Shown piece by piece: positions 1-64,000 of a DNA stretch of 64,000 nucleotides. Below the pieces are notes generated by a model. The model saw nothing but the letters and a program-made list of their open reading frames with translations, was not told the origin of the DNA and did no database searches. The stretch's first letter is position 1; each line of letters begins with the position of its first letter. Source of the DNA: an uncultured virus (IMG/VR IMGVR_UViG_3300020049_001894) (Duplodnaviria > Heunggongvirae > Uroviricota > Caudoviricetes); IMG/VR virus record IMGVR_UViG_3300020049_001894. One strand, written 5' to 3'. The translations under genes were made by a program, and so were the position numbers.

Positions 1-221
1 ACAGGGAATCAAAGCTGTACACGCCATGTGTGCACATCTCCCCTACGGATCGGGCCATGCAAATCGTTGCAGGGCGTGACATGACTGATGACGACATGGA
101 CACAGAAATTGCATTCCCAGAATTCCAAGGATGGGACATTGCCGTGTCGGATTGCAACCGATACACCCTGAGCGTGTGCTTCACAAAACGGGCTGGTACA
201 AATATAGGAGATAAGCAGTGA
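1..221 (+). CDS. Hypothetical protein, 5'-truncated by the window edge; near-identical to 59578..59973
   Basis: Translation matches the C-terminal part of ORF 59578..59973. Confidence 0.75.
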   Translation, partial: RESKLYTPCVHISPTDRAMQIVAGRDMTDDDMDTEIAFPEFQGWDIAVSDCNRYTLSVCFTKRAGTNIGDKQ

Positions 222-310
222 GCAAGCAATCGAACGCCAAAGAAGCCCAGCAATATGTGGCAAAAGCACCCCCGCAAACGTGCGGGGTGTGCAGGAATTG
301 CGTGCCCGTG
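1..310 (+). repeat. Long direct repeat, copy 1 (copy 2 at 59753-60062)
   Basis: 1-130 identical to 59753-59882; about 16 mismatches in 131-226; identical again 227-310. Confidence 0.95.
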
Positions 311-340
311 CTGTGGGAGGCATTCGGAGAAATCACATGA
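218..340 (+). pseudogene. Truncated (40 aa) copy of the Cys-rich ORF 59970..60221
   Basis: GTG start; first 31 codons match MSKQSNAKEAQQYVAKAPPQTCGVCRNCVPV, then unrelated sequence from 311. Confidence 0.65.
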
Positions 341-681
341 CAACTAAAACAACTGGTGCTGAGTGGTCTGCTTTCTACGCTGACAAAAGCGCATGGCCGG
401 ATCATGCATGGCATGAAGAGGAGACAGTGACTGTAGATGGCGCTGAGGTCGATAACCTAGAGTTTGACCCGGCGAATCTGCCGCCGAACGCAAGGGTCAC
501 AGTCTCGGGGGGCGTAGTATTTTTGAATGAGGAATCGACCAACGGCCCGACGCTAGAGGCGTATTTCAAAAGCTGGCGCAAGAAACAAAACACAGTCTTT
601 ATGACGGTGGAAGTGCGCAGGGCCGATGCCGAAAAAGTGCAGGCGGCTATCACTGCCGCTGGTGGCAAGTGGACGGCATGA
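337..681 (+). CDS. Hypothetical phage protein (114 aa)
   Basis: GGAGA RBS then ATG at 337, overlapping the upstream TGA. Confidence 0.75.
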   Translation: MTTKTTGAEWSAFYADKSAWPDHAWHEEETVTVDGAEVDNLEFDPANLPPNARVTVSGGVVFLNEESTNGPTLEAYFKSWRKKQNTVFMTVEVRRADAEKVQAAITAAGGKWTA

Positions 682-691
682 CCTGTTAGGG
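680..691 (-). repeat. Remnant right half of an attC-like site (GACCT-GTTAGGG)
   Basis: Same GACCTGTTA end as sites 57119 and 58269; no left arm. Confidence 0.5.
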
Positions 692-711
692 TGCAACACA
701 AAGAGGTAAAA

Positions 712-945
712 ATGGCAAAAGGAATTAAGCAGCGCATCAAGGCTGCACTCAAGAATGTGGATAGAGAAATTACCGGGAACGCATCGCTCAGCAGATATGG
801 CGCAGCCATGTCAGGAGAAGGATACGCGGGCGGGTACAGACAGGCGCTTTACGATGTGCTGGTGCTACTTGATGGACATTGGGAGCCGGACACACGCGGA
901 TACTGGGAGAAAAAGTCATCTAACGCAAAGCTGCCCAGCGCGTAG
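712..945 (+). CDS. Cassette-borne hypothetical protein
   Basis: GAGG RBS; C-terminus SNAKLPSA encoded inside attC-like site 918. Confidence 0.75.
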   Translation: MAKGIKQRIKAALKNVDREITGNASLSRYGAAMSGEGYAGGYRQALYDVLVLLDGHWEPDTRGYWEKKSSNAKLPSA

Positions 946-971
946 CGTCTGCGCCGAGCGTTGAGTTAAAC
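918..971 (-). repeat. attC-like site (54 bp)
   Basis: ATCTAAC GCAAA GCTGCCCAGCGC GTA GCG T CTGCGCC G AGC GTTGA GTTAAAC. Confidence 0.8.
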
Positions 972-988
972 AGAACTTGGAGAAGACT

Positions 989-1240
989 ATGAGGCTAGTA
1001 AAACTTGAAATTGAGCTTGTGCAGTACGGCGAGGATAAGGGTCAATACAAGGGCGTGGCCCGATTCGACGGAAGCACAGGGAACATCGCGCTAAAACTGA
1101 ACCAGCACCACTGTGAGCAGATGTTTTTGACATGCGCCGAAGGCATCGTTGATGTTGCCAAAGCTGCGGCCAGGATGTTTGTGGCCGAGGCGATGGGCAC
1201 GATTGAAGAAGTGAAGACGAAGCAGCTGAGTACGGTTTAA
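989..1240 (+). CDS. Cassette-borne hypothetical protein
   Basis: GGAGA RBS; stop is the TAA of the GTTTAAC box. Confidence 0.8.
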   Translation: MRLVKLEIELVQYGEDKGQYKGVARFDGSTGNIALKLNQHHCEQMFLTCAEGIVDVAKAAARMFVAEAMGTIEEVKTKQLSTV

Positions 1241-1286
1241 CGCCGAATTGTGCGGCGGTACGTCCGCCACGAATGCCGTGTTAAAC
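1235..1286 (-). repeat. attC-like site (52 bp)
   Basis: GTTTAAC GCCGA ATTGTGCGGCGG TACG T CCGCCAC G AAT GCCGT GTTAAAC. Confidence 0.85.
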
Positions 1287-1310
1287 GGCAAAACTTAACC
1301 GGAGAAAGCG

Positions 1311-1670
1311 ATGTTGAAGGGCTGCGAATACATAGACCTGTTGTTTGACGAACCAAAAGACCACCCCTATTACGTGACGGGGCATGTGCAAAAAGACGAA
1401 GCGCAGCACGTACTGGACAGCAACGAGTGCGAGATGAACATTAAGTCCATAAAGCACCGGTACGGGCGACTTGTGCGCGTTGGCCCTGACCACCCCGATG
1501 CAATAGACGGGCTTGAGTCCATTTTCCGCGTGATCGACACGCCACGGCGCAGCTACTACGCGGTGACAGAGTGCGAGCCTCTTTTGCCATTTAACGCAGA
1601 GTCGAACGGTGCGAAGCATCCGACTCGGACGCCCGGTTATCTGGCTGGAACACAAACAGGAGAAGGATGA
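1311..1670 (+). CDS. Cassette-borne hypothetical protein
   Basis: GGAGA RBS; reads through the whole attC-like site 1589. Confidence 0.75.
   Translation: MLKGCEYIDLLFDEPKDHPYYVTGHVQKDEAQHVLDSNECEMNIKSIKHRYGRLVRVGPDHPDAIDGLESIFRVIDTPRRSYYAVTECEPLLPFNAESNGAKHPTRTPGYLAGTQTGEG
1589..1642 (-). repeat. attC-like site (54 bp)
   Basis: ATTTAAC GCAGA GTCGAACGG TGC GAA GCA T CCGACTC G GAC GCCCG GTTATCT. Confidence 0.85.
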
Positions 1671-1912
1671 TGAAAGCACCAATCACGTCTGCGCAAGCCA
1701 TGTCGCACCCAACTGTTGTTGAAACAATAAACGCGCTCGGAGCGATTGCAGATGAGCAGCGGGAGCATAAAGAGCGGCTTCGGGGCCTGCTGTTTGAAGT
1801 TGCTGCGAATTACACGCGGGATGATGACTTGCCGAACGACTTGCTACCTCGAATTGACGCGGCGCTGGCCCTGCCATTTAACGCAATATATCCCGCAAAA
1901 CCTGCAAATTAA
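1667..1912 (+). CDS. Cassette-borne hypothetical protein
   Basis: AGGAG RBS; C-terminus FNAIYPAKPAN encoded in the attI-like site. Confidence 0.75.
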   Translation: MMKAPITSAQAMSHPTVVETINALGAIADEQREHKERLRGLLFEVAANYTRDDDLPNDLLPRIDAALALPFNAIYPAKPAN

Positions 1913-2004
1913 TGTGGCAGCTTGCGACATTAAAACAGCCTCTAGCCCTCGTAAACACTAGCTTTGTTGCTCATCTAAAAATAGCATGAAAGGATGCGGA
2001 AATG
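1876..2004 (-). promoter_or_regulatory. attI-like site plus conserved ~125 bp block, copy 1 (copy 2 at 59452-59580)
   Basis: Minus strand GGGATAT-ATTGC-GTTAAAT (box, 5 nt, GTTRRRY) with no hairpin partner; colinear and gap-free with copy 2. Confidence 0.6.
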
Positions 2005-2289
2005 ACACCCAGACAACGAGAAATCCTTGAGACCATGCGCTACGGTCCGACGACTGCGATGGAGGTTGCCCTTGCTACCGGCAGAGAGCACCGGACAGTT
2101 GGCAACCTCTTTACGCAGGTCCACAGGGCTGGATGGACTGAACGCTGCGAGCGCAAGAACGGCAACCTGTACGAGTACGTCTACGAGTTGTCAGATGCTG
2201 GGCGCAAAGAAATCGGGCCGGGTCCAGATGGGAACAATCCGTTCCTGTGGCGAACGTACAAGCAACCTGTGGCTATGGGGGCACTTTGA
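2002..2289 (+). CDS. Winged helix-turn-helix DNA-binding protein; paralog of 60566..60862
   Basis: MTPRQREILETM...TAMEVALATG HTH-like pattern, wing YEYVYELSDAG. Confidence 0.7.
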   Translation: MTPRQREILETMRYGPTTAMEVALATGREHRTVGNLFTQVHRAGWTERCERKNGNLYEYVYELSDAGRKEIGPGPDGNNPFLWRTYKQPVAMGAL

Positions 2290-2435
2290 GCTGGCTACTT
2301 GCTGTTTTTGCAAAGCCATTTGTCGCCACAGGGGTTACCTACGCTCTGAGCCGTGTTCGAGCAGTCGTGTCAAAACGATTACCCTCGTCACGACTAAAAC
2401 GACTTCTGCTATTGTCCGTTTTCAAGCGCAAGTAG
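2286..2435 (+). CDS. Small hydrophobic/basic protein
   Basis: TTG start overlapping the upstream TGA; SWLLAVFAKPFVATGVTYAL...RLKRLLL. Confidence 0.5.
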   Translation: MSWLLAVFAKPFVATGVTYALSRVRAVVSKRLPSSRLKRLLLLSVFKRK

Positions 2436-4175
2436 GCCAGGAAGCATCATGTATTTTTCGGCTTCCGCCGCATATCTATTCACAGCTGGGCGAGCATTTG
2501 CCAACCGCATCAAATCGGCCCCGCGCCCAGCTGGGTCAGTCATTGCTTCGGCCAGCGCTCCAAGAACCTTGGGTTCTGCAGACTTCATCACAAACTCGTA
2601 GGGTCGAGTCAGATAGCTAGCCAATGCCCCTTGCGCGAACGACCCAGGCGCTCCAAGCGGCCCCAGCGTGCGTTGTAGCAGGTTCTGACCAAGCATGTTC
2701 TGCATAGTAGGCGACCCGACGGCACGTCCGGCCATTTGTGCATTTTCCTTGCGCGCTAAATCGCGAGCGACGCTTTCAAGCACATTCAAATCCCCGCGCG
2801 GCATGACATCAGACAACCCTCTATCTTGACCGGTTGCTTTTTTGATAGATTCGAGGGCCTTGGACAACTCTGCCATGTAGGTTGCGCCCATCTCCTTACC
2901 ACTGCCCCACTCGGCATTCTTGTAGAGTCTACTTTGCAAATCCGCTGCAACGTCCGAGGCATTAACTTGGCGCGACATTGCTGCGTAGTTGTCATTTGCT
3001 GCTTTGTAAGCCGGAGCGAGCTGCTCCATTGTGTTCATTAAGTCGGCTTTGGTCTGCACTAATGCTCGCAACTTGTCTTTGCCGATGCTGCTAGCCCCAC
3101 TTGTCGCAGCGCTTATCTGATTGTCCAACCCTTTCTTAAGCCAGTCCAACCCCTCGATTGACCCAAAGTTAGTCAATGCAATGTCTTGCTCAGCCGCTAG
3201 ATCAGTCGCAACCTGCTTTGCGTCCTGAATTGACGGACGGCGCAAAAGACTTTCAATCTGCGGCTGCAACGCTTTGGCCATGTCGGGGTCAACCCCCTGC
3301 GCAACCGCCTTAGCGTAGTCTTCATTTGCAAACACACGCCGACCTTCACGGACAGCAGTGCGATGCTCAGGAGTTCCAGCAACCTCAGCGATGGCGGCGC
3401 GGCGTGCGTCACCTTGCTGGCGGTATGCGCGAGCTATTGGCCCCTGCGCTTCCGGATTGTTGTAGAGAGTGCGTTCGAGTTGAGCTAGTCCGGGGTCGTC
3501 TGCGATTTGACCGATTGTGGGGTTAGACCCTTTTACCAGCGCCCGACCCTTAGCCATATTCTGTGCAGCTTGCACGGGATCGGTTGCACTCGCGGCAAAC
3601 AGCTCTGCTGCAATTTGCCGTTGGCCCTTTTCAGTCAAAGGGCGCACTAGCCCGGTGCCCATCTGATAAGTCGCCCCTGCAAGCCGTCCGAGTGCGAGCC
3701 CTGCAGGGCCTGCCGCGCCACCCATCCCTGTATTTGTTAACGTCTCGCTGGTGCTGGCGCTGGGTTGCATCAATCCGGTTCCCGCCCCGATTAGCGCCGC
3801 GCCTTTCATCGTATTGGCGCCCGGCACAAACGCCAATGGTAACGTGGTGACAACATTACCCGCAAATTCACCAATCTTGGCAGGGGTGTGTTTCATCAAG
3901 TCTGCGTCCAACCTGCGCGACTCTGCGACATCTGTCCTGTCAACCAGCCCCACCATTTGCCCAGCGCCGCGTGCTGTGTCTGAAAACGCCTTTCCCACCC
4001 CCGCCAATACCTTTTGCGTTGTAGACATGCCTTCAGTCGGGTCTGGACGCGCAGCGGTCGCCATCAGTCTGCGCACGTCATACCCATTAGCCGACAATTT
4101 AGCCAACAATTCCGCACGCGTAGTGTCGTCCGGCACACCCTCAAGCACCGTCCCATCAGGCAAAGTCACATTCAT
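2409..4175 (-). CDS. Internal virion / DNA ejection protein
   Basis: Ala/Gly-rich helical protein starting MNVTLPDG, last gene of the virion operon. Confidence 0.6.
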   Translation of the reverse strand: MNVTLPDGTVLEGVPDDTTRAELLAKLSANGYDVRRLMATAARPDPTEGMSTTQKVLAGVGKAFSDTARGAGQMVGLVDRTDVAESRRLDADLMKHTPAKIGEFAGNVVTTLPLAFVPGANTMKGAALIGAGTGLMQPSASTSETLTNTGMGGAAGPAGLALGRLAGATYQMGTGLVRPLTEKGQRQIAAELFAASATDPVQAAQNMAKGRALVKGSNPTIGQIADDPGLAQLERTLYNNPEAQGPIARAYRQQGDARRAAIAEVAGTPEHRTAVREGRRVFANEDYAKAVAQGVDPDMAKALQPQIESLLRRPSIQDAKQVATDLAAEQDIALTNFGSIEGLDWLKKGLDNQISAATSGASSIGKDKLRALVQTKADLMNTMEQLAPAYKAANDNYAAMSRQVNASDVAADLQSRLYKNAEWGSGKEMGATYMAELSKALESIKKATGQDRGLSDVMPRGDLNVLESVARDLARKENAQMAGRAVGSPTMQNMLGQNLLQRTLGPLGAPGSFAQGALASYLTRPYEFVMKSAEPKVLGALAEAMTDPAGRGADLMRLANARPAVNRYAAEAEKYMMLPGLLALENGQ

Positions 4176-5512
4176 TTCAAGTCCCCCCATGAAACAGACT
4201 TAGTGCCACTTTGCGGCTGAGGCTCTACCCCTTGCGTCAAATACGAGCCGTCACGTATTGCTTGCGCTTTCTTAGCGGCGTACCCTGCACGGGTTTGTGC
4301 TGCTGCAATGGCTCGCTCTATGATTTGCCTGCGCTGAGCGGGGGTCTTGTCTGCTGAGGCTTGAATGTCCATTAATATCTTGCGCTCGCCTTCCGTCGGT
4401 GCCGCGCCGAATGTGGACTTGAGGCTTTCCAGGGCTTGCCCCGTCATGATGTTGTCGAGGTTGATTGTGGCGTCTGCCTCCGGGCTTTGCCCTGGCAAGT
4501 TGCTGCGCAGAACAGCTCGGGGTTTTGCACCGTAACCGCTGTATGCCACGTCGTTCAACTCTAACGCTTTGCCGAGCAACCCGGTCACGACCTTGCCTGA
4601 CTGCACTGCGTCGTCGCTTTCCAACAGCTCTTTTTGCATTGCTGGGGGCATTGACGTTTGCAGAGTCTTTGTTTTTACAGGCGCATTGTCAGCCCCTAGG
4701 ACGGGGCGAGCCCTGCCGGACTTGTCCACAATAAGCTGCGTGCCGTCAGCGCCTACAATGTAGTGCGGTGCAGGCTCAGGTCTGTTTTCACGCGCTGACA
4801 TTGCCATCGCCTCTCGGCTAGCCCGGTCCGCAGCTGCTCGTTCATTCATCGCCGCCTGATTCTGCGCAGCCAAGTCCATGCGCCCCTGCTGTGCTTGCTG
4901 TGCCGCGAGTCTCTGCGCAATAAGTGCTTGCTGCTGTGCTTCCATACGGTAAGCTGCTTGTTCTTCGCGGGTCTGCTGGGCAGCAATCTGCTGCATGATG
5001 AGCGGCGTGTACTGAGCGCGCAGCTTCTGCTGGTTGTCCTTTTCCTGCATCATGGCACTGGCCACGTTATGCATGGTTTCACCAAACGAACCTGTGCGAG
5101 TCGGCATTGTGAGGGCCGCAGCCAGTGCCAAGTACCTACGGCTGGAGTCGTCTTTGGGAACGTGTCGCTGGAGCATCTCTTCAAAATCCAACGGGCGCGG
5201 GCGCGTAGGCGCTTCGCGCCCCATTACTGCGCTCAAGGCACCCGACTTCGGCTCCGCCGCTGGGCGCTCCGGCATAACGTCGGCCACGGTCAGTGGCCCA
5301 ACTGTGCCGTTGTACGCAGGCATGTCATCTTTGAACACAGTCCCTTGTACGGCACGCGGAATGCCTTCACCCGGCGACATGCTAAAGGAAAACGGGGTCG
5401 CCCCGTTGTCAGCAGATCCATTGGTCATCATGTCTTGATTGATGAGGTCTTGGATGTGCTGTGGCAGCATCTTAAACTGCGATGAGGTTTCGACACTTTT
5501 TGCCATGTTCAT
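4172..5512 (-). CDS. Internal virion / DNA ejection protein
   Basis: Gln/Ala-rich coiled coil; ends SWGDLK; position in operon. Confidence 0.6.
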   Translation of the reverse strand: MNMAKSVETSSQFKMLPQHIQDLINQDMMTNGSADNGATPFSFSMSPGEGIPRAVQGTVFKDDMPAYNGTVGPLTVADVMPERPAAEPKSGALSAVMGREAPTRPRPLDFEEMLQRHVPKDDSSRRYLALAAALTMPTRTGSFGETMHNVASAMMQEKDNQQKLRAQYTPLIMQQIAAQQTREEQAAYRMEAQQQALIAQRLAAQQAQQGRMDLAAQNQAAMNERAAADRASREAMAMSARENRPEPAPHYIVGADGTQLIVDKSGRARPVLGADNAPVKTKTLQTSMPPAMQKELLESDDAVQSGKVVTGLLGKALELNDVAYSGYGAKPRAVLRSNLPGQSPEADATINLDNIMTGQALESLKSTFGAAPTEGERKILMDIQASADKTPAQRRQIIERAIAAAQTRAGYAAKKAQAIRDGSYLTQGVEPQPQSGTKSVSWGDLK

Positions 5513-6630
5513 TGCCCCAGTAAGGACGCGCCAGTGAGTAGCCCCGCGCCCAGTTGTTGCAAGCCGTTTGCCTGAACCGCCCCTGCGCCGCTAGACGCCG
5601 TGGCTGTGGTCCCTGGTAGGCGAATACCGTTAATGATGCTCGCAGCGTTACCCAATTGCTTCCATGGATCATCTCGCGCGGCCTGCGCATTGGCGTAAGC
5701 TGCGGCAAGCGCGGCCTGTTGATGCTCCTGCTGGAGCTTGCCGATATTGAGCAGCGATTGTGCGTCGGAGTTTGCCAGCTCTTGGTGCGTCTTGGACAAC
5801 GCGCCGAGCGAGTCAATTCCGGTGCGCATAGTGTTGGCAGCAGTGGTTGCGCCTTGTAGCGCAGTGTTTGCTTGCAATTGACCCTGCTGCTGGACACGAT
5901 TCGCATCACCAGACAGGGCGCTATGCATGAGCTGCCCACCTTGCAACGCCGCATTGCTTTGGAGCTGCTGTTGCTGTTGGGAGCGGTTGGCATCTTGCCC
6001 AAAAATCTGTGCACTCGCGTTGTAACCAGCTTGCAATGCGCCGGACTGCTGTCCCGTAATGTCATTGGCTGCGTTCACCCCGGCACGGCTCAGAATGTCT
6101 GCGTTACGCGTGGACCCAAATTGACCGGAGCCAATCATGCTAGAGTTCACCCCTGGCATGATTGTGTTTTCCCAATTACGCTGCCCCAACCGTGCGATGT
6201 TGTCTACCACCTGCTGGGTGTAGGGGTTCATGTACTTGTTGGCGTTGGCAGTCCACTCCTGAGACTGCCCAGCCATTGCGTCCTGCGCGCCTTGCGCCCA
6301 CGGCTGTACGGACGATGCGGTTTCCATGGCGGGGCCACCAACCGCCCCCTGCGCATAGTCTACGAACTTTGCCGCAGTTGGGGCAATCTGATTAGCCAAC
6401 CCCGTTGCCTGATTGATGTTCTCTTTCCACAGGCCCTGATTCTTGCGGACATTCTCAAACGCGCTAGTTTGATCCGAGTTGAACCCTGCAACGCTCTGCG
6501 CAGGCAGGGGTTGCTGGTTGTTGGTCTGCGCGATGTTCATCGCCTGCGTGCCCAGGTTCTGGGTGTAGGCTTGGTACCATGCAGGCAGGTCTGTTGTGGT
6601 TACGCTCAGATTTGCAGTGGGGGTTGCCAT
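5509..6630 (-). CDS. Internal virion / DNA pilot-like protein
   Basis: LPAWY, YMNPY, GQFGSTR motifs, Gln-rich, hydrophobic C-terminus. Confidence 0.6.
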   Translation of the reverse strand: MATPTANLSVTTTDLPAWYQAYTQNLGTQAMNIAQTNNQQPLPAQSVAGFNSDQTSAFENVRKNQGLWKENINQATGLANQIAPTAAKFVDYAQGAVGGPAMETASSVQPWAQGAQDAMAGQSQEWTANANKYMNPYTQQVVDNIARLGQRNWENTIMPGVNSSMIGSGQFGSTRNADILSRAGVNAANDITGQQSGALQAGYNASAQIFGQDANRSQQQQQLQSNAALQGGQLMHSALSGDANRVQQQGQLQANTALQGATTAANTMRTGIDSLGALSKTHQELANSDAQSLLNIGKLQQEHQQAALAAAYANAQAARDDPWKQLGNAASIINGIRLPGTTATASSGAGAVQANGLQQLGAGLLTGASLLGQ

Positions 6631-6633
6631 AGC

Positions 6634-7503
6634 TTAGGCTCCTTGAATGTAGGACAGCGGGCCTTGTGCTGGCGGTGGAATCTCGCCCAGCGGGGCCGAA
6701 CGCTTCTGGGCGCGAAGTTGCTCGCGCAGTTCATCGAGTTTGGCAATTCCAGCTTCTGTATTGCCATCGCCCAGCGCAGACACAGACTCGGCGTCAAAGA
6801 CGTATTCACCTGGGGACACATTGATATTGATGAGGTCAGATTGACCGCCATCTGCACCGCGTACTCCGCCAGCAAAAGCAGATGCCAGTGCGCCCTCCAT
6901 ATCACCTTCAATCTCGCCGCCATCAGCGTAGTTCTTTCCAGGGGTGACGGGCGAAGGCATGTCTGCTGCGTAGATGCGTTGCAAGTCAGTGCCTGTTTGC
7001 ATGGGCCGACGCCCAAAAGCCAGTTCGGCCTCGGTCCACATGGGCGCGGTGTTGCTCTTAGGCATCATGGCCATGAGTTCTTCCATGGTGGCTTGCCGCT
7101 GTGGGGTCTGCGTCATTGCTCCGACCGTGCCGATTGCGGTGCCTGCAAGTCCGAGTATCTTTTCCCAGTCGTAATCACCGTTGGGTTTTTTGACGCCTAG
7201 GGCGCTGGCTATTTGTGCCAGCATTGACGGGCCTTCAATATCAGACCCAGGAGATATATTACCGAGTCCATATTCACTAGGATTTTGCGCCATGCCAATA
7301 AGGCGATTGGTTTCCGCATCCGATTGGTTTTCGTCGGATTGGAGTCCTGATATGCCAGGATAATGAGCACCTTCATGCGAGTAATTCTCGTCATCTGCGC
7401 CCACCGCCTCGATACTACCCCCCTCGTTGGAGTAGTCCTCGTCAAAGTACCCGTCGACCGGGTTGCCCTCATCGTCCCATTCAGTTACTACATAGTCTGC
7501 CAT
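6634..7503 (-). CDS. Putative virion protein
   Basis: Acidic N-terminus; YADGG and DGGQSD..SPGEYVFDA..VSALGDG motifs. Confidence 0.55.
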   Translation of the reverse strand: MADYVVTEWDDEGNPVDGYFDEDYSNEGGSIEAVGADDENYSHEGAHYPGISGLQSDENQSDAETNRLIGMAQNPSEYGLGNISPGSDIEGPSMLAQIASALGVKKPNGDYDWEKILGLAGTAIGTVGAMTQTPQRQATMEELMAMMPKSNTAPMWTEAELAFGRRPMQTGTDLQRIYAADMPSPVTPGKNYADGGEIEGDMEGALASAFAGGVRGADGGQSDLININVSPGEYVFDAESVSALGDGNTEAGIAKLDELREQLRAQKRSAPLGEIPPPAQGPLSYIQGA

Positions 7504-7508
7504 AATTG

Positions 7509-7751
7509 TTACCTCACTGAGCCGATGAATTGATTGGCCCACTCCTGCCAGGTGCTGAACCCTTCTGCGGACGGGATGTTCATTTCGACAAGTTCAGGCA
7601 CATAGAACAGCGCGCACACCCAAGTCTTCCAACTGTCACTATTATAAGGGGCGCTCACTCCAAACTGGGCCAATTGTTCGGCGACAAGCGCGCCCCATTG
7701 GGTGAAGTCAAGCCCCTCTACCTGCGGCAAGAACGCTGCGTTTTTAATCAC
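7509..7751 (-). CDS. Small Trp-rich tail-region protein
   Basis: ORF coupled to the upstream tail gene. Confidence 0.6.
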   Translation of the reverse strand: MIKNAAFLPQVEGLDFTQWGALVAEQLAQFGVSAPYNSDSWKTWVCALFYVPELVEMNIPSAEGFSTWQEWANQFIGSVR

Positions 7752-9712
7752 TTGGTTGACCTCTCGTCGCCCGGTTCAATGCTCACGTGCATTTGACCGA
7801 GTTCGTAAAACCCGCCCGGGGTGTTGCTGATGAATTTGAGCTTCATGATGCGTGCTTGCTCCCCCATGTTTTGAAACGAGTCGCCAGGTTGCAGCGTGTA
7901 GGTGTCTAGCACTTCATCGGAGTCCTGCGCGAATGATCGCCCAATGACATCAACCGACATCTCGCCCACCTGATTCATATCGGGCTCTAGGCGCAAAATA
8001 CGGGTCATTGAATCAAGCATCTTGGGGGCATCGTCAAATGGGGCACCCACAGCAAAGCCAAAGTTCTGCGATGTGAACGAGCTAACGATTGGCAGCGCGT
8101 CCTGCCCCACAACTTTGTCCCAGCCATATTCATGCTGGTACTGCGTTACAAGAGTTTGGTCCTCTGGTGTGGACTGTACCGTAGCCGTGGCGCTGGATGT
8201 TGGGGTGGTCAGCACGTCAGTGCTTTGGAATGTGCCGGTCACGTCTGTGACGTTAAGCGATGTTGTCAGCACCCTGGACACTGTGCCCGTAGCGCCAGAC
8301 ACAGACCCAGTGACGGGGTTATTCGCAGCAAACGCAACGGTCATTGAAGTGAATGTAATGGTCGCATCAGCCGCTACACCCGTCGTATTGGTGTCTAGCG
8401 TCACAGTTGTACCCGTGTGTGACAACACTAATGAGCCGTAGACAACCCCTGTTCCCGCCGCAACCATGCCATCCACCACCCCTGTAGTCGCTGCGAAGTT
8501 GAGCACGGGCGACGCAGCTAGTGTCAGGGCGGAGGTGGCAAGCGCCACACCGGTTGTGAGCTTGATCGTGTCATCCGAGTCCTCATGCCCCACAAACACC
8601 GGGTACTTGAATACGCCCGTTGGGGCTGCTGCTGTGCGCTCTTTCACTGCGTCATACCATGTGTTTTCGCGGTAATTGAAGATGATAGCGTTGCCGCACT
8701 CAGTGTCTGTGCCGCGCGGGTAAAACCACCATATCTCGCCCCAGCGGCCAACTTTGACGCCGAACACTTTGTTTTGGTGGGCGTAGTTGAGCCCGTCAAA
8801 AAAGTAGTTGCAGTTCATCTGGTTGGGCAGTTCCTGCACGACACCGTTGTAGAACAGGAAGCGATCCGTGCCCGGCCAAAAGAATTTGCCATCATGCTCA
8901 ACCACTGCGTTTTTGGCAAGGATCGTTGACGGACTGGCCAGCAGGTCGTACTGCCACAGTCGCGTGTCATTGGTGAAGGAAACACGGATGAGGCTGTCCA
9001 GGCTCCAGAACAACCCTGAAGGCGCTTGCGAGCCGCCACGGATGGGAGCGCCGTAGACAATCTTTTGTGCCCCTATATTGTTGATTGACGCGTAGCTTGA
9101 CCCGCCAACAGTCCAGCCACTGGCAGTGCTGTAGTTGTTGGCATCACTATTGCGGATCAATCCATTGGAGCCATAGACAAACAGGAAAGGCTGTAGTACA
9201 CAAACCCCGCCCGACGTGCGGATGGGGCCAGATCCGTCAGCTACTTGCGTGAGGGGTGCGTTGCTGGTGATGTCGCCCGCGTAGACGTAGCCCTCGTCAT
9301 CATTGGCGATGTCTTCGGCATCCGGCGAGCTGGCTGCAATGATTGCCGAGTACGTACCGCCAGTGCTTGAGTACATGGACGCAAATGACCAGTTTAGCAG
9401 CGGGTTAGTGGCGAACCCGGCAGGGGTGCGATCTTCGATACTTCCTGTTGTACCGTCCAGTGCGAATTCAACTCGCTGTATTCCCCACTGGCTGAACAAG
9501 TGGGTGGAATTGACCCCGCCGCGCGAATCCAGCATGACTGCCCGTACGGGGCCATTGACTTGTTGGTTCATCGCGCGGTAGCCGCCCATTTTGCGAGGCT
9601 TGCCGCGCTGCCACCGCACCCACACGCCATCTGCGTAATACGACGAGTCTAGCTCTGTGCCATCACGCCGAACGCCGGGCTGCGACTGAAATAGGTAGAT
9701 TGGATCAGCCAT
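7748..9712 (-). CDS. Tail nozzle / packaged-DNA stabilisation protein (podovirus type)
   Basis: 654 aa beta-rich; QPGVRRDGT start; EIWWFYP and FNYRENTWY motifs. Confidence 0.65.
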   Translation of the reverse strand: MADPIYLFQSQPGVRRDGTELDSSYYADGVWVRWQRGKPRKMGGYRAMNQQVNGPVRAVMLDSRGGVNSTHLFSQWGIQRVEFALDGTTGSIEDRTPAGFATNPLLNWSFASMYSSTGGTYSAIIAASSPDAEDIANDDEGYVYAGDITSNAPLTQVADGSGPIRTSGGVCVLQPFLFVYGSNGLIRNSDANNYSTASGWTVGGSSYASINNIGAQKIVYGAPIRGGSQAPSGLFWSLDSLIRVSFTNDTRLWQYDLLASPSTILAKNAVVEHDGKFFWPGTDRFLFYNGVVQELPNQMNCNYFFDGLNYAHQNKVFGVKVGRWGEIWWFYPRGTDTECGNAIIFNYRENTWYDAVKERTAAAPTGVFKYPVFVGHEDSDDTIKLTTGVALATSALTLAASPVLNFAATTGVVDGMVAAGTGVVYGSLVLSHTGTTVTLDTNTTGVAADATITFTSMTVAFAANNPVTGSVSGATGTVSRVLTTSLNVTDVTGTFQSTDVLTTPTSSATATVQSTPEDQTLVTQYQHEYGWDKVVGQDALPIVSSFTSQNFGFAVGAPFDDAPKMLDSMTRILRLEPDMNQVGEMSVDVIGRSFAQDSDEVLDTYTLQPGDSFQNMGEQARIMKLKFISNTPGGFYELGQMHVSIEPGDERSTK

Positions 9713-9716
9713 ACGC

Positions 9717-10340
9717 CTACGGCCTCGTGAACACGGTAGTGCGATCGGCTTGCCGCTCGGAGTTCTCCTGCTTCAACCCACCAACTGACGACTGGTACAT
9801 ATCCTCCCACACTGGCTGGCGGGGCGATTTGATGTACCGGCACGCCTCAACCATGATTGCCGCGAGCAGTGCTTGCGGGGCGTTGAGTGTGAGCCAGTTG
9901 GTTTCGTTCGACTCACTCAGGGGTTGCAAACGGGCATAGTAGACCAGCTCGAAATCCAGCGCAGCAGCAGGTGTTGGACCTAGCAAGAAGTGCGTTGCGT
10001 TGTAATCTGCGTAGAACTTGGGAGTGTCTTGTAGAGACGAGTTGGGCCAGTAGTTACGCACATATTCCAAGGGGCGCAACAGCAACGGATGCCGTTCACC
10101 TGTGGCGTCGGTGAAGTAAAAAGAGATCGTTTCTTTCCAGAAGCTGGGTTTTTCCAACGCGGGGGTTGTGGGCAGGGTGCCGCTGACCACGGCTTGGAAC
10201 CCCTGTTGCTTCATCTCCGTGGCTAGACGGTTTTCCGCCAGCGCCACAAAAGTTGGAATCTGGTCTGCGAACGCAGTGTCAGTGCGTTCCGCGTATTGCG
10301 GGACCAGCGTCGCTAGTTGTGAGTATGTAAAATTCTGCAC
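9717..10340 (-). CDS. Head-tail adaptor / tail tubular protein
   Basis: IPTFVALAENR, PKFYA, LGPTP, TNWLT..AP motifs. Confidence 0.7.
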   Translation of the reverse strand: MQNFTYSQLATLVPQYAERTDTAFADQIPTFVALAENRLATEMKQQGFQAVVSGTLPTTPALEKPSFWKETISFYFTDATGERHPLLLRPLEYVRNYWPNSSLQDTPKFYADYNATHFLLGPTPAAALDFELVYYARLQPLSESNETNWLTLNAPQALLAAIMVEACRYIKSPRQPVWEDMYQSSVGGLKQENSERQADRTTVFTRP

Positions 10341-10341
10341 G

Positions 10342-11799
10342 CTAGCGACCTTGGATTGCTCGGGTCAACGCGCCGCCCTGCGCAAAGTTACGCCCCCATG
10401 ACGTAGGAGTCGGCCGGACTTCGGGCGTCGGAATCGACGCGCTGGGGTGCTTCTCATTCCCGGCAACCCCCGGTTTTATTCCTCCTGAGCCGCTTGCAAC
10501 CCAACCGTTGCTGACGTAGGGGTTCGGTTCACTGCCGCCTGTTTGCCAACCGCCTGGGCCGCGATAAACTGGTTGCGTTGTGACGTACCCGTTGTCGACT
10601 GGGTTTGGGCCGCTCCCGCCGCTGCCGCCAGATGCGTAACCGTTCTGCTTCATCCAAGCAATTTCGGAATCCGTAACGCCATTCTGCCGCATGGCGTCTA
10701 CACTGACGTTGTTCTGGTTGAACCAATCGATCTTTTCAGCAGCGCCCATGCCGCCCCAAACGGATGGGAGCGTGAGCGAGGTGCCTTGAATAACGTCACC
10801 GCCGCCAGGCTGGCTGGATCCAGCGCCAGGGTTGCGCATAGTCGGATCGTCTTTGCCGTTTATAAAGCCAGGCTGTCCAGGGCTCGTGCCTGCAGGCATA
10901 GGCTCCAATCCGCCTGTTCCCGGTGGCGTGATGGGATGCTGACTGTTCGGCACACCCCCGTATGGATTGGGAGGTGGTTGAATCTGCGGAGGCAACGCGG
11001 GCATAGCGCCTTGCACGGGCGGCTGCGCAACTTGTGTCAGAGGTCCGGTCGTGCCTGTGGGCTGCGCTTGCATCCCGTTCTGAAAATTGAACGTTGGCGC
11101 GGGGGACAGCATACGTTGTTGCTGGGCTGCGTACAAGGCATTCAGCACAGGGGTGGGGAACGAGTTTGTAGGCGGTTGCAACGGGGTCTGCGCAATGGCG
11201 GGGGTCTGTGCAATGGCGGGGTTGCCAAACACTTGCCCGGGTGTTACCACGGGCACAGTCGTCTGCGTTGGGCGGGTCCAAGGCTGGTAGGTTTCTGCGG
11301 GCTGGCGCTCAGGCGTGGGAATAGCTGCTGCGGTTCCGCCCGTCTGACCTTTAACTGTATTAAAGTCATTCAGCGCCTGCTGATAGGTTTCCACAGGCCT
11401 GCCATTGACCACGTTAACGGAGTGCATTGACCCGTCAGGCATCTTGTACTGGGTGTTCCCAGCACCGGCGGACAGAGCGGTTGTACTAGCATTCGGGCTT
11501 GACCAGTTATCAACCCCGTAGCCGCTGTCCCCTCGCCATTGGCTAGCTTCTAATTCGTGCACAAGCTGCGCGTATGCTGGGTCTCGCGGGCCTTTCGAGC
11601 CTGTGCCAACATTCGCAGCGTAGTTGATGGCATAGGGGTTCATCCCCAGATTGCCTGCAAGTCTGTTCATTTCGGTTGCCGACATATTTGGGTTGGCTGC
11701 GAAGAAGTTCTGAATCTCTGCGTTTGAAATCCAGCGATTCTCAGTTGGGGACCACACGCCTTGTGCGGTGTCGACTTGATTTACACCTGTATTTGCCAT
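10342..11799 (-). CDS. Pro/Gln/Gly-rich putative virion protein
   Basis: 485 aa ORF with RBS; ends FAQGGALT. Confidence 0.6.
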   Translation of the reverse strand: MANTGVNQVDTAQGVWSPTENRWISNAEIQNFFAANPNMSATEMNRLAGNLGMNPYAINYAANVGTGSKGPRDPAYAQLVHELEASQWRGDSGYGVDNWSSPNASTTALSAGAGNTQYKMPDGSMHSVNVVNGRPVETYQQALNDFNTVKGQTGGTAAAIPTPERQPAETYQPWTRPTQTTVPVVTPGQVFGNPAIAQTPAIAQTPLQPPTNSFPTPVLNALYAAQQQRMLSPAPTFNFQNGMQAQPTGTTGPLTQVAQPPVQGAMPALPPQIQPPPNPYGGVPNSQHPITPPGTGGLEPMPAGTSPGQPGFINGKDDPTMRNPGAGSSQPGGGDVIQGTSLTLPSVWGGMGAAEKIDWFNQNNVSVDAMRQNGVTDSEIAWMKQNGYASGGSGGSGPNPVDNGYVTTQPVYRGPGGWQTGGSEPNPYVSNGWVASGSGGIKPGVAGNEKHPSASIPTPEVRPTPTSWGRNFAQGGALTRAIQGR

Positions 11800-11816
11800 T
11801 TCGTACTCCTTGTCAA

Positions 11817-12263
11817 TCAGTCAATTTTAAGCGGTACCGGCCATGCGGCACTAAGTGTTTCGGCGTCTAAGGCGTGACGGTCAGCTTTTTCCGCCATGCT
11901 TCGGCCAGCTTCCTCCACTGTTCCGAGTAGCTCTCCGATGGCACCGATTCGCTCAGTGCAGGCCGCGTGGGAGACTGCGGCGTCTCGCATGGCTGCTGCG
12001 GCTGCGTCGTGCAAGCTGATAGCAGCAGAGCGAGCACCAGTAGCAGCCATCCGCAGGCCGCGAGCGCGAACTTCAGCTTTGTTCTGCGCTTCAATGACCC
12101 GATCCGCGTTGCGGAGAGCCCCCTTGGCGGCAAGGCGTTCGTTTTCAAGCTGCTGTTCTGCATGTTCCGCTTTCTCCGCGCCGTAGCGCCAGTCTTGCAC
12201 TTTCCAAGCGCCCGTAGCTGCTACGGTTGCTGCTATCAATCCTGTAGCCACGTAGGTGTACAT
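11817..12263 (-). CDS. Rz-like inner-membrane spanin
   Basis: N-terminal TM segment (MYTYVATGLIAATVAATGAWKVQDWR) plus coiled coil, directly after the endolysin. Confidence 0.75.
   Translation of the reverse strand: MYTYVATGLIAATVAATGAWKVQDWRYGAEKAEHAEQQLENERLAAKGALRNADRVIEAQNKAEVRARGLRMAATGARSAAISLHDAAAAAMRDAAVSHAACTERIGAIGELLGTVEEAGRSMAEKADRHALDAETLSAAWPVPLKID
11867..12163 (-). CDS. Rz1-like outer-membrane lipoprotein spanin embedded in Rz (start uncertain)
   Basis: Lipobox LLLSAC followed by a Pro-rich segment, in a different frame inside Rz. Confidence 0.7.
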   Translation of the reverse strand: MQNSSLKTNALPPRGLSATRIGSLKRRTKLKFALAACGWLLLVLALLLSACTTQPQQPCETPQSPTRPALSESVPSESYSEQWRKLAEAWRKKLTVTP

Positions 12264-12973
12264 CACGCCCACCCGCCCCGGCGCTGGCTGATACGCTGCC
12301 ACACCATGTAGCCACACAGTCCGACCACGCACAGCAGCAAGACAGGCACAAGCCAGTCTCCCAATGCCTGGGTGCTGTACTTCACGTCGGCGACGGTCCG
12401 GGCTGTCTCGGACACGGTGGCCACCGCAGCAGTGCCGCCCGCGACAACCCCCGCCCGATTGATGGGGCTTGCGACCATCGAGGTTTCTGCGTCCACGGTC
12501 TGCGGCATCTCTGGCAAAACCGGGTCGCTCACATCGTCGGGTACAGGCGTGAGGTACAGCGCGGCCTCTTCGGCGCGGCGACGGGTCAGGCCGGTGTACA
12601 CCTTGCCCCCGCTCTTGTTCCACAGCGCGAAGGCACGCGCAGCCGCCTGGTGGTCGCCAGCGTTGTGGCAACGTAGCACGGTGGACTTTTTGAACCCGCC
12701 TATGCCGATGTTGAAACACAGGAGGACCATCGCGTCAAACTCGTTCTGGTTCGGCGGGCTGGTGCAGGCTGCGAGTACCGCAGACTCGTAGGGCACGAGG
12801 ATGCGCAGCAACCTGCGGTCGGCCTCTTCGCGTGTGATCGTGTCGCCCATCCGCACGCCCTCGGTGAAGCCGTAACCGATGGTCGGCACGTCGCCAGGCA
12901 CCGGGATGTAAGCGACTGCGCTGAATCCTTCAAGGCGTTTCAAAATCGTCTTGCCGTTGGTGGATAGTTTCAT
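12263..12973 (-). CDS. Endolysin, GH24 lysozyme with hydrophobic C-terminal extension
   Basis: EG-x7-VPGDVPTIGYG catalytic region, FNIG, GLTRRRAEE. Confidence 0.9.
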   Translation of the reverse strand: MKLSTNGKTILKRLEGFSAVAYIPVPGDVPTIGYGFTEGVRMGDTITREEADRRLLRILVPYESAVLAACTSPPNQNEFDAMVLLCFNIGIGGFKKSTVLRCHNAGDHQAAARAFALWNKSGGKVYTGLTRRRAEEAALYLTPVPDDVSDPVLPEMPQTVDAETSMVASPINRAGVVAGGTAAVATVSETARTVADVKYSTQALGDWLVPVLLLCVVGLCGYMVWQRISQRRGGWA

Positions 12974-13071
12974 TCTTCGCCCTCTCGGTCACACATTACC
13001 ACTGCAATAATCGCCCCGGCAGCCGCCACGCCAGCCATTGCAAAGCCAATCAGGATCAATGCTTCGTTCAC
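12970..13071 (-). CDS. 33-aa single-TM peptide in the lysis cassette
   Basis: Own translation: MNEALILIGFAMAGVAAAGAIIAVVMCDREGEE; overlaps both neighbours by 4 nt. Confidence 0.55.
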   Translation of the reverse strand: MNEALILIGFAMAGVAAAGAIIAVVMCDREGEE

Positions 13072-13469
13072 CGAATCTGCCCCTTGATCGTCACCCACAA
13101 ACCGATGCAAGCAGCCGCAATACCGGTTCCCCACTTGATGGCAGAGCCGATAGCACCAGCGACTCGAAAGAAGCCTTTGGCGGCGCTGATAATGTCGAGA
13201 ATGTCCGCAGTGGCTTGCGTGTTTTCCTCGAGCGCCTTTTCAAATTTGATCTGGTGAGCCAGCGCCGCATCGTTGTTGGCTTTGATGCAAGCATTCACCT
13301 CAGTCACCGATTCCTCAATGCGTGACATGCGTTTAGCGCCATCGTCGAGCCGGGTATTGACCGCGCTCATGGCTTCTTGTACTGTGATCATGTTTTCGCA
13401 GTCACTTGGGGTATGCCAGTCAGAACGTCGCTCAGGGCCGTGGTAAAACTTGACGGGGTGTTCTGTCAT
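13068..13469 (-). CDS. Putative holin-like protein (coiled coil plus C-terminal TM)
   Basis: Upstream of the endolysin; C-terminal hydrophobic helix. Confidence 0.5.
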   Translation of the reverse strand: MTEHPVKFYHGPERRSDWHTPSDCENMITVQEAMSAVNTRLDDGAKRMSRIEESVTEVNACIKANNDAALAHQIKFEKALEENTQATADILDIISAAKGFFRVAGAIGSAIKWGTGIAAACIGLWVTIKGQIR

Positions 13470-13708
13470 CGCATGTCCTCTGGCAGGTTGTGTTTCGCGG
13501 AAAAGTAGGCTTTCTTGCAATGCTCTGTCTGGCCCAACCAGCTAAACAGCCAGTCAATTGCAGGACGTGCTTTGCCGTAGAACTTGCCCATCGTTTCAGC
13601 GCGGTAGGCTGCTGACGAGAACGACTCAGACGGATATGCTTTGCCAAGCGTCAGGACGCTAAAGACAAAGCAGTCGAAGGTCAGCAGAATGTTGATGATG
13701 CGTTTCAC
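13466..13708 (-). CDS. Hypothetical phage protein
   Basis: ESFSSAAYR...IDWLF...HC pattern typical of small tail/lysis-region genes. Confidence 0.65.
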   Translation of the reverse strand: MKRIINILLTFDCFVFSVLTLGKAYPSESFSSAAYRAETMGKFYGKARPAIDWLFSWLGQTEHCKKAYFSAKHNLPEDMR

Positions 13709-14148
13709 TTGATCTCGCCAGTCAGGATTTCAGCCTTGCGCCCAACAGCAATCAAGCCTAGTCCGGTCATGTAGTCCAGCGCATCGCTGATCGACTGAAG
13801 CGACAAGTCCACGTTCACTGTGCGCGGGTCGTTCATCAGCTCTTGCAGGTCGATGATTACAGGGTCTACGGATGCTTTCACCGCAATGCGCTCGGCGCTG
13901 GTGAACAGCATCTTGTACTCGATGACCGTGACCTTGGGTGGCTTCGCAACGACGGGTTCAGGCGTCTGCGCAACGACTTCAGGGATGGGCCGATTGGTCA
14001 GCACACCATTGGTGAACGTATCACCATTCTCTGCGTCATCAGGCACTTCGGTGTCGTAGTTTGCGGCGACTGACGGGTGATAGAACTGCTCCGGTGCACC
14101 GGGGGCAATGTCGCGAATGATGTCGTTTTCAATCCATGCGTATTTCAT
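13705..14148 (-). CDS. Tail fibre-associated (assembly/chaperone-like) protein
   Basis: Follows the Gly-rich fibre gene. Confidence 0.55.
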   Translation of the reverse strand: MKYAWIENDIIRDIAPGAPEQFYHPSVAANYDTEVPDDAENGDTFTNGVLTNRPIPEVVAQTPEPVVAKPPKVTVIEYKMLFTSAERIAVKASVDPVIIDLQELMNDPRTVNVDLSLQSISDALDYMTGLGLIAVGRKAEILTGEIK

Positions 14149-14150
14149 GA

Positions 14151-15605
14151 TTAGTAGCCCTCAGTGAATGCGAAAACTACGAAGCCGTTGCCACCAGCCC
14201 CAGCTATTGCGGTGGAACCTCCGCCTCCGCCTCCGCCTCCGCCTCCTCCGAAGCCGCCAGTGCCGGACTCACGGTAGTGGCTGCCGCCACCGCCACCGCC
14301 AAAACCGCCGTTTCCGCCTTTCCCGCGACCGGCGGATGAGGCGTCACCACTGCCGCCGCCGCCGCCGCCGAACCCACCAGCCCCTGCATTACCACCACTC
14401 CCTGCACCACCACCACCACCACCGTACCCGCCGGTGCCTGCGTTGTGTATAGAGCTGGACGCCCCGCCGCCACCGCCACCGAAGCCTCCGCCTCCGCCGT
14501 TTGAGCCAGGATTGTTATACCCCGCGCCGCCGCCGCCGCCTAGCGGCACAACACGGTTGATGTATAACAGGGCTTCTGAGTCGGCGTAAATTAACGTCGA
14601 CCCCGTACCACCAGCTTGCGCAACAACGGATGGTGTGGCTGCTGTGCCGTATTGCGCACCATTCCCGCCAAACGGGCCTCCACCAACCGGAGCCATAGCA
14701 CCCGCCGTAAGTGTTGCACTAGACTGATCTGCTGAACCGTCACTTTGTGAGCCACCGCCACTGCCCGGAATAGCAGAGCTGGCTACGTTTGCAGAAAAGC
14801 CCCCACCAGCGCCACGGTATCCTCCGCCACCTCCGCCTCCGCTGTTACTGCCGCCGCCTGTCGATGCAATGCTTCCGCCAGCGCCGTAGAAGCCTCCGCC
14901 CCCACCGCCAGCACTATTGCTAGACGTACCACTTGATGTTGCTGTACTTCCGCCAGCCGCCGCCCAGCCGCCGCCTCCCCCAGCTCCACTGTTATTTCCG
15001 TTGTTTGTGGCGCTAGTTGACCCGCCTACGCCAGCGGAAGTCACGCCGCCTCCGCCAGACCCGCCGTACGTAGTTCCAGTGCTTGTTGTTATAACAGCAC
15101 CCGCCGCGCCGCCCGACCATGTTTGTAACAGCCGAACATTGCTAGCAGCAGACACTGTACCTCCCGCAGCTCCTGTTAAAGTGCCAGTGCCCGCCCCAAC
15201 GTTCTTAGAACCCCCCGCCCCGCCCGTAATAGACACGATTGATCCGATGGACGTTGTGCCGCCCGCACTACCGTTAGTAGCCGACGCGGGCGTTGCGTTA
15301 TACACACCAGCAGCGCCGCCTGTTCCAATAGTCCCGGTCACAGTCTGCCCTGGCACCACATCTAGGATGCCTTCAGCTAACCCACCCCCACCCCCGCCAC
15401 TTGCTCCCGCGCGTGGAGTTGCTGTGCCACCGCCACCGCCGCCACCAGCCCCCGCAGCAAGGAAGTAAAGCTGATATACATTCTGTGGGACGGTGAAGCT
15501 GAACGCGCCTGCTGTCGTGAATGTGCGTGAATGCTTCCACTCAGGAGGAGCAACCCGAGTCGGTGCGCTGGGTGGCAGTGGATAACCGTATGTACCTTTG
15601 TTCAT
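14151..15605 (-). CDS. Glycine-rich tail fibre / receptor-binding protein
   Basis: Extensive GGGGG and GGFGGGGG repeats; FSFTVP start motif. Confidence 0.75.
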   Translation of the reverse strand: MNKGTYGYPLPPSAPTRVAPPEWKHSRTFTTAGAFSFTVPQNVYQLYFLAAGAGGGGGGGTATPRAGASGGGGGGLAEGILDVVPGQTVTGTIGTGGAAGVYNATPASATNGSAGGTTSIGSIVSITGGAGGSKNVGAGTGTLTGAAGGTVSAASNVRLLQTWSGGAAGAVITTSTGTTYGGSGGGGVTSAGVGGSTSATNNGNNSGAGGGGGWAAAGGSTATSSGTSSNSAGGGGGGFYGAGGSIASTGGGSNSGGGGGGGYRGAGGGFSANVASSAIPGSGGGSQSDGSADQSSATLTAGAMAPVGGGPFGGNGAQYGTAATPSVVAQAGGTGSTLIYADSEALLYINRVVPLGGGGGAGYNNPGSNGGGGGFGGGGGGASSSIHNAGTGGYGGGGGGAGSGGNAGAGGFGGGGGGSGDASSAGRGKGGNGGFGGGGGGSHYRESGTGGFGGGGGGGGGGGSTAIAGAGGNGFVVFAFTEGY

Positions 15606-15618
15606 GTTTCAGTACTCC

Positions 15619-16017
15619 TTAGAAATCACCACCAACCGCTAGGACATTAAATGTCTCTGCGTTGTTGGTGGATGCTCGAAGTGAAAAGCCTGTTGGCAGG
15701 ATGATGGGGAATAGCTGCGACATAGTGCTGGCATTCATTTGCACCTCCCACGCCGGGGCTGTGCTGCTCGGGGTGTTTGCCAGTACGGGGATTTCGTTCA
15801 ACAGATACGCGGTTGTGCCGTTGTGTACGAACAGCCGGATCATACCGGCTGTGGTAGTGCCGGTGGCTTTGAGCATCACCGCATCAATACGGGAGCCGGA
15901 TGCGCCAGCGGTCAGGACTGTGCCGATGGTGCCTGTACCGTCACGATTGGTGTTGGCTGTTGAGATTGCAGCGATGCCTAGATTCGGCGTTGCTGCGTAG
16001 TTTGCTGAGGTTGACAT
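15619..16017 (-). CDS. Tail-associated protein
   Basis: Beta-rich 132 aa protein between fibre genes. Confidence 0.6.
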   Translation of the reverse strand: MSTSANYAATPNLGIAAISTANTNRDGTGTIGTVLTAGASGSRIDAVMLKATGTTTAGMIRLFVHNGTTAYLLNEIPVLANTPSSTAPAWEVQMNASTMSQLFPIILPTGFSLRASTNNAETFNVLAVGGDF

Positions 16018-17697
16018 TTAAATGACTCCTACGTTCATGAACAACAAAGATTCTGGCGGGACTTGCTCAGGCACCGGTTCCCAGCTTGCGTTTACACCAT
16101 CAGTCTTGACGTACTTTCCGGCATTGCCGGTTTGTGCAGGGAGGGCTGCAGAGAACGCAGTAGCTCCCACAAACGCAGTGGTGGCAAGCTGTGTTGTGCT
16201 GGTTCCTGTAGTGGCAGTTGGGGCTATTGGAATGCCTGTTAGGGTAGGCGATGCAAGAGGCGCGTAGGCAGTAAGCGCAGTGGCTACAGCCGCAGGCACC
16301 GTATCCTGCACCCATGCGGTGGTCGCAACCAATGTGCTGTCGTCCAGCAGCGCGGGTGTAGGTGCATTGACCGAGCCTGTGAACGTCGGGCTATTAATCG
16401 GCGCGCCGGTTAGGGTTGTGAGCAGGGTACTGCTGGCCGGGATAGTTGTACCGTTCAGCGTGGTCGTACTGCTAGAAACCAGCGTCGTGAAGTCGCCTGT
16501 GGACCCGCTGACGGGACCATTCCAGCCGGTTGACGTGAATTCACCTAGGTAAACGCCATTGATCGTCACGCCGATCTTGTGCGAGCCGGACTGGTAAAAG
16601 CCCGTTGCCACTTCATTGAACGCGACCGACGGCGCGGTAACACTGCCTGGGCCAAACTGCAACGTGCTGATGCCGCCTTGCAGTGAGGTATTAGCGTTGA
16701 CGATATTAGTACCGTCACAGAATAAAATAGCTGCTTGATTCTGTGTGACTTGGACCGTGCTGCCGCCTGCTGCACAACTGAATGTTGTCGTGTACAACCC
16801 CGATGTTTCGTTGCTAACGTAGTACACCTGCACTACCGCAGGGAGCACGATGGTCGCATTGCTGACGAGTACGCCAGTGTACTTCTGCACCACATTGCTT
16901 GCTTCCGTGAGTGTGAGCGTGGTCGTGCCGCCCGTGGTGCTTTTGGTCAGCTGGGTGAAATTGAACGCTGTGTTACGCCCACGCCCGACTGTGTACCAGT
17001 CGTTCAGGCCCATGTGAACAAAGCAGCTTTCCTGCACAGACAGTGTGATGGTTGCAGAACCGTCAATCGTAGCCCCGCCTACCGGGGCAAGGGTCAAAGT
17101 GCCGGTACCTTGATTGCGCACCTCAATCACAAAGTCGCTTGTCGAACCTACTGTAGTGGGCAGGGTCAACGTGCCACTACCGCCTGTCCACAGATGCAAC
17201 TTCGCCCGGTCTGCAGCAACGATCGTTGCGCTACCGCCAACCACTGTAACTACAGGGGCAGCGTTGAGCGTGCTACCGATGGCACTCAGGCCGTAACCCG
17301 CCAGTTGTGCGGCGTCGAGCGATGATGACCCAACGCCGAAGAGCGTAATGCGCCATGTACCCGCTTGTGTTGTGTTGTCGCTCAGGTAGAAGTATTTGAC
17401 TTGCCCGGCTTCAACTGTGCCCAGCGTGCTGCCGTCAAAATCCAAGACCGTGAACGTCTCAGCTCCCGCGCCGTCAAACAGTATGTCCTGACCTTCACCC
17501 ACCAGCGTTGCATCGGGCAGGGTGATGGTCTTGCTGGCAACCGTAGCGTTGACCTTCATGATGCGAGAGAGCACCTGCCCCGTGGTCGCGTAAGGCGGCC
17601 AGTATGTCAGGATGCTGTCCGTCAGAGCAACCGCGCTGAACCCCACATCAGTGGGTTGAACAGTGGACCCTCCGAATACATCTGTGTAAGTTGCCAT
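16018..17697 (-). CDS. Tail fibre protein
   Basis: Thr-rich; APLASPTLTG.P.APT..ATTAFV fibre repeats. Confidence 0.75.
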   Translation of the reverse strand: MATYTDVFGGSTVQPTDVGFSAVALTDSILTYWPPYATTGQVLSRIMKVNATVASKTITLPDATLVGEGQDILFDGAGAETFTVLDFDGSTLGTVEAGQVKYFYLSDNTTQAGTWRITLFGVGSSSLDAAQLAGYGLSAIGSTLNAAPVVTVVGGSATIVAADRAKLHLWTGGSGTLTLPTTVGSTSDFVIEVRNQGTGTLTLAPVGGATIDGSATITLSVQESCFVHMGLNDWYTVGRGRNTAFNFTQLTKSTTGGTTTLTLTEASNVVQKYTGVLVSNATIVLPAVVQVYYVSNETSGLYTTTFSCAAGGSTVQVTQNQAAILFCDGTNIVNANTSLQGGISTLQFGPGSVTAPSVAFNEVATGFYQSGSHKIGVTINGVYLGEFTSTGWNGPVSGSTGDFTTLVSSSTTTLNGTTIPASSTLLTTLTGAPINSPTFTGSVNAPTPALLDDSTLVATTAWVQDTVPAAVATALTAYAPLASPTLTGIPIAPTATTGTSTTQLATTAFVGATAFSAALPAQTGNAGKYVKTDGVNASWEPVPEQVPPESLLFMNVGVI

Positions 17698-17707
17698 TCT
17701 CTTTCCT

Positions 17708-17935
17708 CTATGCGCTCATCACGTCGTCGGGACGCGGATATTGCAACGTGATATTTTCGCTCATCCGCGCAGGCAACCGCCACGGGTCCAATCGGTCCGA
17801 ACACTCAGGACAAACGCGTAAACCGGGGGAGTTACCGTCAGCCACGAGCGTGCTGTAGGGCACTTTGACATGACAACGGTCGCACAGCGCAACCGCGCGT
17901 GACGCGTGGCCAGAGGTGTCTAAGTAGAGGCTCAT
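17708..17935 (-). CDS. Small Cys4 zinc-binding phage protein
   Basis: CDRC...CPEC, ending PRPD. Confidence 0.7.
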   Translation of the reverse strand: MSLYLDTSGHASRAVALCDRCHVKVPYSTLVADGNSPGLRVCPECSDRLDPWRLPARMSENITLQYPRPDDVMSA

Positions 17936-18942
17936 CGGGTGTACCCGCTGATGTTCGGAGCCAGTCGGATCGGAGAACCATCAGACTCGCCATCTTCGGC
18001 TTGCGCAAGGTGCTCGGCGCTCTTTTGCTCAAGGTAGGCCAATCGCCCGTCTGGTAGTTCGCCTGCTGGTAGCTCTACTGCGCAACGGCAAGCGAGCAGT
18101 AGGATGATTGATTCGAGCCATCGCTGTGGCACGTCCAACGTGTTAGTCAATGCACCAACGTCTTGAATATGGCGCTGTGCCCACACCACAATCTGATCGG
18201 TGTCACCCTGCGAACCGGGCCAAATCCAAAGACGGGGCGCAGTCTGTTTGTCAAACCAGAACTGCAGGCTTTTGGAGCCTGTAGGCACTGTGAATGTCTT
18301 GTTGGGCAGCGCTGCGTAGTCGTCATTAGACAACTTAGACATTGGGATCTCGTACGGCGCATTGCTGAACGTCAGTGAACCGACGGTTGGTAGCGTACCT
18401 GACGTGTCCCGAATGCGCCAATAGCGATATGCTTGCGCGTTGTCAGCGTCCGCACAAATCCATGTGTTTGCAGCAACCGCAACGCCCGATGGGAATGCAG
18501 CCTGTTGCACCCATGTAGCGCCGTCGCTGCTGGCTTCTAGAAGCAGGGTAGGGGTCGTTGCCCCGGTAAAAGTGATTGCGGCGTTATAGACGGCAGTTTC
18601 ATTGCCTGCGCCTAGGTCGAGACCTTGGTACCCCGCGCCGCTGATTGTGTCACCCGTCAGGTCGGTCTTGGTGCGGTAGAGCGTGGTTTTGACGTCTACG
18701 GTGCCGACCTGCAAGGGGTACTGAATTTGATTGGCCTGCATGCCTAGCACTTGCTTTTGCAAGCACCACAGTGATAAGCCGCGATTGGCTAAATCACTTA
18801 GCAGGAAATACAAGTTCTCCCGAGCCGACAACTGCAGCTCGGAAGAAATTGTGGGGGCTAGCTTCCCGCACCGCCGATATGCGTGCTCTATCAGCGTGGT
18901 AACGTTGATGGGGGTAGCCCCAACGGTGCCGGAAGTAGCCAT
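17932..18942 (-). CDS. Head-tail connector / virion structural protein
   Basis: MATSGT start, LANRGLSLW, LWIWP; downstream of capsid genes. Confidence 0.6.
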   Translation of the reverse strand: MATSGTVGATPINVTTLIEHAYRRCGKLAPTISSELQLSARENLYFLLSDLANRGLSLWCLQKQVLGMQANQIQYPLQVGTVDVKTTLYRTKTDLTGDTISGAGYQGLDLGAGNETAVYNAAITFTGATTPTLLLEASSDGATWVQQAAFPSGVAVAANTWICADADNAQAYRYWRIRDTSGTLPTVGSLTFSNAPYEIPMSKLSNDDYAALPNKTFTVPTGSKSLQFWFDKQTAPRLWIWPGSQGDTDQIVVWAQRHIQDVGALTNTLDVPQRWLESIILLLACRCAVELPAGELPDGRLAYLEQKSAEHLAQAEDGESDGSPIRLAPNISGYTR

Positions 18943-18964
18943 TTGCTAAGCCCTCGGTGCGGGG

Positions 18965-19702
18965 TTAGACTTGCGTAACGCCAACTGCACCCACGCGGGT
19001 CGCATCAGGACCCACAGCCAGCGCAGGCAGGGCGATAGTCATAACCAACCGGCGCGTACCGTTGGCAGCGCTGGAAGGCGTGTAGCAGCCGCGCACGTCG
19101 GTTGTGCTGGTTGTTGCGGGGCTGGTGGTGTCAGCTGCCACGAACGTACCTGCATCAGCGGCCAGCGTTGCAGCCCACTTAACCGACGTGACGTAGCCGA
19201 CGTCTGTTACGCGCAGGGGCAGACCCAACTTGTCGTTGAAGCCAACGGTCAAGTTGTTGGTGCCAGCGGTCGCATTGGCGTTGGTCACGCTTGTGACGGT
19301 CTTGAAGGCTTTGGTCGTGGCGACGGTGCTGGTGGACGGGGCCGCGAGCAATGCGCTCATGTGCTGACCGTACACGTCGTAGCCGCTCACCAAGTACGTT
19401 GCTGTGTTGGCACCAGTGGCCGTGATGGTCACGCAACGGGGCGTATCCAGCACGATTTCGTTTGTACCGTCGGGGCGCACGCGCAGTGTGGTGCCTGTGC
19501 CAGCGGTCAGCGTGAACGACGCGCCGGAGGTCGGATTCTGCGAAGTTGCCAGACCGGCAGTTTGCAGCGTGACGGGCACCACGTCGAAGACGTAAACGCG
19601 ACCCAGCGGGCCCACGCCTTGCGTCATGGGGGCAGGGTTGCCACTAGACGTTGAAGGGATTTGGGCTGTGCCCAGATAGAGATCATCACCAAAAGCTGGC
19701 AT
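18965..19702 (-). CDS. Thr-rich virion structural (decoration-like) protein
   Basis: Immediately after the MCP; beta-rich. Confidence 0.55.
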   Translation of the reverse strand: MPAFGDDLYLGTAQIPSTSSGNPAPMTQGVGPLGRVYVFDVVPVTLQTAGLATSQNPTSGASFTLTAGTGTTLRVRPDGTNEIVLDTPRCVTITATGANTATYLVSGYDVYGQHMSALLAAPSTSTVATTKAFKTVTSVTNANATAGTNNLTVGFNDKLGLPLRVTDVGYVTSVKWAATLAADAGTFVAADTTSPATTSTTDVRGCYTPSSAANGTRRLVMTIALPALAVGPDATRVGAVGVTQV

Positions 19703-19737
19703 TTAAATACTCCTTACGGCTTGAACCGAATTGGATT

Positions 19738-19761
19738 AAAAAGAACCCCGCCGAAGCGGGG
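19738..19761 (-). terminator. Rho-independent terminator after the major capsid gene
   Basis: CCCCGC-TTCG-GCGGGG-TTCTTTTT on the minus strand. Confidence 0.85.
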
Positions 19762-19769
19762 CGATTTGC

Positions 19770-20690
19770 TTAGGCGCCAGCGGTGCCGAACACAGCGCGA
19801 GGGTCAGTCCAACCCTCAATGTAACGCTCGGTCGCTTTGTAGCGCACGCTGTCAGTCTCGAAGTCGCCTTCCATAGACTTGCTCAGCTTGCGACGCACAA
19901 TCAACTTCAGGCCTTCAGGGGCGTCAGTCGACACCCACCAGGCGGTGGAGGAGGTCAAGCGGGACAGCACTGCGGGATCAGAATCCACTGTGTTAGTCAT
20001 AGACTTGATCGGGTTGATGTCGTTGTTGCTGGTACCTGCGCGCAGGACCGACTTCAACAGCACTTCTGCCTGGAACGTGTTGTCAGGGGACACAATCAAC
20101 TTCTGACCCTGTAGGCGAATCTTCTTGCCGTTGTTGTCCACTGCCTTGCGGACTTGGATCAACATCTGCTCGAGAGACGTCTGTGACAGTGCCGCAGGGG
20201 TCGCCAGAACGTTGCTGAACGTACCGCCCACGATTGGGTGCGATGCATTCGACAAGCTCACACCGTCGCCGCCCAGATAGGACGCATTGAAGGCCCGGTT
20301 CAACACGTTAGCGCAACGCGTCTCCTTGGTCTCGATCAGGGACTGAGCGAGATGCTTGGAGAATGTAGCGCCGATGTTGATGTGGTCACCGTCTTCAACC
20401 AGCACCTTGGTCAAGGCAAAAGCCAGACCGAACACCTTGTAGGTGTAGCGCTTGTTGAAGAGTACCCCGCCTTGCTGGTAGGTGACAGGCATGCCGTCGG
20501 GCAGCTCAGGCGCGGCACCAAAGCCGTAGCCCACGGGCTCCTCGAAATAGGCACGCTCGATGGTCGCAGCGACTTCACGGAAGACTTGCTTCCACTCGTC
20601 CTTGCGTTGGCTATAAACGCCGTCAAAGTACTGATTGAGAATCGGCTCGACGATGGGCCGAAAGTCCGTACTGCGCATTGGGGTTGCCAT
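19770..20690 (-). CDS. Major capsid protein
   Basis: 306 aa; DGVSL...HP, DFETDSVRYKATERY..GWTDPR motifs; followed by a terminator. Confidence 0.85.
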   Translation of the reverse strand: MATPMRSTDFRPIVEPILNQYFDGVYSQRKDEWKQVFREVAATIERAYFEEPVGYGFGAAPELPDGMPVTYQQGGVLFNKRYTYKVFGLAFALTKVLVEDGDHINIGATFSKHLAQSLIETKETRCANVLNRAFNASYLGGDGVSLSNASHPIVGGTFSNVLATPAALSQTSLEQMLIQVRKAVDNNGKKIRLQGQKLIVSPDNTFQAEVLLKSVLRAGTSNNDINPIKSMTNTVDSDPAVLSRLTSSTAWWVSTDAPEGLKLIVRRKLSKSMEGDFETDSVRYKATERYIEGWTDPRAVFGTAGA

Positions 20691-20703
20691 GATTAATTAC
20701 TCC

Positions 20704-21288
20704 TTAGACTGCTGTTGTGGGCGCACGGAACTGGGTGTTAGCCAGGGTGACGCGGACGGTTGGGTACAGGTCGGTGGGAGCGTTGTCCGGGGCCAAACCA
20801 AAACCAATGATACGGAACTGTTTCTGCGCGCCAGCACCTGCCAGCGTTGTGTTCAGTGCGCATCCAGAAATACCGGTGGACGTAGAGCCCGCTGTGTACA
20901 CAATGTCGGCCTCGTCACCAATTGCAGCCATCGCGGTTGCAAGTGTGGCGGACAGCTGGCCGGTCATTTGCACTTCAAACACTGTTTCCAGATCAGTAAT
21001 GACCCAGGCGGTAATGACCGATCCTGATTGAACCGATACAGACGCGGGATAGTAGTTGCTGTACGTGGGCTTGCCTGTGCTGTCCACATACTCGCAACCA
21101 ACAAACACGCCCAGCAGTGTGGCTGCTGGGGTGCCGACTGTTACGGTGCCGTTGGCGTTCAAGATTACGGGGTCGCCCTTGAAGATGGACGTGCCGTAGG
21201 TGGGATTGATTGTGTAGGCCGACGCACGGTCGAGGCCAGAAGGGTGGTACGAAGGTACCAAGCCCATTGGGGCTGCTGTTGCACTCAT
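20704..21288 (-). CDS. Capsid-associated / cement protein
   Basis: Directly upstream of the MCP; IFKGDPV, LGVFVGCEY. Confidence 0.6.
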   Translation of the reverse strand: MSATAAPMGLVPSYHPSGLDRASAYTINPTYGTSIFKGDPVILNANGTVTVGTPAATLLGVFVGCEYVDSTGKPTYSNYYPASVSVQSGSVITAWVITDLETVFEVQMTGQLSATLATAMAAIGDEADIVYTAGSTSTGISGCALNTTLAGAGAQKQFRIIGFGLAPDNAPTDLYPTVRVTLANTQFRAPTTAV

Positions 21289-21477
21289 GTTGAGCACTCC
21301 TTGTTAAAAATGAAGAAACGACAATGACCTTTCGGTCTGTGGCGGGTCAACAAATCAACTGTGGGAGGCCTGAGCGCTCAACCTGTGTGATTTTCAGACT
21401 CGGGAGGCATCCAATGGCAAATTACTGTTGCAGCAATTCGGCATTAAATGCCACCTGAGGCAAATTATAAGCGTGAA

Positions 21478-22035
21478 TTATGAGAACGAGGGCATCTTGC
21501 GACGCTGCAATGCCATTTCTTTTTCCATTGCGTCGATTCCGTCGTCGCGGTCGTTCAAGCGCTCGCCTTGGTCGTTGAACTTGCCGACAATGCCTTCTTC
21601 CTCTTCCAAAGGCTTTTTGTGGTGGTAGAAGCCCATGATCTTTTGGTAACGATCTTGCGCAATCTTGAACAGCACCATTTCATTGCAAGTCACAAACCCG
21701 TCATATCCTGCGAGTGATTGGCCGTTAGACGCATCAAACCCAGGCATCTCAGACTGGCGAACCGCTGTGTAGCCTAGGCGCTGGCGCTTTTGGATGCTGT
21801 CGTACTGACTGGAGGTTGTGAGCCACACCAGGTGGTAGCCCTGTAGTGCGGGCGGGTTGGGGAGCGCGGTCTGTGTGAATTCAGCTTCCATGAACTTTTC
21901 GAAGTCATCATCGGAAGTCAGGCCTGAGGTTCCGCGCTCGTCATCTTCTGCACCTCGGTCGCCGCGAATGTCCAATGCTCCGCCGATTTTGGTGCGGTCG
22001 TCTTCTGAAGCTGCGGGTTTAGTGGTAGTTGCCAT
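21478..22035 (-). CDS. Head-region phage protein
   Basis: GYHLVWL...RLGY...EMVLFKI. Confidence 0.6.
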   Translation of the reverse strand: MATTTKPAASEDDRTKIGGALDIRGDRGAEDDERGTSGLTSDDDFEKFMEAEFTQTALPNPPALQGYHLVWLTTSSQYDSIQKRQRLGYTAVRQSEMPGFDASNGQSLAGYDGFVTCNEMVLFKIAQDRYQKIMGFYHHKKPLEEEEGIVGKFNDQGERLNDRDDGIDAMEKEMALQRRKMPSFS

Positions 22036-22037
22036 GA

Positions 22038-22952
22038 TTAGTTCCGTCCATTCTGTTTGTCATAGTCACGATAGCTTTTAATCATCTTTGCCCGAGCTGC
22101 GGTGTCATCCCACATGCCTGCGGACTTGATAGCCTGCACTCTGTCGGGGGAGAGCTTAAAAGTCTCCCCACCGCTGGCCGACGGCGTACTGCCACCGGCC
22201 ACAGGGCTACGGGTGCGGCCAGCCGGGGCTTGCTTCGCTGCGCGATGTGGTAGGTAACGGGCAGCGCGGGATTCCAGTTCATTCCAGTACGCATCCGTCG
22301 TCGGGTCCCAGCCCTCAGCGGTCAGGCTGTTGTCAAGGGCTGTGAGCACCTTGCTGTCCGGGTCCGCGCTGGTTGGACCACCATACCATTGGTTTTTGCC
22401 CAGGAACTGCTGGCTCTTGCTGACAAGCCGAGTATCCAGGGGTTTTGGCGCATTCAGGTTACGGACTGCTGTGTTTTTGAACTCGGACAGCTGCTGTGCG
22501 CGAGTGCGGGCAGCAATCATGTACTCGGTCGCCTCAGCCAGTGTGCGGCCATCGTTCTTGCTAGCTGCGTTGGCAATAATGCCTTTGAAGTGCTCAGCCG
22601 CCTGATTGGCCTGCGCAATGGCTTGGTCAACCTGGGCTAACTGGCTGCCTGCGTTAACGTCCTGAATGGAACTGACTTGCTGGTGTAGCGCGCGGTTTTG
22701 TTCTGTGAGCGCTTGCAAGTTGCGCTCAAGGGCCTCCACGCGTTCGCGGTTACGTTGACCACGCGACTTGCGTTCAGCACGACGTCGCGCGCGGATCTCT
22801 TCTCTGGCTTCATCGGTTTCTGCATCTTCTAGTTCTGTGTCGACCTTGGCGGTCTTTTCGTCTTCACTGTCGTCAGTCTCAATCGGGTCGTGCTCATCGG
22901 CTTCTGCGGACTGCTTCAGGTCTTCGTCAACGGGTTCGTTTTCGGTGGTCAT
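22038..22952 (-). CDS. Putative capsid scaffolding protein
   Basis: Acidic N-terminus, long coiled coil, upstream of capsid genes. Confidence 0.6.
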   Translation of the reverse strand: MTTENEPVDEDLKQSAEADEHDPIETDDSEDEKTAKVDTELEDAETDEAREEIRARRRAERKSRGQRNRERVEALERNLQALTEQNRALHQQVSSIQDVNAGSQLAQVDQAIAQANQAAEHFKGIIANAASKNDGRTLAEATEYMIAARTRAQQLSEFKNTAVRNLNAPKPLDTRLVSKSQQFLGKNQWYGGPTSADPDSKVLTALDNSLTAEGWDPTTDAYWNELESRAARYLPHRAAKQAPAGRTRSPVAGGSTPSASGGETFKLSPDRVQAIKSAGMWDDTAARAKMIKSYRDYDKQNGRN

Positions 22953-23401
22953 ACTAGGTGGCTCCTTACTTTGGTGACGTCGCCCGTGTAGGCTCCGAGC
23001 AAATCGGAGTCAGCGAACAGGACGAGGTGAACAGGCTCCAGGCCGTCATCAAGCGAGACGCTCCAGCGGTCGCCGCCATAGCGCGGGATGCGCACGTACT
23101 CACCAACAGCGGTCCAAGTTCCTTCTGGCCATTCCTCGCCCGTGGTTCGCTTTTTGAACGCCAACGGACCAACCGCCAGGACCTTACCGACCGTGTTGTT
23201 ATACGCCTCGGTCTCCTTGGCTTCTTTGGGTAAATAGATGCCGCTCTTTGTTTTTGCAACAACGCGACGGACTTGCACAATCACTCTGTGTCCAAACGGG
23301 CGAAATTCCGGATCTATTTCCGGGAACATTTCTTTAAGTGGAACGTGTGATGTGTCGAGCCCCATTCCAAAAGGCGCGATCACACTGCCTGCTTCTGACA
23401 T
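22949..23401 (-). CDS. GroES/Cpn10-like co-chaperonin
   Basis: RPFGHRVIV, KTKSGIYLP, GKVLAVGP, RYGG motifs. Confidence 0.8.
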   Translation of the reverse strand: MSEAGSVIAPFGMGLDTSHVPLKEMFPEIDPEFRPFGHRVIVQVRRVVAKTKSGIYLPKEAKETEAYNNTVGKVLAVGPLAFKKRTTGEEWPEGTWTAVGEYVRIPRYGGDRWSVSLDDGLEPVHLVLFADSDLLGAYTGDVTKVRSHLV

Positions 23402-23458
23402 CTAATTCTCCTTACAGAACCACACTGATATGGCCGCAGTGCGCTCGGCATTGGACGA

Positions 23459-23638
23459 CTATTCGTCCCGTTCTTCCCCAGACATTGCCGTTTTCACAAT
23501 GTCTATCAACTCCGCGAGCTCCTGATATTGCCCCAATCGGCGTTGAAATGCGGGCCAGTCTTGCGGGGGTGAATCAAACACCTCCAAGGCCATAGCGGCC
23601 CTGCGCTCAATCAGCTCACGGTAAATCTTCTCTAACAC
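23459..23638 (-). CDS. Small hypothetical protein (59 aa)
   Basis: Own translation from GTG: MLEKIYRELIERR...DWPAFQRRLGQYQEL. Confidence 0.6.
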   Translation of the reverse strand: MLEKIYRELIERRAAMALEVFDSPPQDWPAFQRRLGQYQELAELIDIVKTAMSGEERDE

Positions 23639-23808
23639 TTTTTGACTTTGCCGCCGTCTTTGTAGCCAGGTATGCCGTTGTTGCGCTTGGCCTTCTCTAA
23701 CGGATTCAGCTTCTGGCCCTTGATGGTGGGCATGACGCCACCGGGCACGCGAGGCAGCTTAACGATACCCCCTTTGGCGTAGCAGGCTTGTTTGGACTGG
23801 CTACCCAT
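23632..23808 (-). CDS. Small basic protein (58 aa) with two (F/Y)xxGGxV motifs
   Basis: Own translation: MGSQSKQACYAKGGIV...GYKDGGKVKKC. Confidence 0.6.
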   Translation of the reverse strand: MGSQSKQACYAKGGIVKLPRVPGGVMPTIKGQKLNPLEKAKRNNGIPGYKDGGKVKKC

Positions 23809-23813
23809 GACTA

Positions 23814-24059
23814 CTATCGACGGGCTTTGGTTTTCACTGCTGGGCGCTTTGCGGGGGCTTTCTTAGCCACCGCACCGCCGCGTTTGAAGGTGATCTCGCT
23901 CACCTTCTTACGCGCAGCTTCTGCCTCTGCACGGGCTTTTGCTTCAGCTTCCGCTTTGGCCCGTTCGGCTGCCAACCGGGCTTCTTCTCGCTTCATTTGT
24001 TCAGATGAAGCGTTTTTGCGGGAATTGCCCGTGACTACGTCCCAAAGTGATGTTGCCAT
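23814..24059 (-). CDS. Small basic Ala/Lys-rich protein
   Basis: GGAGG RBS; FKRGGAV motif. Confidence 0.65.
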   Translation of the reverse strand: MATSLWDVVTGNSRKNASSEQMKREEARLAAERAKAEAEAKARAEAEAARKKVSEITFKRGGAVAKKAPAKRPAVKTKARR

Positions 24060-24236
24060 TTAGGCCTCCGAGTTAACAACCATGCGGTAAGCAGACCGGC
24101 TGGAATCACCACGCTCATGTTGACAAAGCACATGTAGTCGTACCCTAGCAGGGTGAACCACGCAAACACAGTAGAGAATCGCAACATGATAGGGCTCCAG
24201 CAAAGCAATTGCAGCTTTATGCCTGAATTATAGGCG

Positions 24237-24704
24237 TTAAATTGCAAAAGCCAAAAGCAATAAATCCTCGTCCTCGCGACGCAGCTTGTTGCGGTACCGC
24301 TCTGCTGCGCTCATAAAGTCTATCAACTCAGGCGCGGGGTAATCCAAGGCAAAATTTAGTAGGTTGAATATGAACTGCTGAGAGGCTGACACATCGGTAG
24401 CCTCTTGCGCGAGTCTATCAAGGTCAGCTTCGGCCTTGTCAACAAGTGCCTGAACTTCTTTCGGCACGGCTTTGCGTTTTTTGCGCTTCGGAGGGGCTTT
24501 TGCCTCGATTGTTTCAAGTTGCTCAACAATCGCAGGTTGCAACTCAGCCTCGCGCTCTGCTTTGTTCTTGGCCCATTCCTGGGTGTAATACTCAATCAGC
24601 CACAACCGGGACACGCCTGAGCGTTTGGTAGGTTCAGGCTCGCCGTCCATCTTCCACGAGTACGTGGAAAACGAACGCGGGTCAAACGACTCAACCTGGA
24701 ACAC
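24237..24704 (-). CDS. Hypothetical protein
   Basis: ORF ending EDEDLLLL, co-oriented with the operon. Confidence 0.6.
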   Translation of the reverse strand: MFQVESFDPRSFSTYSWKMDGEPEPTKRSGVSRLWLIEYYTQEWAKNKAEREAELQPAIVEQLETIEAKAPPKRKKRKAVPKEVQALVDKAEADLDRLAQEATDVSASQQFIFNLLNFALDYPAPELIDFMSAAERYRNKLRREDEDLLLLAFAI

Positions 24705-25596
24705 CTACGCCTCGCCAGGTGTCACCAATCTCACCGGTGCCAATCACGTCTGAGCCGTTCATTTTGCGGGTGTCAGCGTAAATTGGAGCGAGCTGGGCGG
24801 CAGCTAGCACAGCGGCAGCCACATCACCCGGTGTAGCATTCTGGAGCAGTGCCCCCATTGAACCGGGCACGTTGGCGTCCGCGAGCAAGATTGCCCAAAC
24901 GGCCTCGCCGAGTGCTTGATAATCTACGCCCCCAGAGCCTGCGAGCTCGAGTGTCTTACCAGCACTGCCAGCAATCTGGTAATTAGATAGTGCAGCGTCC
25001 CATACCGCATCTCGCAGCCCCTCGGGCGTTAGATCGCCGTAACCTCGGATGGTTGCAACAATATCCATGAGCGCGGTATTGTTTGCGGATACAGCCCCAG
25101 AGCCAGTCAATGCAGCGCCCAAATCAGCAAGCCCCGCAGCGGTAGCCGTCACGCTGCCTGAGCCGGTGATGGTTGCCACCATTGAAGCAAGGGCGTCCAC
25201 CTGTGCGCTGCTGATACCACCAGATGCAACCAATGTTGCGGCAATGGACACAATCAGCCCAACGCTACCTGTGATTCCACCCGTTCCCGTGAGATCGGCT
25301 TCAATGTTGTAGCCCGATTGCGCTGTTCCTGAGATTGATCCGCTACCGGTGATGGTGTTGCGTGCAGATATTGCCCCGGCTTTTTGCGGCATCATCCAAG
25401 CGGCCGGGTGACGGTAGCCCGAAGGCAGTCCAACCAACTCGCTTGTGATGCCCTGGCCTGCGGTCAGGTTACGTTGGCGGTTGGTCTGCCTGAAGTTCTG
25501 TTGAAGCTGCGATGGGATTGCGCTCAGGTACGCAGTCACCCCAAAGTGCTGCACGCCTCGGCTGAAGTTTTGCGCCCCATTACAAGCGATTGCCAT
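24691..25596 (-). CDS. Gly/Ala/Thr-rich virion appendage protein
   Basis: Repeated A.LTG.G.(I/V) units; AVW motifs. Confidence 0.55.
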   Translation of the reverse strand: MAIACNGAQNFSRGVQHFGVTAYLSAIPSQLQQNFRQTNRQRNLTAGQGITSELVGLPSGYRHPAAWMMPQKAGAISARNTITGSGSISGTAQSGYNIEADLTGTGGITGSVGLIVSIAATLVASGGISSAQVDALASMVATITGSGSVTATAAGLADLGAALTGSGAVSANNTALMDIVATIRGYGDLTPEGLRDAVWDAALSNYQIAGSAGKTLELAGSGGVDYQALGEAVWAILLADANVPGSMGALLQNATPGDVAAAVLAAAQLAPIYADTRKMNGSDVIGTGEIGDTWRGVGVPG

Positions 25597-25748
25597 CAAA
25601 GCACCTCAGCGGCATCCGTGAACCCAGCAGCGATAAGAGCTAATCGGTCTGCTTCTTTCTGAGCTTCGACAATCAGCATAGCCAATCGGTAGGTATCGCC
25701 CTTCCACAAGTGGAAATCAGCAATCATGGCAAGAATGCGGGGGTCCAC
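25596..25748 (-). CDS. Small hypothetical protein (50 aa)
   Basis: Own translation from GTG: MDPRILAMIADFHLWKGDTY...; fills the gap exactly. Confidence 0.5.
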   Translation of the reverse strand: MDPRILAMIADFHLWKGDTYRLAMLIVEAQKEADRLALIAAGFTDAAEVL

Positions 25749-25749
25749 A

Positions 25750-26649
25750 TCAACCTCCGTATCCGTAGTCAAAATCTACATTGATCGTGCCAGCCGATGT
25801 TGTCGCGCCGGTTTGGAACAGTAAGAATTGAATGTTCGCCCCGTCCTTGATTTGCCGCATTGATGGGAAGCTGTTGACCAAATCCATCTTGGAATACAGG
25901 CCAGTCGCCGGTAGCGGAATGCACCACAGTGGTTTACACAAACCAATGATGACCGAGCCGGATGCATGAGCAGTTCCCGCCCACACCAGCGAGACAATAT
26001 CGCTCACACCAGTGTCACCCGCAGCTAACGGTAGGAACGGGTTGTATTTGTTAGCCGCTGCTCCGGTGTTCAGAATCTGCCCAACACCCATAGATGCGGT
26101 GGATGTGAACGTGGTCGTAGCGCCAGCGCCGCCACCAGTGTCAAGGTAGTTGACGATGCAAGTCGGAGCGTTTGCACCCATCGCAGTTGTCGAGCAACCC
26201 ACGAACATCCTCAAGCCCACGCCGTTAGCGTAGCGGTCACCCTTGGATGCCGTTGCGCCAATGGCGGTCATGGTCACGGTCTTGGTGCCTGTTGTGCTGA
26301 CATTGGTGGTAGTCAGTGGTACGTAGCCAACCAAGTCGATTGCCATGATGTACCAGGGCGCACCCGCAGCAGCTACAGCGCAAGCGCCAGCGGTCAGGAA
26401 GTGCTTGGTTGCAGGTGATACATCGCCGCCTGTGTAAATCGTGCCTGCGGCCCATGTGTCATCCGTTGGGACATAGGTTAAATCCGTGCCGCCAAAGGTT
26501 GATGCAATCGGCCATCCATTATGCGGAGCAAGCAGTGTCCACGCGCCAGCAGTGCCAGCGGAGTTAAGCGTCTTGGTCATAGTGACCACATCGCCCTTGC
26601 CGTTGGTGGTCAACTGCGTTATCAGGTCGTCTTGCGAAGTCCAGCCCAT
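25750..26649 (-). CDS. Beta-rich virion protein; paralog of 26660..27562
   Basis: Shared YNP(F/Y)LPLA.GDTGV and IKDGA motifs. Confidence 0.6.
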   Translation of the reverse strand: MGWTSQDDLITQLTTNGKGDVVTMTKTLNSAGTAGAWTLLAPHNGWPIASTFGGTDLTYVPTDDTWAAGTIYTGGDVSPATKHFLTAGACAVAAAGAPWYIMAIDLVGYVPLTTTNVSTTGTKTVTMTAIGATASKGDRYANGVGLRMFVGCSTTAMGANAPTCIVNYLDTGGGAGATTTFTSTASMGVGQILNTGAAANKYNPFLPLAAGDTGVSDIVSLVWAGTAHASGSVIIGLCKPLWCIPLPATGLYSKMDLVNSFPSMRQIKDGANIQFLLFQTGATTSAGTINVDFDYGYGG

Positions 26650-26659
26650 GATCGGCTCC

Positions 26660-27562
26660 TTAGTTCCAAAGTGTTTCAATAACGCCGACAAGCTGCGACG
26701 AAGCCAGAGAGCCTTGCGTACCCTCTGCAAAAATATTTAGCACTGCACCATCCTTGATTCGCGGTGCGCCTGCGCTGTGAATGATTGACAAGAATTCGTC
26801 AGCAGCCCCATAGGCGACGCCTGTAGTGGTGCGGCACTCCTGCGTGACGTAACCATTGAACAATGGCTTGACAATTACCAGAGCCATCAGCCCACCACCT
26901 GCACCTGTGAAGGTCACGGACTGAATGGACTGCACGCCTGTATCACCCAACGCCAAAGGAAGGTACGGGTTGTAACTAGCACCCGATCCGTTGGCTGAAA
27001 CAACTTGCCCACCACCGGCCACAATGAACGTGCTAGATGCTTGGCTAATCTTCCCGGCCACGCCGTTTTGATTGGTGTAGTTAAAGGTGAATGTGCCAAT
27101 CGCTGATGCAGCAGACTGCGCAACAGCAATCACGCGGCCGCTGGTGTACCTTGGCAGACTTGGGACCAGCGGGTCGTCTGCCGTGTTTGTCATTAGCTGC
27201 TCTTCGCCAATCGCGTCCGTGTCGATAAACGGGTAGTACAGCAAGTAATCGCACAGAACCAATCGTTGCCTAGCGTTCACCGCTGTGGCGGTGTTGGCAG
27301 TCATCACATTCAGACTCTTGAGATGTTGCGTTGCTGGCGAAACACTAGGCACTTTGAAGCCCTTGTCAGGCTCAATCACTGCGGCAACGCTAGGGGCGCT
27401 TGCGTAGAAGTTTGCTGGCGGGCTTCCTGCAAAGTACGAGTAGTCAATCCATGCGTTTGTCGTAGTCGCAGCAGACGCAACTGTCTTTCTGAATGAGGTC
27501 AACCAGCACTGGCCGATAAGGTCAGCATTGGCGTACTCTCCGACATTAGCGAAACCGCTCAT
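26660..27562 (-). CDS. Beta-rich virion protein; paralog of 25750..26649
   Basis: Shared YNP(F/Y)LPLA.GDTGV and IKDGA motifs. Confidence 0.6.
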   Translation of the reverse strand: MSGFANVGEYANADLIGQCWLTSFRKTVASAATTTNAWIDYSYFAGSPPANFYASAPSVAAVIEPDKGFKVPSVSPATQHLKSLNVMTANTATAVNARQRLVLCDYLLYYPFIDTDAIGEEQLMTNTADDPLVPSLPRYTSGRVIAVAQSAASAIGTFTFNYTNQNGVAGKISQASSTFIVAGGGQVVSANGSGASYNPYLPLALGDTGVQSIQSVTFTGAGGGLMALVIVKPLFNGYVTQECRTTTGVAYGAADEFLSIIHSAGAPRIKDGAVLNIFAEGTQGSLASSQLVGVIETLWN

Positions 27563-27623
27563 GCAGCCATCCCGCCTTTGCCAAAGAGCCGTGCAGACAT
27601 GTTTACAGGTTTCCCCGGCTCTG

Positions 27624-27857
27624 CTAGATGCACCGGCCTGTTAAGGCTGTCAGCAGCTTTCTGAAATGCCACCCAAACCTCACCGAGCGGGGTAGCCCGT
27701 TCATGGTCCCATCGCCGGTCAATATCACCTTCCGGGGTGCGTTGATGTTCGCTTGGTTGTGATTGCATGATCGTGTTACCTCGCCTTGTTTATTGACCTT
27801 GGCCTTTGCCCCACACTGAGAGCAGCTATAGAGATACGGGTATTTAGCGAACAGCAT
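27624..27857 (-). CDS. Small Cys/His protein
   Basis: CSQC...CNH. Confidence 0.5.
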   Translation of the reverse strand: MLFAKYPYLYSCSQCGAKAKVNKQGEVTRSCNHNQANINAPRKVILTGDGTMNGLPRSVRFGWHFRKLLTALTGRCI

Positions 27858-28298
27858 TTACGTCTCTGTGATCGTCAACGCCGCCGCGAGGAATTGCGGG
27901 GTAATCGAAGCAGCCGCCCCAATGGTGATCGGGCTGTTGAGAGCGCCGTAATGCCAAACAGGGGTAGCACCAGACACGGTTGTCCCGGTAGATACAGCAA
28001 ACAGCGTTGCGCCTGTAGCGCCAGACTGTGGGAATTGCAGCAGAGCGACGTTATTTGTCGAGCCGCCAGACCCCGCAGCCCAGCCGGTAGAGCGTGCAAC
28101 TGCTTGCCGTGCATAGTTTGTATAGGCAACTTCGCTCTCGGCCTGCGAGTTCGTCGCAGCAGTCAGAAGCGCGGTGTGCAACCCAACATATACATTGGTC
28201 AATGGGGTTGAAGCAGCGTTGTCTGCCACCGTGGCCCACGCTGTTGCGCTATACATTAGGTTGAGAACTCGGTTGCAAGCGTCGGTTGATTTAGGCAT
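27858..28298 (-). CDS. Virion/tail-fibre-like structural protein
   Basis: VYVGLHTA..E..YTNYARQAV..FPQ motif. Confidence 0.6.
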   Translation of the reverse strand: MPKSTDACNRVLNLMYSATAWATVADNAASTPLTNVYVGLHTALLTAATNSQAESEVAYTNYARQAVARSTGWAAGSGGSTNNVALLQFPQSGATGATLFAVSTGTTVSGATPVWHYGALNSPITIGAAASITPQFLAAALTITET

Positions 28299-28308
28299 GT
28301 CATTCTCC

Positions 28309-28629
28309 TTAAATTCCGGCTTGCAGCACGATGACAGCAGAGCTGCCCGCGCCTGCGGTCTGATTAATTCGTACCCCCGTGACCGGCCATGTAATTGCAC
28401 AGTCCTTTGTAGTGGTTTGCCCAGCAGCTAGCGTTGGGTGATTGAACCAGGTTGCGCCGACTTGCGTAAACGCTGGGTCAAAGATGTCATTTAGCGTGTA
28501 CTCGACGTTGTAAGTGCAAGCGCCGGTCACTTTGACTGCGACTGTCAAGTTAACAGGAGTTACGTTGTTGTTGATTGCGGCCACGCTTGAGGTCGAAACC
28601 CCAGAAGTGGACAGGCTCATAGATTTCAT
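28309..28629 (-). CDS. Small beta-sandwich virion protein
   Basis: YNVEYT.ND, WFNHP, PVTGVRI, VLQAG. Confidence 0.6.
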   Translation of the reverse strand: MKSMSLSTSGVSTSSVAAINNNVTPVNLTVAVKVTGACTYNVEYTLNDIFDPAFTQVGATWFNHPTLAAGQTTTKDCAITWPVTGVRINQTAGAGSSAVIVLQAGI

Positions 28630-31466
28630 GGCTGGGTTCCTTTCACGATTGATTCAACTCCGATATTGTTGCCGAATTCGTCTTTGATGTATCGCGCAAC
28701 GCGCGGAGCGGTGGAGGCTAACTGCAAATCAGCCAACGATTTGAGCATCTGATCCATCATCACGGTCGTGCCTGCTTGAGCCTGTTCAATTATAGGCGCG
28801 ATCAACGCCAACGGGTCCGGTGTTTCGGCCACAGGCATGGCGACTGCGTCGGGTGCGGTCGCTGCAGTTCTGGACAAAACAGACTGCATTAGCGCAAAAC
28901 GCATATCGTTCTCTGCCTTCAACTGATCCCGCTGCAACTGCGAGGCCGCTGCCTCTGCGTCCCGTGCGGCTTGCTGAGTGGCGTTGAACTGAGCAAGCAT
29001 TTTCTGAGTCTCAATTGCTTGATTCTCAATGCTCGTAGCCATGACAGTAGCGCGATCGTTGCTTTCCTGCTTGTATTGCTCAAGCCAGTGCTTGAATTGC
29101 AACTCTTGGGAGTCTTTGGCTTGTTGGGCTGCGCGGTCCTTGTCGGCCTCAGCAGCTTGGAACTGCAGTTCTTGCATCTTGAACTGCAACGCCTGAGCCT
29201 CGGACTTGGCTTTTGCCTCAGCTTGCATCGCGGCCAGCTCTTTTTGGCTTGCGAGTTGGGCCTGAACCGCTGGGTCCACAGGGGGCTTAGGTGCAAATTG
29301 CTGCGCGAGCTTTTGAGCCTGCTCCATTTGCGGCATGATGACAGGCGCGAGCAATTGGGCCATGATCTGGTCAGCAAACGCTGCGCCCTTTGCCTCTGCC
29401 ATTTCACGCGGCATAGGGCCGCCCACAGCGGGAGCCACAGCCTCCAAGGCATCCGCAGCACCTTTAGTGTGCTTTTTGTAGAACGCCATCAAGTGGTCCT
29501 TGATGTGGGGCATCATCGCGGGGTACGCTTGCGATCCAATCATTGGGTTAGCCCCGTACATTGGGCTAGTCAGAAAGTGCAAATGCGTTTCCAAGTGCGC
29601 AACGTCATCCTGCTCGCCGTAGACCTTGAGCGGGGCTGGGTCTGGCGAGCACACCATGTAGTTCTCGTCTAGTGCCCCTAAACGGGTCGGATCTTTGGGC
29701 AGCTTTGCCAGGTCCTCAGGCGACGCTATTTGCAGCAGCCGAAGTGAGCGTTGCAGCAGCCTATCCGCTTTGAAGTACGGCGCAAAGGCCGGGTTAGCTG
29801 CGAGTTGCATAACAGCCTGCAACTGCGCGTAGCGCTGGGCTTCGCTGAAGACGTTGGGGTCACTGACAGGGATGATGTCTAGAGGACCCTGAAAGTCCTC
29901 GCGACTCACAACTAGTGAACCCAGCTCCTCCACGGTCGCCTCGTCCGTCATGTTTTCTGCGTCCAAGCGGTGCAGAATCTCCAGCTCTTTCTTAAGCGAG
30001 GCATGACAGCGGGCGTGGATGGCGGAGAAATTGACCGAGCCATGCTCTATCAATGCGAGCGCCGTGCCGACCGGCATATTTGCCGAACTTTGGCTGATCG
30101 CCTCACTCGCGGTGCTGATGACGCCTTCCGCTTGTTGTGTCAGCCACTCGAGCAGGTTGAAGAGCACTGGGGACGGTCCCGCAAACGGGAACGGCATCAC
30201 CATCTTACGGATGTCGTCCACACCTGCGGGCGCGTCAATCTCGGCCAGCTCTGTGGCATTGACCTGAATAGACTGGCCAGCGGTGCGACCCCCTTTGAGC
30301 TTCAAGCCACCGGGGAAGTTCTGGATCATTGCGCTGTCTAGCAACGCCCGTAACGCACCGGTGCCACCAGCAGACAGCGATCCAATTAGGTGAAACAACC
30401 CCACCCCAGGACCGCCTCGCCATGGGATGAAGATGTATTCCACCATCCAATGCTTCTTGCGCATTGACTCATCGTCCTGCGCCCAGTTTCTATACAACCC
30501 AAGAACCTTCTGGGTGTCGTTTTCGATGTGCAGAATGTACGGGGCTGTCTTGCCTTGTGTGATGGGGTCGTCGTCAATCGCCAGGTCTGCATACGACATG
30601 TAGACTTCACGCAGGCCCTCATCGTTGTAGGCTGCGTCGTCTTCCTCAACGCCCTCAATCTTGTCGGTTGCGGTCTGAGATGCAGACTGGTCGCTCCAGC
30701 CCTGCGACACGTTGGGCAGGTGTAAGTCCCGGTAAAGCCCGCTTGCAATACGCGAGTCGTACTCGTCACGCGCAACCCACTGGCGATGCGTCACGCGGTA
30801 CGCGGTGTAAAAGTCCGAGCACCCGTAGGGGGTGAACACGTCATCAGTGAACACCGTCTCGGTGCGTGGGCGACCCATTGCGGCATCCCACCACCAGCGT
30901 TTGTATTGCGAGCCGCCCAATGGGAGTTGGCTCAGCAAACGCTCAAACTCGGCCCGTTGCTCACCAATTTCAGTGGTCAACTGCCAATTCATGTAAGTCT
31001 TTTTGCGCTCCGCCTTGTCTAGCTTTGCGTCATCCGCCTCGCCCACAATTTGTGTCTTGCATGGGCCTGCGGAGGGGAACAATTCCTTGATCGCCCGGCT
31101 CGCAAAGTCCACACAGCCCTTGGCCAGCATAGGGTGAACGGCGGTACTAGCGCCGTCGAACGCTGCACCTCCAGGGGCGTCAGCACCCAAGCCCGTACGA
31201 CGGATACCGTCAGCTTGTTGTTTGTCGCGAGGCTCGCGGGAGCGGCGGTCCGAGTCGATGAGGTCAGCTTGCTCGGAGCCCAGCGAGTCTAAGAACCCCT
31301 GTGGTAAGGACTCGGCCAGATTCTCTCCGAAGTCCGGGTCCTCTGGGTCCAAATCGTCCTCGTCATCCCCTGTGAGGCTCACAACTGCAGAACCGTCGTC
31401 TTGCTCTTCGACCTCGAACTCCTCGGGCGCTTCGACTAGTTCGACAGGTTGTAGTGGTTCATCCAT
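28626..31466 (-). CDS. Portal protein (long podovirus type with C-terminal coiled coil)
   Basis: ENLAE, HPML...F..RA..ELFP..GP.KT, YMNWQL, PVSDPN motifs; downstream of terminase. Confidence 0.85.
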   Translation of the reverse strand: MDEPLQPVELVEAPEEFEVEEQDDGSAVVSLTGDDEDDLDPEDPDFGENLAESLPQGFLDSLGSEQADLIDSDRRSREPRDKQQADGIRRTGLGADAPGGAAFDGASTAVHPMLAKGCVDFASRAIKELFPSAGPCKTQIVGEADDAKLDKAERKKTYMNWQLTTEIGEQRAEFERLLSQLPLGGSQYKRWWWDAAMGRPRTETVFTDDVFTPYGCSDFYTAYRVTHRQWVARDEYDSRIASGLYRDLHLPNVSQGWSDQSASQTATDKIEGVEEDDAAYNDEGLREVYMSYADLAIDDDPITQGKTAPYILHIENDTQKVLGLYRNWAQDDESMRKKHWMVEYIFIPWRGGPGVGLFHLIGSLSAGGTGALRALLDSAMIQNFPGGLKLKGGRTAGQSIQVNATELAEIDAPAGVDDIRKMVMPFPFAGPSPVLFNLLEWLTQQAEGVISTASEAISQSSANMPVGTALALIEHGSVNFSAIHARCHASLKKELEILHRLDAENMTDEATVEELGSLVVSREDFQGPLDIIPVSDPNVFSEAQRYAQLQAVMQLAANPAFAPYFKADRLLQRSLRLLQIASPEDLAKLPKDPTRLGALDENYMVCSPDPAPLKVYGEQDDVAHLETHLHFLTSPMYGANPMIGSQAYPAMMPHIKDHLMAFYKKHTKGAADALEAVAPAVGGPMPREMAEAKGAAFADQIMAQLLAPVIMPQMEQAQKLAQQFAPKPPVDPAVQAQLASQKELAAMQAEAKAKSEAQALQFKMQELQFQAAEADKDRAAQQAKDSQELQFKHWLEQYKQESNDRATVMATSIENQAIETQKMLAQFNATQQAARDAEAAASQLQRDQLKAENDMRFALMQSVLSRTAATAPDAVAMPVAETPDPLALIAPIIEQAQAGTTVMMDQMLKSLADLQLASTAPRVARYIKDEFGNNIGVESIVKGTQP

Positions 31467-31503
31467 GGCGATAGGCCTTTGTGTGCTTTGGGGATTGGGC
31501 GAA

Positions 31504-34500
31504 TTATAAGCGTGAATACTTTGCAAGGGCGCTTAATGCCCCGGTAGCGGAGGGACGCTTGCGTTTTGCCAGGTTGACCACAATGCCTGCGACACTGGGG
31601 TCCAGGCCAGACAGGTCAGTGAGCTTGCCAGTGGCGTATTGGGTGGCCAGTGCGTCTATGCTCAGGGGCTTGCCGCGTAGAGCGGACTGGGTGACGGAAC
31701 TAGCAACCTTGCCCGCAAATTTATTGCCAGTGAGCCCCGTCGTCTTGCCCCCAATGTAATTGCCCGCCGAAGCCACAATCCCATTCACCGCACCGTCAAT
31801 AAACCCTCGCCCTAATGGTTTACCCGACGCAACCGCTTGCGCTCCGCCCGTTGCCGCGCTGCCAACGGTTGTCCCAAGCGCTTTGAGCAACTCAGGACTA
31901 AGACCGGAGCCGGAAAACGCCGAGGTCGCCGCAGTGTTAGCCATTGATCCGATGGGCGACAGTAGCGCGGAGGTTGCGCCCCCTCTAAGCGCATCGCCAA
32001 TGTTCTGCCCACGCAGTAGCCCCATTCCAGTATTGAGCGCGCCGGTATTTAACGCCGTTGCCGCCATGCCAGGGGCCATCCCCATCGTTCCAGCCAGTCC
32101 GGATGCAGTACCACTAGCCCCCGCAGCTCCACCGAAAGCGCCGCCAAGCATTCCAGCGCCCACACCCATTGCAGCCATTGCCGCAAACGGTCGGGCTTGT
32201 CTCACAAATTCCTGAAATCCGTTACCCAACTGGCTCTCAGGATGCGGCTTCACGTTGTCCCACGCGTCAAAGTACGGATGCGCGTCGCTGTACTTACCGC
32301 CCCCGAAATCCGGCATCTGGTAGGTGCCATCAGGATTCGGGCCATCAAAAAAGCCACGGACCAGGTCGCCCTTTGCACCCGGGGCCAAATACTTATCGTA
32401 GTACTCAGCAACATCCTGCCCAGCAACCTCAGACGCAGCATTCCCGCCCTTGTCATCCGCTACAAACGTAGTTCCGTATTTTTTCAGGAAGTCATCGCGG
32501 GACATTCGATTTCCAGCAGTGTGCTGGGCTTGCGACACGGATCGCCACAATTTATCACGTGCCGTTTCAGGGTCATAGGGCGTAAAGTTGTCTCCGCCAC
32601 CATAACTTGGTTCCGGTGCTAGTGCTTCCGGTGTTAGTGCGGCGTCAATACGCTCACGGGTCAGTCCGGTGTCACGCATCGCGTTAAAGGCCTGCTCACC
32701 GAAGTTGGCATCACCCTTGTGCTGCGCGTAGTACTCACGGATCTGCTGGTCAGTTGGGCCTACTGCACCTCCTTCGGCAAAGTTAGGCTTGTTGCCCGAG
32801 CGCTCTTGCCATTGCCTCATCAGGTTCAGCAACTCGTCTTCAGCATAGTAGCCTTCTGGTATTCCAACCTCGTCAAACGGAACTCCCATTGGGGTGCGTC
32901 CTGTCAGTCCGCGAGGCACATGCTGCTTGCCCCGAGTGTAAGGCACCAGCCCCGTGTTCTGCAGGTCACCCACATCAGACCACTTGCCCGACTTGACAAA
33001 GTCCTGGACAAACGGCAGGTACTCGTCGTTGGGCTTTTTGTTGCCCTTGCCTTTGATTTGGGTAATACTAGGGGTGAGCAGGTCGGGCTCTTCTTCAAAT
33101 GCTTCAGCATACGCAGGGTCATCGCGCATCTTGTTGTACTCAGACGGCCTTTCATGAATCTGCACATGCGCCTTGCCGTTCTTATCTACAAGCACGTGCA
33201 GCCGTCCCCCTTCGCCTCCGCCATAGTGCTTGGCGGTTGACTCGCCTTGCGTACACCATCCGCCTTCACAACCAACATCCATCGCGTACTTCAGAGCTTT
33301 CTTGTCAGCTTCTGTGTCTGGAATGGACAGCCACTTGAATCCCTCTTTGTATTCTTTGTGCACGGGAATGCCTTCAGCTGCCGCAGCTTTAGCTAATATC
33401 GCTTGTTGCTCGCGCCATGCGTTGATCTTTGCTACATGCTCCACAGCCTGCGGCACAGACACGCGGTCCAGCGATTCGGGCGTGAGGAGCAGCTCACGCG
33501 GAAGGCCGGACGCGGGGTTGGTGGCGTTACGGAGCTCGTCTATGAGGTGGTCGAAGCCTAAGTCCTGTGGCATCATACGCTCACGAACAGCTATAACCTC
33601 AGTGCCTTCAGGCTTTGTGGCCAGCCACGGATTGCGTTCAGCCGCGTTGCTTATGGCTGCGGTGTCTGGGAACCAGCCGTCACCTTTCAGCAACTCCCCG
33701 GCTTTCATCTTTGCAATCTGCATGTCAGAGGAGCCCTCCCAAGCCTTGGCTGCGTCCGACTTTGCCACAGCTGTTTGGCCTTCTTCAAGATACTTACCGT
33801 GCATAGGAATTTGGAAGTTCAACTGCTCGGGGTTCACATGCAACGTCCCCCTCTCAGCCAGCGCACGTATCGGATCGCGCTCGGTGGCCATGTCGTTCTT
33901 GACGTAGCGGGTGAGTTGTTTGTCGATGAAGGCGTTGAGTGCGGTGTCTTTCGGGTCGACGGGGACAGCTTGAATGAATGCGCGCGCATCTTCCACAGAC
34001 AGCTCTGGTCGAACGGCGCGTATCGCGCGCACAGCTTCATTCTCGTGTTCGCCACGCTTCAACCCCTTCAGCGCATCCTCCACCGACCCGGTAAGCCAAT
34101 TACCGCCAGGAGCCTTGATGACACCAGCTTGCGCGCTTAGTTGACGTGGCATTGCTGCGTTCCGAGCCATCTGGGTTAGTGCACCGGGAGCGGCTTTTGC
34201 GGCATTGCGCACGACCTGACGGGCGGTACCTACACCCACGCCCCCCAGCATAGACCCTACGGTTGCCACATTCTCATCCCCAGTTTGCTTGCCCGGGAGC
34301 CACTCCTTGAGGAAGTCTGTGGTGGGGAGCGCTGCATGCTTGTCCACCCCAGCGCCCAGTGCGTTTAGCCCTGCGCGCCCCAAGCCCTCAAGGTCTCCAG
34401 GCATGCCGATGGTGCCCGCGAGCCACCCGCGTGCGAGTGCTTGCATTGCGGAGCCGGTAAGGGGATTGTCGCGTGCGGATTGGTTGATGGCGCCCGTTTT

Positions 34501-34533
34501 GTGCTCCATCTCGGGGTGTTTTGAGGTCGCCAT
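31504..34533 (-). CDS. Large multidomain (polyvalent-like) protein with a PcfJ-like segment
   Basis: GWCT...LHVLVDKNGKAHVQI...ITQIKGKGN..P; Gly/Ala-rich hydrophobic C-terminus. Confidence 0.55.
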   Translation of the reverse strand: MATSKHPEMEHKTGAINQSARDNPLTGSAMQALARGWLAGTIGMPGDLEGLGRAGLNALGAGVDKHAALPTTDFLKEWLPGKQTGDENVATVGSMLGGVGVGTARQVVRNAAKAAPGALTQMARNAAMPRQLSAQAGVIKAPGGNWLTGSVEDALKGLKRGEHENEAVRAIRAVRPELSVEDARAFIQAVPVDPKDTALNAFIDKQLTRYVKNDMATERDPIRALAERGTLHVNPEQLNFQIPMHGKYLEEGQTAVAKSDAAKAWEGSSDMQIAKMKAGELLKGDGWFPDTAAISNAAERNPWLATKPEGTEVIAVRERMMPQDLGFDHLIDELRNATNPASGLPRELLLTPESLDRVSVPQAVEHVAKINAWREQQAILAKAAAAEGIPVHKEYKEGFKWLSIPDTEADKKALKYAMDVGCEGGWCTQGESTAKHYGGGEGGRLHVLVDKNGKAHVQIHERPSEYNKMRDDPAYAEAFEEEPDLLTPSITQIKGKGNKKPNDEYLPFVQDFVKSGKWSDVGDLQNTGLVPYTRGKQHVPRGLTGRTPMGVPFDEVGIPEGYYAEDELLNLMRQWQERSGNKPNFAEGGAVGPTDQQIREYYAQHKGDANFGEQAFNAMRDTGLTRERIDAALTPEALAPEPSYGGGDNFTPYDPETARDKLWRSVSQAQHTAGNRMSRDDFLKKYGTTFVADDKGGNAASEVAGQDVAEYYDKYLAPGAKGDLVRGFFDGPNPDGTYQMPDFGGGKYSDAHPYFDAWDNVKPHPESQLGNGFQEFVRQARPFAAMAAMGVGAGMLGGAFGGAAGASGTASGLAGTMGMAPGMAATALNTGALNTGMGLLRGQNIGDALRGGATSALLSPIGSMANTAATSAFSGSGLSPELLKALGTTVGSAATGGAQAVASGKPLGRGFIDGAVNGIVASAGNYIGGKTTGLTGNKFAGKVASSVTQSALRGKPLSIDALATQYATGKLTDLSGLDPSVAGIVVNLAKRKRPSATGALSALAKYSRL

Positions 34534-34578
34534 ACCGATGTTTCCTCGTCAAAATATTGACGCAATTATAGGTCTGAA

Positions 34579-36144
34579 TCATCCGTAGGGGTTGATTCTC
34601 TGCTTCTTCCTGGCGTCGTAGTCTATCTCGTCTGGCTCATCACGAGGTGCAACTTCAACCTCAAGTTGTTGAGTGTCCTTAAGATAAATCATCATCTGGG
34701 TGAATGTGTCAACATAGTCGTCATGTGCTCCCATTGGGAACCGCTCACACTGAGCCAGGAATGGCTGAGCCCATGTGCGGGGCTTGCCCGGGTTTTTGTT
34801 TGATTCAAGTATCCACACGCATCCGCTCTCAAGCAGCGGAGCTACCATATGCGCTCTTGCTAGCTTGTCGGCGCGACCGGGGTTGTAAGACACTACAGGT
34901 ATGTTTGACTGACGCATATCTTGAATGAGTGACTGACCTGAGCCTTTGTTTTCGATCAACATAATGTCGGGCCTGCGACTTGGCTTCATCACGTTGTCCT
35001 TTTCCCCTCCGTAGCGGGCTCCCCAGTCCGCAATCACTCGCTCCTTCAACTTAGGATAACCCAGCTGCTCCTGCCAGCAGTCTAGCAGCAGAACATGTCT
35101 ACGCTTTTCATACTCAAAGATACCCCAGCACGTGAACGCGGTCGGGTCGCCGGTCGTCTTTTCTGTGAAAGCTGTGTCAAGTGATTGCCCCACCCAGAAT
35201 AGATCCGGCAAGGACTTTGACGCAGGCCACAGTCTGAAACAGTCTGTCTTCAGTATTCCTCCACCTGCCGGCGTGGGTGTCTGCTGGAATTGGCCGCTGA
35301 CGCCGTAGGCCCCTAGCAACACCTTAAGCTGTTCAACGGATGAACTAGGAAACAACTCAGGCCATAACAACTCACCCTCGTAGGTTCTAGGATCAGACCA
35401 GCCGATTGATGTCTTCCTGTCTGTCTTTTCGTATTCCATAGGGATGCACAGATAGTCGTACCCCTTAATGTCGGCCAGTATGTGTCCTGTCAAGTCTCGT
35501 TCATGAAAGCGCTGAGCCACCACTATGGTCTTAGCCCCACGAGACTGACCCCGTGTTGACAGCGTGCGGTCGAACCACGTGAGGGCTGCTTCCCGTTCAA
35601 GGTCAGACTCCGCCTGCTTTGCGTTGTGGGGGTCATCAACAATCTTCCTGTCAGGGTGCTCACCCGTAGCCCGACCGCCGACTGACGTAGCCATGCGCCA
35701 TCCGCCTGCAGTCAAGGAGTACTTGGTCTTCTGATCCTCTCCGGGCTTTATCTGCACGTGCGGCCAGTAGTTCTGATACCACTCAGACGTTATGATGTCA
35801 CGACACTTCTGTGAGTCTCGTATTGAAAGGTCAACACCGTAACTTGCACCCATGTAGCGCAGCTCAGGCCGACGTATCCACTCCCATGCAGGAAGGGCAA
35901 CAGACACCAAGATTGACTTCATGCAACCTGGAGGTATGGCTATCACCAGATTCTCGATCTCATCATTTGATAGCGCTTCAAGATGAGAGGCAATTGCGTG
36001 CAAGTGCCAGTTATCAACAAACTCCGTTCCTGGCTCAATCACTGACCACGCGTTCTTGATGAAGCAGATGAGTGACTTCTCACATTCGCGCTTGATCTTC
36101 TCTTTACGCACCAGATCAAGTAGGACCACCGGAGACATTGTCAT
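34579..36144 (-). CDS. terL: Terminase large subunit
   Basis: IPPGCMKS Walker A variant, IVDDPH Walker B, SLDTA nuclease, HDDYVD. Confidence 0.95.
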   Translation of the reverse strand: MTMSPVVLLDLVRKEKIKRECEKSLICFIKNAWSVIEPGTEFVDNWHLHAIASHLEALSNDEIENLVIAIPPGCMKSILVSVALPAWEWIRRPELRYMGASYGVDLSIRDSQKCRDIITSEWYQNYWPHVQIKPGEDQKTKYSLTAGGWRMATSVGGRATGEHPDRKIVDDPHNAKQAESDLEREAALTWFDRTLSTRGQSRGAKTIVVAQRFHERDLTGHILADIKGYDYLCIPMEYEKTDRKTSIGWSDPRTYEGELLWPELFPSSSVEQLKVLLGAYGVSGQFQQTPTPAGGGILKTDCFRLWPASKSLPDLFWVGQSLDTAFTEKTTGDPTAFTCWGIFEYEKRRHVLLLDCWQEQLGYPKLKERVIADWGARYGGEKDNVMKPSRRPDIMLIENKGSGQSLIQDMRQSNIPVVSYNPGRADKLARAHMVAPLLESGCVWILESNKNPGKPRTWAQPFLAQCERFPMGAHDDYVDTFTQMMIYLKDTQQLEVEVAPRDEPDEIDYDARKKQRINPYG

Positions 36145-36854
36145 AATGTAGCGCGGGCTTTGCGCTCAGCCCATCTCATTCTCTGAATCAAGCTCACTCT
36201 TTCCCGGTGCTCAGGAGAAGCCCACGCTGCTTTTGCAATGTCTGATTTTACTTTACGGGCTTCCGGTGTAGAGCACGCTGCTTTTGCTGCTTCAGACAGT
36301 CTCTGTCGTGCTTCAGGTGACGCGTATGCGGCAATCACGCCATCTGACATCTTTTTCCTCACCTCCGGTGGTTCAAGGGATAATCTAGCCGCTTCAGACA
36401 TCCTAGCAACGCGTTCGGGCGGCAGTATCTTACCCTTATTGATAGCGCTCAGCATTGCTCTGCGCTCCGGGGTCATGGAAGCTGACATCTTGGCTCGTGT
36501 TTCATCACTGGCAATATTCCCTTTGTGTGAATCGCTCATACGCTGTAAGTCTTCTTGCGTGTACACGTACCCTGATGTACCTTCACCCCCGTCTGTTTTG
36601 TTTATCAACGGGCCTAAGCCTAAGTTTTTACGACCATGATACGCAATCAAATCCATTTCCAGTTCGTGCGCGTACCATTCTTGCAATCCGGTTTGCACAA
36701 ACTCAACCGTGCGGCCATGCTTCTTAGCTACCCTGTTCCAATGAATTGATCTATCTACTCCTGTATCATAGGCTCTTTCGTCACGCCCTTTACCGACGTA
36801 AAAGATTTCGCCAGTGGTAGCTTTTCTGTGCAGATAGACGTAGAAGTCTGCCAT
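36141..36854 (-). CDS. GIY-YIG-like homing endonuclease with NUMOD3-like repeats
   Basis: FYVYLH..FYVGKG..RA, N.TDGGEG, ETRAKMS repeats. Confidence 0.8.
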   Translation of the reverse strand: MADFYVYLHRKATTGEIFYVGKGRDERAYDTGVDRSIHWNRVAKKHGRTVEFVQTGLQEWYAHELEMDLIAYHGRKNLGLGPLINKTDGGEGTSGYVYTQEDLQRMSDSHKGNIASDETRAKMSASMTPERRAMLSAINKGKILPPERVARMSEAARLSLEPPEVRKKMSDGVIAAYASPEARQRLSEAAKAACSTPEARKVKSDIAKAAWASPEHRERVSLIQRMRWAERKARATL

Positions 36855-36859
36855 TTCAA

Positions 36860-36955
36860 TCTCCATCAAAGATTCATCGTAAAGAACTGCGACATGTTTG
36901 GGTGATGAGATCCAAACGAACCTGGCCGGGTCCTGTCGCAGCTGGTTCAATTATA
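36860..36955 (-). ncRNA. c4-like antisense/leader RNA upstream of the endonuclease
   Basis: TATAAT, closing stem CTGCGACA/TGTCGCAG, two inner hairpins, loop ATCTCATCA complementary to TGATG(G)AGAT over the RBS. Confidence 0.55.
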
Positions 36956-36958
36956 ACC

Positions 36959-37507
36959 TCATTTGGCCGTTGTAGACCGCGTCAGCATCTCTTCCATTTT
37001 CAGCAATTCAGTGTCTGATAAGCCCTTGAAGTCCACAGCGGCAATGGCTATAGCCCCGCCGTCCTTACCCGTGTGCTCCTGCGTGACCTTGTCTCCGTAC
37101 ACACGGGGCTTCAACTTTGATGCAGCCCACTTGCGTGCGTCAACGCGCAATCTGTTCCTAGCAACCGCAGTCGCATCCAGGGCCAGCGTGACTTCCTCAC
37201 CGTTGTAGTTGGCCTTTACTTCCTGTTCATCACTGATGGAAACGATCTCATCGGCAAGTGCGTCGGCTCTTTCTTCACGACTCCGCGCGTACATCCCGGC
37301 ACGGTCTGAATCCTTATAGATCCAATCTGACAGAGTCTGATACGCAAGACCGCGTTCCTTGCAGAACCCGGCCATGTGCCCGCCTTGGCATATGTACGCG
37401 CAGAACTCACCCATTGAGCCCTCCGCCGTGTAAAACGGGTCGCGCTTCGGCTTGACGTCTTGCACAACAACGAGTGCTTTCTTAACCGGGGTCTTTTTTG
37501 TAGCCAT
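36959..37507 (-). CDS. terS: Terminase small subunit
   Basis: YARSRE..AD..ADEI..I.D, RLRVDARKW.ASKLKP..YGDK, HTGKDGG. Confidence 0.9.
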   Translation of the reverse strand: MATKKTPVKKALVVVQDVKPKRDPFYTAEGSMGEFCAYICQGGHMAGFCKERGLAYQTLSDWIYKDSDRAGMYARSREERADALADEIVSISDEQEVKANYNGEEVTLALDATAVARNRLRVDARKWAASKLKPRVYGDKVTQEHTGKDGGAIAIAAVDFKGLSDTELLKMEEMLTRSTTAK

Positions 37508-37723
37508 GGTGCGATTATACCTTTCATTATACACAGCCGTGTGTTACGGCGGAGTTACTCAAAACAGACTTCTTTTCAACCACTTTCTGATACCCAGCCT
37601 CAAACTCCGCCGATAAACCCCGCCGCCTTATAGAGAGATCATTTACCGCTGGGTAGCGTAAATGACCCTCTTTCAGCGCCCTATCAATACTCAGCCGCAA
37701 TATGTTCGCTGACTTGCGCTGAG

Positions 37724-39802
37724 TTAGCCGGGTATTGCATACTTGGATTTATCAGCCTCATCAACAAACACAGGCTCAAGCCCACTACGGTTGCCCCGCC
37801 CGCCTTTGGTGTCATGCTGCAGCACCTGACCGTCACGCTTCAACCGGCCCAGCGACTCAAGTGTCTGAGCACGTGTCAGCTGGCCGTACAACAGCGCCTT
37901 AAAGTCATCACGCAGGTTTTGAAAAGACAACGGCTGATTACGCAGCCATGCTTCTTTAATAACTGAAAACACTGACGCATCATTCTGTTTTTCAACGTCA
38001 GTCTGTGACGGCTGCGCAATTGGTATAACCTGAGTAAAGGTGTAGCCCTTGCGCACCACGTAGACGGGGTCCTGAGCGCGGCAGTAGCTCATCTTAGGCA
38101 TAGCCATCACAATGCCCGTAGAGTCCGGCTCCAGGTGCTCTCCGGTGGCGTCCAACCACTCCTTTGCCTCCAGCGGTTGCATCACACAGACCATACGCGC
38201 CCCGTCCGCCATTGCGGAGCCCCCACGCCCGGAGTATTGGTCCAGGGTCTTCTCACGGGCGTTAGCCTTACCTGAGTGGTGTATACCCTCAACACAGCAT
38301 TTGAACTCCGATTTGAGTATGCGCATGGCCTCTATGAGCCCCTGCTCGGCATCGTTGACCCGTTGCTCGCCTACCCCAAAGGAGACCAACGGGTCCAGTA
38401 TCAACCAGTCAGGCTTGAAGTCAGCTAGCAGGTTGTTCAACCACTTCAGGTTTGCGTTGTGCGGCTGCACTACATCACCCACCACGGCTGATATCCTGAA
38501 TGAAACGCCTGACAAGTCCACTATGATGACGTTGCTGAGCACCTGGGCCACTTCGGTAATGTTAAGCCCAAGCCCTTTCATTATCTCCCGCGCCCGCGCC
38601 ACTAGTATCTCCCGAGTGTCCTCACGAGTAACGATGCAAGTGCGCACCGGGTGTTCAGGCTGACGCCCCCAGAGCTCCCGCCCTAGCGCTAGCACTATGG
38701 CCTCGTACAGCGCAACAGTGGTCTTGCCCGTGCCCCCGGCTGAGATGCGAGTGCGTACGTCAGCGTACAACATAAACGGCAACACGATGCGTGGATTGAG
38801 CTGCGCATTTTTCAGCTCTTCAATGCTTAGAGGGTTGAGCTTGAACGACGCTAACGCGTCGGTGGTAGGCTTGAGCTTGAGTCGCTCATCAGCGCGTTGC
38901 CTCCATGCTCTGTCTTGTGCGTCAGCCAGTGTAAATATTGATTTGTAGGTGAGCGGGCCGGGTTCGTTCAGGTCCCGTGTCCACTTGCGTTCAAACACTT
39001 CAAGAGTGTCCTCAGGGTCAGTGCTGGTGGCGCTCCACTCACGAGCTATTGTGTATGCTTTCTCAGTGTCACTTAGCCGTTTGAGCGCCTGCAGTATGTT
39101 GTACCACTGGTTGTAGTCATCTGCAGGTATGACCTTCAGCGCTTCTTCAATTTCAAGGTAGGTGTCAGGTGAAATGACTATTGACGCCGCAGCTAGTTTA
39201 GCCACCGCGTAGGGGTTTTCAGCCCTGGTGCGCACAATAGCGGGTGAATCAACAGGTAGTGCACCTTGCAGCGGGTTCTTACCCCCTTGCCACTTGTAGA
39301 GCCCGGATTCACCTTGCGACGGTTCAACTAGTATGTACCCCCGGTGCTTGACGTCCAGCCCGGCTCCCAGGGTTCCCGGGTACGTGGCTCCGGGCTCCGC
39401 TTTGAACACTCGGTGTTCTCCGCCAGACTGGGTCACGGAGGCTATAGCTGAATAGATGACCCCGTGTTCAGCCTCAAGCTGCGCCAGCGTCTCACGCCCC
39501 CCGTTGCGCGGGTCAATGTCAAGCACCACCAGGCCGGACTTCTCACAGGCTATGGCTATGCCGGCAGTGGGGTATTGTGTCCAGATGTTGCGGATAACAG
39601 CCGGGTCTTTTGTGGCGCTGTTTAGGCCGTAGCCGTCGACAGGTTTTTTGTCACGTCGGACTGGGATGACGTACCACCCCAGGTCTGCGTAACGGAGCGC
39701 GTAATCCAGCAAAGTGTCCCCTATCTCCGGGGTTTGTTCTATTGCCGACGCGGTGACGAGTGAAAGCCTTACGGCCTCAGAATCAAAGCCGAATTTACTC
39801 AC
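37724..39802 (-). CDS. Primase-helicase: Prim-Pol, PriCT-2-like and RecA-like AAA domains
   Basis: ALRYA..GWYVIP, LVVLDIDPRNGG, GGTGKT, LILDPL, HHSGK. Confidence 0.88.
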   Translation of the reverse strand: MSKFGFDSEAVRLSLVTASAIEQTPEIGDTLLDYALRYADLGWYVIPVRRDKKPVDGYGLNSATKDPAVIRNIWTQYPTAGIAIACEKSGLVVLDIDPRNGGRETLAQLEAEHGVIYSAIASVTQSGGEHRVFKAEPGATYPGTLGAGLDVKHRGYILVEPSQGESGLYKWQGGKNPLQGALPVDSPAIVRTRAENPYAVAKLAAASIVISPDTYLEIEEALKVIPADDYNQWYNILQALKRLSDTEKAYTIAREWSATSTDPEDTLEVFERKWTRDLNEPGPLTYKSIFTLADAQDRAWRQRADERLKLKPTTDALASFKLNPLSIEELKNAQLNPRIVLPFMLYADVRTRISAGGTGKTTVALYEAIVLALGRELWGRQPEHPVRTCIVTREDTREILVARAREIMKGLGLNITEVAQVLSNVIIVDLSGVSFRISAVVGDVVQPHNANLKWLNNLLADFKPDWLILDPLVSFGVGEQRVNDAEQGLIEAMRILKSEFKCCVEGIHHSGKANAREKTLDQYSGRGGSAMADGARMVCVMQPLEAKEWLDATGEHLEPDSTGIVMAMPKMSYCRAQDPVYVVRKGYTFTQVIPIAQPSQTDVEKQNDASVFSVIKEAWLRNQPLSFQNLRDDFKALLYGQLTRAQTLESLGRLKRDGQVLQHDTKGGRGNRSGLEPVFVDEADKSKYAIPG

Positions 39803-39816
39803 GATGCAGCCCTGCG

Positions 39817-40014
39817 TTAGTTAGGAATGAGCGCTAAGTTGACCGTGCCGTTGCCGGACAAATATATGTCAAACAAGAATGAATGTTTGTTGCAGCATGT
39901 GTAAGTGTTGCCGCCGTAGTGACTCCAATTGTTGGTCTTGCACAGCGGGCAGTTAAAGCTGAGAGTTTGGTTGCGATCGGGCTCTACCACCAATATATTT
40001 TTTACGTAAGACAT
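39817..40014 (-). CDS. Small Cys-rich hypothetical protein
   Basis: CPLC...CCNKH. Confidence 0.5.
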   Translation of the reverse strand: MSYVKNILVVEPDRNQTLSFNCPLCKTNNWSHYGGNTYTCCNKHSFLFDIYLSGNGTVNLALIPN

Positions 40015-40125
40015 TGAATCACCTTTTCAAAGAATATCACCGGATAAAAGACTTGCCGGCAGGCGCTGGTGAGGCGCGGTTCAGGAGCTACCCTAGCCGG
40101 GGTCAAGAGGCCTATTATAGGCGTC

Positions 40126-40395
40126 TCATTTCTGATACGGGCGCACCGGGTGCAGCGCGCATGTTACAACCGTGCAGACCGAGATTTCCTCACGTTGATA
40201 CCCGCAACACTGGAGACATTTCTGCTTGAGCGCGGCGGCCTTTTGGGTCTGCCCGGTGAGCGCCCGCAATGTGGCAATCTTGTGCTTGTCCGGTACCGAA
40301 GCGCGCACATACTCCTCAATCCGGAGCAGGTCTTCGGGGGGCAGGGGCTTGGGGGGTTTGATGCGCGGGGGGCGGGGGGCGGTAGGTTCGGTCAT
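40126..40395 (-). CDS. Small zinc-binding phage protein
   Basis: KCLQCCG...C...C.LHPVRPY. Confidence 0.65.
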   Translation of the reverse strand: MTEPTAPRPPRIKPPKPLPPEDLLRIEEYVRASVPDKHKIATLRALTGQTQKAAALKQKCLQCCGYQREEISVCTVVTCALHPVRPYQK

Positions 40396-40589
40396 GGCTT
40401 TTTGTCCTTTACGTTGTGCACACACCCGAGGCATCCCGGGTCGGCGTAGTTGTCGTCCTTTTGGTACTGGCAGTCCGGGGCCATGCGGTTGCGCACAAAG
40501 GTCACCACGCTCAACCCTGTGCGGCTGTCCACCCCGTGGAGCCATTGCCCCGGGGTGAACGGTTTTCTGTTGTAACATCCATAGCTCAT
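40392..40589 (-). CDS. Small Cys-rich phage protein
   Basis: YGCYNR..DCQY..DPGCLGC. Confidence 0.65.
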   Translation of the reverse strand: MSYGCYNRKPFTPGQWLHGVDSRTGLSVVTFVRNRMAPDCQYQKDDNYADPGCLGCVHNVKDKKP

Positions 40590-42127
40590 AAAGGGGTTCC
40601 TTCAAAGTGTTCGATCACGGTGTTCCAGTATTTTCCTTGCTTACGCACCGTTATATGCGTGGGGCGGGCGCACTCTTTCAGCATCCACGTGAGTTTGCGG
40701 GCCTCGCCGGGGAGTTTGACCGCCAAACGACGGTGCATAAAGAACTCGGTGGATGCGGTGTTGGGGGCCTCGGTGTTGAGGAACAGCGTGGCATCAATAC
40801 GTGCCCCTTCAACGGTAGTGCACGCATAGGTTATCATCAGCACCGGCTTGGTGGGGTCGCGCCGGGTGGGTATGGCCACCGCGCTGACCGCGTGCACCTC
40901 CACCGTGAGCTGAGCGCCGTCGCGGGCTTGCTCCCCCGAGACCGGGTCTATGACCGCCAACGTGCGCACCCCGGGCAGCACTTTGCGCGGCTCACGTGGC
41001 TTGCGAGGAATGATTTCCCCAGGTTCAAGCGCCCCGTTAGGCTTCTGGCGGTAGAAGTTGTCTTCCTGAGACATAGAGCCCAGACGCTGGAGGTTTCCGC
41101 AGGCGTCCACGATCAAGCAGTTCTTCTTTCCGGGACTGATACGAGCACCCCTGCCAAGTTTCTGAATATGCTTACCCAGTGACTCAGTGGGTGCGCAATC
41201 AATGATGCAGTCGATGTCTGGTCTGTCATAGCCCGTTGTCAAGATCTGACAGTTGACCATCAGTTGCAATTCACCAGACTCCCAACGCTTGAGCTTGTCT
41301 GATCTTTCAGCGTCTCCGCCATGTACAAAATCAGCCTTGATACCCATCTCGTTGGCTATCCTGGACGCAAGCCCAGCAGCGCGGACAGACGAACAAAACA
41401 TCAGCCACGCCTTTCTGTCTGAGGCCATCATGATGACGTTTCTAATGAGCTCTGTAAGCCAGGGCTCAGTTATCAGCTGGTCCACCTGAGACGCATCGTA
41501 TTCCGAGCCGGACACATCAACCTTTTCAAGTTCTAGATGCGTCGCGGTCAGCACCCCGACCAGAGGACTGAGGTATCCTTCAGAAACCAGAGCGTTGAAC
41601 TTGATGTCAATTGCAAGGTCGTCGAACCAGCAACCCTCACCTTTGTAGATCAAACCTGAGTCGTACCTGTAAGGGGTGGCTGACAAGCCTACTCGCCTAG
41701 CATTAGGATATGCGGTCATCAGTGCGTTGTACATAACCGCGCTTGAATCAGAAGGCGTGACCAACTGAGCCTCATCAACGCAGATGACTGACGGTTCAGG
41801 TATTTTGTGCAGCTGTTTGTATATGCTCTGGATAGTAGCGTAAGTGGCCGCGCTGCCGACGTCCCATTTACCTAGCCCTGCACTGAATATCCCAACACCC
41901 TCAATGCTGGAATATCTTTCCAGCGTTTTAAAGTTCTGAGCAATCAATTCACGGTTGTGCGTAACGAGTAGTGTATATCCGCCGCGTGACCTGAACCTAT
42001 CCACCAGCATGGCTGAGATGATGCCTTTACCACCGCCTGTGGGTATCGCTATGACAGGGTTGTTGCCTTTGCGCAGGGAACCTATGGTAAGGTCAAAGGC
42101 GTCCTGTTGGTACTGACGGGGCTTCAT
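40586..42127 (-). CDS. SF2 DEAD/DEAH-box helicase (RadD/YejH-like)
   Basis: PRQYQ, PTGGGKG, VDEAQ, SATP, LTTGYD, QKLGRGAR. Confidence 0.92.
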   Translation of the reverse strand: MKPRQYQQDAFDLTIGSLRKGNNPVIAIPTGGGKGIISAMLVDRFRSRGGYTLLVTHNRELIAQNFKTLERYSSIEGVGIFSAGLGKWDVGSAATYATIQSIYKQLHKIPEPSVICVDEAQLVTPSDSSAVMYNALMTAYPNARRVGLSATPYRYDSGLIYKGEGCWFDDLAIDIKFNALVSEGYLSPLVGVLTATHLELEKVDVSGSEYDASQVDQLITEPWLTELIRNVIMMASDRKAWLMFCSSVRAAGLASRIANEMGIKADFVHGGDAERSDKLKRWESGELQLMVNCQILTTGYDRPDIDCIIDCAPTESLGKHIQKLGRGARISPGKKNCLIVDACGNLQRLGSMSQEDNFYRQKPNGALEPGEIIPRKPREPRKVLPGVRTLAVIDPVSGEQARDGAQLTVEVHAVSAVAIPTRRDPTKPVLMITYACTTVEGARIDATLFLNTEAPNTASTEFFMHRRLAVKLPGEARKLTWMLKECARPTHITVRKQGKYWNTVIEHFEGTPL

Positions 42128-42819
42128 TTGCGGACTCCAGAATGACCGCTATATTTTTGGTGTCTTCCTATTGCTCCTGGGTTTGAAACCATGCCGCATT
42201 CTACGCATTCCACTCTTAAACTGTTAACCGTTGACGCCAACCCTCCTATCCTACCTATTTCAGAAGATTTAATGGGGTCTTTTCTTAAATTTGTCATAAA
42301 TTCTGAGGCTTTTTTAGACCTCTTAGCAGAAATCAACGGGTCTGCATTGTTTATCTCTGCTTGCGTTTTACCGCGATGTTGAAGTTTCTTAAGATAGTCA
42401 GAATCCTCATTTATCATGGCGCTCCGTGTCAAGATTGATTTAATCTTAGCTTCCTGTGAGAACCAACCAGTGCTGTTTTCTTTATGCTTTTTAAAACTCG
42501 CTTTTCCGCCTAATCTTGATATTTCTTCATCAGGACCGTCACCGCCATCTGTTAAATTCACAAGCGGCCCTAACCCTAAATCGCATCTACCGTAGTAAGC
42601 TATTAGGTCTATTTCAAGTTCAAGCGCGTACCATTCCTGGAGCCCTGTTTCAATAATCTCAACTGATACCCCGTACTTTTTAGCGACCCTCCAATAATAG
42701 GGGTTGTATGCTCTACCATATTCAGATAAATCATAGGCCCGTTTGCCCTTGCCTTTACCAACGTAGAAAATCTCACCAGTGGTGGCTTTACGGTGAACGT
42801 AAACGTAGAAGTCTGTCAT
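42124..42819 (-). CDS. GIY-YIG-like homing endonuclease with C-terminal C2H2-like finger
   Basis: FYVYVH..FYVGKG, NLTDGGDG; CVECG..GRHQK..H. Confidence 0.8.
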   Translation of the reverse strand: MTDFYVYVHRKATTGEIFYVGKGKGKRAYDLSEYGRAYNPYYWRVAKKYGVSVEIIETGLQEWYALELEIDLIAYYGRCDLGLGPLVNLTDGGDGPDEEISRLGGKASFKKHKENSTGWFSQEAKIKSILTRSAMINEDSDYLKKLQHRGKTQAEINNADPLISAKRSKKASEFMTNLRKDPIKSSEIGRIGGLASTVNSLRVECVECGMVSNPGAIGRHQKYSGHSGVRK

Positions 42820-42918
42820 TTGTCGCACCTCATCAGAGTGGAAGACCATCGTTAAAAGTGTGGCAGGCGATGATGAGTCGCTCTTCAGGCTGCAGACCCT
42901 AGCCACCTTTGAATTATA
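42820..42918 (-). ncRNA. c4-like antisense/leader RNA upstream of the endonuclease
   Basis: TATAAT, GTGGC/GCCAC closing stem, loop CTCATCA complementary to TGATGAG overlapping the GAGGT RBS. Confidence 0.55.
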
Positions 42919-43016
42919 GGGGGTCGCCTGCGCCGACCAGCGATTGTTTTTGCCAATCGGTAACCGGAAAATACGTTCAAAATACAATCGTGAACGCTGA
43001 AATCTCGACCTATAAT
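42913..43016. promoter_or_regulatory. Divergent promoter region with palindrome CGATTG-N7-CAATCG
   Basis: TATAAT on the minus strand (42913-42918) and plus strand (43011-43016); strand switch of the genome. Confidence 0.7.
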
Positions 43017-43074
43017 TCTTTTACGGATGAGAAATCATCTGGTCCTCAAATAACTGTATAACTTGGAGTTTCAC

Positions 43075-43809
43075 ATGACTATCGCTATCCACCAAATCGA
43101 AACCGCAGTCGCTGTCAGCAAGAAGTTGATCGCCTTTTACAACGCCAACACCGGCGGAGCACAAGTCAAGAAGTTCTCTGACCGTGACACCGCTGAACGT
43201 CGCTGCGTGAAACTAGCCCAGGAACTTGAAGCAGAAGGCGTGTTGTCTTCCGAACTGTTCCTGGCTATTGCTAACGGCACAGAAGCTGTAGCGGGTTACA
43301 ACCCGGACCAACTGAACGGGTTCCAAGCTCGTGAAGCTGCTAAGGAGGCTGCTGTCGAAAGCGTTACGGGCGTAACTGAGGTTCTGAAAGGCTCATCAGA
43401 ACACCTGACACAGGAACGCGCCTGCCCCGGCTGTGGCGGCACACAGGACATTACCGCAGGTCGCATCGTCATCCGCGCTGGCCATCAGGTCCTGATCGAC
43501 GAAGACGTCTTCACATGCCACCCCTGCGGCCATGAGTGGGGCACCCCTGACGCACCCGCTAAGAAGTCCGTCTCCACCGGCCTGACCCGTCCCGAGATGG
43601 CCAAGAGCCTCAAGCTCGACCGTGCCATTCAGGAAGTCACCACCGGCCACATCTATGCCAACGCATGCCAGGTGTGGAAAGCGGGTCTGGTTTCCTCCGC
43701 CCAGTGCGACCGCTTGAGCGCTACGCTGTATGGTGCCGCAAAGGCTGGCAACCGTCTGATGAGCGTGACCGTCAATGGTCATGTGTTCACCCTAGCCAAC
43801 CGGGTCTAA
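43075..43809 (+). CDS. Hypothetical protein with zinc ribbon
   Basis: CPGC...CHPC; VKKFSDR.TA motif. Confidence 0.7.
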   Translation: MTIAIHQIETAVAVSKKLIAFYNANTGGAQVKKFSDRDTAERRCVKLAQELEAEGVLSSELFLAIANGTEAVAGYNPDQLNGFQAREAAKEAAVESVTGVTEVLKGSSEHLTQERACPGCGGTQDITAGRIVIRAGHQVLIDEDVFTCHPCGHEWGTPDAPAKKSVSTGLTRPEMAKSLKLDRAIQEVTTGHIYANACQVWKAGLVSSAQCDRLSATLYGAAKAGNRLMSVTVNGHVFTLANRV

Positions 43810-43810
43810 G

Positions 43811-44044
43811 GTGTTGGAGTCCCGAGTGGCAGGTATCCCCTGCCTCATCAAAGTGACTCACTACTTCAAACAGAAGCCCATGGGTCCTAGCGCAGACAGC
43901 GACTGGGACTGCTACGGCTACACCGAGGTAGAGTTTGAAGTCTGTGACCGCAGGGGTCGCCCCGCCCCATGGCTTGAGCGCAAGCTGACCCTTGAAGACA
44001 AGAACCGCATTGAGATTGAAATAGAGGAAGCTAACAATGACTGA
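43811..44044 (+). CDS. Hypothetical phage protein
   Basis: GIPC..SDWDCYG..DRRGRPAPWLERK. Confidence 0.7.
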   Translation: MLESRVAGIPCLIKVTHYFKQKPMGPSADSDWDCYGYTEVEFEVCDRRGRPAPWLERKLTLEDKNRIEIEIEEANND

Positions 44045-44999
44045 CACAATTTTCAAGACCCTCAGCTTGGACCGCGACCTGGTCCGCTGGGAAGACTCAC
44101 TTGGGGCACTCACCCCGTTCGAGAACCGAAAGGGTCTATGGGTAAAACGTGAGGATGTGTACGCGCCACTTGGCGTTGGTGGCCCTTCAGGGAGCAAGCT
44201 AAGGCAGCTGATCTGGCAGATGAACCGTCAGCGGGCCGGCAAGACTCATGTGCTCAGTGGTGCTAGCATTCAATCCCCTCAGCTGCTTATGTCAGCTATT
44301 GTGGGTGCACACTTTGGGCTACCGACTCGGTTGGTGGTTTACAGCAAACCAGAGACTGTACTGCGTCACACCAGCCCGCATATAGCTGCTGGATTCGGGG
44401 CAGTCTTCGAGTTTGTTCGTGGCCCGTATAACCCTATCATCCAGCGCCGGGTGCGGGAGCTGAAACGTGAAGACTCTTTGATGGTCGAGTACGGAATCAC
44501 GGTTGACCACACGACCCAACCCGCTGAGGAGGTTCTCAAGTTCCATGAAGTAGGCGCTCATCAGGTGTCTAACCTACCTGATTCGGTGCGTACACTTTAC
44601 ATGCCTGCCGGCAGTTGTAATTCATTGACCAGCGTTTTGCTCGGACTTAGCCGTGACAGCAAGAACCTTAACGAACTGCGGACCATCGGTATCGGCCCGG
44701 ACAAGAGAACATGGATGCGTGAGCGACTGGCTATCATGGGCGTGGACGTTGACCGTCTGCCGTTTAAATGGTCTCATCACAGCCTGCATGATTCCGGGTA
44801 TAGCAAGTACAGTGACCATTTCAATGGGGAGGCTATTGATGGAATCCCCATGCACCCCGTGTACGAAGGAAAAGTCTGGCGCTATCTCCGCCAACACGCG
44901 CCGCTACAAATGGACGACACCGAAGCGTTCTGGATAGTTGGAGCTGCTCCAAATGTTGAAACCATCAAACCTTTCTTTACACATGAGGTGGCGGTATGA
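44037..44999 (+). CDS. PLP-dependent enzyme (fold type II, ACC deaminase/D-Cys desulfhydrase-like); putative base-modification decarboxylase
   Basis: WVKRED, GGPSGSKLRQ (PLP lysine), PAGSCNS, HPVYEGK. Confidence 0.8.
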   Translation: MTDTIFKTLSLDRDLVRWEDSLGALTPFENRKGLWVKREDVYAPLGVGGPSGSKLRQLIWQMNRQRAGKTHVLSGASIQSPQLLMSAIVGAHFGLPTRLVVYSKPETVLRHTSPHIAAGFGAVFEFVRGPYNPIIQRRVRELKREDSLMVEYGITVDHTTQPAEEVLKFHEVGAHQVSNLPDSVRTLYMPAGSCNSLTSVLLGLSRDSKNLNELRTIGIGPDKRTWMRERLAIMGVDVDRLPFKWSHHSLHDSGYSKYSDHFNGEAIDGIPMHPVYEGKVWRYLRQHAPLQMDDTEAFWIVGAAPNVETIKPFFTHEVAV

Positions 45000-45193
45000 C
45001 TATCGAATGCTACAACTCTAAGTGCAAGAAGCACTCCTGCAACTCCGGAAATCCACGTGATGAAGGGCCGTTCTGTTTTGAAGCAGAATGCCAGTTCGAG
45101 CCACTGGTCCCTGCAGGTTACACCGCTGCTGAGCTTGAGCGCGACAACCCTTACAACGCTTGGATGTATGAAGACGGGACGGAAGCGCCATGA
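44996..45193 (+). CDS. Small Cys-rich protein
   Basis: Coupled by ATGA overlaps on both sides. Confidence 0.6.
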   Translation: MTIECYNSKCKKHSCNSGNPRDEGPFCFEAECQFEPLVPAGYTAAELERDNPYNAWMYEDGTEAP

Positions 45194-46203
45194 AAGATTA
45201 TAGGTTGAAAGAAAACAGGCTCGCGTACTTTACCGACCTGTACGACATGAACTTGATCCATGGGGTCATGCCAGGACTGGTTTATCTCTACATGCCCAAG
45301 TTGACCGAACACTTTGGCTGGAATGACGAACAGAAGCTGTGGTTCGCGACTATCAACGGCTTTACCCAATCACCCATCACATCTCTGCGTATATTCAATG
45401 AGTTACCCGCATGCAGAGTGACGGATAAGTTCGAGCAGTGGTTCAATGACCAATGGGAGACCCTGCACTTCGACAGCGACAGGCTCAAGAACAAGCGCAA
45501 CACCGTTGCAGGGCTCAAGAGCTATGCGCGGCTAGTGGCTGAGCATGGGGGATACCAGACCCTGCTCTGGGACGCGGGGCAGTCTTATTCCGACGCCTGG
45601 ACCAAGGCTAACTCGATACACTCGTTCGGGCGCCTGAGCACGTTCTCGTACCTTGAGTATGTGAAGATCATGGGCTTCGGGGCGCAGTGCACGGACCTGA
45701 TGTTTGAAGACCTTGACGGCTCACGCTCTCACCGTAACGGGGCGCTGTTCTTGAACGGCAAAGACGACCTCGTGTTTGACAAGCGGGCCGACAACGGGTT
45801 CGACGGAAAGTACGATAACTTCAAGCCAATGTGTGACTGGCTGCTGACGCAGTCCAATACCTTCCTGCGTGAGTTTTCCAGGCTACACCCTGACGTTCCT
45901 GACGTAGGCTATTTCACACTTGAAAGTTGCTATTGCCAATACAAAAACGGGTTCTTCAAACGGCGTTATCCCGGCGTCTACGCAGACATGGCATTGGACC
46001 GGATTAAGTGGTACGACGAACGAGGGTTTAGTGATTTGACAGAACCGTTTAAGGCTATCCGAGCTGCGCACCTGCCAATATGGCTGCGTGAGGAGTGTGA
46101 GGCTAAGCCGCTGGCGCGCGCCAAGAAAGCCGCCCAGTTCGCAGAGACAGGGCACCCGTACAGGGGTGAACACTTTTTGGAGGAAGTATGGCTGAAGAAC
46201 TAG
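45190..46203 (+). CDS. Amino acid:DNA transferase (aGPT-Pplase2-like), thymidine hypermodification
   Basis: PGLVY, LWFATING.TQ.P.TS, FGRLSTFSYLEY, SRSHRNG, TLES..C..K, RRYPGVY.D. Confidence 0.8.
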   Translation: MKDYRLKENRLAYFTDLYDMNLIHGVMPGLVYLYMPKLTEHFGWNDEQKLWFATINGFTQSPITSLRIFNELPACRVTDKFEQWFNDQWETLHFDSDRLKNKRNTVAGLKSYARLVAEHGGYQTLLWDAGQSYSDAWTKANSIHSFGRLSTFSYLEYVKIMGFGAQCTDLMFEDLDGSRSHRNGALFLNGKDDLVFDKRADNGFDGKYDNFKPMCDWLLTQSNTFLREFSRLHPDVPDVGYFTLESCYCQYKNGFFKRRYPGVYADMALDRIKWYDERGFSDLTEPFKAIRAAHLPIWLREECEAKPLARAKKAAQFAETGHPYRGEHFLEEVWLKN

Positions 46204-46427
46204 TAGAAGACTTCACACCTGAAGAAATGGCGGACTACGTTGTCTACGTCGAGAAGGTTGAAAATGTAATGGTTGTGCTTGACGACATGCTGGAGATCGG
46301 AACCACGCTTGAGGACCGTTTGTTGGTCATTGAAGCGGTGGCTAATGCGCTGGGAGTTGAAGCCGACTGCATGCAGCTCTGGCAACATGTGAACGGTCAA
46401 ATAAAAGAACAGGGGACACTGCAATGA
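46188..46427 (+). CDS. Small acidic hypothetical protein
   Basis: GGAGG RBS, coupled to neighbours. Confidence 0.6.
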   Translation: MAEELVEDFTPEEMADYVVYVEKVENVMVVLDDMLEIGTTLEDRLLVIEAVANALGVEADCMQLWQHVNGQIKEQGTLQ

Positions 46428-46999
46428 AACACGCCATACTACGCGTCTCAGGCACCTTCGGGTCCGGCAAGACCACTGCCGCACGGGACTTCCTCAAATA
46501 CCAGCACACCGCGCTGGAAAAGGACGGTAAAATTCAAGGCTACAAGATCGATGCGAGTTCGGTAGGGATTGCTGCCCCAATTTTTCTGTTGGGTTCCTAC
46601 AAGAACACGTGCGGAGGATGTGACGGCATAAAAACTCAAGCAGAGATTGCCGAACGTGCGCTCAAGGCGCACCCTCACGGGCATGTGCTGATGGAGGGGG
46701 CGTTGCTCTCAGGCTCTGGTATGGGCGGGGCAGTAACAATCGCCGTGGAGCCCACAGGCTGCGGAGTATACGCATTCCTGAACACCCCGCTGGAGGAGTG
46801 CATCACCCGTGTCAAGATTCGCCGTGCATCAGCCGGTAACGAGAAACCCTTCGACCCTAAGAACCTCATCAAGAAGTTTGAATCCGTGGTGGACTGCTAC
46901 CACAACATGAAGCGGGCCGGGTGCGACACGCGGCTGGTCGACTACACTGAAATACATCAACCGCTGCTGGATATTCTGAAGGAGTTTGAAAGTGCTTAG
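46424..46999 (+). CDS. P-loop nucleotide kinase associated with base modification
   Basis: GTFGSGKTT, GSY..TCGGCDGI, VLMEG. Confidence 0.8.
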   Translation: MKHAILRVSGTFGSGKTTAARDFLKYQHTALEKDGKIQGYKIDASSVGIAAPIFLLGSYKNTCGGCDGIKTQAEIAERALKAHPHGHVLMEGALLSGSGMGGAVTIAVEPTGCGVYAFLNTPLEECITRVKIRRASAGNEKPFDPKNLIKKFESVVDCYHNMKRAGCDTRLVDYTEIHQPLLDILKEFESA

Positions 47000-47237
47000 T
47001 TCGCAATTCAACGAATTGTTCTCCGAAATAAAGTTCACCACCTCGTACTTGTGTTCAGAATGCGGTGTTGAGGAACCGGGGACTACTGAGAGAGTGTCGA
47101 TAAACGTGCGAACTCCAACCGAGCTCGCCCGCGCGCTTGAAAATCGACGTCAGACCTCTGCTCATATGCCCAGGGGCTGGGGTTTTTCCGGTGTGTTCCG
47201 CTGCCCTGACTGTTTGAAGACTAACCATGTTGAATAA
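46986..47237 (+). CDS. Small Cys4 protein (start uncertain)
   Basis: CSEC...CPDC. Confidence 0.5.
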   Translation: MKVLSSQFNELFSEIKFTTSYLCSECGVEEPGTTERVSINVRTPTELARALENRRQTSAHMPRGWGFSGVFRCPDCLKTNHVE

Positions 47238-48150
47238 CCCCTATTCTCGCCCTTCCCCATGCCAGATAGCCAGCTGGCCAGGGTACCTGTACTTTGTGGC
47301 GGAGCGTGAGCGTATACGCTTGTTTAAGGACGCTGGGGACGTTGCTCCGTGGACCGACGACCCTATTCTGCAAAAATACAAGTTCACATGCGTGCGGCGC
47401 AAGGATGACCGAATGACAAAGTGGTTCATCAAGAACCTGATTGAGCCATACACCAATAGAACTGACCTCTGGTTCACACTGCTGGTGGCCCGGTTGATCA
47501 ACTGGCCTCCGATGATTCAACGGTTGATTGAACAAGGCGTGTTGCCGTGCTCACCGCATGAATTCGATGCCTCTCGCTTTGTGGCCACCATCGAGAACTA
47601 CAAAGACGGGGGTGGAAAAGTCTTCGGCGACGCTTACATGGTTTACCCAACCATGAAAGACCCAGGAGGAAACAAGTCTGAGAGCCTGGCAAAGTGGATC
47701 ATCGGCGACGTCATCAAGCATCATGATGCAATTAATTTCTCGCTGTGGGATGCCGATATGGGTCAGCCGTCAATAGCCAGATTTGTAACAGAACTCAGCG
47801 AGTGTTTCGGTATAAGTACTTTTATTGCTGGCCAGGTGGCAGCTGATTTGGCGCTGAGCCTGGGACACCTGGGAAACGCAGAGGATCTGTATACTTGGGC
47901 ACCGTTAGGCCCTGGATCGCAAGCCGGATTGAATTATTTGTTTGGTAAACCTGTCAGTGTGAAGTGGGACCAGTCCGACTTTAATTACGCGTTATTGGAT
48001 GCTAAAGAGCGTGTTGAAGAAGAACTTGGTCTGACTGACTTGACGCTACATTGCGTTCAAAATACATTCTGTGAGTACGGAAAGTATGCACGCACCGTGC
48101 TGGCGACCGGCAAACCGAAATCACTTTATAAACCACAGAAAGCATACTGA
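47227..48150 (+). CDS. 5-hmU DNA kinase-like helical protein (aGPT-Pplase1-like)
   Basis: ERERIR..PWTDDPILQKYKF..V.R.DDR, F.AGQVAADL, GPGS..GL, QN..CE..KY. Confidence 0.8.
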   Translation: MLNNPYSRPSPCQIASWPGYLYFVAERERIRLFKDAGDVAPWTDDPILQKYKFTCVRRKDDRMTKWFIKNLIEPYTNRTDLWFTLLVARLINWPPMIQRLIEQGVLPCSPHEFDASRFVATIENYKDGGGKVFGDAYMVYPTMKDPGGNKSESLAKWIIGDVIKHHDAINFSLWDADMGQPSIARFVTELSECFGISTFIAGQVAADLALSLGHLGNAEDLYTWAPLGPGSQAGLNYLFGKPVSVKWDQSDFNYALLDAKERVEEELGLTDLTLHCVQNTFCEYGKYARTVLATGKPKSLYKPQKAY

Positions 48151-48152
48151 TC

Positions 48153-49151
48153 ATGGAAATCGTTACCACAAACGCGAACACACTGTTCAGCGACGGATTT
48201 TGGAAATTGAAAACCAGCGGGGTCAAGTCTGATTCACGCAACGGTCCGGTTATTCGCATTGAGGAGCCTGTAATGATTACAGTGAACAACCCGACAGAAC
48301 GGGTGCTGTTTCATGGAGGCCGGGATGCCCCGCACATATTCCACCTGCTGGAAGCGGTGTGGGTTCTTGCTGGAAGGAATGATGTAGGATTCCTGCAGCA
48401 GTTTAACAGCAAAATAGGCTCGTATTCTGACAATGGTGAAACATTCAATGCCAGCTACGGCTTCAGAATGCGATATCACTTTGGGCAAGATCAACTGGCT
48501 TCAGTTATAGAGATTCTGCACAACGACCCAAACTCCCGTCAAGCTGTAATTCAGCTGTGGGATTCTGATGACCTGACCAAGAAAACCCTTGACAAATGTT
48601 GCAATACGCAGTTGACATTCGCCATAGTGAATGGAAAGATGAACCTAACCGTCAGCTGCCGAAGTAATGATTTTCTCTGGGGTAATTCAGGCGCCAATAT
48701 TGTTCACTTTTCGTTCATGTTGGAATTCGTTTCAGCGGCTGTCAGTGTTCCTGTTGGCAAGATGTACACGCTGATAAACAACTTACATCTTTACACTGAA
48801 CTTTACTCAGCTTCTCAGTACCTGGACAACCCTCCCAACCCGGAGGAGTACGACCTCTACGCCACCGGCCAAGTCACCCCCGAGCCTATAATGCAGGACA
48901 ATCGCTACCTGCAATTCCTGGATGACTGCGAGCGGTTCTGCGACAACCCCTTTGACCCGGATCGGTTGTATCACCACCCGTTCTTCCACAATGTAGCGCA
49001 CCCCATGGCGATGGTGTCTCGCACGCGTAAGCTAGGAATGGGAACCGGGGAGGAATGGGCCGCTAAGGTCACCGCACCCGACTGGCGCCGCGCTGCTCAG
49101 GACTGGATTGCCAGACGTGAGGCCAAAAAGCAATCGGCTTCTAAAGTCTGA
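48153..49151 (+). CDS. Thymidylate synthase family; probable dUMP hydroxymethylase
   Basis: SRNG, SRQAV, CCN (catalytic Cys), RSND, GANIVHFS (Asn, dUMP-type), NLHLY. Confidence 0.85.
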   Translation: MEIVTTNANTLFSDGFWKLKTSGVKSDSRNGPVIRIEEPVMITVNNPTERVLFHGGRDAPHIFHLLEAVWVLAGRNDVGFLQQFNSKIGSYSDNGETFNASYGFRMRYHFGQDQLASVIEILHNDPNSRQAVIQLWDSDDLTKKTLDKCCNTQLTFAIVNGKMNLTVSCRSNDFLWGNSGANIVHFSFMLEFVSAAVSVPVGKMYTLINNLHLYTELYSASQYLDNPPNPEEYDLYATGQVTPEPIMQDNRYLQFLDDCERFCDNPFDPDRLYHHPFFHNVAHPMAMVSRTRKLGMGTGEEWAAKVTAPDWRRAAQDWIARREAKKQSASKV

Positions 49152-49227
49152 TTGGCAAATACAATCGACAGCCTGCTTTTTGTGGGCTAAAATTCAAAGC
49201 ATAACTAGATAACTATTGAGATTATTC

Positions 49228-49716
49228 ATGAAAAAGCCTCTACTATTCTCCCAGGCCGGTTCCGAGGTCGTACGGTATCACACCCTAACCACTCTGGTCA
49301 GGGAAACCGTCGGTCACCACTCCCACATGGTGGCGATGATCTGCTACATATTGCATCCGCAGTGTTCTCGTGACCTACTGCTGGCAGCGCTTACGCATGA
49401 TCTCGCCGAGCAAGCCACGGGAGACATTCCGTCGACCGCTAAGCGCCTGTACGGTGTTGATGACCAGGTGTCCTCTCTTGAAGACTCCGTAATGCGGGCC
49501 GCTGGGCTGGAGTTTCCACACCTAACGGACTACGAGAAGCGTATTCTCAAGCTAGCCGACGTTGCGCAGGGCGCGTTGTACTGCGTGCGTGAAATGCAGC
49601 TGGGTAACCGCATGATGCGCAAAGTGTTTGACCGCTACATGTCCTACGCTGCGGACATGGGCCTGATTGGTGTTGAAGAAGAACTGTTTGAAATCATCCG
49701 AGGAGAATCACTGTGA
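49228..49716 (+). CDS. HD-domain (YfbR-like) nucleotide phosphohydrolase
   Basis: RYH, ETVGHHS, HDLAE..TGDIP, KLAD. Confidence 0.85.
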   Translation: MKKPLLFSQAGSEVVRYHTLTTLVRETVGHHSHMVAMICYILHPQCSRDLLLAALTHDLAEQATGDIPSTAKRLYGVDDQVSSLEDSVMRAAGLEFPHLTDYEKRILKLADVAQGALYCVREMQLGNRMMRKVFDRYMSYAADMGLIGVEEELFEIIRGESL

Positions 49717-50129
49717 GCGAAGCAAATAATATTCAGGTGGGTGGGTCTCACTACAAGACTGAGGGTATGCAGCACTGGGATATTGTAGACGAGTTTGAAG
49801 TCTGCTACCTGGCGGGCAATGCCACCAAGTACCTCACCCGGTTCCGCCGCAAAAACGGTGTTCAAGACCTGCAAAAAGCTCAGCACTATATTGAGAAAAT
49901 GATTGAGGCTCGAGGTAAGTATGCTAGGCGCGCTGAGGGTGACGTACCATTGCCAGTGCTTGACACGTTCTTTGCTGACAACGGTATTACCGGTCCCGAG
50001 CGCGAGCCTATCCGCTTGGTGTTCAACTGGCTCACTCCACACGACCTACGCAGCGCCTCAGTTTGGGTCAAGGCTCTGATTGATGAGTTCGAGGCCGGGC
50101 CGACCTCCGCGTACGTCAAGCAAGACTGA
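49713..50129 (+). CDS. DUF3310-like protein
   Basis: QVGGSHY, GNATKY..R..KNG.QDL.KA.HY. Confidence 0.8.
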   Translation: MSEANNIQVGGSHYKTEGMQHWDIVDEFEVCYLAGNATKYLTRFRRKNGVQDLQKAQHYIEKMIEARGKYARRAEGDVPLPVLDTFFADNGITGPEREPIRLVFNWLTPHDLRSASVWVKALIDEFEAGPTSAYVKQD

Positions 50130-50130
50130 A

Positions 50131-51966
50131 ATGGGTACTTTTGTGTTCGATAGCGAGGTTTTGCCAAACTATACCCTGTTCGCGTTTAAGAACGTGGATA
50201 CGGGTGAGTACTGGCGGGTACGGCGTCACGAGGACCGCGCGCCGGAGCGCCTAATGGCCTTCCTGCATCAGCCTGATTCCACGTTTGTCGGGTTCAACAA
50301 TAAGAGCTTCGACGATGTCATCGCGTCTGCGTTCTGCGTCGGACGCACTGAACAAGAAATCAAACGTATCGCCACTGACATTATTGAAAATAGGCTGCAG
50401 CCCTGGGCCGCGCGGCGCAAGTACTCCCTGCCGGACATTGGTTTCGATTCAATCGACTTGATAGAGGTGGCCCCCTCGTTCGTGGGTTTGAAAGCCTATG
50501 GCGCTCGCATGCATATGCCGCTGTTGCAGGACATGCCTATAGCACACGACGAGGACATAACGCCTGAGCAGCGTCCAATTGTAGACTCATACTGCGACAA
50601 CGACTTGGACACCACTGAAGAGCTGCTCAAACGGCTAGACGCTCAGCTGCTGCTCAGGGTGCAGATGTCTCGTCAGTATGGTGTAGACATGCGCAGCAAG
50701 TCGGACTCCCAGATGGCTGAGCAGGCGTACATCAAGACCCTGAAGCTAGAGCGCCGGGAAAACAAGATCCCCGTAGCTATCACCTACACCCCGCCCGCGT
50801 TCTTGGTGTTCAAAGACCCCGCGTTACAGGCCCTGCTGGAGCGCACCTCAGCGCACGTGTTTGAGATGAATAAGAGCACGGGGCACGTTATTCTGCCGGG
50901 GTTCCTGGGCGAGGAAGTCATCAAGTTCGGCTCAGGCTCTTACCAGCTGGGTGTGGGCGGTATACACAGCACCCACGACAAGTCGGTTTGTCATGTAGCC
51001 GGTGACGGTGCGCTGTTTGACATTGACGTCACCTCGTATTACCCGTCCATCATCTTGAATTGCGGGCTGGTGCCCGAGGGGTTGGGGCAACCGTTCCTGG
51101 ATGAGTATCGTCGCATCTATAACACTCGGGTTGCCGCTAAGCGTGCAGGTGACAAGGTCACTATGGACACACTACGGATTGCCCTGAATGGCACCTTTGG
51201 CAAGCTCGCAAGCCGCTGGTCAGTGCTCTACGCGCCGGACTTGATGCTGGCAGTGACACTGACCGGGCAGTTCACGCTGCTCATGCTGATTGAGAAGCTG
51301 GAGGAAGTCGAGGCTGCTATCCTGTCAGCTAACACCGACGGTATCGCCATCGGCTGCTCTCGGGAGGTGTTCCCTCTAGTTGAAAAAACAGTTGCTGACT
51401 TCACGCAGTTGTCAGGCTACAACTTCGAGTACACGCACTACCGCGCGCTGGCGATGAAGGACGTAAATTCATATTTCGCCGTCAAAGCGGATCGTTCGCT
51501 CAAAGTCAAGGGTATCTATGCCCCGTTGAGCCTGTCGAAAAACGTCTCTGCGCAGGTTTGTTCTGACGCTGTAGGCCAGTGGCTAGCTAATGGTGTTTCG
51601 TTCCGCGAAACCATTCAAAACGCTCCCTTTACGGCGTTCTTGAGCGCTCGCAACGTCACTGGCGGTGGAGAACAGTCCGGCCAGTACTTGGGCAAGGTGG
51701 TTCGGTGGTATCAGACTACTGACACAACCCTTGAGCCGTTGAAGTACGTCAAGAACGGAAACAAGGTGCCTAAGACCGATGGCGCGCGGGCATGCATGGA
51801 CATTTCGGGTATAGTTGGACACCCGGAGGACTTGCACTACGGGTGGTACTACCGTGAAGCGATCAAGATCGCTGTGGCGGTGGGTGCTTCTAACTATCTA
51901 ATTGAAGAACAACGCCAGCTCGTGGCCCCCACACCTAAGAAAGCTAAAAATGGAAAACGGAAATAG
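50131..51966 (+). CDS. DNA polymerase, B-family-like with N-terminal 3'-5' exonuclease
   Basis: FDSE, GFNNKSFD, YCDND (exonuclease); DVTSYYPSII, RIALNGTFGK, NTDG (polymerase). Confidence 0.88.
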   Translation: MGTFVFDSEVLPNYTLFAFKNVDTGEYWRVRRHEDRAPERLMAFLHQPDSTFVGFNNKSFDDVIASAFCVGRTEQEIKRIATDIIENRLQPWAARRKYSLPDIGFDSIDLIEVAPSFVGLKAYGARMHMPLLQDMPIAHDEDITPEQRPIVDSYCDNDLDTTEELLKRLDAQLLLRVQMSRQYGVDMRSKSDSQMAEQAYIKTLKLERRENKIPVAITYTPPAFLVFKDPALQALLERTSAHVFEMNKSTGHVILPGFLGEEVIKFGSGSYQLGVGGIHSTHDKSVCHVAGDGALFDIDVTSYYPSIILNCGLVPEGLGQPFLDEYRRIYNTRVAAKRAGDKVTMDTLRIALNGTFGKLASRWSVLYAPDLMLAVTLTGQFTLLMLIEKLEEVEAAILSANTDGIAIGCSREVFPLVEKTVADFTQLSGYNFEYTHYRALAMKDVNSYFAVKADRSLKVKGIYAPLSLSKNVSAQVCSDAVGQWLANGVSFRETIQNAPFTAFLSARNVTGGGEQSGQYLGKVVRWYQTTDTTLEPLKYVKNGNKVPKTDGARACMDISGIVGHPEDLHYGWYYREAIKIAVAVGASNYLIEEQRQLVAPTPKKAKNGKRK

Positions 51967-52294
51967 CCGAACGGTATTTGTCGTTTGCGTGGACAATGCA
52001 AAGGATGTGTCGGACGCGAAGCGCTTCGGCAAGCTGCGCGGAATCTTCTCAAACATGCGCAAACCGTATAACACCATGGGCATGATTAGACATGCCCGTT
52101 CGATTTTGAAAGATTGGCATCAGGGTGACTATCTACTGTTCATGGGGGACCCAGTTCTCTGCGCAGTGGCTATGATCGTTGTAGCCGAGTACGATGACGT
52201 TGTCAACGTATTGCAGTGGGATCGCTTGGGTTACCACTACGTGCCAGAAAGCTGGAACTTCGACGCGATAAATTCGACTCATGGTGAGTCATAA
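51950..52294 (+). CDS. Hypothetical replication-module protein
   Basis: AKRFG, DYLLFMGDP, LQWD. Confidence 0.7.
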   Translation: MENGNSRTVFVVCVDNAKDVSDAKRFGKLRGIFSNMRKPYNTMGMIRHARSILKDWHQGDYLLFMGDPVLCAVAMIVVAEYDDVVNVLQWDRLGYHYVPESWNFDAINSTHGES

Positions 52295-52316
52295 CTTGAA
52301 AACTGGAGAACTTTAA

Positions 52317-53087
52317 ATGGCAAAAGCTGAACAGAAACCTGCGGCCCCCGAGTGGCAAGCCGCGCTGCGTGTGGGCAAACAAAAAGTGCCCCCGCGCATT
52401 TGCATCTACGGGGGCCACGGCATCGGCAAGAGCACTATCGCGAGCCAGTTCCCTCGGCCAATCTTCATCAGCACTGAAGAGGGTATTGACCAGTTGGACG
52501 TAACCAGTTTCCCCAAGGCTCAGACCATCGGGGATGTGGTCGCATCTATCAAGACGCTTCTGAAAGAAGACCATGAATTTAAGACTGTGGTCGTTGACAG
52601 CGTGGACTGGCTGGTTGAGCCGCTCATCGTGGACAGTGTCAACTCGCAGTATGACGAGAAAGCCCAGGCGTACGGCAAGGGCTCAATGTACATTGCAGAA
52701 GAGTTTCGTGAGATCCTGCAAGGGTTGGACGCGCTGCGGTTGAAGAAAGGTATGAACGTAGTGCTCATTGCTCACGCTGCCGTGGTCAAATATCTTGATC
52801 CTCGCACAGACGAGTACGACAAATTTCAACCTAAGCTGCCAAAGGCGTGCAACGCGCTATTGCAAGAATGGGTTGACATCATGGCGTTCGCTGCTTTCAA
52901 AATCATCATCAAAAAGAGCGATGCAAAGGGTTTTGACGCGGCACGCACACGCGGGGTGACTACCGGGGACCGACTGTTACACCTGGTTGAAAACCCAGCG
53001 TATGTCGCTAAGAACCGCTACAACTGCCCAGATGAAATCGAAATGACAATTGAAAACTTGTCGAAACTGCTCCCCCTCGCTAACTAA
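52317..53087 (+). CDS. AAA ATPase, Sak4-like single-strand annealing protein
   Basis: YGGHGIGKST, VVDSVDWL, YGKG, IAH, AKNRY. Confidence 0.8.
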   Translation: MAKAEQKPAAPEWQAALRVGKQKVPPRICIYGGHGIGKSTIASQFPRPIFISTEEGIDQLDVTSFPKAQTIGDVVASIKTLLKEDHEFKTVVVDSVDWLVEPLIVDSVNSQYDEKAQAYGKGSMYIAEEFREILQGLDALRLKKGMNVVLIAHAAVVKYLDPRTDEYDKFQPKLPKACNALLQEWVDIMAFAAFKIIIKKSDAKGFDAARTRGVTTGDRLLHLVENPAYVAKNRYNCPDEIEMTIENLSKLLPLAN

Positions 53088-53107
53088 ACTGTAAAGGAAA
53101 ACACACC

Positions 53108-53593
53108 ATGGCTAAATTTAATTTTGATGTTTCTGAAGTCGACGTCAACGCAACGGTCTCCCGTGACCCTGTCCCCGCTGGGGACTACGTACTCAAGTGC
53201 CTGGAGGCTGAGGAAAAGCAGACCCGGTCCGGCGGCACTATGATCAAAGCGAAGTTCGAGGTGGTCGGTGGCGACTACGACGGCAAGTGGATCTGGGAGA
53301 ACTACAACATCGTCAACGCGAGTGAGAAAGCCCAGAACATCGGGCGTCAGCAGTTGGTCTCATGGGCTACCGCGTGCGGCAAGCCGGACGCTGATGACAC
53401 TGACAAACTGATTGACCGTAAGTTCACTGCTACGGTGGGCATTGAGATGGGAACTGGCGGGTACTCAGACAGCAACAAGATCAAGTCCTACCTGATGCCG
53501 GAAGCGGCTGAAAAGCCTGCCAAGGCTCCGGCTAAGGCGGCTGCGCGAGCGGCTAAGCCCGCTGCTGGTAAGACAGCAAACCCATGGGACTAG
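53108..53593 (+). CDS. DUF669-like ssDNA-binding protein
   Basis: PVPAGDY, N.IK.Y, Ala/Pro/Lys tail ending PWD. Confidence 0.75.
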   Translation: MAKFNFDVSEVDVNATVSRDPVPAGDYVLKCLEAEEKQTRSGGTMIKAKFEVVGGDYDGKWIWENYNIVNASEKAQNIGRQQLVSWATACGKPDADDTDKLIDRKFTATVGIEMGTGGYSDSNKIKSYLMPEAAEKPAKAPAKAAARAAKPAAGKTANPWD

Positions 53594-53602
53594 TATGGTT
53601 AT

Positions 53603-53624
53603 AGGGGCTTAGGCCCCTTTTCTT
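53603..53624 (+). terminator. Rho-independent terminator
   Basis: AGGGGC-TTAG-GCCCCT-TTTCTT. Confidence 0.75.
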
Positions 53625-53647
53625 AACAACTCAATAAAGGAATAACT

Positions 53648-54493
53648 ATGGCTCTGATACCCCCCTCAAACACGCAGGAAATCATCAACCGGATTTACGC
53701 TGCAATCCACAAAGAAAAACAGGACAAAGAACTATACCTGGGTCGCCTGGGCTCATCCAGCATCGGCAACGAGTGCCCCCGGGCCACCTGGCTGAGCTGG
53801 CGCGCATTTGCCAAGTCTGAGTTCGAAGGCCGTATGCTGCGCCTGTTTGAGACCGGCCACCTGCAGGAAGCTCGCATCGTGGTTGACTTGAAGCGCGCGG
53901 GGTTCACGGTGTTTGAAGTTGACGCTGAAGGTAACCAGTTCCAGTACATTGACGAAACTGGCCACTTCACCACCAAGCTTGACGGTGTCATCAAAGGCGT
54001 GCCCGGGTCGTCTGATAAGCCGCACATTCTTGAGATCAAAACCCACAACAAGAACAGTTTTGCTGGGGTGGTGAAGCATGGGGTGCAGAAGTCCAAGCCG
54101 ATCCACTACGCTCAAGTGCAGTCTAGTATGAGCCTGAGCGGTATAGACCGCACCCTGTACGTGGCGCTCTGCAAGGACGACGAGCAGTTCTACGTAGAGC
54201 GTATCAAGGAAGACAAGACTGAGCAGAAGCTCATCGGTCGGCGCATTGTCAGCCTGGTAAATGCAACCATCCGCCCGGCTCGCATCAATGAAGACATTGA
54301 GTCTTTTGCGTGCAAGTTCTGCGACATGAAAGAAGTGTGTTTTGACAAAGTGGCCCCGCTGCGCAACTGCCGCACATGCCGCAACTGTTTTGCCGCCGAA
54401 GCAGGCTCATGGGAGTGCCGCCTAGGAGCTCCGCGTATCATTGACAAAGACATGCAGCGCTCTGGCTGCGGAGAGTACGAGGTTATATGCTAA
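53648..54493 (+). CDS. PD-(D/E)XK (Cas4-like) exonuclease
   Basis: SIGNEC.R, G...E, LDG, EIKT, YAQVQ, CKFC...C. Confidence 0.85.
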   Translation: MALIPPSNTQEIINRIYAAIHKEKQDKELYLGRLGSSSIGNECPRATWLSWRAFAKSEFEGRMLRLFETGHLQEARIVVDLKRAGFTVFEVDAEGNQFQYIDETGHFTTKLDGVIKGVPGSSDKPHILEIKTHNKNSFAGVVKHGVQKSKPIHYAQVQSSMSLSGIDRTLYVALCKDDEQFYVERIKEDKTEQKLIGRRIVSLVNATIRPARINEDIESFACKFCDMKEVCFDKVAPLRNCRTCRNCFAAEAGSWECRLGAPRIIDKDMQRSGCGEYEVIC

Positions 54494-54966
54494 TCGTCGC
54501 GATTGACCCTGGCCTTTCCGGCGCCATAGGGTTCCTCCGAAATGGCGTTTACGTAGCCGTAGAGGACATGCCGACCGTTGTCAAGGGGGTTGGCTCAGTC
54601 AAGCGCGAAGTCTCCCCTGCGGGGTTAAAACAGCTCATCCGTAAGCACCTAGTTGAAGGTGAGGAGGTTGTGGCAGTGTTGGAAAAGATAGGCCCTATGC
54701 CTGCCCAGGGCGTGTCATCAGTATTTAGTCTAGGAGACAGCTTCGGTTGCGCCAGGTCCATCCTGGTTAGCTTTGATTTTGAGCTACATCAAGTCACGCC
54801 GCAAGTATGGAAAAAGAGCTATAATCTAAGCTCGGACAAGGAGCAAGCGAGAGCCTTAGCTTCTCGTTTATTTCCAACTGCGCCTTTATACCTTAAAAAG
54901 CATGACGGTAGGGCAGAGGCGATTCTTATAGCTAAGTATCTGTATGAGTCAAAGTTCAAACGATAG
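54487..54966 (+). CDS. RuvC-like Holliday junction resolvase
   Basis: IDPGLSGA, LE, PQVWKK, DGRAEA. Confidence 0.85.
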   Translation: MLIVAIDPGLSGAIGFLRNGVYVAVEDMPTVVKGVGSVKREVSPAGLKQLIRKHLVEGEEVVAVLEKIGPMPAQGVSSVFSLGDSFGCARSILVSFDFELHQVTPQVWKKSYNLSSDKEQARALASRLFPTAPLYLKKHDGRAEAILIAKYLYESKFKR

Positions 54967-55687
54967 AATATATTATGTATATTCACATTCAAGAAATGAC
55001 ACGGGCGTGGTCTTTTATTATGGAAAAGGTAAAGGTGGCCGAGCTTATTACAAATATAGGAATAAATGGCACGACCACATAGTTAGCAAGGTTGGAATGA
55101 CTGTGACTATTTTATGCTCTGGGCTAACTGACGATGAAGCTAAGAAAGAAGAGATAAGATTGATACGTGAAGCCGCTAATTTAGGGTTTCCGCTAACTAA
55201 CCAAACCCCAGGGGGAGATGGTGTTGGAGGAGAAGCATCCCACCGAGGCGGGAGTAAGGCATTTGCTTTGAAACTAGGTATTCATGCCCCTGGCGTAGCT
55301 GCTAAAGGTGGAAGAGCGGGTGCCAAGACAATGATGGAGGCTAAGACTGGGTTGTTTGGTAGAAGTCCAGATGAGAGATCCAGAGACAGTAAAATTGCAG
55401 GACAGGTGGCGCATAATCGAAAGCTGGGTATATTTGCATATTCAGATGAAGAATTCAAAGAAGTGAGGTCACTGGGTGGTAAAAAAGCATCACGGATGCA
55501 GAAAGAAACTAAAACAGGAATATTTGGTCTTTCTAATGAAGAACTTTCTAAGAATGCGGTTAAAGCTGGTAAAGTTACCGGCTCTCAGCGTTGGAAATGT
55601 TTAGTATGCGGAATGACAACAACTCCTGGCAATTTAGGCAGGCACCAGAAAGACAGGGTGCACTCAGGTAAAGAGCGAATAGCGTGA
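54944..55687 (+). CDS. GIY-YIG-like homing endonuclease with internal repeats and C2H2-like finger
   Basis: YYVYSH..FYYGKG..RA, LTNQTPGGDG; K(L/T)G(I/L)(F/H) repeats; CLVCG..GRHQK..H; AT-rich. Confidence 0.75.
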   Translation: MSQSSNDRIYYVYSHSRNDTGVVFYYGKGKGGRAYYKYRNKWHDHIVSKVGMTVTILCSGLTDDEAKKEEIRLIREAANLGFPLTNQTPGGDGVGGEASHRGGSKAFALKLGIHAPGVAAKGGRAGAKTMMEAKTGLFGRSPDERSRDSKIAGQVAHNRKLGIFAYSDEEFKEVRSLGGKKASRMQKETKTGIFGLSNEELSKNAVKAGKVTGSQRWKCLVCGMTTTPGNLGRHQKDRVHSGKERIA

Positions 55688-55796
55688 TTGGCAAAAGCAA
55701 TCGATAACGCACTACCAGTTTGAAAATACAAACTGCTTGCCCGTTCTTTGCACTATACTTCAAAGTATAACTTAATAACTCTGAAAGGAAAATTGT

Positions 55797-55910
55797 ATGA
55801 CACCGCTAGAAAGACTTCACCGTGACCTCGGGGCACCTCGCTGGTTTTGGCCCGTGGTGCTAGTCGCGCTATTGCTAATTTTTGTCTTCGCGGGAGGGCT
55901 CATAGAATGA
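55797..55910 (+). CDS. 37-aa membrane peptide
   Basis: Own translation: MTPLERLHRDLGAPRWFWPVVLVALLLIFVFAGGLIE; AAAGGA RBS. Confidence 0.6.
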   Translation: MTPLERLHRDLGAPRWFWPVVLVALLLIFVFAGGLIE

Positions 55911-56020
55911 CTGATTGGTTTGACGAAATGGTCGGCACTTTGCGGGACTTTTTCACGGTCGTAGGCGTCGTATCAACGCTCGCATTTGTCCTTGGCTATT
56001 TTTGGGCGTTGCCGCTGTGA
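55907..56020 (+). CDS. 37-aa membrane peptide
   Basis: Own translation: MTDWFDEMVGTLRDFFTVVGVVSTLAFVLGYFWALPL; ATGA overlap. Confidence 0.55.
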   Translation: MTDWFDEMVGTLRDFFTVVGVVSTLAFVLGYFWALPL

Positions 56021-56214
56021 TGAACAAAATCTACCCATCCCGACTAACCACGGGCGAAGAGTACACCGGCAACCAGGCGTTCAAGGGTGCAGGCATCCAA
56101 CGCTGGTGCGCGAAGTGCGAAAGCCACCGGGCCACCGGCAACGGCTCGCATCAGCGCGTGCAGGGGGTTATGCAGTGGGTCTGCAAACAGCATCCGAAAG
56201 TGACCACAAAATGA
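56020..56214 (+). CDS. Small zinc-ribbon-like protein
   Basis: CAKC...CKQH. Confidence 0.55.
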   Translation: MNKIYPSRLTTGEEYTGNQAFKGAGIQRWCAKCESHRATGNGSHQRVQGVMQWVCKQHPKVTTK

Positions 56215-56281
56215 TCACTCTACGCTGCGGCAAATGTGGCCGCACATACCAAGGCTGGGGTCCATGCCCGTGGGGGTGCGT

Positions 56282-56728
56282 ATGACCCGCAAACGCAGCA
56301 ACTACCGCCCCCGTGCCGTCATCAAAGACGTCATGAGCTGGATCAAGCAGGGCCACGAACCCTTGACTGCGGACACAGACACCCACATGCGGATCGTTAC
56401 CCGCATACACGGCTCGGTGGTGGCCTTGCAAGGGGGCACTGCTGATGTCCACGACCTCAACGCACTTATCAGCGCGAGCAATATGGCGACGGGCTACAAG
56501 AACATCGACCTTGGACGCGACTATGAGCAAGAGATACGCGCAGGTGCACATGCCGTGGCTGCTGTGCGCGAGAGGTTGGTCAAGTGGCGCAAGGTGCAGG
56601 CCACTTCTACTGAGGTCGAAGCCGTCTCGCTCTTGGTGCAGATATGTCAAGCCCAGCTTGAGGCCAGCACGCGGGCTGATTTTGAGAAAGCAAGCGCCAT
56701 TGTGGCTCGGAACGGATGTGATGTATGA
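56282..56728 (+). CDS. Hypothetical phage protein
   Basis: MTRKRSNYRPR start; helical. Confidence 0.7.
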   Translation: MTRKRSNYRPRAVIKDVMSWIKQGHEPLTADTDTHMRIVTRIHGSVVALQGGTADVHDLNALISASNMATGYKNIDLGRDYEQEIRAGAHAVAAVRERLVKWRKVQATSTEVEAVSLLVQICQAQLEASTRADFEKASAIVARNGCDV

Positions 56729-56850
56729 CCACCCGACTAGCAGTTGCATTCGTTATCGGCATCCCCGTGCTGTGGGCCTGCTGGCTTGCATACAAGCTCG
56801 CTGAGTACGCGGTTCGGGGGTGGTATTGGATTAAAGGAGAAAAGACATGA
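56725..56850 (+). CDS. 41-aa membrane peptide
   Basis: Own translation: MTTRLAVAFVIGIPVLWACWLAYKLAEY...; ATGA overlaps. Confidence 0.5.
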   Translation: MTTRLAVAFVIGIPVLWACWLAYKLAEYAVRGWYWIKGEKT

Positions 56851-56942
56851 CAACAGGAGCCGAGCAATTGGCAAACGAACTCGTCGGTGGCTATTCTGAG
56901 TCTACATGGCCGCTCAGTGGTCGCCGCTTTTAGGAGTTGGTT

Positions 56943-57161
56943 ATGAGTGAACTACTAGAGGCCGCCAGAGCGGTCATTACCTGGCATGAACGTTGGCCTA
57001 AATTAGCGCCGATTCAGTGCCCACGCATGCCAGATGGGAGGGCACTTGCCTGCCGCTGCAACACGATTTGCTGCCATGAGCGTCTGCGCTTGGCAATCGC
57101 CACGGAAGACAGCATGCAACATAACGCCGGAGACAAGCCGCCGCAGGTCGGCCTTGATTGA
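56943..57161 (+). CDS. Cassette-borne Cys-rich hypothetical protein
   Basis: AGGAG RBS; ATG within GTTATG; ends HNAGDKPPQVGLD inside the attC-like site. Confidence 0.65.
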   Translation: MSELLEAARAVITWHERWPKLAPIQCPRMPDGRALACRCNTICCHERLRLAIATEDSMQHNAGDKPPQVGLD

Positions 57162-57171
57162 CCTGTTAAAT
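57119..57171 (-). repeat. attC-like site (53 bp)
   Basis: ACATAAC GCCGG AGACAAGCCG CC GCA GG T CGGCCTT G ATT GACCT GTTAAAT. Confidence 0.85.
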
Positions 57172-57194
57172 GACAAACCTTTGAACGGAGAAAG

Positions 57195-57401
57195 ATGATG
57201 CACACGATACCAAAACACTTGGGCGAATTTACCGCACTGGCCCAAGGTAAAACCGATTACACAGTGCAAGTGATACACACCAACCCCGAGTCGTATGGCG
57301 ACTTGATGACGATCTGCGCGACAGAGGGAGCGGTGTACATCACACGCGAGCAGGCGAAAGCGTTTTTTGGGTTGGTTGAACCTTTGCCATTTAACGCATA
57401 G
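57195..57401 (+). CDS. Cassette-borne hypothetical protein
   Basis: GGAGA RBS; ends LPFNA. Confidence 0.7.
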   Translation: MMHTIPKHLGEFTALAQGKTDYTVQVIHTNPESYGDLMTICATEGAVYITREQAKAFFGLVEPLPFNA

Positions 57402-57442
57402 CTGCCCGGTGCGAAGCATCCGCGCCGAGCGTTGAGTTAAAC
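57389..57442 (-). repeat. attC-like site (54 bp)
   Basis: ATTTAAC GCATA GCTGCCCGG TGC GAA GCA T CCGCGCC G AGC GTTGA GTTAAAC. Confidence 0.85.
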
Positions 57443-57470
57443 CGAATTTTTACCGGAGAAGGAATAGAAC

Positions 57471-57665
57471 ATGAAAGACAAGCTGATTGCAGCAGGCGTG
57501 AAAAACTTGCGCGAATTTGGCTACCCAAAATGCAACGCAGAAAACATTTTGACCGACATGGTTTACAAGGCATTTTTTGTCTCAATGCTTAAAGACAACA
57601 AGGGGCACTCGCCACAAGTAGACAAGGCCATTGACGAATTGTTGACGATCTGCAATGCGGTTTAA
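57471..57665 (+). CDS. Cassette-borne hypothetical protein
   Basis: Stop is the TAA of GTTTAAC. Confidence 0.75.
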   Translation: MKDKLIAAGVKNLREFGYPKCNAENILTDMVYKAFFVSMLKDNKGHSPQVDKAIDELLTICNAV

Positions 57666-57746
57666 CGCAGAAGTGAAAGGCGACACCAAATGACCACCGA
57701 ACAACCAACCCCGCCGCCAGTCGTCCTTTCGACTGCCCTGTTAAAC
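57660..57746 (-). repeat. attC-like site (87 bp) with a start codon in its loop
   Basis: GTTTAAC GCAGA AGTGAAAGG CGAC [loop] GTCG T CCTTTC G ACT GCCCT GTTAAAC. Confidence 0.85.
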
Positions 57747-57974
57747 CCTTTGCCGTGCCCATTTTGCGGCCATGTTGGGCTTGACTTCCGTGAAGGCACC
57801 ACGTTCCGCTGGATCATCGCGAAGTGCGGCGGCTGCGGTGCAACACGCGGAGAGACGTGCATACAGACCCTAGGCCAAGGGACAAAAGACGAGTGGATGC
57901 AGGAAGCGCAACAAGATGCCATTGCAATCTGGAACACGAGGTTTAACGCAGAAATAACCGGCTTGTCCGGTTGA
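57690..57974 (+). CDS. Lar-like restriction-alleviation family zinc-finger protein (cassette-borne)
   Basis: LPCPFCG...CGGCGA...AIAIWNTR signature. Confidence 0.75.
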   Translation: MTTEQPTPPPVVLSTALLNPLPCPFCGHVGLDFREGTTFRWIIAKCGGCGATRGETCIQTLGQGTKDEWMQEAQQDAIAIWNTRFNAEITGLSG

Positions 57975-57988
57975 TTGCCCGGTTATCG
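57941..57988 (-). repeat. attC-like site (48 bp, minimal)
   Basis: GTTTAAC GCAGA AATAACCGG CTTG T CCGGTT G ATT GCCCG GTTATCG. Confidence 0.85.
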
Positions 57989-58014
57989 GGCTGGAACAGA
58001 AATAGGAGATTGAA

Positions 58015-58311
58015 ATGCTGAATCCAGAAGACTCAAACATGGCAGCGAATGCAATTTGTCATGCCGCACTAATGTGTCAAGAGGCGTTCCGCCAAGCCAC
58101 TCACGGGTACGGAACCCCAAGCGCAATCTACAAGCCAAAGTTGTTTGTAGACGGAAACCAGTGGTGCGCGCTGCTTGGGGAAAACATCCAAGTAGGCGTG
58201 TGCGGGTTTGGATCCACGCCACACCATGCAATGGCTGCGTTTGACCGAGCGTGGTTTGCGCCTCTGCCAGATAACGCCGGAAATAAGCCGCCGCAGGTCG
58301 GCCTTGATTGA
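58015..58311 (+). CDS. Cassette-borne hypothetical phage protein
   Basis: DGNQWCALLGENIQ.GV.GFG.TP; ends DNAGNKPPQVGLD. Confidence 0.75.
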   Translation: MLNPEDSNMAANAICHAALMCQEAFRQATHGYGTPSAIYKPKLFVDGNQWCALLGENIQVGVCGFGSTPHHAMAAFDRAWFAPLPDNAGNKPPQVGLD

Positions 58312-58321
58312 CCTGTTATGT
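58269..58321 (-). repeat. attC-like site (53 bp)
   Basis: AGATAAC GCCGG AAATAAGCCG CC GCA GG T CGGCCTT G ATT GACCT GTTATGT. Confidence 0.88.
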
Positions 58322-58334
58322 GACGGGGTGAGCC

Positions 58335-58715
58335 ATGCCATACAAAGACAAAGCGAAAAAGGTAGCGAATGGGAAAGCCTACTACGCGGCCAACAAAGAG
58401 CGCATAGACGCACGAAACGCCGCGTATAGGGCTTTGCATCTTGACGAGGAACGTCAGCGGCAAATCGCATGGCGAACGGAAAACAGAGACAGAAGCAACG
58501 CAATAAAAGCGAAGCACAAGGCCGCAAACCCTGACAAGGTTGCCGCCCAAGCCAAGAAGGAACGCGACACGCTGGCCGATGGGTATGTGAGAAAAAAGAT
58601 AGCGCAGGTGTACGCAATACCTGCGGCGCAGATACCGGAGCCGCTGGTAGGCGCACACCGTGAATTATTAAAACTCAAACGGGAGATATGGAAATGCAGA
58701 ACTGTGACGAACTAA
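58335..58715 (+). CDS. Basic helical protein (first gene of a two-gene cassette)
   Basis: Lys/Arg-rich YYAANKER-type repeats. Confidence 0.7.
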   Translation: MPYKDKAKKVANGKAYYAANKERIDARNAAYRALHLDEERQRQIAWRTENRDRSNAIKAKHKAANPDKVAAQAKKERDTLADGYVRKKIAQVYAIPAAQIPEPLVGAHRELLKLKREIWKCRTVTN

Positions 58716-58909
58716 GGGCAGAACTGGCGCAGATCTTTGCGCAGCTAAAGGACGGTGCAATTAAGCCGAGCGAAGCCGCCGAACTGGCGAACCTAGCCGG
58801 GAAGATGATCGGCAGCGCGAAGGTGCAGGTTGAGTATTACGCGCTGCGAAAAGAACAGCCGCGTATAGAGTGGCTGGAGTCACATAACGCAGAGGTGAGT
58901 GGCGCGTAG
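58688..58909 (+). CDS. Hypothetical protein (second gene of a two-gene cassette)
   Basis: GGAG RBS; ends HNAEVSGA in the attC-like site. Confidence 0.7.
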   Translation: MEMQNCDELRAELAQIFAQLKDGAIKPSEAAELANLAGKMIGSAKVQVEYYALRKEQPRIEWLESHNAEVSGA

Positions 58910-58935
58910 CGTCCCGCTCGACTGCCCTGTTAAAC
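58882..58935 (-). repeat. attC-like site (54 bp)
   Basis: ACATAAC GCAGA GGTGAGTGG CGC GTA GCG T CCCGCTC G ACT GCCCT GTTAAAC. Confidence 0.85.
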
Positions 58936-58952
58936 AATACTGAAAGAAAGCA

Positions 58953-59129
58953 ATGTTCTCAATACATTTTCACAAGCCTCCGCAATGGCACTGGATGCCG
59001 AGCACACACCAAGTGGTGCAGTTTCTGCCAAACAGCAAGTATTGCCACGGGTGCTGCGTCTATCAGTGGCTTTTCATCGGCATTGAATTACGCCTCAAAG
59101 TTTTCGAGCAATCGAGGCTTGAGTGGTGA
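58953..59129 (+). CDS. Cassette-borne 58-aa protein (below the ORF-track cutoff)
   Basis: Own translation: MFSIHFHKPPQWHWM...SRLEW; fills the cassette exactly. Confidence 0.55.
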   Translation: MFSIHFHKPPQWHWMPSTHQVVQFLPNSKYCHGCCVYQWLFIGIELRLKVFEQSRLEW

Positions 59130-59130
59130 T

Positions 59131-59181
59131 GTTTAACGCAGAAATCAGCGCCCGTAGGTGCGATGGATTGCCCGGTTATCG
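59131..59181 (-). repeat. attC-like site (51 bp)
   Basis: GTTTAAC GCAGA AATCAGCGC CC GTA GG T GCGATG G ATT GCCCG GTTATCG. Confidence 0.82.
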
Positions 59182-59205
59182 GGCTGGAACAAATATAGGA
59201 GAGAA

Positions 59206-59301
59206 ATGATGAAACTTGTATGTATACACCGATGGACACTGATGACCGATTACCCGCCGCACTATTCGCGGTGCAGTAAATGCGGAGCAACTAAATCATG
59301 A
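59206..59301 (+). CDS. 31-aa zinc-finger-like peptide (cassette-borne)
   Basis: AGGAG RBS; CIHRW...CSKCG. Confidence 0.55.
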   Translation: MMKLVCIHRWTLMTDYPPHYSRCSKCGATKS

Positions 59302-59447
59302 AACCCAACATTTATTCAAAGATCATTTACATCGTTCTTTTCGGTTTCTTCGCTTCGCCATTTCTGCTGATCGGCCTGCTTGCCGGTGCTATATGGATTT
59401 CGCTTAGGACGGGCTGGTGGTGGGCAGAAAAGTTCGGCAACTTGTAA
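59298..59447 (+). CDS. 49-aa membrane peptide (cassette-borne)
   Basis: ATGA overlap; IIYIVLFGFFASPFLLIGLLAGAIWISL. Confidence 0.55.
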   Translation: MKPNIYSKIIYIVLFGFFASPFLLIGLLAGAIWISLRTGWWWAEKFGNL

Positions 59448-59451
59448 TGCC

Positions 59452-59580
59452 AGATAACGCGATGTATACCGCAAAACCTGCAATATAACGTGGCAACTTG
59501 CAGCATAAAAACAGCCTCTAGCCCATGCCAAATAAGGCTAGAGTGCTCATCTAAAAATAGCACGAAAGGATGTAGAAATG
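59452..59580 (-). promoter_or_regulatory. attI-like site plus conserved block, copy 2
   Basis: Minus strand GGTATAC-ATCGC-GTTATCT; homologous to 1876-2004. Confidence 0.6.
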
Positions 59581-59973
59581 AACCCAACAAAAATTGAGAT
59601 AATGAACCCAACAAAAATTAAGATCGTCGTCCAGGGCGTACCTGTGCCCACTGACGACGCTTGGGTAGTAACACGGCATGAGGATATTGCACTGGTAGTC
59701 TTGGACATGCAAACTAAATGGTGTGTACTCGGAGCAACCTCCGGCGTATACGACAGGGAATCAAAGCTGTACACGCCATGTGTGCACATCTCCCCTACGG
59801 ATCGGGCCATGCAAATCGTTGCAGGGCGTGACATGACTGATGACGACATGGACACAGAAATTGCATTCCCAGAATTCCAAGGCTGGGATATAGCTGTGTC
59901 GGATTGCCAGCGGTACACGCTGAGTGTGTGCTTCACAAAACGGGCCGGAACAAACGAAGGAGATAAGCAATGA
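59578..59973 (+). CDS. Hypothetical protein with a duplicated 8-codon N-terminus
   Basis: MNPTKIEI MNPTKIKI; C-terminal part matches 1..221. Confidence 0.7.
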   Translation: MNPTKIEIMNPTKIKIVVQGVPVPTDDAWVVTRHEDIALVVLDMQTKWCVLGATSGVYDRESKLYTPCVHISPTDRAMQIVAGRDMTDDDMDTEIAFPEFQGWDIAVSDCQRYTLSVCFTKRAGTNEGDKQ

Positions 59974-60062
59974 GCAAACAATCGAACGCCAAAGAAGCCC
60001 AGCAATATGTGGCAAAAGCACCCCCGCAAACGTGCGGGGTGTGCAGGAATTGCGTGCCCGTG
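59753..60062 (+). repeat. Long direct repeat, copy 2 of 1-310
   Basis: Direct alignment by eye. Confidence 0.95.
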
Positions 60063-60221
60063 ATTGGTGCAGTGCTGATCTATAAAAACCCTAAGTCAAT
60101 CGCCGATGGGACGCATTACGTGGATGCTCAGGTGGCCCAGAAGTGCGGCATTGGCGGCTTCGCGGTGAAGAAAATGGGCACTTGCCGCATGTGGTTGCCA
60201 CTTCTGCCAGATAACGACTGA
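59970..60221 (+). CDS. Cys-rich hypothetical protein (eroded cassette)
   Basis: CGVCRNC...CGIGGFAVKKMGTC; ends LPDND in the attC-like site. Confidence 0.7.
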   Translation: MSKQSNAKEAQQYVAKAPPQTCGVCRNCVPVIGAVLIYKNPKSIADGTHYVDAQVAQKCGIGGFAVKKMGTCRMWLPLLPDND

Positions 60222-60268
60222 AATAACCGGCACGCTTTAGCGTGTCCGGGTTGATTGACGGGTTAGCC
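60209..60268 (-). repeat. attC-like site (60 bp)
   Basis: AGATAAC GACTG AAATAACCGG CACGC TTTA GCGTG T CCGGGTT G ATT GACGG GTTAGCC. Confidence 0.85.
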
Positions 60269-60335
60269 GTGCGCCCGATGAATGCACGGCGACTGATGAG
60301 GATTTGAACATGACCGCAGTGGCCTGGGAACAGAA

Positions 60336-60569
60336 ATGAACTACATCACAAAGACGACGAGCGTGACAGTGCTGCCAGAAGGCGAGCCGCTGTACTCTGA
60401 AATGGCAACTGAAATCAAGATGACAGACGATGAAGGCGGCTGGGAGTTTGTTGAGGTGGTGCAGAGTGGCAGAACGGATGTCGGTAAGATATGCATTGCC
60501 CCCGAAGAGTGGCCTGCAATCCGCGATGCGGTTGACTCGATGATTAAACAATGTGGGGGCGCGAAATGA
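60336..60569 (+). CDS. Hypothetical phage protein
   Basis: DDEGG.EFVEV.Q..I.PEEWP..R.A motif. Confidence 0.7.
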   Translation: MNYITKTTSVTVLPEGEPLYSEMATEIKMTDDEGGWEFVEVVQSGRTDVGKICIAPEEWPAIRDAVDSMIKQCGGAK

Positions 60570-60862
60570 CGCCTCGCCAACGAGAAATCCTTGAAGCCAT
60601 GCGCCACGGGCCAATGACAGCAGTTGAGCTGTCAAAGACTACCAGCATAGGCCGCAGTTGGATGAGCGATCTGCTGGCCGCAGTACACAAAGCTGGGCTG
60701 ACTGAGCGCTACGAGCGCAAGCCCGGCGCTACGGGCAGCAACTGGGAGTACGTCTACAGCTTGTCTGACGCTGGGCGTAAAGCGATTGGGCTGGATACGA
60801 GCGGGAACAACCCGTTTTTATGGCGTAGCTTTAAGCAGCCTGTGGCGATGGGGGCGATATGA
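60566..60862 (+). CDS. Winged-HTH protein; paralog of 2002..2289
   Basis: Shares MTPRQREILE and GNNPFLWR..KQPVAMGA. Confidence 0.75.
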   Translation: MTPRQREILEAMRHGPMTAVELSKTTSIGRSWMSDLLAAVHKAGLTERYERKPGATGSNWEYVYSLSDAGRKAIGLDTSGNNPFLWRSFKQPVAMGAI

Positions 60863-60934
60863 TGAATCAATTTTCAAAAGGGTTTATGCGATGATTTACA
60901 TTCTAATCATGGTGATTTTTATTCTGGCTGACCT

Positions 60935-61156
60935 ATGACCACTCTACCCGACCACCTCAAGGCTCTGGAGTCTCGCTTGGGACTCACGGAGCCACAAGCG
61001 GCTAGGTACCTCGGGGTGCCTGTCACCACTTATCGCAAGTGGCGCAATGGGACACGGAAGCCGGGGAGTGTGGTGTATCGAGTGTTGTTTCTGGTGCAGT
61101 TGATTGAACGGGCTGCGCCAGATGCTCACAGGATTTTATTGGAGGATGTGAAATGA
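60935..61156 (+). CDS. XRE/Cro-like HTH protein
   Basis: LGLTEPQAARYLGVPVTTYRKWRNG.RKP. Confidence 0.8.
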   Translation: MTTLPDHLKALESRLGLTEPQAARYLGVPVTTYRKWRNGTRKPGSVVYRVLFLVQLIERAAPDAHRILLEDVK

Positions 61157-61158
61157 AC

Positions 61159-61179
61159 AAAGCCCCTCGCGGGGCTTTT
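61159..61179. terminator. Bidirectional terminator between convergent genes
   Basis: AAAGCCCC-TCGC-GGGGCTTTT. Confidence 0.75.
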
Positions 61180-61180
61180 C

Positions 61181-63649
61181 TCATTGTCCTCTGACTATTG
61201 GCCGACCATGCGGTGACAGTCGGTATATCTCCTCCAGTTGCCGCTGCTTCGCCTGAATCACACCTTCACGGTACTCTTGGAACATGGACATGAGAGCCGG
61301 GTTAATCGCCCATTCGGCATGGTGCTGGTGTTCCCGTGATCCGTCATCCACTCGCATAACCCAGCAGGCTTTCTCCATAGCGCTCATGGCTTGGATAACA
61401 GTGGTATCGTTTTGGAACGAGTTGCCCATCAGTTGCCGACGACCTGAGTTCTTGATTGTGGTCAGGGTCAGTGTGCCCTTGTCGCAGTTGTGGATGATGT
61501 AGTCGGTAAGCCACATATCGAAGTTGCTGACCTCACCGATCTCCCCAAGGGCGTACTTGAATGCCGGGATCAGGTAGGAGCGCACGAGGTGGACTACTCG
61601 CTCCACGACACCCTCCTCTACTTCGGTGCTGAACGGACTCTCTATCAGGTGGAACACCAGCACCAGACGGCCTACGGTGCCCTCCAGCTTGCCGTAGGCG
61701 GTCATGAACGAGTCAGTGGCTTGGAGTAGACGCTCGTCCTGCTTGCGCCCCTCGTACCACATTTGAAACTCGCGGAACTTAACATGTGCCCCGGCGCTCA
61801 GGCGGTATGTGGTCGGATTAAGCGCATAGACTATGCGCAGAGTTTGCTCCCATTGGTCCTTGTTCGTCAGGTAATCGGGAACCGGGTTATTCAGTTTGGT
61901 CTTGGTGTGGTGCAGCACAGCAGGCAGGAACCGCTGGATCAGACCATCGGTGGCCATGGCCTTGAGATGCTCCTTGAACACGGCTGGCTGGCAGTTGCCG
62001 TAGATCGAGACGGCGAAGTTGTCACAGTGGATGCTCCCTGTACCAACCCGGTCCATGTCATACGATTCAGACTCGTAACCTACGACCCATGCAGAACGAT
62101 CCTCGCCGCCCATCTTGTCGGTCAGCTTGCGAATCCATGAGTTCATCTCGTCGAGGTAGCACAGCAGCCCACGGGGGCGCTCTGCTGCGTGACGCACGAG
62201 CTTCTGACTGGTGATGTCCGAAACGGTGATCTTGACCGGCACTGGCTGCGGGGGCAGATCGGGGATCGGTGGGGGTTCACCACCCATCAGGAACTCAGGG
62301 GTTGCTGCGTACTCAAGCGATGCCTTCTTTGCCGCTGCGTAGCTGGCCTCTTTCAGTTCCCAATCGAGTAGGTCTTTACGAAACCGGGGGTGATCCTCGC
62401 CCTCCAAGTCCTTGAGTAGCGTCATCATGGGGCGGCTACCCGGCGACTTCTTGTCCCCTGGATCACCGATGGTCATTAGCCACAGGATGGGAGGGACGCG
62501 GAAGCCCTCCATTAGCTCCAGCCGTGTCCGGGCATCCACTACCCCACAGACAGCAGCCAGACCAGCCCAGAGGGGAACCAAGGGGTCGCAACCCACCGCG
62601 CTACTGATCTCAGACGAGCGGGTTGCCAGTACCTTTGGGACAAGGGTCATGTCCAGTTCAGGAGGAGTTGGGCGCATCCCGCTCAATACGGAGCCGGGAG
62701 CCGTGGGGATGGTGCCCGTGGCCTTGAACAGTCCTGCGATGTCGGGCATGGGGCGCACCCACCCGTGATCCCGCGCGATGTGAAACAAGGTGCCTACCTT
62801 GACACTGTTCACCTTGTCCGACTTAAAGCTGTTCCACTGTGTCAGCATCTCCCGCTCACCGGGGTACTTGGCTTCGCTCTGCTTGCTCCACTCGTTCCAC
62901 AGGTACAGTGCTTGGTCAAGCTGGTTTGTCTGTGTACCTGCCCACTGTAGCGCCATGCCCACGTTCACCCACTCGTCACGGGAGCAGTCAGCAGGGATGT
63001 GCTCCACAGCCTTGCGAATATCTTCCCATGTGGCACCCAGCGCATCCGTGGTGCCGTCGATCCGCACACGCTCTTGATTCAGGAGTCCTTGCCACAGTGC
63101 GAGGACAGACTCTGGAATCTGGGGGAGGCGCATCCAGTTACCACGACCTGCCCAGCGATAGGGTTGATTGGTCTGAGGGTGGATGCTTGGTGGCAAGACA
63201 TCCTGCACCGTGGCACCGTTCGATGTGGCACAGCGCAACTCGTACACCGTGGCCCCGCCGATGATGATCTTCTTGCTAGGTAACACGACACCCGGAGGCA
63301 TGGCATAGAGTAGCTTACCGTGCCCTGCCCTCCCGCTGTCCACGATGACCGCATCCTGTGCATCATAGAGAGCGTTCAGGTCTACACCGTGACCCAGCAA
63401 CACGTTGACCGCTACACCCCAATCGTCTATGTCCAGCGCCATCGTTCCGCTGTAAGCATGTGCCAACCCGATACCGAAGCCGGGGGGTAGCTCTGTCTGT
63501 GACTTGAGGGTGTTCTGTTGCAGGTTCCACCCGATAGTACGTGGACCTTTGGACGAGGGTGGGATCGGTACAAGTGCCCAGCCGTGTCGGAGGTATGCGT
63601 CTACGCTTGCGGGGTGCTGGGCAACTTGGGGGTGAAGGACTGCGTTCAT
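61181..63649 (-). CDS. Second primase: Prim-Pol, PriCT-2-like and DUF3987/YfjI-like helicase domains
   Basis: YLRHGWALVPIP, ALDID, VLPPSIHP, WVNVGMAL, GDPGDKKSP, DEM, DGLIQRF. Confidence 0.85.
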   Translation of the reverse strand: MNAVLHPQVAQHPASVDAYLRHGWALVPIPPSSKGPRTIGWNLQQNTLKSQTELPPGFGIGLAHAYSGTMALDIDDWGVAVNVLLGHGVDLNALYDAQDAVIVDSGRAGHGKLLYAMPPGVVLPSKKIIIGGATVYELRCATSNGATVQDVLPPSIHPQTNQPYRWAGRGNWMRLPQIPESVLALWQGLLNQERVRIDGTTDALGATWEDIRKAVEHIPADCSRDEWVNVGMALQWAGTQTNQLDQALYLWNEWSKQSEAKYPGEREMLTQWNSFKSDKVNSVKVGTLFHIARDHGWVRPMPDIAGLFKATGTIPTAPGSVLSGMRPTPPELDMTLVPKVLATRSSEISSAVGCDPLVPLWAGLAAVCGVVDARTRLELMEGFRVPPILWLMTIGDPGDKKSPGSRPMMTLLKDLEGEDHPRFRKDLLDWELKEASYAAAKKASLEYAATPEFLMGGEPPPIPDLPPQPVPVKITVSDITSQKLVRHAAERPRGLLCYLDEMNSWIRKLTDKMGGEDRSAWVVGYESESYDMDRVGTGSIHCDNFAVSIYGNCQPAVFKEHLKAMATDGLIQRFLPAVLHHTKTKLNNPVPDYLTNKDQWEQTLRIVYALNPTTYRLSAGAHVKFREFQMWYEGRKQDERLLQATDSFMTAYGKLEGTVGRLVLVFHLIESPFSTEVEEGVVERVVHLVRSYLIPAFKYALGEIGEVSNFDMWLTDYIIHNCDKGTLTLTTIKNSGRRQLMGNSFQNDTTVIQAMSAMEKACWVMRVDDGSREHQHHAEWAINPALMSMFQEYREGVIQAKQRQLEEIYRLSPHGRPIVRGQ

Positions 63650-63735
63650 GGAGCCTCTGAAAATAATTTCAAAAATGTTTTGCGTTGTGGTGCATTGTAG
63701 ACTAGAATTGCGTCAACCGATAGGAATTTAATTAA

Positions 63736-63930
63736 ATGGCATCCACTCAACTGTCAACCAACATAACGATCCGCGTTAGCGGAAAGTTGCGTACCCAATT
63801 CCACAAAAAGGCCGAGCGACACGGTACTCCGTCCGAGGTCTTGCGTGAAATCGTCCTTGCTTTCGTCGAGGATCGTCTTGTAATCCAACCACCAGCTAAA
63901 CCTAAAGAAAGTCTCTATCATGTCCCTTGA
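63736..63930 (+). CDS. Ribbon-helix-helix DNA-binding protein
   Basis: ITIRVS..LR..F...A....TPSEVLRE. Confidence 0.7.
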   Translation: MASTQLSTNITIRVSGKLRTQFHKKAERHGTPSEVLREIVLAFVEDRLVIQPPAKPKESLYHVP

Positions 63931-64000
63931 ATTGAACATCCAACAGCTCACTGACGCCGTGACACAACTGATCCTCGTGATTGAATCACAGAAGCTGCCT
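63920..64000 (+). CDS. Start of a hypothetical protein, cut by the window edge
   Basis: MSLELNIQQLTDAVTQLI, open to the end. Confidence 0.55.
   Translation, partial: MSLELNIQQLTDAVTQLILVIESQKLP

Follow-up and report, generated by a model that had tools for sequence, protein, structure and literature searches.

The window analyzed here, a 64,000-nucleotide stretch of an uncultured caudoviricete phage genome (IMG/VR record IMGVR_UViG_3300020049_001894), contains at positions 680–1894 four single-ORF units with three imperfect hairpins between them and a conserved terminus at the end (array A). The preceding ORF of unknown function (337–681, + strand, 114 aa, phrog_4254) has its 3′ end within a remnant attC site, TGACCTGTTAGGG, at 676–691 (+), which opens cassette A1. 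As the initial annotation had described for 680–691, only the right half of a site is present; the 10-mer TGACCTGTTA within it is common to the sites at 57114 and 58264, and the remnant was not picked up by the site model R1 described below. The cassette ORFs all lie on the + strand: A1 (712–945, 77 aa, no family); A2 (989–1240, 83 aa), whose stop codon is the TAA within the TAAC box of the next site; A3 (1311–1670, 119 aa), whose reading frame crosses site S3; and A4 (1670–1912, 80 aa), which crosses the last TAAC box. The attC sites S1 (913–976), S2 (1230–1291), and S3 (1584–1647) are likewise on the + strand, giving three sites inside 740 nt on one strand, plus two half sites.

Between positions 600 and 2000, TAACG occurs only at 921, 1238, 1592, and 1879, and GTTA only at 685, 965, 1280, and 1636. 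The resulting TAAC-to-TAAC spacings of 317, 354, and 287 bp bear out the unit lengths of the initial annotation, with one RBS-led ORF in each unit, and the hairpins it had placed at about 918–971, 1235–1286, and 1589–1642 are indeed present. The hairpin arm it had described as shared with the window's other array, GCGCCGAGCGTTGAGTTAAAC, is real as well (917–978 and 57388–57449, which are 85% identical). One part of that layout is corrected here: each hairpin belongs to its downstream ORF, not to the upstream one.

Array B (56940–59447, +) comprises eight units and seven attC sites detected with R1 on the + strand (57114–57176, 57384–57447, 57655–57751, 57936–57993, 58264–58326, 58877–58940, and 59126–59186). 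Its cargo includes a Lar-like restriction-alleviation gene (57690–57974, +), recognized by a family search of the ORFs. At the end of array A, the candidate attI-like insertion end (1872–2001, +) consists of the last TAAC box (1879) and a conserved stretch of about 125 nt up to the next ATG. The terminus of array B (59448–59577, +) is homologous to it, with 87% column identity between 1872–2001 and 59436–59586, and the same terminus is abutted exactly at TAAC by three cassettes, namely A4 (at 1879), B8b (at 59455), and, on a metagenome contig, an unknown unit of 483 nt. That three different cassettes meet a conserved terminus at TAAC fits the attI-like end proposed earlier at 1876. The insertion end would lie on the right because the strand resembling the recombinogenic bottom strand is the ORF-sense strand. 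No intI lies next to the terminus, which does not resemble the region preceding intI in phage contig L229, and the S4/S12 terminus motif was found in the near-identical record G001 only. Past the terminus lies a small gene (2002–2289, +) with a paralogue at 60551–60862 that matches HTH_5 and phrog_2440; it is winged-helix-like and no recombinase.

The scan with an attC model that the initial annotation had proposed was run with R1, a covariance model built in this analysis rather than a curated attC model (IntegronFinder, HattCI). R1 was trained on 45 sites, 40 of them from other contigs (mostly viral) and none from array A, and part of its conserved columns is fixed by the pattern used for collecting the sites. 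All three array A sites were matched on the + strand, S1 weakly (14.0 bits, E = 0.13), S2 at 40.8 bits (E = 4e-9), and S3 at 39.1 bits (E = 1e-8). Across the 64 kb, R1 found S1–S3 and eight further sites, all on the + strand and all in arrays, with lengths of 58 to 97 nt and variable tips; outside the arrays the best score was only 10.8 bits (E = 1). There were no matches at E ≤ 1e-4 in 315 kb of other viral DNA, nor in another 872 kb control of other viral DNA made up of relatives' loci found via the Cas4-like exonuclease. A loose first site pattern gave 60 loci, all of them chance occurrences with no R1 match, and no Rfam family reached its gathering score.

The attC R box pattern, RYYYAAC … GTTRRRY with its 5′-AAC-3′ and 5′-GTT-3′ triplets, is present in array A. 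TAAC and GTTA bound all three of its sites and all 11 sites in the window. Neither varies across the 45 aligned sites, in part because both were demanded by the search pattern. Folded by hand and read from the 3′ end, S1–S3 each have a 7-nt R″, a 5-nt spacer, a 3-bp L box, and unpaired bases at positions 16, 20, and 24. S1 has the R box TAAC/GTTA, spacer GCAAA/GTTGA, L box GCT/AGC, tip CGC-GTA-GCG, and unpaired G16, C20, and T24; S2 has spacer GCCGA/GCCGT and L box ATT/AAT with G16, C20, and T24; and S3 has spacer GCAGA/GCCCG and L box GTC/GAC with G16, A20, and T24. The corresponding extrahelical bases of VCR2 and attCoxa2, as described in PMC5027507, are G16, T20 or A20, and T24. Compared with that description, the extrahelical bases of S1–S3 are on the arm opposite the AAC triplet, in the style of a bottom strand. 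The three hairpins show the full canonical attC geometry.

Folding of the single-stranded DNA was not clearly better than that of shuffled sequences (z = −1.24, −1.83, and −0.12 for S1, S2, and S3), and RNAalifold recovered only seven pairs when 10 window sites were aligned with MAFFT, owing to misalignment of their variable tips. Covariation over the 45 sites shows a stem kept through compensatory changes, not through sequence: 91.7% of cells are paired, vs. 23–48% when partners are slid, and the covariation score of 0.251 (0.077 shuffled) was reached by none of 500 shuffles. Both sides have changed at 9 of 17 pairs, in 73 cells vs. 24.2 in shuffled alignments.

The flanks of the cassettes are another indicator. 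We compared the 10 nt past GTTA at the start of a unit with the 10 nt ahead of TAAC at its end. In the window, mean complementarity is 6.08 of 10 positions, vs. 3.73 for the flanks of the same hairpin and 3.50 for non-cognate pairs, and the total was reached by none of 20,000 permutations. The signature repeats in 97 units of 34 other arrays (5.89 vs. 3.56; 0 of 20,000). A start flank complementary to the end flank of the same unit is the classical signature of a circular cassette.

The orientation of the cargo sets these arrays apart from bacterial integrons. Assigning strands by the longest ORF was noisy at this G+C content (54 of 139 units ambiguous) and was replaced by a count of sites followed by an RBS and start codon, which gave 127 of 173 phage-array sites on the model strand vs. 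5 of 173 on the other. Within the window, an RBS directly follows the hairpin at 8 of 11 sites. Model-strand cargo supported by homology includes Lar-like, DHH phosphoesterase, methyltransferase, Mom, and RNA ligase genes. Rather than reading from Pc on the top strand, the window cargo lies on the bottom-strand side. In the bacterial arrays with the same site family (L269 and L270), cargo such as DUF4145 and NucS_C genes is on the opposite strand, which is the canonical arrangement. New here is the polarity: the strand that carries the ORFs in sense is the bottom strand of attC, so that the cargo faces the opposite way from that of bacterial integrons.

Searches with Pfam (54 ORFs) and PHROGs (48 ORFs) turned up no integrase in the window, nor is there one in the near-identical, CheckV-complete G001, and neither has an intI adjacent to an array, as a complete integron has. 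By R1, the same site family lies upstream of intI, on its sense strand, in two betaproteobacterial chromosomes, Propionivibrio (L269) and Rhodoferax antarcticus (L270). It is likewise upstream of a true IntI gene, on the sense strand, in phage contigs L229/L168, L215, L235, and L236, where the gene is downstream of the array and co-oriented with it. The IntI proteins of these phage contigs score 466–475 bits against TIGR02249 (cut-off 265), and the bacterial and phage proteins are 53–63% identical. Terminase, portal, or tail genes are present in three of these phage contigs (three were examined further). IntI above the cut-off was also found in four of five candidate host genomes. Two further loci next to a chromosomal intI (L271, L272) gave no R1 matches; their array side lies beyond the contig start and so is uncovered.

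Because the phage has no integrase, array A is an integrase-less attC cluster (CALIN) and not a complete integron. The initial annotation had called it a second copy of the same system as array B, and this stands insofar as it is an attC cassette array, on the evidence of the covariance model, hairpin geometry, cognate flanks, IntI linkage, and exchange at AAC in relatives; it does not stand for a complete integron. Array A is probably served by an integrase acting in trans.

Evidence for cassette movement comes from contigs that share this site family. L229 and L232 are near-identical phage contigs with flanks 99.8–100% identical, between which one carries 2749 nt of cassettes and the other 355 nt; the left junction falls directly past …CTAACG, and the right one at AAC, 63 nt ahead of the intI ATG. 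The difference between the two consists of whole cassettes, cut at AAC triplets. Metagenome contigs, searched at 90% likeness and in place of raw reads, carry array B cassettes in other orders joined at TAAC: 57389 to 57661 (2 runs, 2 studies), 57943 to 58885, and 57396 to 59455 with 483 foreign letters between. Two more joints fall at GTTA boxes with short sides of 24–25. None of these contigs spans the whole of 56800–60400, and cover is patchy in some runs. Joints from 57963 to 60240/60244 represent no deletions but further members of the hairpin family.

The proposed search for these cassettes in other arrays located a relative of A3 (60%) in an unrelated contig (L193, 4824–5180), with an attC site on either side. 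A relative of A2 (70%), found in L277, is an ordinary gene that lacks attC sites, and the loci of A1, A2, and A4 relatives (those of A1 being distant) hold ordinary genes with no R1 matches in 38 kb; the cargo genes thus exist as ordinary phage genes too. The arrays are absent from 78 loci of relatives of the window's phage, and arrays of the same site family are present in unrelated phages, a distribution that fits horizontal gain. G002, a 91%-related genome, has an ordinary accessory region without hairpins. The cultured-phage database held no close relative and returned one irrelevant match, the phage DNA polymerase is less than 40% identical to any among the matches listed, and searches with flanking proteins returned G001 only, or nothing.

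Taken together, we hold with good confidence that array A is a genuine integron-type cassette array without its own integrase, with inverted cargo and probably with IntI supplied in trans. It sits at the end of a long + strand operon of a podophage. Each unit begins with C, followed by the folded attC, RBS, and ORF, and closes with …RYYYAA. In attC, the recombinogenic bottom strand is the one that reads the ORFs in sense; an integron integrase could bind the folded strand and cut the 5′ TAAC box at its A/C step. Recombination between two attC sites would release a circular cassette, and insertion would take place at the conserved right-hand terminus. The integrase might come from the chromosomal integron of a betaproteobacterial host or from a co-infecting phage bearing intI, and phage transcription reading through the array would express the cassettes, with translation of each starting at its own RBS.

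The main competitor, which we consider improbable but worth keeping in mind, is that the sites are attC by descent and the array is now a fixed relic on which no integrase acts, its hairpins persisting because they lie in 5′ UTRs and have RNA-level roles in stability, processing, or translation spacing. The lack of intI in the window and G001 agrees with such a relic, as do the truncated sites at the left ends of both arrays and the position of the presumably transcribed hairpins directly before the RBS at those 8 of 11 sites. Array A is also 99.4% identical in G001, with no turnover within it, while the two strains differ by a swapped 10–17 kb tail module. A relic does not account well for array B cassettes that are reordered or in new contexts in wastewater contigs (several studies) and in other phages, for extrahelical geometry and cognate R-box flanks that are still intact, or for the IntI in four of five candidate host genomes. 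We attach much less weight to the idea that the attC likeness is convergent and the hairpins serve primarily as RNA or regulatory elements, in the manner of T7 RNase III sites or T4 promoter-stem-loop cassettes, with the units shuffled by phage homologous recombination. The phage does have a recombination set (AAA_24, DUF669, Cas4-like exonuclease, RuvC-like resolvase), and hairpins of one subtype are 85–90% identical over 40–60 nt, enough for recombineering-type exchange; moreover, the block swapped between the window and L157 runs from about 28 nt past one GTTA to the next GTTA, away from the cut point between TAA and C. Against convergence stand the exact canonical attC geometry, including bases 16, 20, and 24, the true IntI linkage with a strand relation conserved in bacteria and phages, and the junctions at AAC in near-identical phages. 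Regulatory signals are also missing: a scan of 1–2400 found no sigma-70-like promoter (1.6 expected) and four terminator-like sites, none at S1–S3; no site has a terminator, and none has an Rfam match.

The inverted repeats that flank each unit (GTTA+n6 … n6+TAAC) could also be those of small transposon-like elements moved by an unseen transposase. This signature equals that of integron cassettes, the window holds no transposase, no target duplications were seen, and a covarying, structured 40-nt spacer and IntI linkage would go unexplained, so that we give this reading hardly any credence. Three other candidates were discarded: a CRISPR-like array, since spacers and a repeat grammar are lacking; IS200/IS605 or REP elements, whose ends are built differently; and a Xer/dif mimic, since the integrase found was IntI.

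The preferred reading, an integron-type array served in trans, has precedents. CALINs in phage genomes have already been published (Qi, Rajabal, Ghaly, Tetu, Gillings 2023, PMC9892861); as reported there, a screen of 10,705 cultured genomes gave 21 phages with CALINs of at least two sites, phage attC sites are IntI1 substrates, and co-oriented cassettes are “most typical” for bacterial arrays. The CALINs described in that paper resemble those studied here in combining attC sites and cassettes in virulent or temperate phages with no intI nearby, and in carrying orphan DNA methyltransferases. Relative to that description, the present arrays differ in belonging to one attC family, with up to nine sites per array and dozens of uncultured phage contigs, in their bottom-strand-side cargo, and in several phage contigs with a full-length IntI gene downstream of the array. 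The betaproteobacterial sedentary chromosomal integrons (L269, L270) share the attC family and the placement of sites upstream of intI on its sense strand, but not the strand of the cargo. The mobile PeSL cassettes of T4-type phages (Arbiol et al. 2010) reportedly bring an early promoter with them and are moved by homologous recombination. Like array A, they consist of small accessory ORFs in a hyperplastic region of the phage genome, with repeated stem-loop borders and modular shuffling; unlike in those cassettes, no promoter was found in array A, and its sites are built like those of integrons and linked to IntI.

Integrons are viewed as devices of bacteria, and the phage examples published so far are small and few in number. 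In the present data, a single attC family connects the chromosomal integrons of bacteria with arrays in many unrelated phage contigs, and some of these contigs have a full integron integrase beside terminase, portal, or tail genes. Phages too, in this case a wastewater phage, would use the cassette-swapping sites of integrons, with the genes facing the opposite way. The inverted polarity suggests that phage and bacterial cassettes can share an enzyme and sites and yet form two pools, each expressed in its own setting only. On the broader picture we are evenly divided: phages of wastewater and freshwater Betaproteobacteria may have an integron of their own kind, in which inverted cassettes within phage operons form a common pool that is exchanged among unrelated phages by phage- or host-encoded IntI and stocked largely with counter-defense genes (Lar-like, orphan methyltransferases, Mom, RNA ligase). 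If so, it would be a testable route for fast exchange of anti-restriction and accessory genes among phages, and the phage-side mirror of the anti-phage defense cassettes that bacterial integron arrays are described as carrying (bioRxiv 10.1101/2024.07.02.601686, 10.1101/2024.07.02.601719). In both cases, going by those descriptions, the integron platform is used in the conflict between phage and bacterium; here it belongs to the phage and carries Lar-like, methyltransferase, and Mom-type genes. The sites also offer a new set of substrates for studies of strand choice by IntI.

One more member of the site family in the window is the single attC site S13 (60204–60273, +), which has the best R1 score (69.5 bits) and was in the training set. 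Its position is homologous to that of array A, in a second copy of the region. The initial annotation had made the two arrays neighbours if position 1 joins 59753 in a circular genome; positions 1–300 and 59753–60052 match at 95% identity rather than exactly, and farther out the two stretches differ.

Array A (680-1894) lies in a plus-strand run of genes within 1-2289: the end of a gene X, a 40-aa ORF, an ORF at 337-681 (phrog_4254), four small ORFs each with a ribosome-binding site (A1, 712-945; A2, 989-1240; A3, 1311-1670; A4, 1670-1912) and a winged-helix-like gene (2002-2289). Three imperfect hairpins that open with TAACG and close with GTTA separate the four small ORFs. Within 600-2000, TAACG occurs only at 921, 1238, 1592 and 1879, and GTTA only at 685, 965, 1280 and 1636, which bears out the units of 317, 354 and 287 bp proposed in the initial annotation. 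The shared hairpin arm it described was also recovered (85% identity across 62 nt between an array A site and the site at 57388), as was the second array of the same grammar, array B, at 56940-59447. One lone additional site of the attC family lies at 60204-60273.

The window is a podophage-like genome. Among its products are an SU10-type adaptor, a GP4-type fibre, both terminase subunits (small and large), PrimPol, a DNA polymerase and a recombination set of AAA_24, DUF669, a Cas4-like exonuclease and a RuvC-like resolvase. An integrase-type recombinase of any kind was absent from the window (54 ORFs searched against Pfam, 48 against PHROGs), and an integron integrase was absent from G001, the closest record found (62.4 kb, CheckV 100%), which is 99.4% identical over window 511-2271 and 99.9% identical over 12974-56887. 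The tail/injection module differs (window 2271-12974, 10.7 kb, vs. G001 43917-60641, 16.7 kb), which looks like a host-range module swap. The window also carries a thymidine-hypermodification set at 45190-49716 (amino acid:DNA transferase, 5-hmdU DNA kinase, thymidylate-synthase-like protein and HD phosphohydrolase); if T residues in the attC sites are modified, recognition by the integron integrase, IntI, might be affected. A 92-nt stretch occurs twice at 77% identity (36765-36856 and 42730-42821), within a NUMOD3 homing-endonuclease-like gene (36141-36950) and an ORF at 42124-42987, both on the minus strand, and the minus-strand gene at 14151-15605 contains many glycine-rich 9-nt repeats, with a weak match to Gly_rich_2.

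Folded as single sequences the sites are unimpressive (z from 0.5 to -2.8), and relatives of the hairpins were therefore sought. A tighter site pattern matched 75 viral loci, many more than the handful that chance predicts; a looser one gave chance matches only, with no hits to the covariance model described here (R1) among them. Forty distinct sites from the 75 loci were aligned with five window sites, array A being left out. In this 45-site alignment the proposed 17-pair structure was 91.7% paired, vs. 23-48% with partners slid; 73 cells had changed on both sides, vs. 24 when shuffled; and the covariation score was 0.251, vs. 0.077 when shuffled, a value attained by none of 500 shuffles. The search pattern itself fixed part of the conserved columns (TAACG, GAAAT, GATTG and GTTA), and the covarying inner helices lay outside its constraints.

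With filters off, R1 gave 11 hits in the window, all on the plus strand and all inside the arrays. Among the untrained sites, S2 (1230-1291), S3 (1584-1647), S7 (57655-57751) and S10 (58877-58940) scored 40.8, 39.1, 40.4 and 40.0 bits, S6 (57384-57447) scored 16.4 bits, and S1 (913-976) was weak at 14.0 bits; the top score outside the arrays across the whole window was 10.8 bits (E 1). At E<=1e-4 there were no matches in 315 kb and in 872 kb of other viral DNA. In the pattern-selected loci (480 kb), R1 found 262 sites, in same-strand arrays of at most nine sites each. A second small hairpin, GCCGTG...CACGGC, lies directly 3' of the GTTA box at 60266-60295 and also behind many sites of unrelated contigs among the 75 loci.

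Integron integrases occur beside the same site family. Of 250 ORFs of at least 200 aa from array-bearing loci (150 scanned against Pfam, 100 against NCBIfam), two were full-length integron integrases, at L168:2120-3136 and L215:2517-3542 (TIGR02249, 465.9 and 472.6 bits, cut-off 265), each downstream of the array and co-oriented with it. Relatives of the L168 integrase were found at eight viral loci; four of five such records exceed the TIGR02249 cut-off, and a contig end cuts the fifth. In L229, L235 and L236, R1 sites lie upstream of intI on the intI strand. Gene content shows the intI-bearing contigs to be phages: one encodes a primase, a head-tail joining protein and both terminase subunits, small and large (the latter at E 3e-165), another a tape measure and a tail assembly protein, and a third a portal, a head morphogenesis protein and a CII-like regulator. 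RusA comes immediately after intI. Twenty-four bacterial contigs, mainly Betaproteobacteria, also match the site pattern (genera Rhodoferax, Ramlibacter, Rhizobacter, Propionivibrio, Aromatoleum, Methyloversatilis and Ca. Aalborgicola), and IntI was above the cut-off in four of five bacterial genomes tested. Phage and chromosomal IntI are 53-67% identical. Our full-text literature search found only one study of integron parts in phages, Qi et al. 2023 (PMC9892861), excerpts of which describe 21 phages and 17 CALINs (attC clusters without an integrase) from 10,705 cultured genomes, and recombination by IntI1 of five of the six phage attC sites tested; IntegronFinder 2.0 mentions phages merely in passing.

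According to excerpts of Nivina et al. 2016 (PMC5027507), a canonical attC site combines an AAC-containing R box with an unpaired spacer at its centre and a set of extrahelical bases, namely G16, T20/A20 and T24 in VCR2 and attCoxa2; on the recombinogenic bottom strand, these bases and the AAC triplet are on opposite arms. Read by hand backwards from the R-box end, the 3' arms of S1, S2 and S3 each show a 7-nt box, a 5-nt unpaired spacer, a 3-bp L box, unpaired G16, three pairs, unpaired base 20, three pairs, unpaired T24 and the variable tip. On the ORF-sense strand of the phage sites AAC falls within the 5' box, with the unpaired bases on the 3' arm, so this strand is equivalent to the bottom strand. 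The Propionivibrio and Rhodoferax antarcticus chromosomes carry R1 sites upstream of intI on the intI-sense strand, which independently fixes that the model strand corresponds to the bottom strand. IS91-family (Y2 transposase) elements lie within both bacterial arrays (L269 6222-7154 and L270 3740-4867, respectively), and L270 has, at 5031-5783, another recombinase fragment, Xer/IntI-like and shorter.

ORFs in these two chromosomal arrays, including two supported by homology (DUF4145 and NucS_C), lie on the strand opposite the model, the canonical arrangement. A ribosome-binding site plus start codon was found just 3' of the site on the model strand vs. on the opposite strand at 127 vs. 5 of 173 sites in viral contigs, 8 vs. 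1 of 11 in the window, and 3 vs. 6 of 20 in canonical-looking bacterial arrays. All homology-supported phage cargo checked, namely Lar-like, DHH phosphoesterase, N6/N4 and C5 methyltransferase, Mom and RNA ligase genes, shares the model strand, so that the phage cassette runs from attC to gene. A limited full-text literature search found neither a description of arrays with cargo inverted in this way nor one of an intI that lies downstream of an array in the same orientation. In the long sites S7 and the first of L229 (3163-3259), the cargo start codon falls inside the variable tip, that of S7 being the Lar-like gene start at 57690.

At cassette flanks, the 10 nt after GTTA (unit start) complement the 10 nt before TAAC (unit end) beyond what the flank of each hairpin itself gives. 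For 12 window units the cognate score was 6.08 of 10, vs. 3.73 for the own hairpin and 3.50 for non-cognate pairs (0 of 20000 permutations); for 97 units of 34 other arrays it was 5.89 vs. 3.56 for the own hairpin (0 of 20000; 571 vs. 336 +/- 14), after 67 of 178 R1 hits were dropped because TAAC or GTTA did not stand intact at the position expected. Circular cassettes resolved within the R box leave such a signature; alone, it is silent on which box was cut.

In two phage contigs, L229 and L232, flanks of 99.8-100% identity enclose 2749 nt (4-5 cassettes) and 355 nt, respectively. The two sequences diverge directly after ...CCTGCTAACG and rejoin at AAC 63 nt upstream of the intI ATG. These junctions agree with AA|C cutting on the sense strand and mark a short attI-like region. 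The lone L232 unit (5583-5937), which takes the place of the L229 cassettes, is AT-rich, includes a roughly 25-bp perfect inverted repeat and appears non-coding. Array B was detected in part in 20 metagenomic runs from 11 studies, mainly wastewater, with 19-31% of sampled words in each. Among contigs from four runs mapped to it at 90% likeness, summed depth was thousands on attC bins vs. tens on ORFs. Rearranged joins included 57389->57661, skipping one unit exactly (two runs, two studies), 57943->58885, skipping three units, and 57396->59455 with 483 foreign letters between; three rearranged joins had sides of at least 31. Two joints fall at GTTA boxes, with short sides. Given matching at 90% likeness, the contigs show that rearranged forms exist and do not give their frequency.

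Cassettes of the window are also seen in other phages. In L193 a relative of A3 (60%) has an attC site on either side, and in L157 the array B cassettes B6a and B6b adjoin a Mu-type portal with B5 replaced; the boundaries of the swapped block do not fall at TAA|C. Relatives of A1, A2 and A4 are ordinary genes without attC sites. Because of these site-free relatives, and because array A is the same in the window and in G001, S1 is weak and an integrase is lacking, array A may be an idle CALIN.

Array A ends in a terminus (1872-2001) that shares 87% column identity with the one after array B and to which more than one kind of cassette is joined at TAAC; it fits an insertion end, with no intI beside it. 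As to adjacency of arrays A and B, positions 1-300 and 59753-60052 are 95% identical. Beyond 60052 the second copy runs through a single cassette, another winged-helix gene, an HTH gene and an 822-aa PrimPol-DUF3987 primase, and the tail genes do not follow, unlike in the first copy; 59753-64000 could come from another, related phage, reflect a chimeric assembly or be part of a larger genome. As a diverged second copy of the window start, the window end also aligns at 59448-59592 with 1872-2016 (84%) and at 60563-60862 with 1999-2289 (73%).

What the first reader, a model, noticed from the sequence alone, without database searches (positions are those of the whole stretch)
56943..60268. All cargo ORFs are antisense to the canonical cassette orientation
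Seen: the unpaired G and T lie on the 3' arm of the plus-strand hairpin, and every cargo ORF is on the plus strand. Established: extrahelical G and T mark the recombinogenic bottom strand of attC, and in classical integrons most ORFs are on the top strand, read from Pc at attI. Site 58269 on the plus strand closely resembles my recollection of the aadA-type attC bottom strand. Inference: here each gene follows its own attC and is transcribed toward attI, probably from a phage promoter near 55.7 kb, so the newest cassette would be promoter-distal. This inverted design suggests a phage-specific cassette pool rather than captured host cassettes.
Basis: partly seen in the sequence, partly recalled or inferred. 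Interest (0 to 1): 0.8.

Follow-up and report, generated by a model that had tools for sequence, protein, structure and literature searches.

The report
Back-to-front integron cassettes in phage
This uncultured phage carries a row of small swappable genes separated by the folding recombination sites of bacterial integrons, but each gene lies on the opposite strand from the usual one, so phages seem to keep a mirror-image pool of cassettes, some of them counter-defence genes.

Summary
Window 56.9-60.3 kb holds 8 complete attC-type hairpins and one half-site between about 12 small plus-strand ORFs. A second, different array lies at 1-2 kb (3 sites and a half-site).

A covariance model of the phage sites read on the plus strand finds real class 1 integron attCs only on the strand antisense to aadA1, aadA2, cmlA and psp. 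A model of those five real attC bottom strands finds 7 of the 11 phage sites at E<0.05, all on the plus strand. In 10 of 10 bacterial loci that hold an intI homolog, the modelled strand runs toward intI. The unpaired base on the 3' arm is G in 74 of 75 sites.

The plus-strand ORFs are the real genes (Lar domain, ribosome-binding sites, amino-acid conservation). So each gene follows its attC on the bottom strand.

The same design recurs in viral contigs: 51 of 65 sites against 0, and 56 of 64 against 8. Bacterial arrays of the same attC family carry Pfam-supported genes on the top strand. No integrase was found in the phage, so a host IntI is inferred, not shown. The promoter and attI claims are unsupported.

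Phage CALINs are in print (Qi 2023); I did not find the reversed polarity there. Four earlier notes of this scan report it on other DNA.

The parts
56943..57161 (+). First array ORF (72 aa). Its last 14 codons and its stop lie inside site A.
   Evidence: no Pfam or PHROG match
57119..57171 (+). attC-type site A (bottom strand on +)
   Evidence: R1 52.3 bits; R2 28.9 bits, E 1.8e-5
57195..57401 (+). Cargo ORF, 68 aa, ribosome-binding site GGAGA, starts 23 nt after site A
57389..57442 (+). attC-type site B (85% like the site at 918-971)
   Evidence: R1 60.6 bits; R2 only 12.1 bits
57471..57665 (+). Cargo ORF, 64 aa; its stop is the TAA inside the 5' R box of site C
57660..57746 (+). Long attC-type site C (87 nt). 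Unpaired T and G on the 3' arm. Its loop holds the start codon of the Lar-like ORF.
   Evidence: R1 52.9 bits; R2 28.1 bits; hand pairing
57690..57974 (+). Lar-like restriction alleviation protein, 94 aa
   Evidence: PF14354 2.3e-8, 34.6 bits against cut-off 28.6; phrog_599
57941..57988 (+). attC-type site D. The same hairpin precedes a homologous cassette in bacterial array L087.
   Evidence: R1 53.7 bits; R2 18.5 bits
58015..58311 (+). Cargo ORF, 98 aa; 66% identical to an ORF behind a site in viral locus L050; ends inside site E
58269..58321 (+). attC-type site E (90% like A); the closest to the aadA-type bottom strand
   Evidence: R2 39.9 bits, E 1.5e-8; R1 56.9 bits
58335..58909 (+). Two overlapping cargo ORFs (126 aa and 73 aa) in one cassette
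   Evidence: 91% and 83% protein identity to L014 in the + frame, against 68% for the minus-strand shadow ORF
58882..58935 (+). attC-type site F
   Evidence: R1 60.2 bits; R2 21.4 bits
58953..59129 (+). Cargo ORF, 58 aa
59131..59181 (+). attC-type site G
   Evidence: R1 51.7 bits; R2 only 10.5 bits
59206..59447 (+). Two small cargo ORFs (31 aa with Cys pairs; 49 aa hydrophobic)
59452..59577 (+). Half-site module H: a 5' R box (AGATAAC) followed by about 120 nt that is not an attC. Conserved with 1876-2001 of the second array.
   Evidence: 79% identity over 145 nt; recurs behind a cassette ORF in 7 distinct viral contigs
59578..60221 (+). ORFs of 131 aa and 83 aa. The 83-aa ORF has a 74% homolog behind a D-type site in bacterial array L087.
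60209..60268 (+). attC-type site I, with unpaired T and G on the 3' arm. Its downstream leader is also seen in L017 and L078.
   Evidence: R1 48.8 bits; R2 22.0 bits
1..2001 (+). Second array: sites at 918-971, 1235-1286 and 1589-1642, an H-like half-site from 1876, and five or more + ORFs. Bases 1-310 are 94.8% identical to 59753-60062.

Best explanation
The region is an integrase-less cluster of integron attC sites (a CALIN) at the far end of the phage's plus-strand replication and early gene block.

Shown:
- The hairpins belong to the same attC family as the aadA-type sites of class 1 integrons and the sites of beta-, gamma- and deltaproteobacterial chromosomal integrons.
- The sense strand of the cargo genes is the attC bottom strand, the strand that integron integrase folds and recombines. 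Each cassette therefore reads: attC, then a short leader with a ribosome-binding site, then the gene, which stops at or inside the 5' R box of the next attC.
- Units move between phages with breakpoints at the R boxes.
- Cargo with a known family is counter-defence or DNA-modification: Lar here; DNA methylases, RNA ligase and Acb2/Tad1 in sister arrays.

Inferred:
- The cassettes are cut out and inserted by an integron integrase supplied by the host, since the phage has none.
- Transcription is read-through from the upstream phage operon.
- The reversal places the recombining strand on the non-template strand. If the genes run with the replication fork, that is also the lagging-strand template, which would favour folding and fast turnover. 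The reversal would also keep phage cassettes silent when a host integron captures them.
For: attC identity and strand:
- R1, built on the phage + strand, hits real class 1 attCs only antisense to their genes.
- R2, built from five real bottom strands, hits 7 of 11 phage sites at E<0.05, all on +.
- In 10 of 10 bacterial loci with an intI homolog, intI lies 3' of the sites on the strand R1 matches.
- The L-box helix is 96.8% paired, and all 5 of its pairs show compensatory changes, against 0 of 500 shuffles for the covariation score.
- The unpaired base is G in 74 of 75 sites.

Gene strand: Lar Pfam hit; 91% against 68% protein identity for the + and minus frames; 51 of 65 viral and window sites have a ribosome-binding site and start downstream on the site strand, 0 of 65 on the other strand; an independent pattern-defined viral set gives 56 of 64 against 8.

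Contrast: Pfam-supported ORFs lie on the top strand in 7 bacterial arrays (10 ORFs). They lie on the bottom strand in 4 loci (5 ORFs); three of these are phage or prophage contexts and the fourth is integron L078.

Mobility:
- Shared units are bounded by R boxes.
- Metagenome contigs join 57389 to 57661 (runs X1 and X5), 57662 to 58885 (X6, 248 letters on the shorter side) and 57943 to 58885 (X5), each within 9 letters shared by two 5' R boxes.
- The best run holds only 0.33 of the array's sampled words.
- Three IMG/VR contigs of relatives break at or just before the array start.

IntI link:
- L078 is a chromosomal integron (ilvD, Fic, IntI) whose cassettes all point toward intI. It includes a C5 methylase and a site nearly identical to one in viral locus L017.
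- L087 holds a D-type site plus a 74% homolog of window ORF 59970-60221 on the bottom strand, among host cassettes of normal polarity.

Cargo: of 55 distinct ORFs behind sites, matches over the Pfam cut-off were N6_N4 methylase (2), Dam, RNA ligase, HNH (2) and Acb2/Tad1.

Strand and folding background: the bottom strand recombines about 1000-fold better than the top strand, and a lagging-template position favours folding and excision (passages of PMC13108822).
Against: - No integron integrase or any tyrosine recombinase was found in the window or in G001. Of 22 array-bearing viral records, 20 have no tyrosine recombinase, and the 2 that do fall below the IntI cut-off. The host is unknown, so no enzyme is shown.
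- Half of the left breakpoints of shared units lie at the 3' R box rather than the 5' R box. One metagenome joint (57164 to 57436) and two rearranged joints also lie at 3' boxes. Bottom-strand crossover alone does not explain these.
- Joints are resolved only to 9 shared letters, and they come from contigs, not reads.
- Four of the 11 sites (B, G, 918, 1589) score at noise level or weakly with the class 1 model R2.
- The ribosome-binding-site test is mixed in bacterial loci: 46 on the site strand and 28 on the other, of 113. The attC subtype is not phage-specific.
- There is no expression evidence, and the rationale for the reversal is inference only.
- The window may be a wrap-around or chimeric assembly.
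Confidence: 0.7

Rival explanations
1. The sites descend from attCs, but the phage shuffles them itself. Its annealing and recombination proteins (Sak4-like 52317-53087, SSB-like 53108-53593, Cas4-type exonuclease 53648-54493, RuvC-like resolvase 54487-54966) recombine co-infecting genomes at the 10-30 nt conserved blocks: the 5' R box with its spacer, and the 3' spacer and R box with the leader. No integron integrase would be needed.
For: - These recombination genes lie just upstream of the array.
- No IntI was found in the window, in G001 or in 22 viral records.
- Breakpoints occur at both conserved blocks: 5 left ends at the 5' box and 5 at the 3' box; 3'-box joints occur.
- The 3' block plus leader is shared by sites D, G and 1589 although their hairpins differ.
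Against: - Right ends of shared units sit at the 5' R box of the next site in at least 8 comparisons, and at its 3' box only where the whole next site is shared. Simple homology does not predict that asymmetry.
- The hairpin is kept by compensatory changes, with G as the unpaired base in 74 of 75 sites. That points to recognition of a folded strand.
- Phage-type cassettes sit beside attI and intI in L078 and inside array L087, in the polarity that integrase insertion would give.
Confidence: 0.2
2. The hairpins serve mainly at the RNA level in the polycistronic phage message, as processing sites, weak terminators or translation couplers. Their likeness to attC would then be only ancestry.
For: - They lie on the sense strand, so the mRNA carries the bottom-strand fold.
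- Each is followed at 16-30 nt by a ribosome-binding site and a start codon.
- Stops of upstream ORFs fall inside them.
- attC sites are thought to contain weak terminators (passage of PMC9892861).
Against: - An RNA role does not explain unit exchange bounded by R boxes, or the same units inside bacterial integrons.
- No Rfam family matched.
- An RNA role could coexist with recombination and would not replace it.
Confidence: 0.07
3. The array has ordinary polarity, the real genes being the long minus-strand ORFs (57003-57419, 58069-58656, 59547-60029, 60237-60635).
For: These minus-strand ORFs are longer than the plus-strand ones, and a greedy ORF caller picks them.
Against: - They cross attC sites.
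- None matched Pfam or PHROGs.
- None has a ribosome-binding-site start next to a site.
- They are less conserved in protein than the overlapping + frame: 68% against 91%, and 48% against 60%.
- The Lar domain is on +.
Confidence: 0.02

Closest known systems
[quoted passage not shown] I read the abstract, all of section 3.4 and passages. The supplement could not be read.
   Same: Both are integrase-less attC clusters in virulent-type phage genomes with small ORFs and methylase-type cargo. That paper showed 5 of 6 phage attCs recombining with IntI1, the bottom strand better than the top.
   Different: - The paper describes the TJE1 and PH101 cassettes as having the typical structure. It does not discuss genes lying on the bottom strand.
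- In TJE1 my model gave only a weak match (10.3 bits, E 2.8). It lies between orf2 and orf3 on the strand opposite the genes, which is the ordinary polarity.
- Here there are 8 complete sites in one array, and all genes are on the bottom strand.
- The supplementary tables, which I could not read, may hold strand calls that bear on this.
Classical integron cassettes and attC sites (class 1; aadA1, aadA2, psp, qacH, cmlA1 in MH445380)
   Same: Shared architecture: a 7-nt R box, a 5-6 nt unpaired spacer, a 3-bp L box, an unpaired G, an upper stem and a loop. There is also sequence likeness: site E scores 39.9 bits against the model of five real bottom strands. Arrays are compact, with stop codons falling in the R box.
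   Different: - In classical cassettes the gene is on the top strand with the attC behind it, and expression comes from Pc beside attI and intI.
- Here the gene is on the bottom strand with the attC in front of it.
- There is no intI, attI or Pc.
Reverse-oriented cassettes in sedentary chromosomal integrons, mostly toxin-antitoxin cassettes with their own promoters. This is recalled. The passages I read in PMC13108822 concern inversion of the whole array.
   Same: The genes are antisense to the array's usual reading direction.
   Different: Those are a minority within normal arrays and carry their own promoters. Here every gene of the array is reversed, and the genes are co-oriented with the upstream phage operon.
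Promoter-early stem-loop (PeSL) mobile regulatory cassettes of T4-type phages (recalled, no call)
   Same: Repeated intergenic stem-loops flank small early genes that are shuffled among related phages.
   Different: PeSLs are promoter-plus-hairpin units thought to recombine by homology. The present hairpins match attC models and occur in bacterial integrons. No promoter signal above chance was found.

Membership tests
Integron attC site | Imperfect inverted repeats forming the R box (RYYYAAC ... GTTRRRY) | tested here: met
   Of the four core TAAC/GTTA pairs, two are invariant and two are kept in 73 and 70 of 74 distinct sites. The three outer pairs are paired in only about half. That fits a hybrid R box.
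Integron attC site | L box next to an unpaired spacer, with an extrahelical G on the 3' arm of the bottom strand | tested here: met
   The L helix is 96.8% paired, and all 5 of its pairs show compensatory changes. The unpaired base is G in 74 of 75 sites. It aligns with the unpaired G of aadA1, psp, qacH and aadA2.
Integron attC site | Second extrahelical base (T) nearer the loop | tested here: inconclusive
   By hand pairing: T in C, F, I and 1589; C in A and E; none in D and G; B and 918 ambiguous. Minimum-energy folds were inconsistent.
Integron attC site | Recognised by a structure-and-sequence model of accepted attC sites | tested here: met
   R2, built from five class 1 attCs, hits 7 of 11 sites at E<0.05. 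The other 4 score 10.5-14.8 bits. IntegronFinder's own model was not available.
Integron attC site | Recombined by an integron integrase as a folded bottom strand | not testable with these tools
   Indirect only: R-box-bounded units and phage-type cassettes beside attI and intI in L078.
Complete integron | intI gene next to the array | tested here: not met
   No PF00589 match among 82 window ORFs. tblastn with the L078 IntI found nothing in the window or the viral loci. G001 has none.
Complete integron | attI site and Pc promoter at the array end | tested here: inconclusive
   Only the half-site module H (59452-59577) sits where attI would be. It has a 5' R box but no known attI features. No promoter signal above chance.
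[quoted passage not shown] | Two or more attC sites close together, with no intI nearby | tested here: met
   8 complete sites in 3.2 kb, all on one strand; no intI.
Canonical cassette polarity | Gene on the top strand, with the attC 3' of its own gene | tested here: not met
   The genes are on the bottom strand. Units co-inherit the upstream hairpin, not the downstream one alone.

The most novel reading that the evidence does not exclude
Phages of integron-bearing proteobacteria keep their own mirror-image integron cassette pool, largely of counter-defence genes, and borrow the host's integrase to shuffle it. The reversal is adaptive. It puts the recombining strand on the non-template (and probably lagging-template) strand, so arrays turn over fast during infection. 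It also makes phage cassettes silent when a host integron captures them, and host defence cassettes silent if a phage array captures them. Attc-guided mining of viral contigs would then be a direct route to new anti-defence genes, the counterpart of bacterial integrons as defence-gene banks.
Probability: 0.35. Interest if true: 0.85.

Novelty: new variant of a known kind. Interest (0 to 1): 0.7.

Why it matters
Integrons are known as bacterial gene-capture devices, and recently as stores of anti-phage defence cassettes (10.1101/2024.07.02.601686, passages).

Here the phage side shows the same recombination sites used back to front, across at least 80 viral contigs. The recognisable cargo is restriction alleviation, orphan methylases, RNA ligase and an Acb2/Tad1 domain.

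If a host integrase drives this, both sides of the arms race draw on one recombination system, with strand polarity separating the two expression pools. It would also explain why assemblies of these phages break at this locus. And it offers a simple handle, attC followed by a leader and an ORF, for finding small counter-defence genes.

My three literature searches found phage CALINs but no account of the reversed polarity.

Tried and rejected
- **Rfam:** no match at gathering thresholds over the window.
- **GenBank phages:** blastn of 55700-61200 found no match. The DNA polymerase's best relatives are below 40% identical.
- **Own assembly:** not held.
- **Single-sequence folding:** DNA minimum-energy folds, free and constrained, gave inconsistent structures. 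The constraint was not enforced in some cases. I did not use them to call the strand.
- **Promoter and terminator scan:** not above shuffles, and nothing at 55.7 kb.
- **Paper supplement:** the supplement of PMC9892861 could not be read.
- **Accession AY046276:** not in the collections.
- **TJE1:** only a 10.3-bit match, too weak to stand alone.
- **First viral pattern scan:** 46 loci, about what I estimated chance would give; that estimate is my own and comes from no call. 22 of the 46 carried R1 matches, as did G001's own locus L036.
- **attC subtype:** the idea that the subtype (GAAATAA...TTGATTG) marks phage cassettes inside bacterial genomes failed. Pattern sites gave 21 on the site strand and 16 on the other, of 42.
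- **First cassettes of L083, L113 and L071:** no Pfam match on either strand, so their polarity stays open.
- **Sequencing runs:** run X1 is labelled RNA-Seq, but the tool rates it as probably DNA. All four runs laid were contigs, so they give no evidence on expression, strand or transcript ends. Stretches of the array without cover in these runs mean nothing.
- **Integrases in G004 and G019:** ordinary tyrosine recombinases below the IntI cut-off.

Full report
**What the window is.** It is an uncultured tailed phage.
- Structural and packaging genes lie on the minus strand from about 2.4 to 43 kb: terminase, a Mu gpT-like head protein and lysozyme.
- A plus-strand block runs from 43 to 61 kb. 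It holds thymidine-hypermodification genes (5-hmdU DNA kinase, amino acid:DNA transferase, a thymidylate-synthase homolog), a DNA polymerase, a Sak4-like annealing protein, an SSB-like protein, a Cas4-type exonuclease, a RuvC-like resolvase and a homing-endonuclease-like ORF.
- The finding lies at the far end of that block.
- No GenBank phage matches the region in DNA. Rfam gives nothing.

**The observation.** Between the small plus-strand ORFs of 56.9-60.3 kb lie eight complete hairpin sites (A-G and I; coordinates) and one half-site (H).

A second, different array lies at 1-2 kb with three complete sites and an H-like half-site.

All sites share one layout: a 7-nt R box with a TAAC/GTTA core, a 5-6 nt unpaired spacer, a 3-bp L box, an unpaired G on the 3' arm, and a variable upper stem and loop (alignment A1).

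A covariance model of the 11 sites as read on the plus strand (R1) scores them at 48.8-63.3 bits. Nothing else in the 64 kb exceeds 13.6 bits on either strand.

**Which strand is which.** I made three tests.

1. *R1 on a textbook array.* I ran R1 on the estX-psp-aadA2-cmlA1-aadA1 class 1 integron carried by phage P1 record MH445380. It found the attCs behind psp, aadA1, qacH, aadA2 and, weakly, cmlA1 (35.2, 31.3, 25.9, 25.8 and 13.0 bits). All were on the strand opposite the annotated cassette genes.

2. *The reciprocal model.* R2 was made only from those five real bottom strands, with a structure computed by RNAalifold. That structure shows two unpaired bases on the 3' arm. In the window R2 finds E (39.9 bits, E 1.5e-8), A, C, 1235, I, F and D on the plus strand. 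Sites 1589, B, G and 918 score 10.5-14.8 bits. R2 finds none of the sites on the minus strand at E<=10.

3. *Geometry in bacterial integrons.* A pattern scan of bacterial genomes gave 60 loci, in which R1 gave 116 matches over 45 loci. Every locus has all its sites on one strand. In all 10 loci that hold a homolog of an integron integrase, intI lies 3' of the sites on the same strand as the R1 matches. Of 25 genomes tested, 17 have an IntI over the NCBIfam cut-off. That is the bottom strand of a classical integron.

On 75 aligned sites the L-box helix is 96.8% paired. All five of its pairs show compensatory changes, and no shuffle of 500 reaches the observed covariation. The unpaired base is G in 74 of 75.

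**Which strand codes.**
- ORF 57690-57974 (+) matches the Lar restriction-alleviation family over the cut-off.
- None of seven long minus-strand ORFs matches Pfam or PHROGs.
- Against relative L014, the plus frame of 58335-58715 is 91% identical in protein and the overlapping minus ORF 68%. Against L038 the figures are 60% and 48%.
- Of 65 sites in the window and in viral relatives, 51 have a start with a ribosome-binding site and an ORF of at least 30 aa within 70 nt downstream on the site strand. None has one on the other strand. L013, L020 and L029 are near-duplicate contigs and were all counted.

**Is it a habit of phages?** R1 found 60 sites in 23 of 48 IMG/VR loci, in arrays of up to five.

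An independent pattern scan gave 91 viral stretches. Of 64 testable sites, 56 have the downstream start on the site strand and 8 on the other.

In bacterial loci the same crude test is mixed: 46 on the site strand and 28 on the other, of 113. I therefore used Pfam on the longest ORF of each inter-site interval on both strands (110 ORFs).
- Ten supported ORFs lie on the top strand, in seven arrays: L075, L095, L087, L090, L121, L071 and L080.
- Five lie on the bottom strand, in four loci: L104, L092, L094 and L078.
- Three of those four are phage or prophage contexts: Gp157 in L104, a tail protein in L092, and a prophage-type integrase in L094.

The attC subtype itself is not phage-specific.

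**The fourth locus, L078.** It is a chromosomal integron next to ilvD and a Fic gene. Its IntI is followed upstream by cassettes whose ORFs all point toward intI. They include a C5 methylase, and one site is nearly identical to a site of viral locus L017. The array ends in a half R box at the attI junction.

**Locus L087.** This Rhodoferax array has 87-nt host attCs and top-strand genes (GNAT, HEAT repeats). It also holds two short phage-type sites, each followed by a bottom-strand ORF. One of these is a D-type hairpin with the same leader and a 74% homolog of window ORF 59970-60221.

These two loci show phage-type cassettes inside real integrons, in the polarity that integrase insertion would give. 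This is the best, though indirect, evidence that an integron integrase moves them.

**Units and breakpoints.** In all-against-all comparisons of the arrays, shared units end 2-4 nt past the C of the next site's 5' TAAC in at least eight comparisons. They begin 3 nt before that C of their own site in five comparisons, and at the 3' spacer or R box in five. A gene is never shared with the downstream hairpin alone.

Contigs of four public runs laid on the array (three wastewater, one aquatic) join:
- 57389 to 57661 (two runs);
- 57662 to 58885 (248 letters on the shorter side);
- 57943 to 58885.

Each of these joints lies within nine letters shared by two 5' R boxes. That is where bottom-strand crossover (TAA|C) would fall.

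One joint (57164 to 57436) and two rearrangements lie at 3' boxes.

Bins holding sites reach up to hundreds of times the summed contig depth of neighbouring ORF-only bins, although several site bins do not exceed them. No run holds more than a third of the array's sampled words. Contigs of three relatives stop at or just before the array start.

Together these results show a hypervariable, modular locus. The 3'-box breakpoints are not explained by bottom-strand crossover alone. Homologous exchange in the conserved 3' block and leader, or rare top-strand events, may add to it.

**Mechanism.**

*Shown:* attC identity, strand, gene polarity, modular exchange at R boxes, and the occurrence of such cassettes in integrons.

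*Inferred:*
- The enzyme is a host integron integrase. The window, G001 and 20 of 22 viral records have no tyrosine recombinase, and the two exceptions are not IntI.
- Expression is by read-through. No promoter signal above chance was found, and a hairpin terminator closes the block at 61159-61178.
- A rationale for the reversal. The bottom strand recombines about 1000-fold better than the top strand, and it folds best on the lagging-strand template (passages of PMC13108822). With genes on the bottom strand, that strand is the non-template strand. If the genes run with the fork, it is also the lagging-strand template. That would favour turnover. It would also leave phage cassettes antisense to Pc when a host captures them.

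None of this rationale is tested.

**Cargo.**
- Lar-like protein in the window.
- Among 55 distinct ORFs behind sites in sister arrays, matches over the Pfam cut-off were two N6_N4 methylases, Dam, an RNA ligase, two HNH proteins and an Acb2/Tad1 hairpin domain.
- The remaining 46 or so have no family.

**Comparison with what is known.** Qi et al. 2023 (PMC9892861) screened 10,705 phage genomes and reported 17 CALINs. Five of six phage attCs recombined with IntI1 (abstract, section 3.4 and passages). They call the TJE1 and PH101 arrays typical in structure.

My model gives only a weak match in TJE1, in the ordinary polarity.

Three literature searches and term searches in two integron preprints found no account of phage arrays with genes on the bottom strand. 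The supplement of Qi et al. could not be read and may hold strand calls.

Four earlier notes of this scan report the same reversed design on other DNA. They are unchecked AI notes and not independent support.

**Caveats.** The window may be a wrap-around or chimeric assembly.
- Bases 1-310 repeat 59753-60062 at 94.8%.
- G001 matches 12974-56887 at 99.9% and 511-2271 at 99.4%, but nothing from 60.9 to 64 kb.
- A second Prim-Pol gene sits at 61181-63649, besides the one at 37724-39802.

This does not touch the sites or their polarity, which recur in many contigs.

**Verdict.** The main interpretation (reversed cassettes, a phage pool) is supported. The attI, promoter and cassette-age claims are not.

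It is a new variant of a known kind.

Noticed in passing
window 1-2289 against 56.9-60.9 kb; G001: The window holds two different cassette arrays. Bases 1-310 are 94.8% identical to 59753-60062. The HTH gene 2002-2289 is a 69% (DNA) relative of 60551-60862. G001 (62.4 kb) covers 12974-56887 and 511-2271, and its ends fall in the array. The window may wrap round a circular genome into a variant, or it may be chimeric.
   Followed up: partly
window 59452-59577 and 1876-2001: Module H begins with a 5' R box (TAAC) and continues for about 120 nt without an attC hairpin. It contains a 6-bp inverted repeat and a terminator-like hairpin. It recurs directly behind a cassette ORF in 7 distinct viral contigs: L049, L017, L050, L016, L022, L030 and L032 (two further rows, L198 and L195, are second loci of L049's and L017's contigs). 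In L017 and L049 it lies behind the last R1-detected cassette, in L030 and L022 between sites. It could be an array terminus, an attI-like junction or the scar of the first insertion.
   Followed up: partly
window 57119-57171 and 58269-58321: Sites A and E encode nearly the same C-terminal tail and stop (..NAG(D/N)KPPQVGLD*) for two unrelated upstream ORFs. So the next cassette's attC supplies the end of the preceding protein.
   Followed up: no
window 57660-57746: The 87-nt site C carries the ribosome-binding site and the ATG of the Lar-like ORF inside its 5' arm and loop. The 3' arm is coding sequence.
   Followed up: no
window 61181-63649 (-) and 37724-39802 (-): There are two Prim-Pol primase-helicase genes of different build: PriCT_2 with DUF3987 against PriCT_2 with AAA_25. 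The first lies in the part that G001 does not cover. It may belong to another element or variant.
   Followed up: no
window 44037-50129: A thymidine-hypermodification gene set: 5-hmdU DNA kinase domains, an amino acid:DNA transferase, a thymidylate-synthase homolog, an HD phosphohydrolase and a DUF3310 kinase-like protein.
   Followed up: no
window 680-690 and 310: A lone 3' half-site (GACCTGTTAGG) follows ORF 337-681 with no 5' half. Homology between the two arrays breaks at 310/60062 inside the 83-aa ORF, not at a site. Not all rearrangements are site-specific.
   Followed up: no
L078 3004-6088 (Methylotenera MAG contig): A chromosomal integron (ilvD, Fic, IntI) whose visible cassettes all carry ORFs on the bottom strand pointing at intI. 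They include a C5 DNA methylase and small Cys-rich proteins. The first cassettes of integrons L083 and L113 look similar but lack Pfam support.
   Followed up: partly
L094 5090-5317 (Aromatoleum anaerobium contig, prophage-like): A cassette behind an attC-type site encodes an Acb2/Tad1 hairpin domain (1.2e-16), a known anti-CBASS/anti-Thoeris sponge family. It lies next to a Dam methylase cassette.
   Followed up: no
window 54944-55687 and 36141-36950: Homing-endonuclease-like ORFs: phrog_314, and a NUMOD3 motif between the terminase subunits.
   Followed up: no

Follow-up and report, generated by a model that had tools for sequence, protein, structure and literature searches.

Integrons are regarded as bacterial devices, and reverse-oriented cassettes, for example those encoding toxin-antitoxin systems, occur in chromosomal integrons. 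Chromosomal integrons have also been described as stockpiles of anti-phage defences (bioRxiv 10.1101/2024.07.02.601686), and toxin-antitoxin cassettes as carrying a promoter of their own (Richard et al., 2024, PMC13108822). On the phage side, the closest published case is that of virulent phages with attC clusters, in which cassette arrays occur without intI (Qi, 2023, PMC9892861). Five of six phage attC sites tested with IntI1 in that work were recombined by the bacterial enzyme; in the part of that account available to us, attI in phages appears only within complete or fragmentary integrons, and virulent phages with an orphan attI do not figure. Our literature search returned this study alone on phage-borne attI or reversed phage cassettes, and what it returned on reverse-oriented cassettes contained nothing on phages.

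The 64,000-nt stretch analysed here (hereafter the window), from the uncultured virus IMGVR_UViG_3300020049_001894, carries two rows of integron-type gene cassettes, arrays A and B, and no integrase gene of its own. The region as a whole is probably best explained as an integron-type cassette array, lacking an integrase gene, that was assembled at an attI-like site within the genome of a phage. It shares attC-bounded arrays and the lack of intI with the phages of Qi (2023). It differs from them in that each array terminates at an attI-like site with homology to the attI of chromosomal integrons in candidate hosts, in that the bottom strand of attC carries every ORF, and in that the attC family is common to unrelated phage types and a host array. 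Relative to the published phage attC clusters, the features that look new are the orphan attI, the reversal of the ORFs and the cassette exchange with arrays of the host. The attI core and direct repeats, the box sequences, the cross-cassette complementarity and the crossover position relative to attI resemble those of the sedentary chromosomal integrons of Betaproteobacteria (the R. antarcticus intI-attI-cassette locus, L117, and the array of a Rhodoferax MAG, L105); the differences are that the phage has no intI and that its ORFs are antisense to the canonical direction. Phage attCs are also short (42-54 nt from TAAC to GTTA, with one of 81), whereas host-type sites span about 87 nt and belong to a sequence family of their own. 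As in reverse-oriented toxin-antitoxin cassettes, the ORFs are not read from an integron cassette promoter, but here the whole array is reversed and read by phage transcription.

The hairpins of both arrays are integron attC sites (Table 1). A strict RYYYAAC/GTTRRRY regular expression missed most of them, the strict consensus fitting few sites and a relaxed form fitting the core boxes, so a TAAC...GTTA pattern was used; it gave 11 sites, eight in or after array B and three in array A. TAACG and GTTA were invariant in 10/10 aligned sites, and an HMM built from these 10 recovered the untrained 11th, with no other window match at E<1. Since RNAalifold on a MAFFT alignment yielded only 7 pairs, with inner stems misaligned, we relied on nhmmer profiles instead of a covariance model. 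An energy-thresholded hairpin scan between TAAC and GTTA was discarded for lack of discrimination (26 matches, mostly within genes). The cassette region reaches past the coordinates given in an earlier note on this DNA: its first full site is B1 (57119-57171), B9 follows further on, and array A occupies 918-1882. At least two attC sites with no integrase nearby is the definition of a CALIN, which the region fits; the presence of attI sets it apart from a bare one.

Table 1. Features of arrays A and B, in window coordinates.
Feature	Position	Strand	Details
attC A1	918..971		pattern and profile match; bulged G16/C17 and T24 on + strand
cassette XA1	924..1240	+	ORF 989-1240, stop is TAA of box
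attC A2	1235..1286		pattern and profile match
cassette XA2	1241..1594	+	ORF start 1311
attC A3	1589..1642		pattern and profile match
cassette XA3	1595..1881	+	ORF 1667-1912
attI-like site, array A	1882..1950	-	alignment with bacterial attI and short blastn match
attC B1	57119..57171		first full site of array B; left box 57119-57125, right box 57165-57171; nhmmer E 9e-12
cassette X1	57125..57394	+	C, B1 body, right box, RBS and ORF 57195-57401, whose final 7 nt lie inside the following cassette
attC B2	57389..57442		profile match and fold
cassette X2	57395..57665	+	271 nt; ORF 57471-57665, stop codon is TAA of following left box
attC B3	57660..57746		nhmmer E 2.9e-5, site absent from training set; long terminal loop contains RBS and start of following ORF
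cassette X3	57666..57946	+	ORF 57690-57974, Lar-like restriction alleviation protein (PF14354, 34.6 bits, cut-off 28.6; phrog_599)
attC B4	57941..57988		body recurs, 94-100% identical, in other phage contigs and a Rhodoferax MAG
cassette X4	57947..58274	+	ORF 58015-58311
attC B5	58269..58321		90% identical to B1
cassette X5	58275..58887	+	ORFs 58335-58715 and 58688-58909 (91% and 83% aa identity to locus L092)
attC B6	58882..58935		pattern and profile match
cassette X6	58888..59136	+	ORF 58953-59129
attC B7	59131..59181		pattern and profile match
cassette X7	59137..59457	+	adjoins attI; small ORFs 59158-59301 and 59298-59447
attI-like site, array B	59458..59530	- (canonical top strand)	crossover between 59458 and 59457
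attC B9	60209..60268		isolated, beyond attI on far side; nhmmer E 3.5e-10

The earlier note had reported that the right box of each hairpin complements the left box of the next one well beyond 7 nt, and had read this as the footprint of circular-cassette integration. All nine box pairs that it quoted are present at the given places with the given match counts, and the low match within single sites was likewise found (4/7 at 57941, 58882 and 59131). Over 10 cassettes (three in array A, seven in array B), box positions 4-13 were complementary at 76/100 positions across cassettes and 43/100 within the same site. Shuffled pairings of the same boxes gave a mean of 48.0 (sd 5.9), and 1 in 100,000 reached 76; the reported pattern is real. 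Positions 8-13 alone, which lie outside the 7-mer, behaved in the same way (41/60 vs 20/60; 1 in 100,000 permutations). The pattern was replicated beyond the window in 17 adjacent site pairs from other loci, with L094 and L096 left out as near-duplicates of L091: 71/102 matches across cassettes vs 58/192 within sites, a value reached in 0/100,000 permutations. Cross-cassette complementarity of this kind is in itself nothing new, being long known as a hallmark of integron cassettes.

Circularisation in silico at AA|C of the left box, the check that the earlier note had proposed, gave a summed DNA MFE of -139.3 for 10 cassettes vs -107.6 for the linear sites; permuted circles averaged -115.9 (sd 5.8), with 25/100,000 equally low. 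The ends of a linear cassette thus complete one hairpin when circularised, with the crossover inside a conserved box, as in attC cassettes generally. Circles of eight cassettes joined instead at G|TT of the right box also folded well (-113.1; permutation mean -89.8, sd 5.7; 14/40,320 equally low). Box complementarity by itself does not distinguish the left from the right box as the crossover. The linear sites, for their part, show no folding advantage over shuffled sequences (z -0.7 to -2.6, one +0.3), which bears on the idea that the hairpins merely terminate transcription or stabilise RNA between phage genes and were duplicated with those genes. The hairpins do sit between co-directional ORFs, and weak terminators are believed to be present in attC sites (Qi, 2023, PMC9892861); given that the pairing runs across cassettes and not within sites, and that attI junctions and cassette-precise deletions (below) would be left unexplained, we regard this idea as very improbable.

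The sites have inverted polarity, in that the cassette ORFs are encoded on the + strand and this strand corresponds to the canonical attC bottom strand. This places the crossover at TAA|C of the left box and puts every attC 5' of the ORF to which it belongs. Three independent lines of evidence support this polarity: arm geometry, co-orientation with host attCs in a bacterial array (below) and orientation relative to attI. In MFE folds, a noisy source of arm geometry, surplus unpaired bases fell on the + strand 3' arm in 25 of 35 unique bodies (3 equal, 7 opposite), which is the bottom-strand pattern according to the available part of Nivina (2016, PMC5027507). As a control, host-type attCs, whose top strand is fixed by intI-attI, showed the opposite asymmetry in 8/10 detections. 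One R. antarcticus attC (L117, 3447-3501), inspected by eye, has its sole bulge on the top strand and counts against this polarity. Among 27 viral loci found with the attI motif, 22/22 phage-type attC hits ran opposite to the attI top strand. An RBS and start codon followed within 80 nt of the right box at 42/53 unique sites, compared with 2/53 in the mirror test; this test replaced a longest-ORF heuristic for the coding strand at other loci, which was uninformative (11 vs 9). All cassette ORFs of the window point towards attI, antisense to the canonical integron direction, an orientation in which a cassette promoter reading from attI does not meet sense-oriented cassettes.

An ordinary attC cluster in canonical orientation would be an alternative reading, and it is what the labels of the earlier note literally imply: each ORF would have its own attC behind it, and the crossover would lie at G|TT of the + strand right box. 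The improved folds of G|TT circles fit it, as does locus L092, in which the X4 ORF and the following body differ jointly from the window and homology resumes at 58313, two bases before the B5 right box. We nevertheless consider this reading unlikely, in view of the arm geometry and its control, the antiparallel arrangement of the attC hits relative to attI, the co-orientation of phage-type and host attCs in the array L105, and the attI junctions, at which the left box alone joins attI.

The two "half sites" (1876-1882 and 59452-59458) are these cassette/attI junctions. About 70 nt adjoining them are homologous to the attI found beside intI in chromosomal integrons of Rhodoferax and Aalborgicola. 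Alignment with the attI of three bacterial integrons, which lie 108-171 nt from the intI starts, revealed two direct repeats and a shared core beside the crossover. In blastn-short searches with the R. antarcticus attI, the best match was at 59477-59462 (16/16, E 0.001) and the second best at 1918-1877 (83% of 42 nt, E 0.022), so that the two best matches in the 64-kb window coincide exactly with both half-site junctions. The similarity is short, as these E values reflect. Judging from these alignments, a putative attI stands at the proximal end of the array, as in complete integrons; the integrase gene that a complete integron has beside its array was not detected.

Metagenome contigs provided a view of natural variants. 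Logan contigs, matched at 90% likeness, make products visible, not recombination events, and the run survey speaks only for the parts of the stretch with contig cover. In four runs, contigs lack exactly one, two or three of the predicted cassettes, with joints that run from box to box: 271 nt corresponding to cassette X2 (runs labelled X1 and X3; 57389 to 57661, with 9 ambiguous nt), 941 nt corresponding to cassettes X4 and X5 (run X3), and 1222 nt corresponding to cassettes X3 to X5 (run X5). A contig carries the ORF of cassette X1 followed by 483 other letters and then attI, and a replacement between 57396 and 59455 is seen in one contig. The best-supported joints (sides of 32-248) all connect one left box with another, which counts against the canonical orientation. 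Three further joints fall at a right box or body border (57164>57436, side 25; 58925>57162, side 34; 59178>59455, side 24), the first of them from right box to right box, as the canonical orientation would have it. Given these joints and the occurrence of bodies with varied left boxes, exchange also takes place at the other box, or bodies undergo gene conversion. None of the 24 sequencing runs contained half the words of 56700-60300, and the exact array was not seen elsewhere. Overall, the contigs show cassette-precise deletions in natural populations, which are indirect evidence of recombination by an integron integrase.

The short attC family was also found in unrelated phage contigs, and the Rhodoferax MAG array L105 contains two phage-type cassettes, at exact box boundaries, among eight host-type attCs. 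Their attCs share the polarity of the host-type ones and their ORFs are antisense; the MAG encodes an IntI above cut-off on another contig. Cassettes of this type reside in arrays of integrons with an integrase, as is typical of attC cassettes. The host-type attC HMM had 0 matches in the window and phage loci, no host-type attC was found in the R. antarcticus locus L104, and nothing was gained from a crude hairpin filter applied to L104, L107, L097 and L117. Because no attC was detected at E<=0.01 in 80 loci that surround relatives of the Cas4-like exonuclease (about 60% identity in most cases), nor in the first 12 kb of a 91% relative (G003), the arrays are not a trait of the whole phage lineage.

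Between unrelated phages, hairpin bodies are 94-100% identical while the adjacent ORFs are unrelated or 28% identical, and bodies occur with several different left boxes. This pattern, and the Cas4-like exonuclease and RuvC-like resolvase that the phage encodes, would suit a reading in which the hairpins are conserved linkers and co-infecting phages exchange modules mostly through homologous recombination, with no site-specific recombinase. Such exchange can keep the complementarity of ORF-unit ends but cannot create it, and it leaves unexplained the attI-like junctions, the exact-boundary residence in a bacterial integron array and the joints coinciding with boxes. As the main process it is thus quite unlikely, although it may contribute to homogenising hairpin bodies. 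The central proposal of the earlier note, that the units were inserted by site-specific crossover at the TAAC box and did not originate by homologous recombination or terminator duplication, is borne out by the cassette-precise skips, the attI-abutting arrays and the cassettes inside a bacterial array.

Regarding the recombinase, none of the 84 window ORFs scanned matched Phage_integrase or any other recombinase family; PF00589 was absent from both a near-identical 62-kb record (G002) and the 91% relative (0/2), tyrosine recombinases from five other contigs (0/5), and IntI, by tblastn, from the 27 attI-motif loci (0/27). Three of four bacterial genomes with the phage-type attC family encode TIGR02249 proteins at 445-453 bits (cut-off 265). 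One of these four candidate host genomes is without a full IntI, and the host assignment itself comes solely from shared attC and attI sequences. Because the phage has no integrase of its own, it probably borrows a host integron integrase to swap accessory genes; the catalyst would be the host enzyme acting in trans during infection. The phage also encodes a thymidine hypermodification pathway, and hypermodified thymidine might hinder the host integrase on GTT/AAC cores.

A phage recombinase of unknown family could take the place of host IntI, and ORF 59578-59973, beside attI and transcribed away from it like intI, would be one candidate. It has no Pfam or PHROG family, a copy stands at the window start, its beginning recurs beside attI in L099, and no phage record examined has a tyrosine recombinase. 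Its 131 residues show no detectable catalytic family, and the attI of array A adjoins a different gene (2002-2289). Moreover, the attI is homologous to those beside bona fide intI genes, the attC geometry is of the type recognised by IntI, and the cassettes also live in bacterial arrays. A phage enzyme therefore appears improbable to us.

On the + strand, each unit comprises C, an imperfect hairpin body, a GTTAnnn box, an RBS, a small ORF and nnnTAA. In the excised circle, the nnnTAA end rejoins its own C-body-GTTAnnn and completes the long hairpin, which accounts for the pairing of the right box of site n with the left box of n+1. Circles would then be inserted at either double-stranded attI by AA|C cleavage, so that the newest cassette would be the one adjoining attI. 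The ORFs, running towards attI, go with phage early transcription. The circular or excised form envisaged in the earlier note stands. Its "R'" label on the + strand GTTA box, with opening at G/TT, does not: in canonical terms, R' is found opposite the left (TAAC) box, as its complement, with the crossover at TAA|C, as the AA/C joint that it chose for circularisation already assumed.

A broader scenario, to which we give slightly less than an even chance, is that unrelated phages of Comamonadaceae (Rhodoferax-like, common in wastewater) carry an orphan attI mimicking that of host chromosomal integrons and, with the host integrase acting in trans, take up, rearrange and exchange cassettes from a phage-specific short-attC pool. 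The reversed genes would be expressed in the phage and silent in the host array, and the host integron would serve as both engine and reservoir for accessory or counter-defence genes, which the cassettes would represent; examples would be the Lar-like protein of the window and the DNA methylase and RNA ligase cassettes of a related phage-like contig. If phages do keep a host-type attI and a cassette pool of their own, integron machinery also serves the phage side of the conflict. This would explain the hypervariable accessory region in these phages and identify a path by which genes pass between phages and host integrons. The attI and attC sites of the phage, together with an IntI of the Rhodoferax type, make up a directly testable system, and reversed orientation offers a simple rule to tell phage-adapted from host cassettes in metagenomes.

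Searches of the window cassettes against Pfam and PHROG found no toxin-antitoxin family, an Rfam gathering scan and a tRNA scan each returned 0 matches, and blastn of the array against a phage collection gave no match. The two ends of the 64-kb window are diverged copies of one region; assembly may have joined two alleles here, in which case arrays A and B would not be two loci of one genome.

Array B (57119-59458) contains seven imperfect hairpin sites, B1 to B7, lying between small co-directional ORFs, each preceded by its own ribosome-binding site. In every site a body of 34-73 nt lies between a left box, nnnTAAC, and a right box, GTTAnnn. No hairpin follows the eighth left box, at 59452-59458. 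Array A lies at the window start, and one further site, B9, stands apart (see table). Alignment of ten sites showed TAACG and GTTA to be invariant, and a profile built from them recovered an untrained eleventh site (E 2.9e-5), with no other match at E<1 in the 64 kb window.

Coordinates of array A, site B9 and further genes in the window
Feature	Coordinates	Strand	Remark
Array A full site	918-971		at window start
Array A full site	1235-1286		at window start
Array A full site	1589-1642		at window start
Array A lone left box	1876-1882		hairpin absent behind
GroES-like co-chaperonin (Cpn10, PF00166)	22949-23401	-	among structural genes
Homing-endonuclease-like paralogue (NUMOD3, phrog_314/15526)	36141-36950	-	
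Homing-endonuclease-like paralogue (NUMOD3, phrog_314/15526)	42124-42987	-	
Homing-endonuclease-like paralogue (NUMOD3, phrog_314/15526)	54944-55687	+	
Further full site (B9)	60209-60268		
Second Prim-Pol/PriCT_2/DUF3987 primase gene	61181-63649	-	beside two small HTH genes

An earlier note had proposed that boxes pair across each cassette and not within each site, as a footprint of circular-cassette integration. All box pairs that it listed are present in the window with the match counts it gave. Over ten cassettes, 76 of 100 positions beyond GTT were complementary between a right box and the next left box, compared with 43 of 100 between boxes of the same site. Random re-pairing gave 48.0 +/- 5.9, and a score of 76 was reached by 1 of 100,000 shuffles. 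The same held outside the 7-mers (41/60 cross-cassette versus 20/60 same-site) and in 17 site pairs of other loci (71/102 versus 58/192, reached by 0 of 100,000 permutations). Predicted hairpins were better with circularised units, whichever joining rule was applied. Linear sites folded hardly better than shuffled sequence, as expected if each is a chimera of two cassettes. Cross-cassette complementarity of this kind is a textbook hallmark and originally served to define cassette boundaries. At four stretches (57977-57993, 59170-59186, 1274-1290 and 60257-60272), the end of the hairpin body also pairs with the right-box extension, forming a small hairpin whose loop contains GTTAT, GTTAA or GTTAG.

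The lone left boxes, or half sites, are identified by sequence comparison as putative cassette/attI junctions. The ~70 nt past each of them align, on the - strand, with the stretch that separates the integron integrase gene (intI) from the first cassette in Rhodoferax antarcticus, in a Rhodoferax MAG and in Aalborgicola. All share two direct repeats and the core GCAGGTTTTGC-N7-ATYRC, which immediately precedes G|TTA. The R. antarcticus junction was defined independently, at a distance of 108 nt from where intI starts, and the two ends of its first cassette are complementary at 9/10 positions. When this attI region was compared with the window, its two best matches fell precisely on the two lone-box junctions (16/16, E 0.001; 83% of 42 nt, E 0.022). 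The attI motif also found 27 viral loci, 17 of which had the full attI-like context by eye, in two subtypes; the other ten were discounted, likewise by eye, as chance matches in AT-rich genes. An IntI homologue was absent within 3.5 kb in 27/27 of these loci, as was the ~87-nt host-type attC from 27/27. Site B9 and the ORFs at 59578-60221 lie on the "integrase side" of attI. At the array A junction (- strand) the window reads GTTAAATGGCAG and a 99%-identical record (L088/L132) reads GTTATCTGGCAG, which fits the other end of the cassette better; the three-base difference is confined to the box.

Complementarity alone does not indicate which box is cut. Three independent lines agree that the + strand is the canonical attC bottom strand. 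Passages of Nivina et al. (2016, PMC5027507) place extrahelical bases of the recombined bottom strand on the arm opposite the AAC triplet, at about positions 16, 20 and 23/24. Of the 35 unique bodies read on the + strand, 25 carry a 3'-arm surplus (three are equal and seven opposite), and A1, a site of array A, has bulged G16/C17 and T24; host-type attCs, used as a control with the top strand set by intI-attI, had the opposite sign in 8/10 detections. Further support comes from the Rhodoferax MAG, in which a typical chromosomal cassette array with + strand ORFs (GNAT and others) carries eight ~87-nt host-type attCs, all on the + strand. Two phage-type cassettes with short attCs sit inside this array, co-oriented with the host attCs by box boundaries, and their ORFs are antisense; one holds a homologue of window ORF 59970-60221 (74% identical) and an attC body identical to B4. 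Finally, the phage-type attC was antiparallel to the attI top strand in 22/22 matches among the attI-motif viral loci.

Given this polarity, a cassette read on the + strand begins at the C of a left box and ends with the TAA of the following left box, and its attC is 5' of its ORF. The ORFs, being reversed, are read with the phage early genes, and in a host array they would be antisense to the cassette promoter. The conserved-box TAA forms the stop codon of two cassette ORFs (57663-57665; 1238-1240). Other ORFs run 7-37 nt into the neighbour's hairpin or attI (ends 57401, 57974, 58311, 58909 and 1912), so that their C-terminal tails depend on the neighbour, and two unrelated ORFs carry the same tail, supplied by B1 and B5.

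Deletion products were found in natural populations. In 20 runs from 12 studies, mostly of wastewater, 20-32% of the words of 56700-60300 were present, and contigs from four runs were mapped onto this region. Three skips corresponded exactly to cassettes, numbered X1 to X7 along array B: 271 nt (57389>57661, in two runs) to X2, 941 nt (57943>58885) to X4+X5, and 1222 nt (57662>58885) to X3+X4+X5, the last with a shorter side of 248 nt and no letters between. All run from left box to left box with a 9-nt ambiguity. A further contig joins the X1 ORF, 483 foreign letters and attI, and weaker joints, whose sides measure 24-34, lie at a right box or at the edge of a body. In four wastewater/aquatic metagenome runs, attC word depths ranged from thousands to ~16,000, compared with tens for neighbouring ORFs, with deep stretches at 57910-58030, 58273-58393 and 60209-60300. 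Many attC variants differ in the terminal loop only. The attC family is very abundant in those habitats.

A site-derived pattern found 12 viral contigs with 1-5 profile matches each, the bodies being 94-100% identical to B2, B4, B5 or B6. These belong to differing phage kinds (Gp157/SSB/LydA-holin siphovirus-like, CI-type repressor, portal_3/Mu-F and others), and the ORFs adjoining near-identical bodies are unrelated. With a tighter pattern and one genome per species, six bacterial contigs matched: R. antarcticus, the Rhodoferax MAG, Candidatus Aalborgicola lynettensis, a Betaproteobacteria MAG and two doubtful bins. Profile matches were confirmed in 5/6, and three of the four betaproteobacterial genomes encode IntI (445-453 bits against a curated cut-off of 265). 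The R. antarcticus contig has a B9-like short attC on the bottom strand ~5 kb from intI, and several partial integrase-like fragments near the intact intI, at 5031-5783 on that contig (L117) and in nearby stretches.

Hairpin bodies occur with several left boxes, yet in most loci GTTATCGGGC comes directly after a B4-like body. In one contig (L092), an ORF and the body after it were replaced together; in another (L095, 4001-4358, against 57944-58320, cassette X4), the ORF protein is 28% identical whereas the flanking attCs are 98-100% identical to B4 and B5. The hairpins seem to undergo concerted evolution that is uncoupled from the ORFs. This assortment, co-replacement and contrast require that the bodies also undergo gene conversion, or that some exchange takes place at the other box. 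Few cassettes have a known function; X3 encodes a Lar-like restriction-alleviation protein, and cassettes of another contig (L107) a DNA methylase, an RNA ligase and an HNH nuclease.

Tyrosine and other recombinase families gave no match among the 84 window ORFs scanned, and PF00589 had no match in either a near-identical 62.4-kb record, whose completeness is rated at 100%, or a 91% relative. The most likely mechanism is integron chemistry of the canonical kind, provided in trans; the anatomy, polarity, homologies and deletion products are shown here, and we infer the catalyst, timing and selective value. The infected cell's IntI would fold attC sites on their + strand and release units as circles, which it would then insert at the phage attI by cutting at AA|C; phage replication would afterwards resolve the insertion product. 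Clusters of attC in virulent phages and their recombination by IntI1 have already been described by Qi et al. (2023, PMC9892861). In literature searches we found no published report of an orphan host-type attI in such phages, of uniformly reversed ORFs, of a short-attC family specific to phages, or of members of such a family within a host array.

One region occurs in mosaic, diverged copies at the two ends of the window (1-2282 and 59448-60862). Identity is 95% between 1-310 and 59753-60062, 79% between 1872-2016 and 59448-59590, and 69% between 1999-2282 and 60563-60855. The related 62.4-kb record stops at window positions ~511 and ~56887, the edges of the cassette regions, which suggests strain heterogeneity breaking or mis-joining assemblies. 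Given these diverged copies and breaks, arrays A and B may be alleles that the assembly joined.

The window is a phage genome, whose structural and replication genes encode large and small terminase, an SU10-type adaptor, a portal-like protein, lysozyme, a family-A DNA polymerase, a Prim-Pol primase, a Cas4-like exonuclease and a RuvC-like resolvase. A thymidine hypermodification set at 45190-49716 comprises an amino acid:DNA transferase (PF18724), a 5-hmdU DNA kinase (PF18723), a thymidylate-synthase homologue and an HD/YfbR-like phosphohydrolase. Judging from these genes, the phage DNA is probably hypermodified at T, which could interfere with recombination. The second primase gene does not resemble its positional counterpart in the other copy (2409-4190), and its region, 60551-63649, may come from another variant or element. 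Two of the three homing-endonuclease-like genes share 68% nucleotide identity over ~290 nt.
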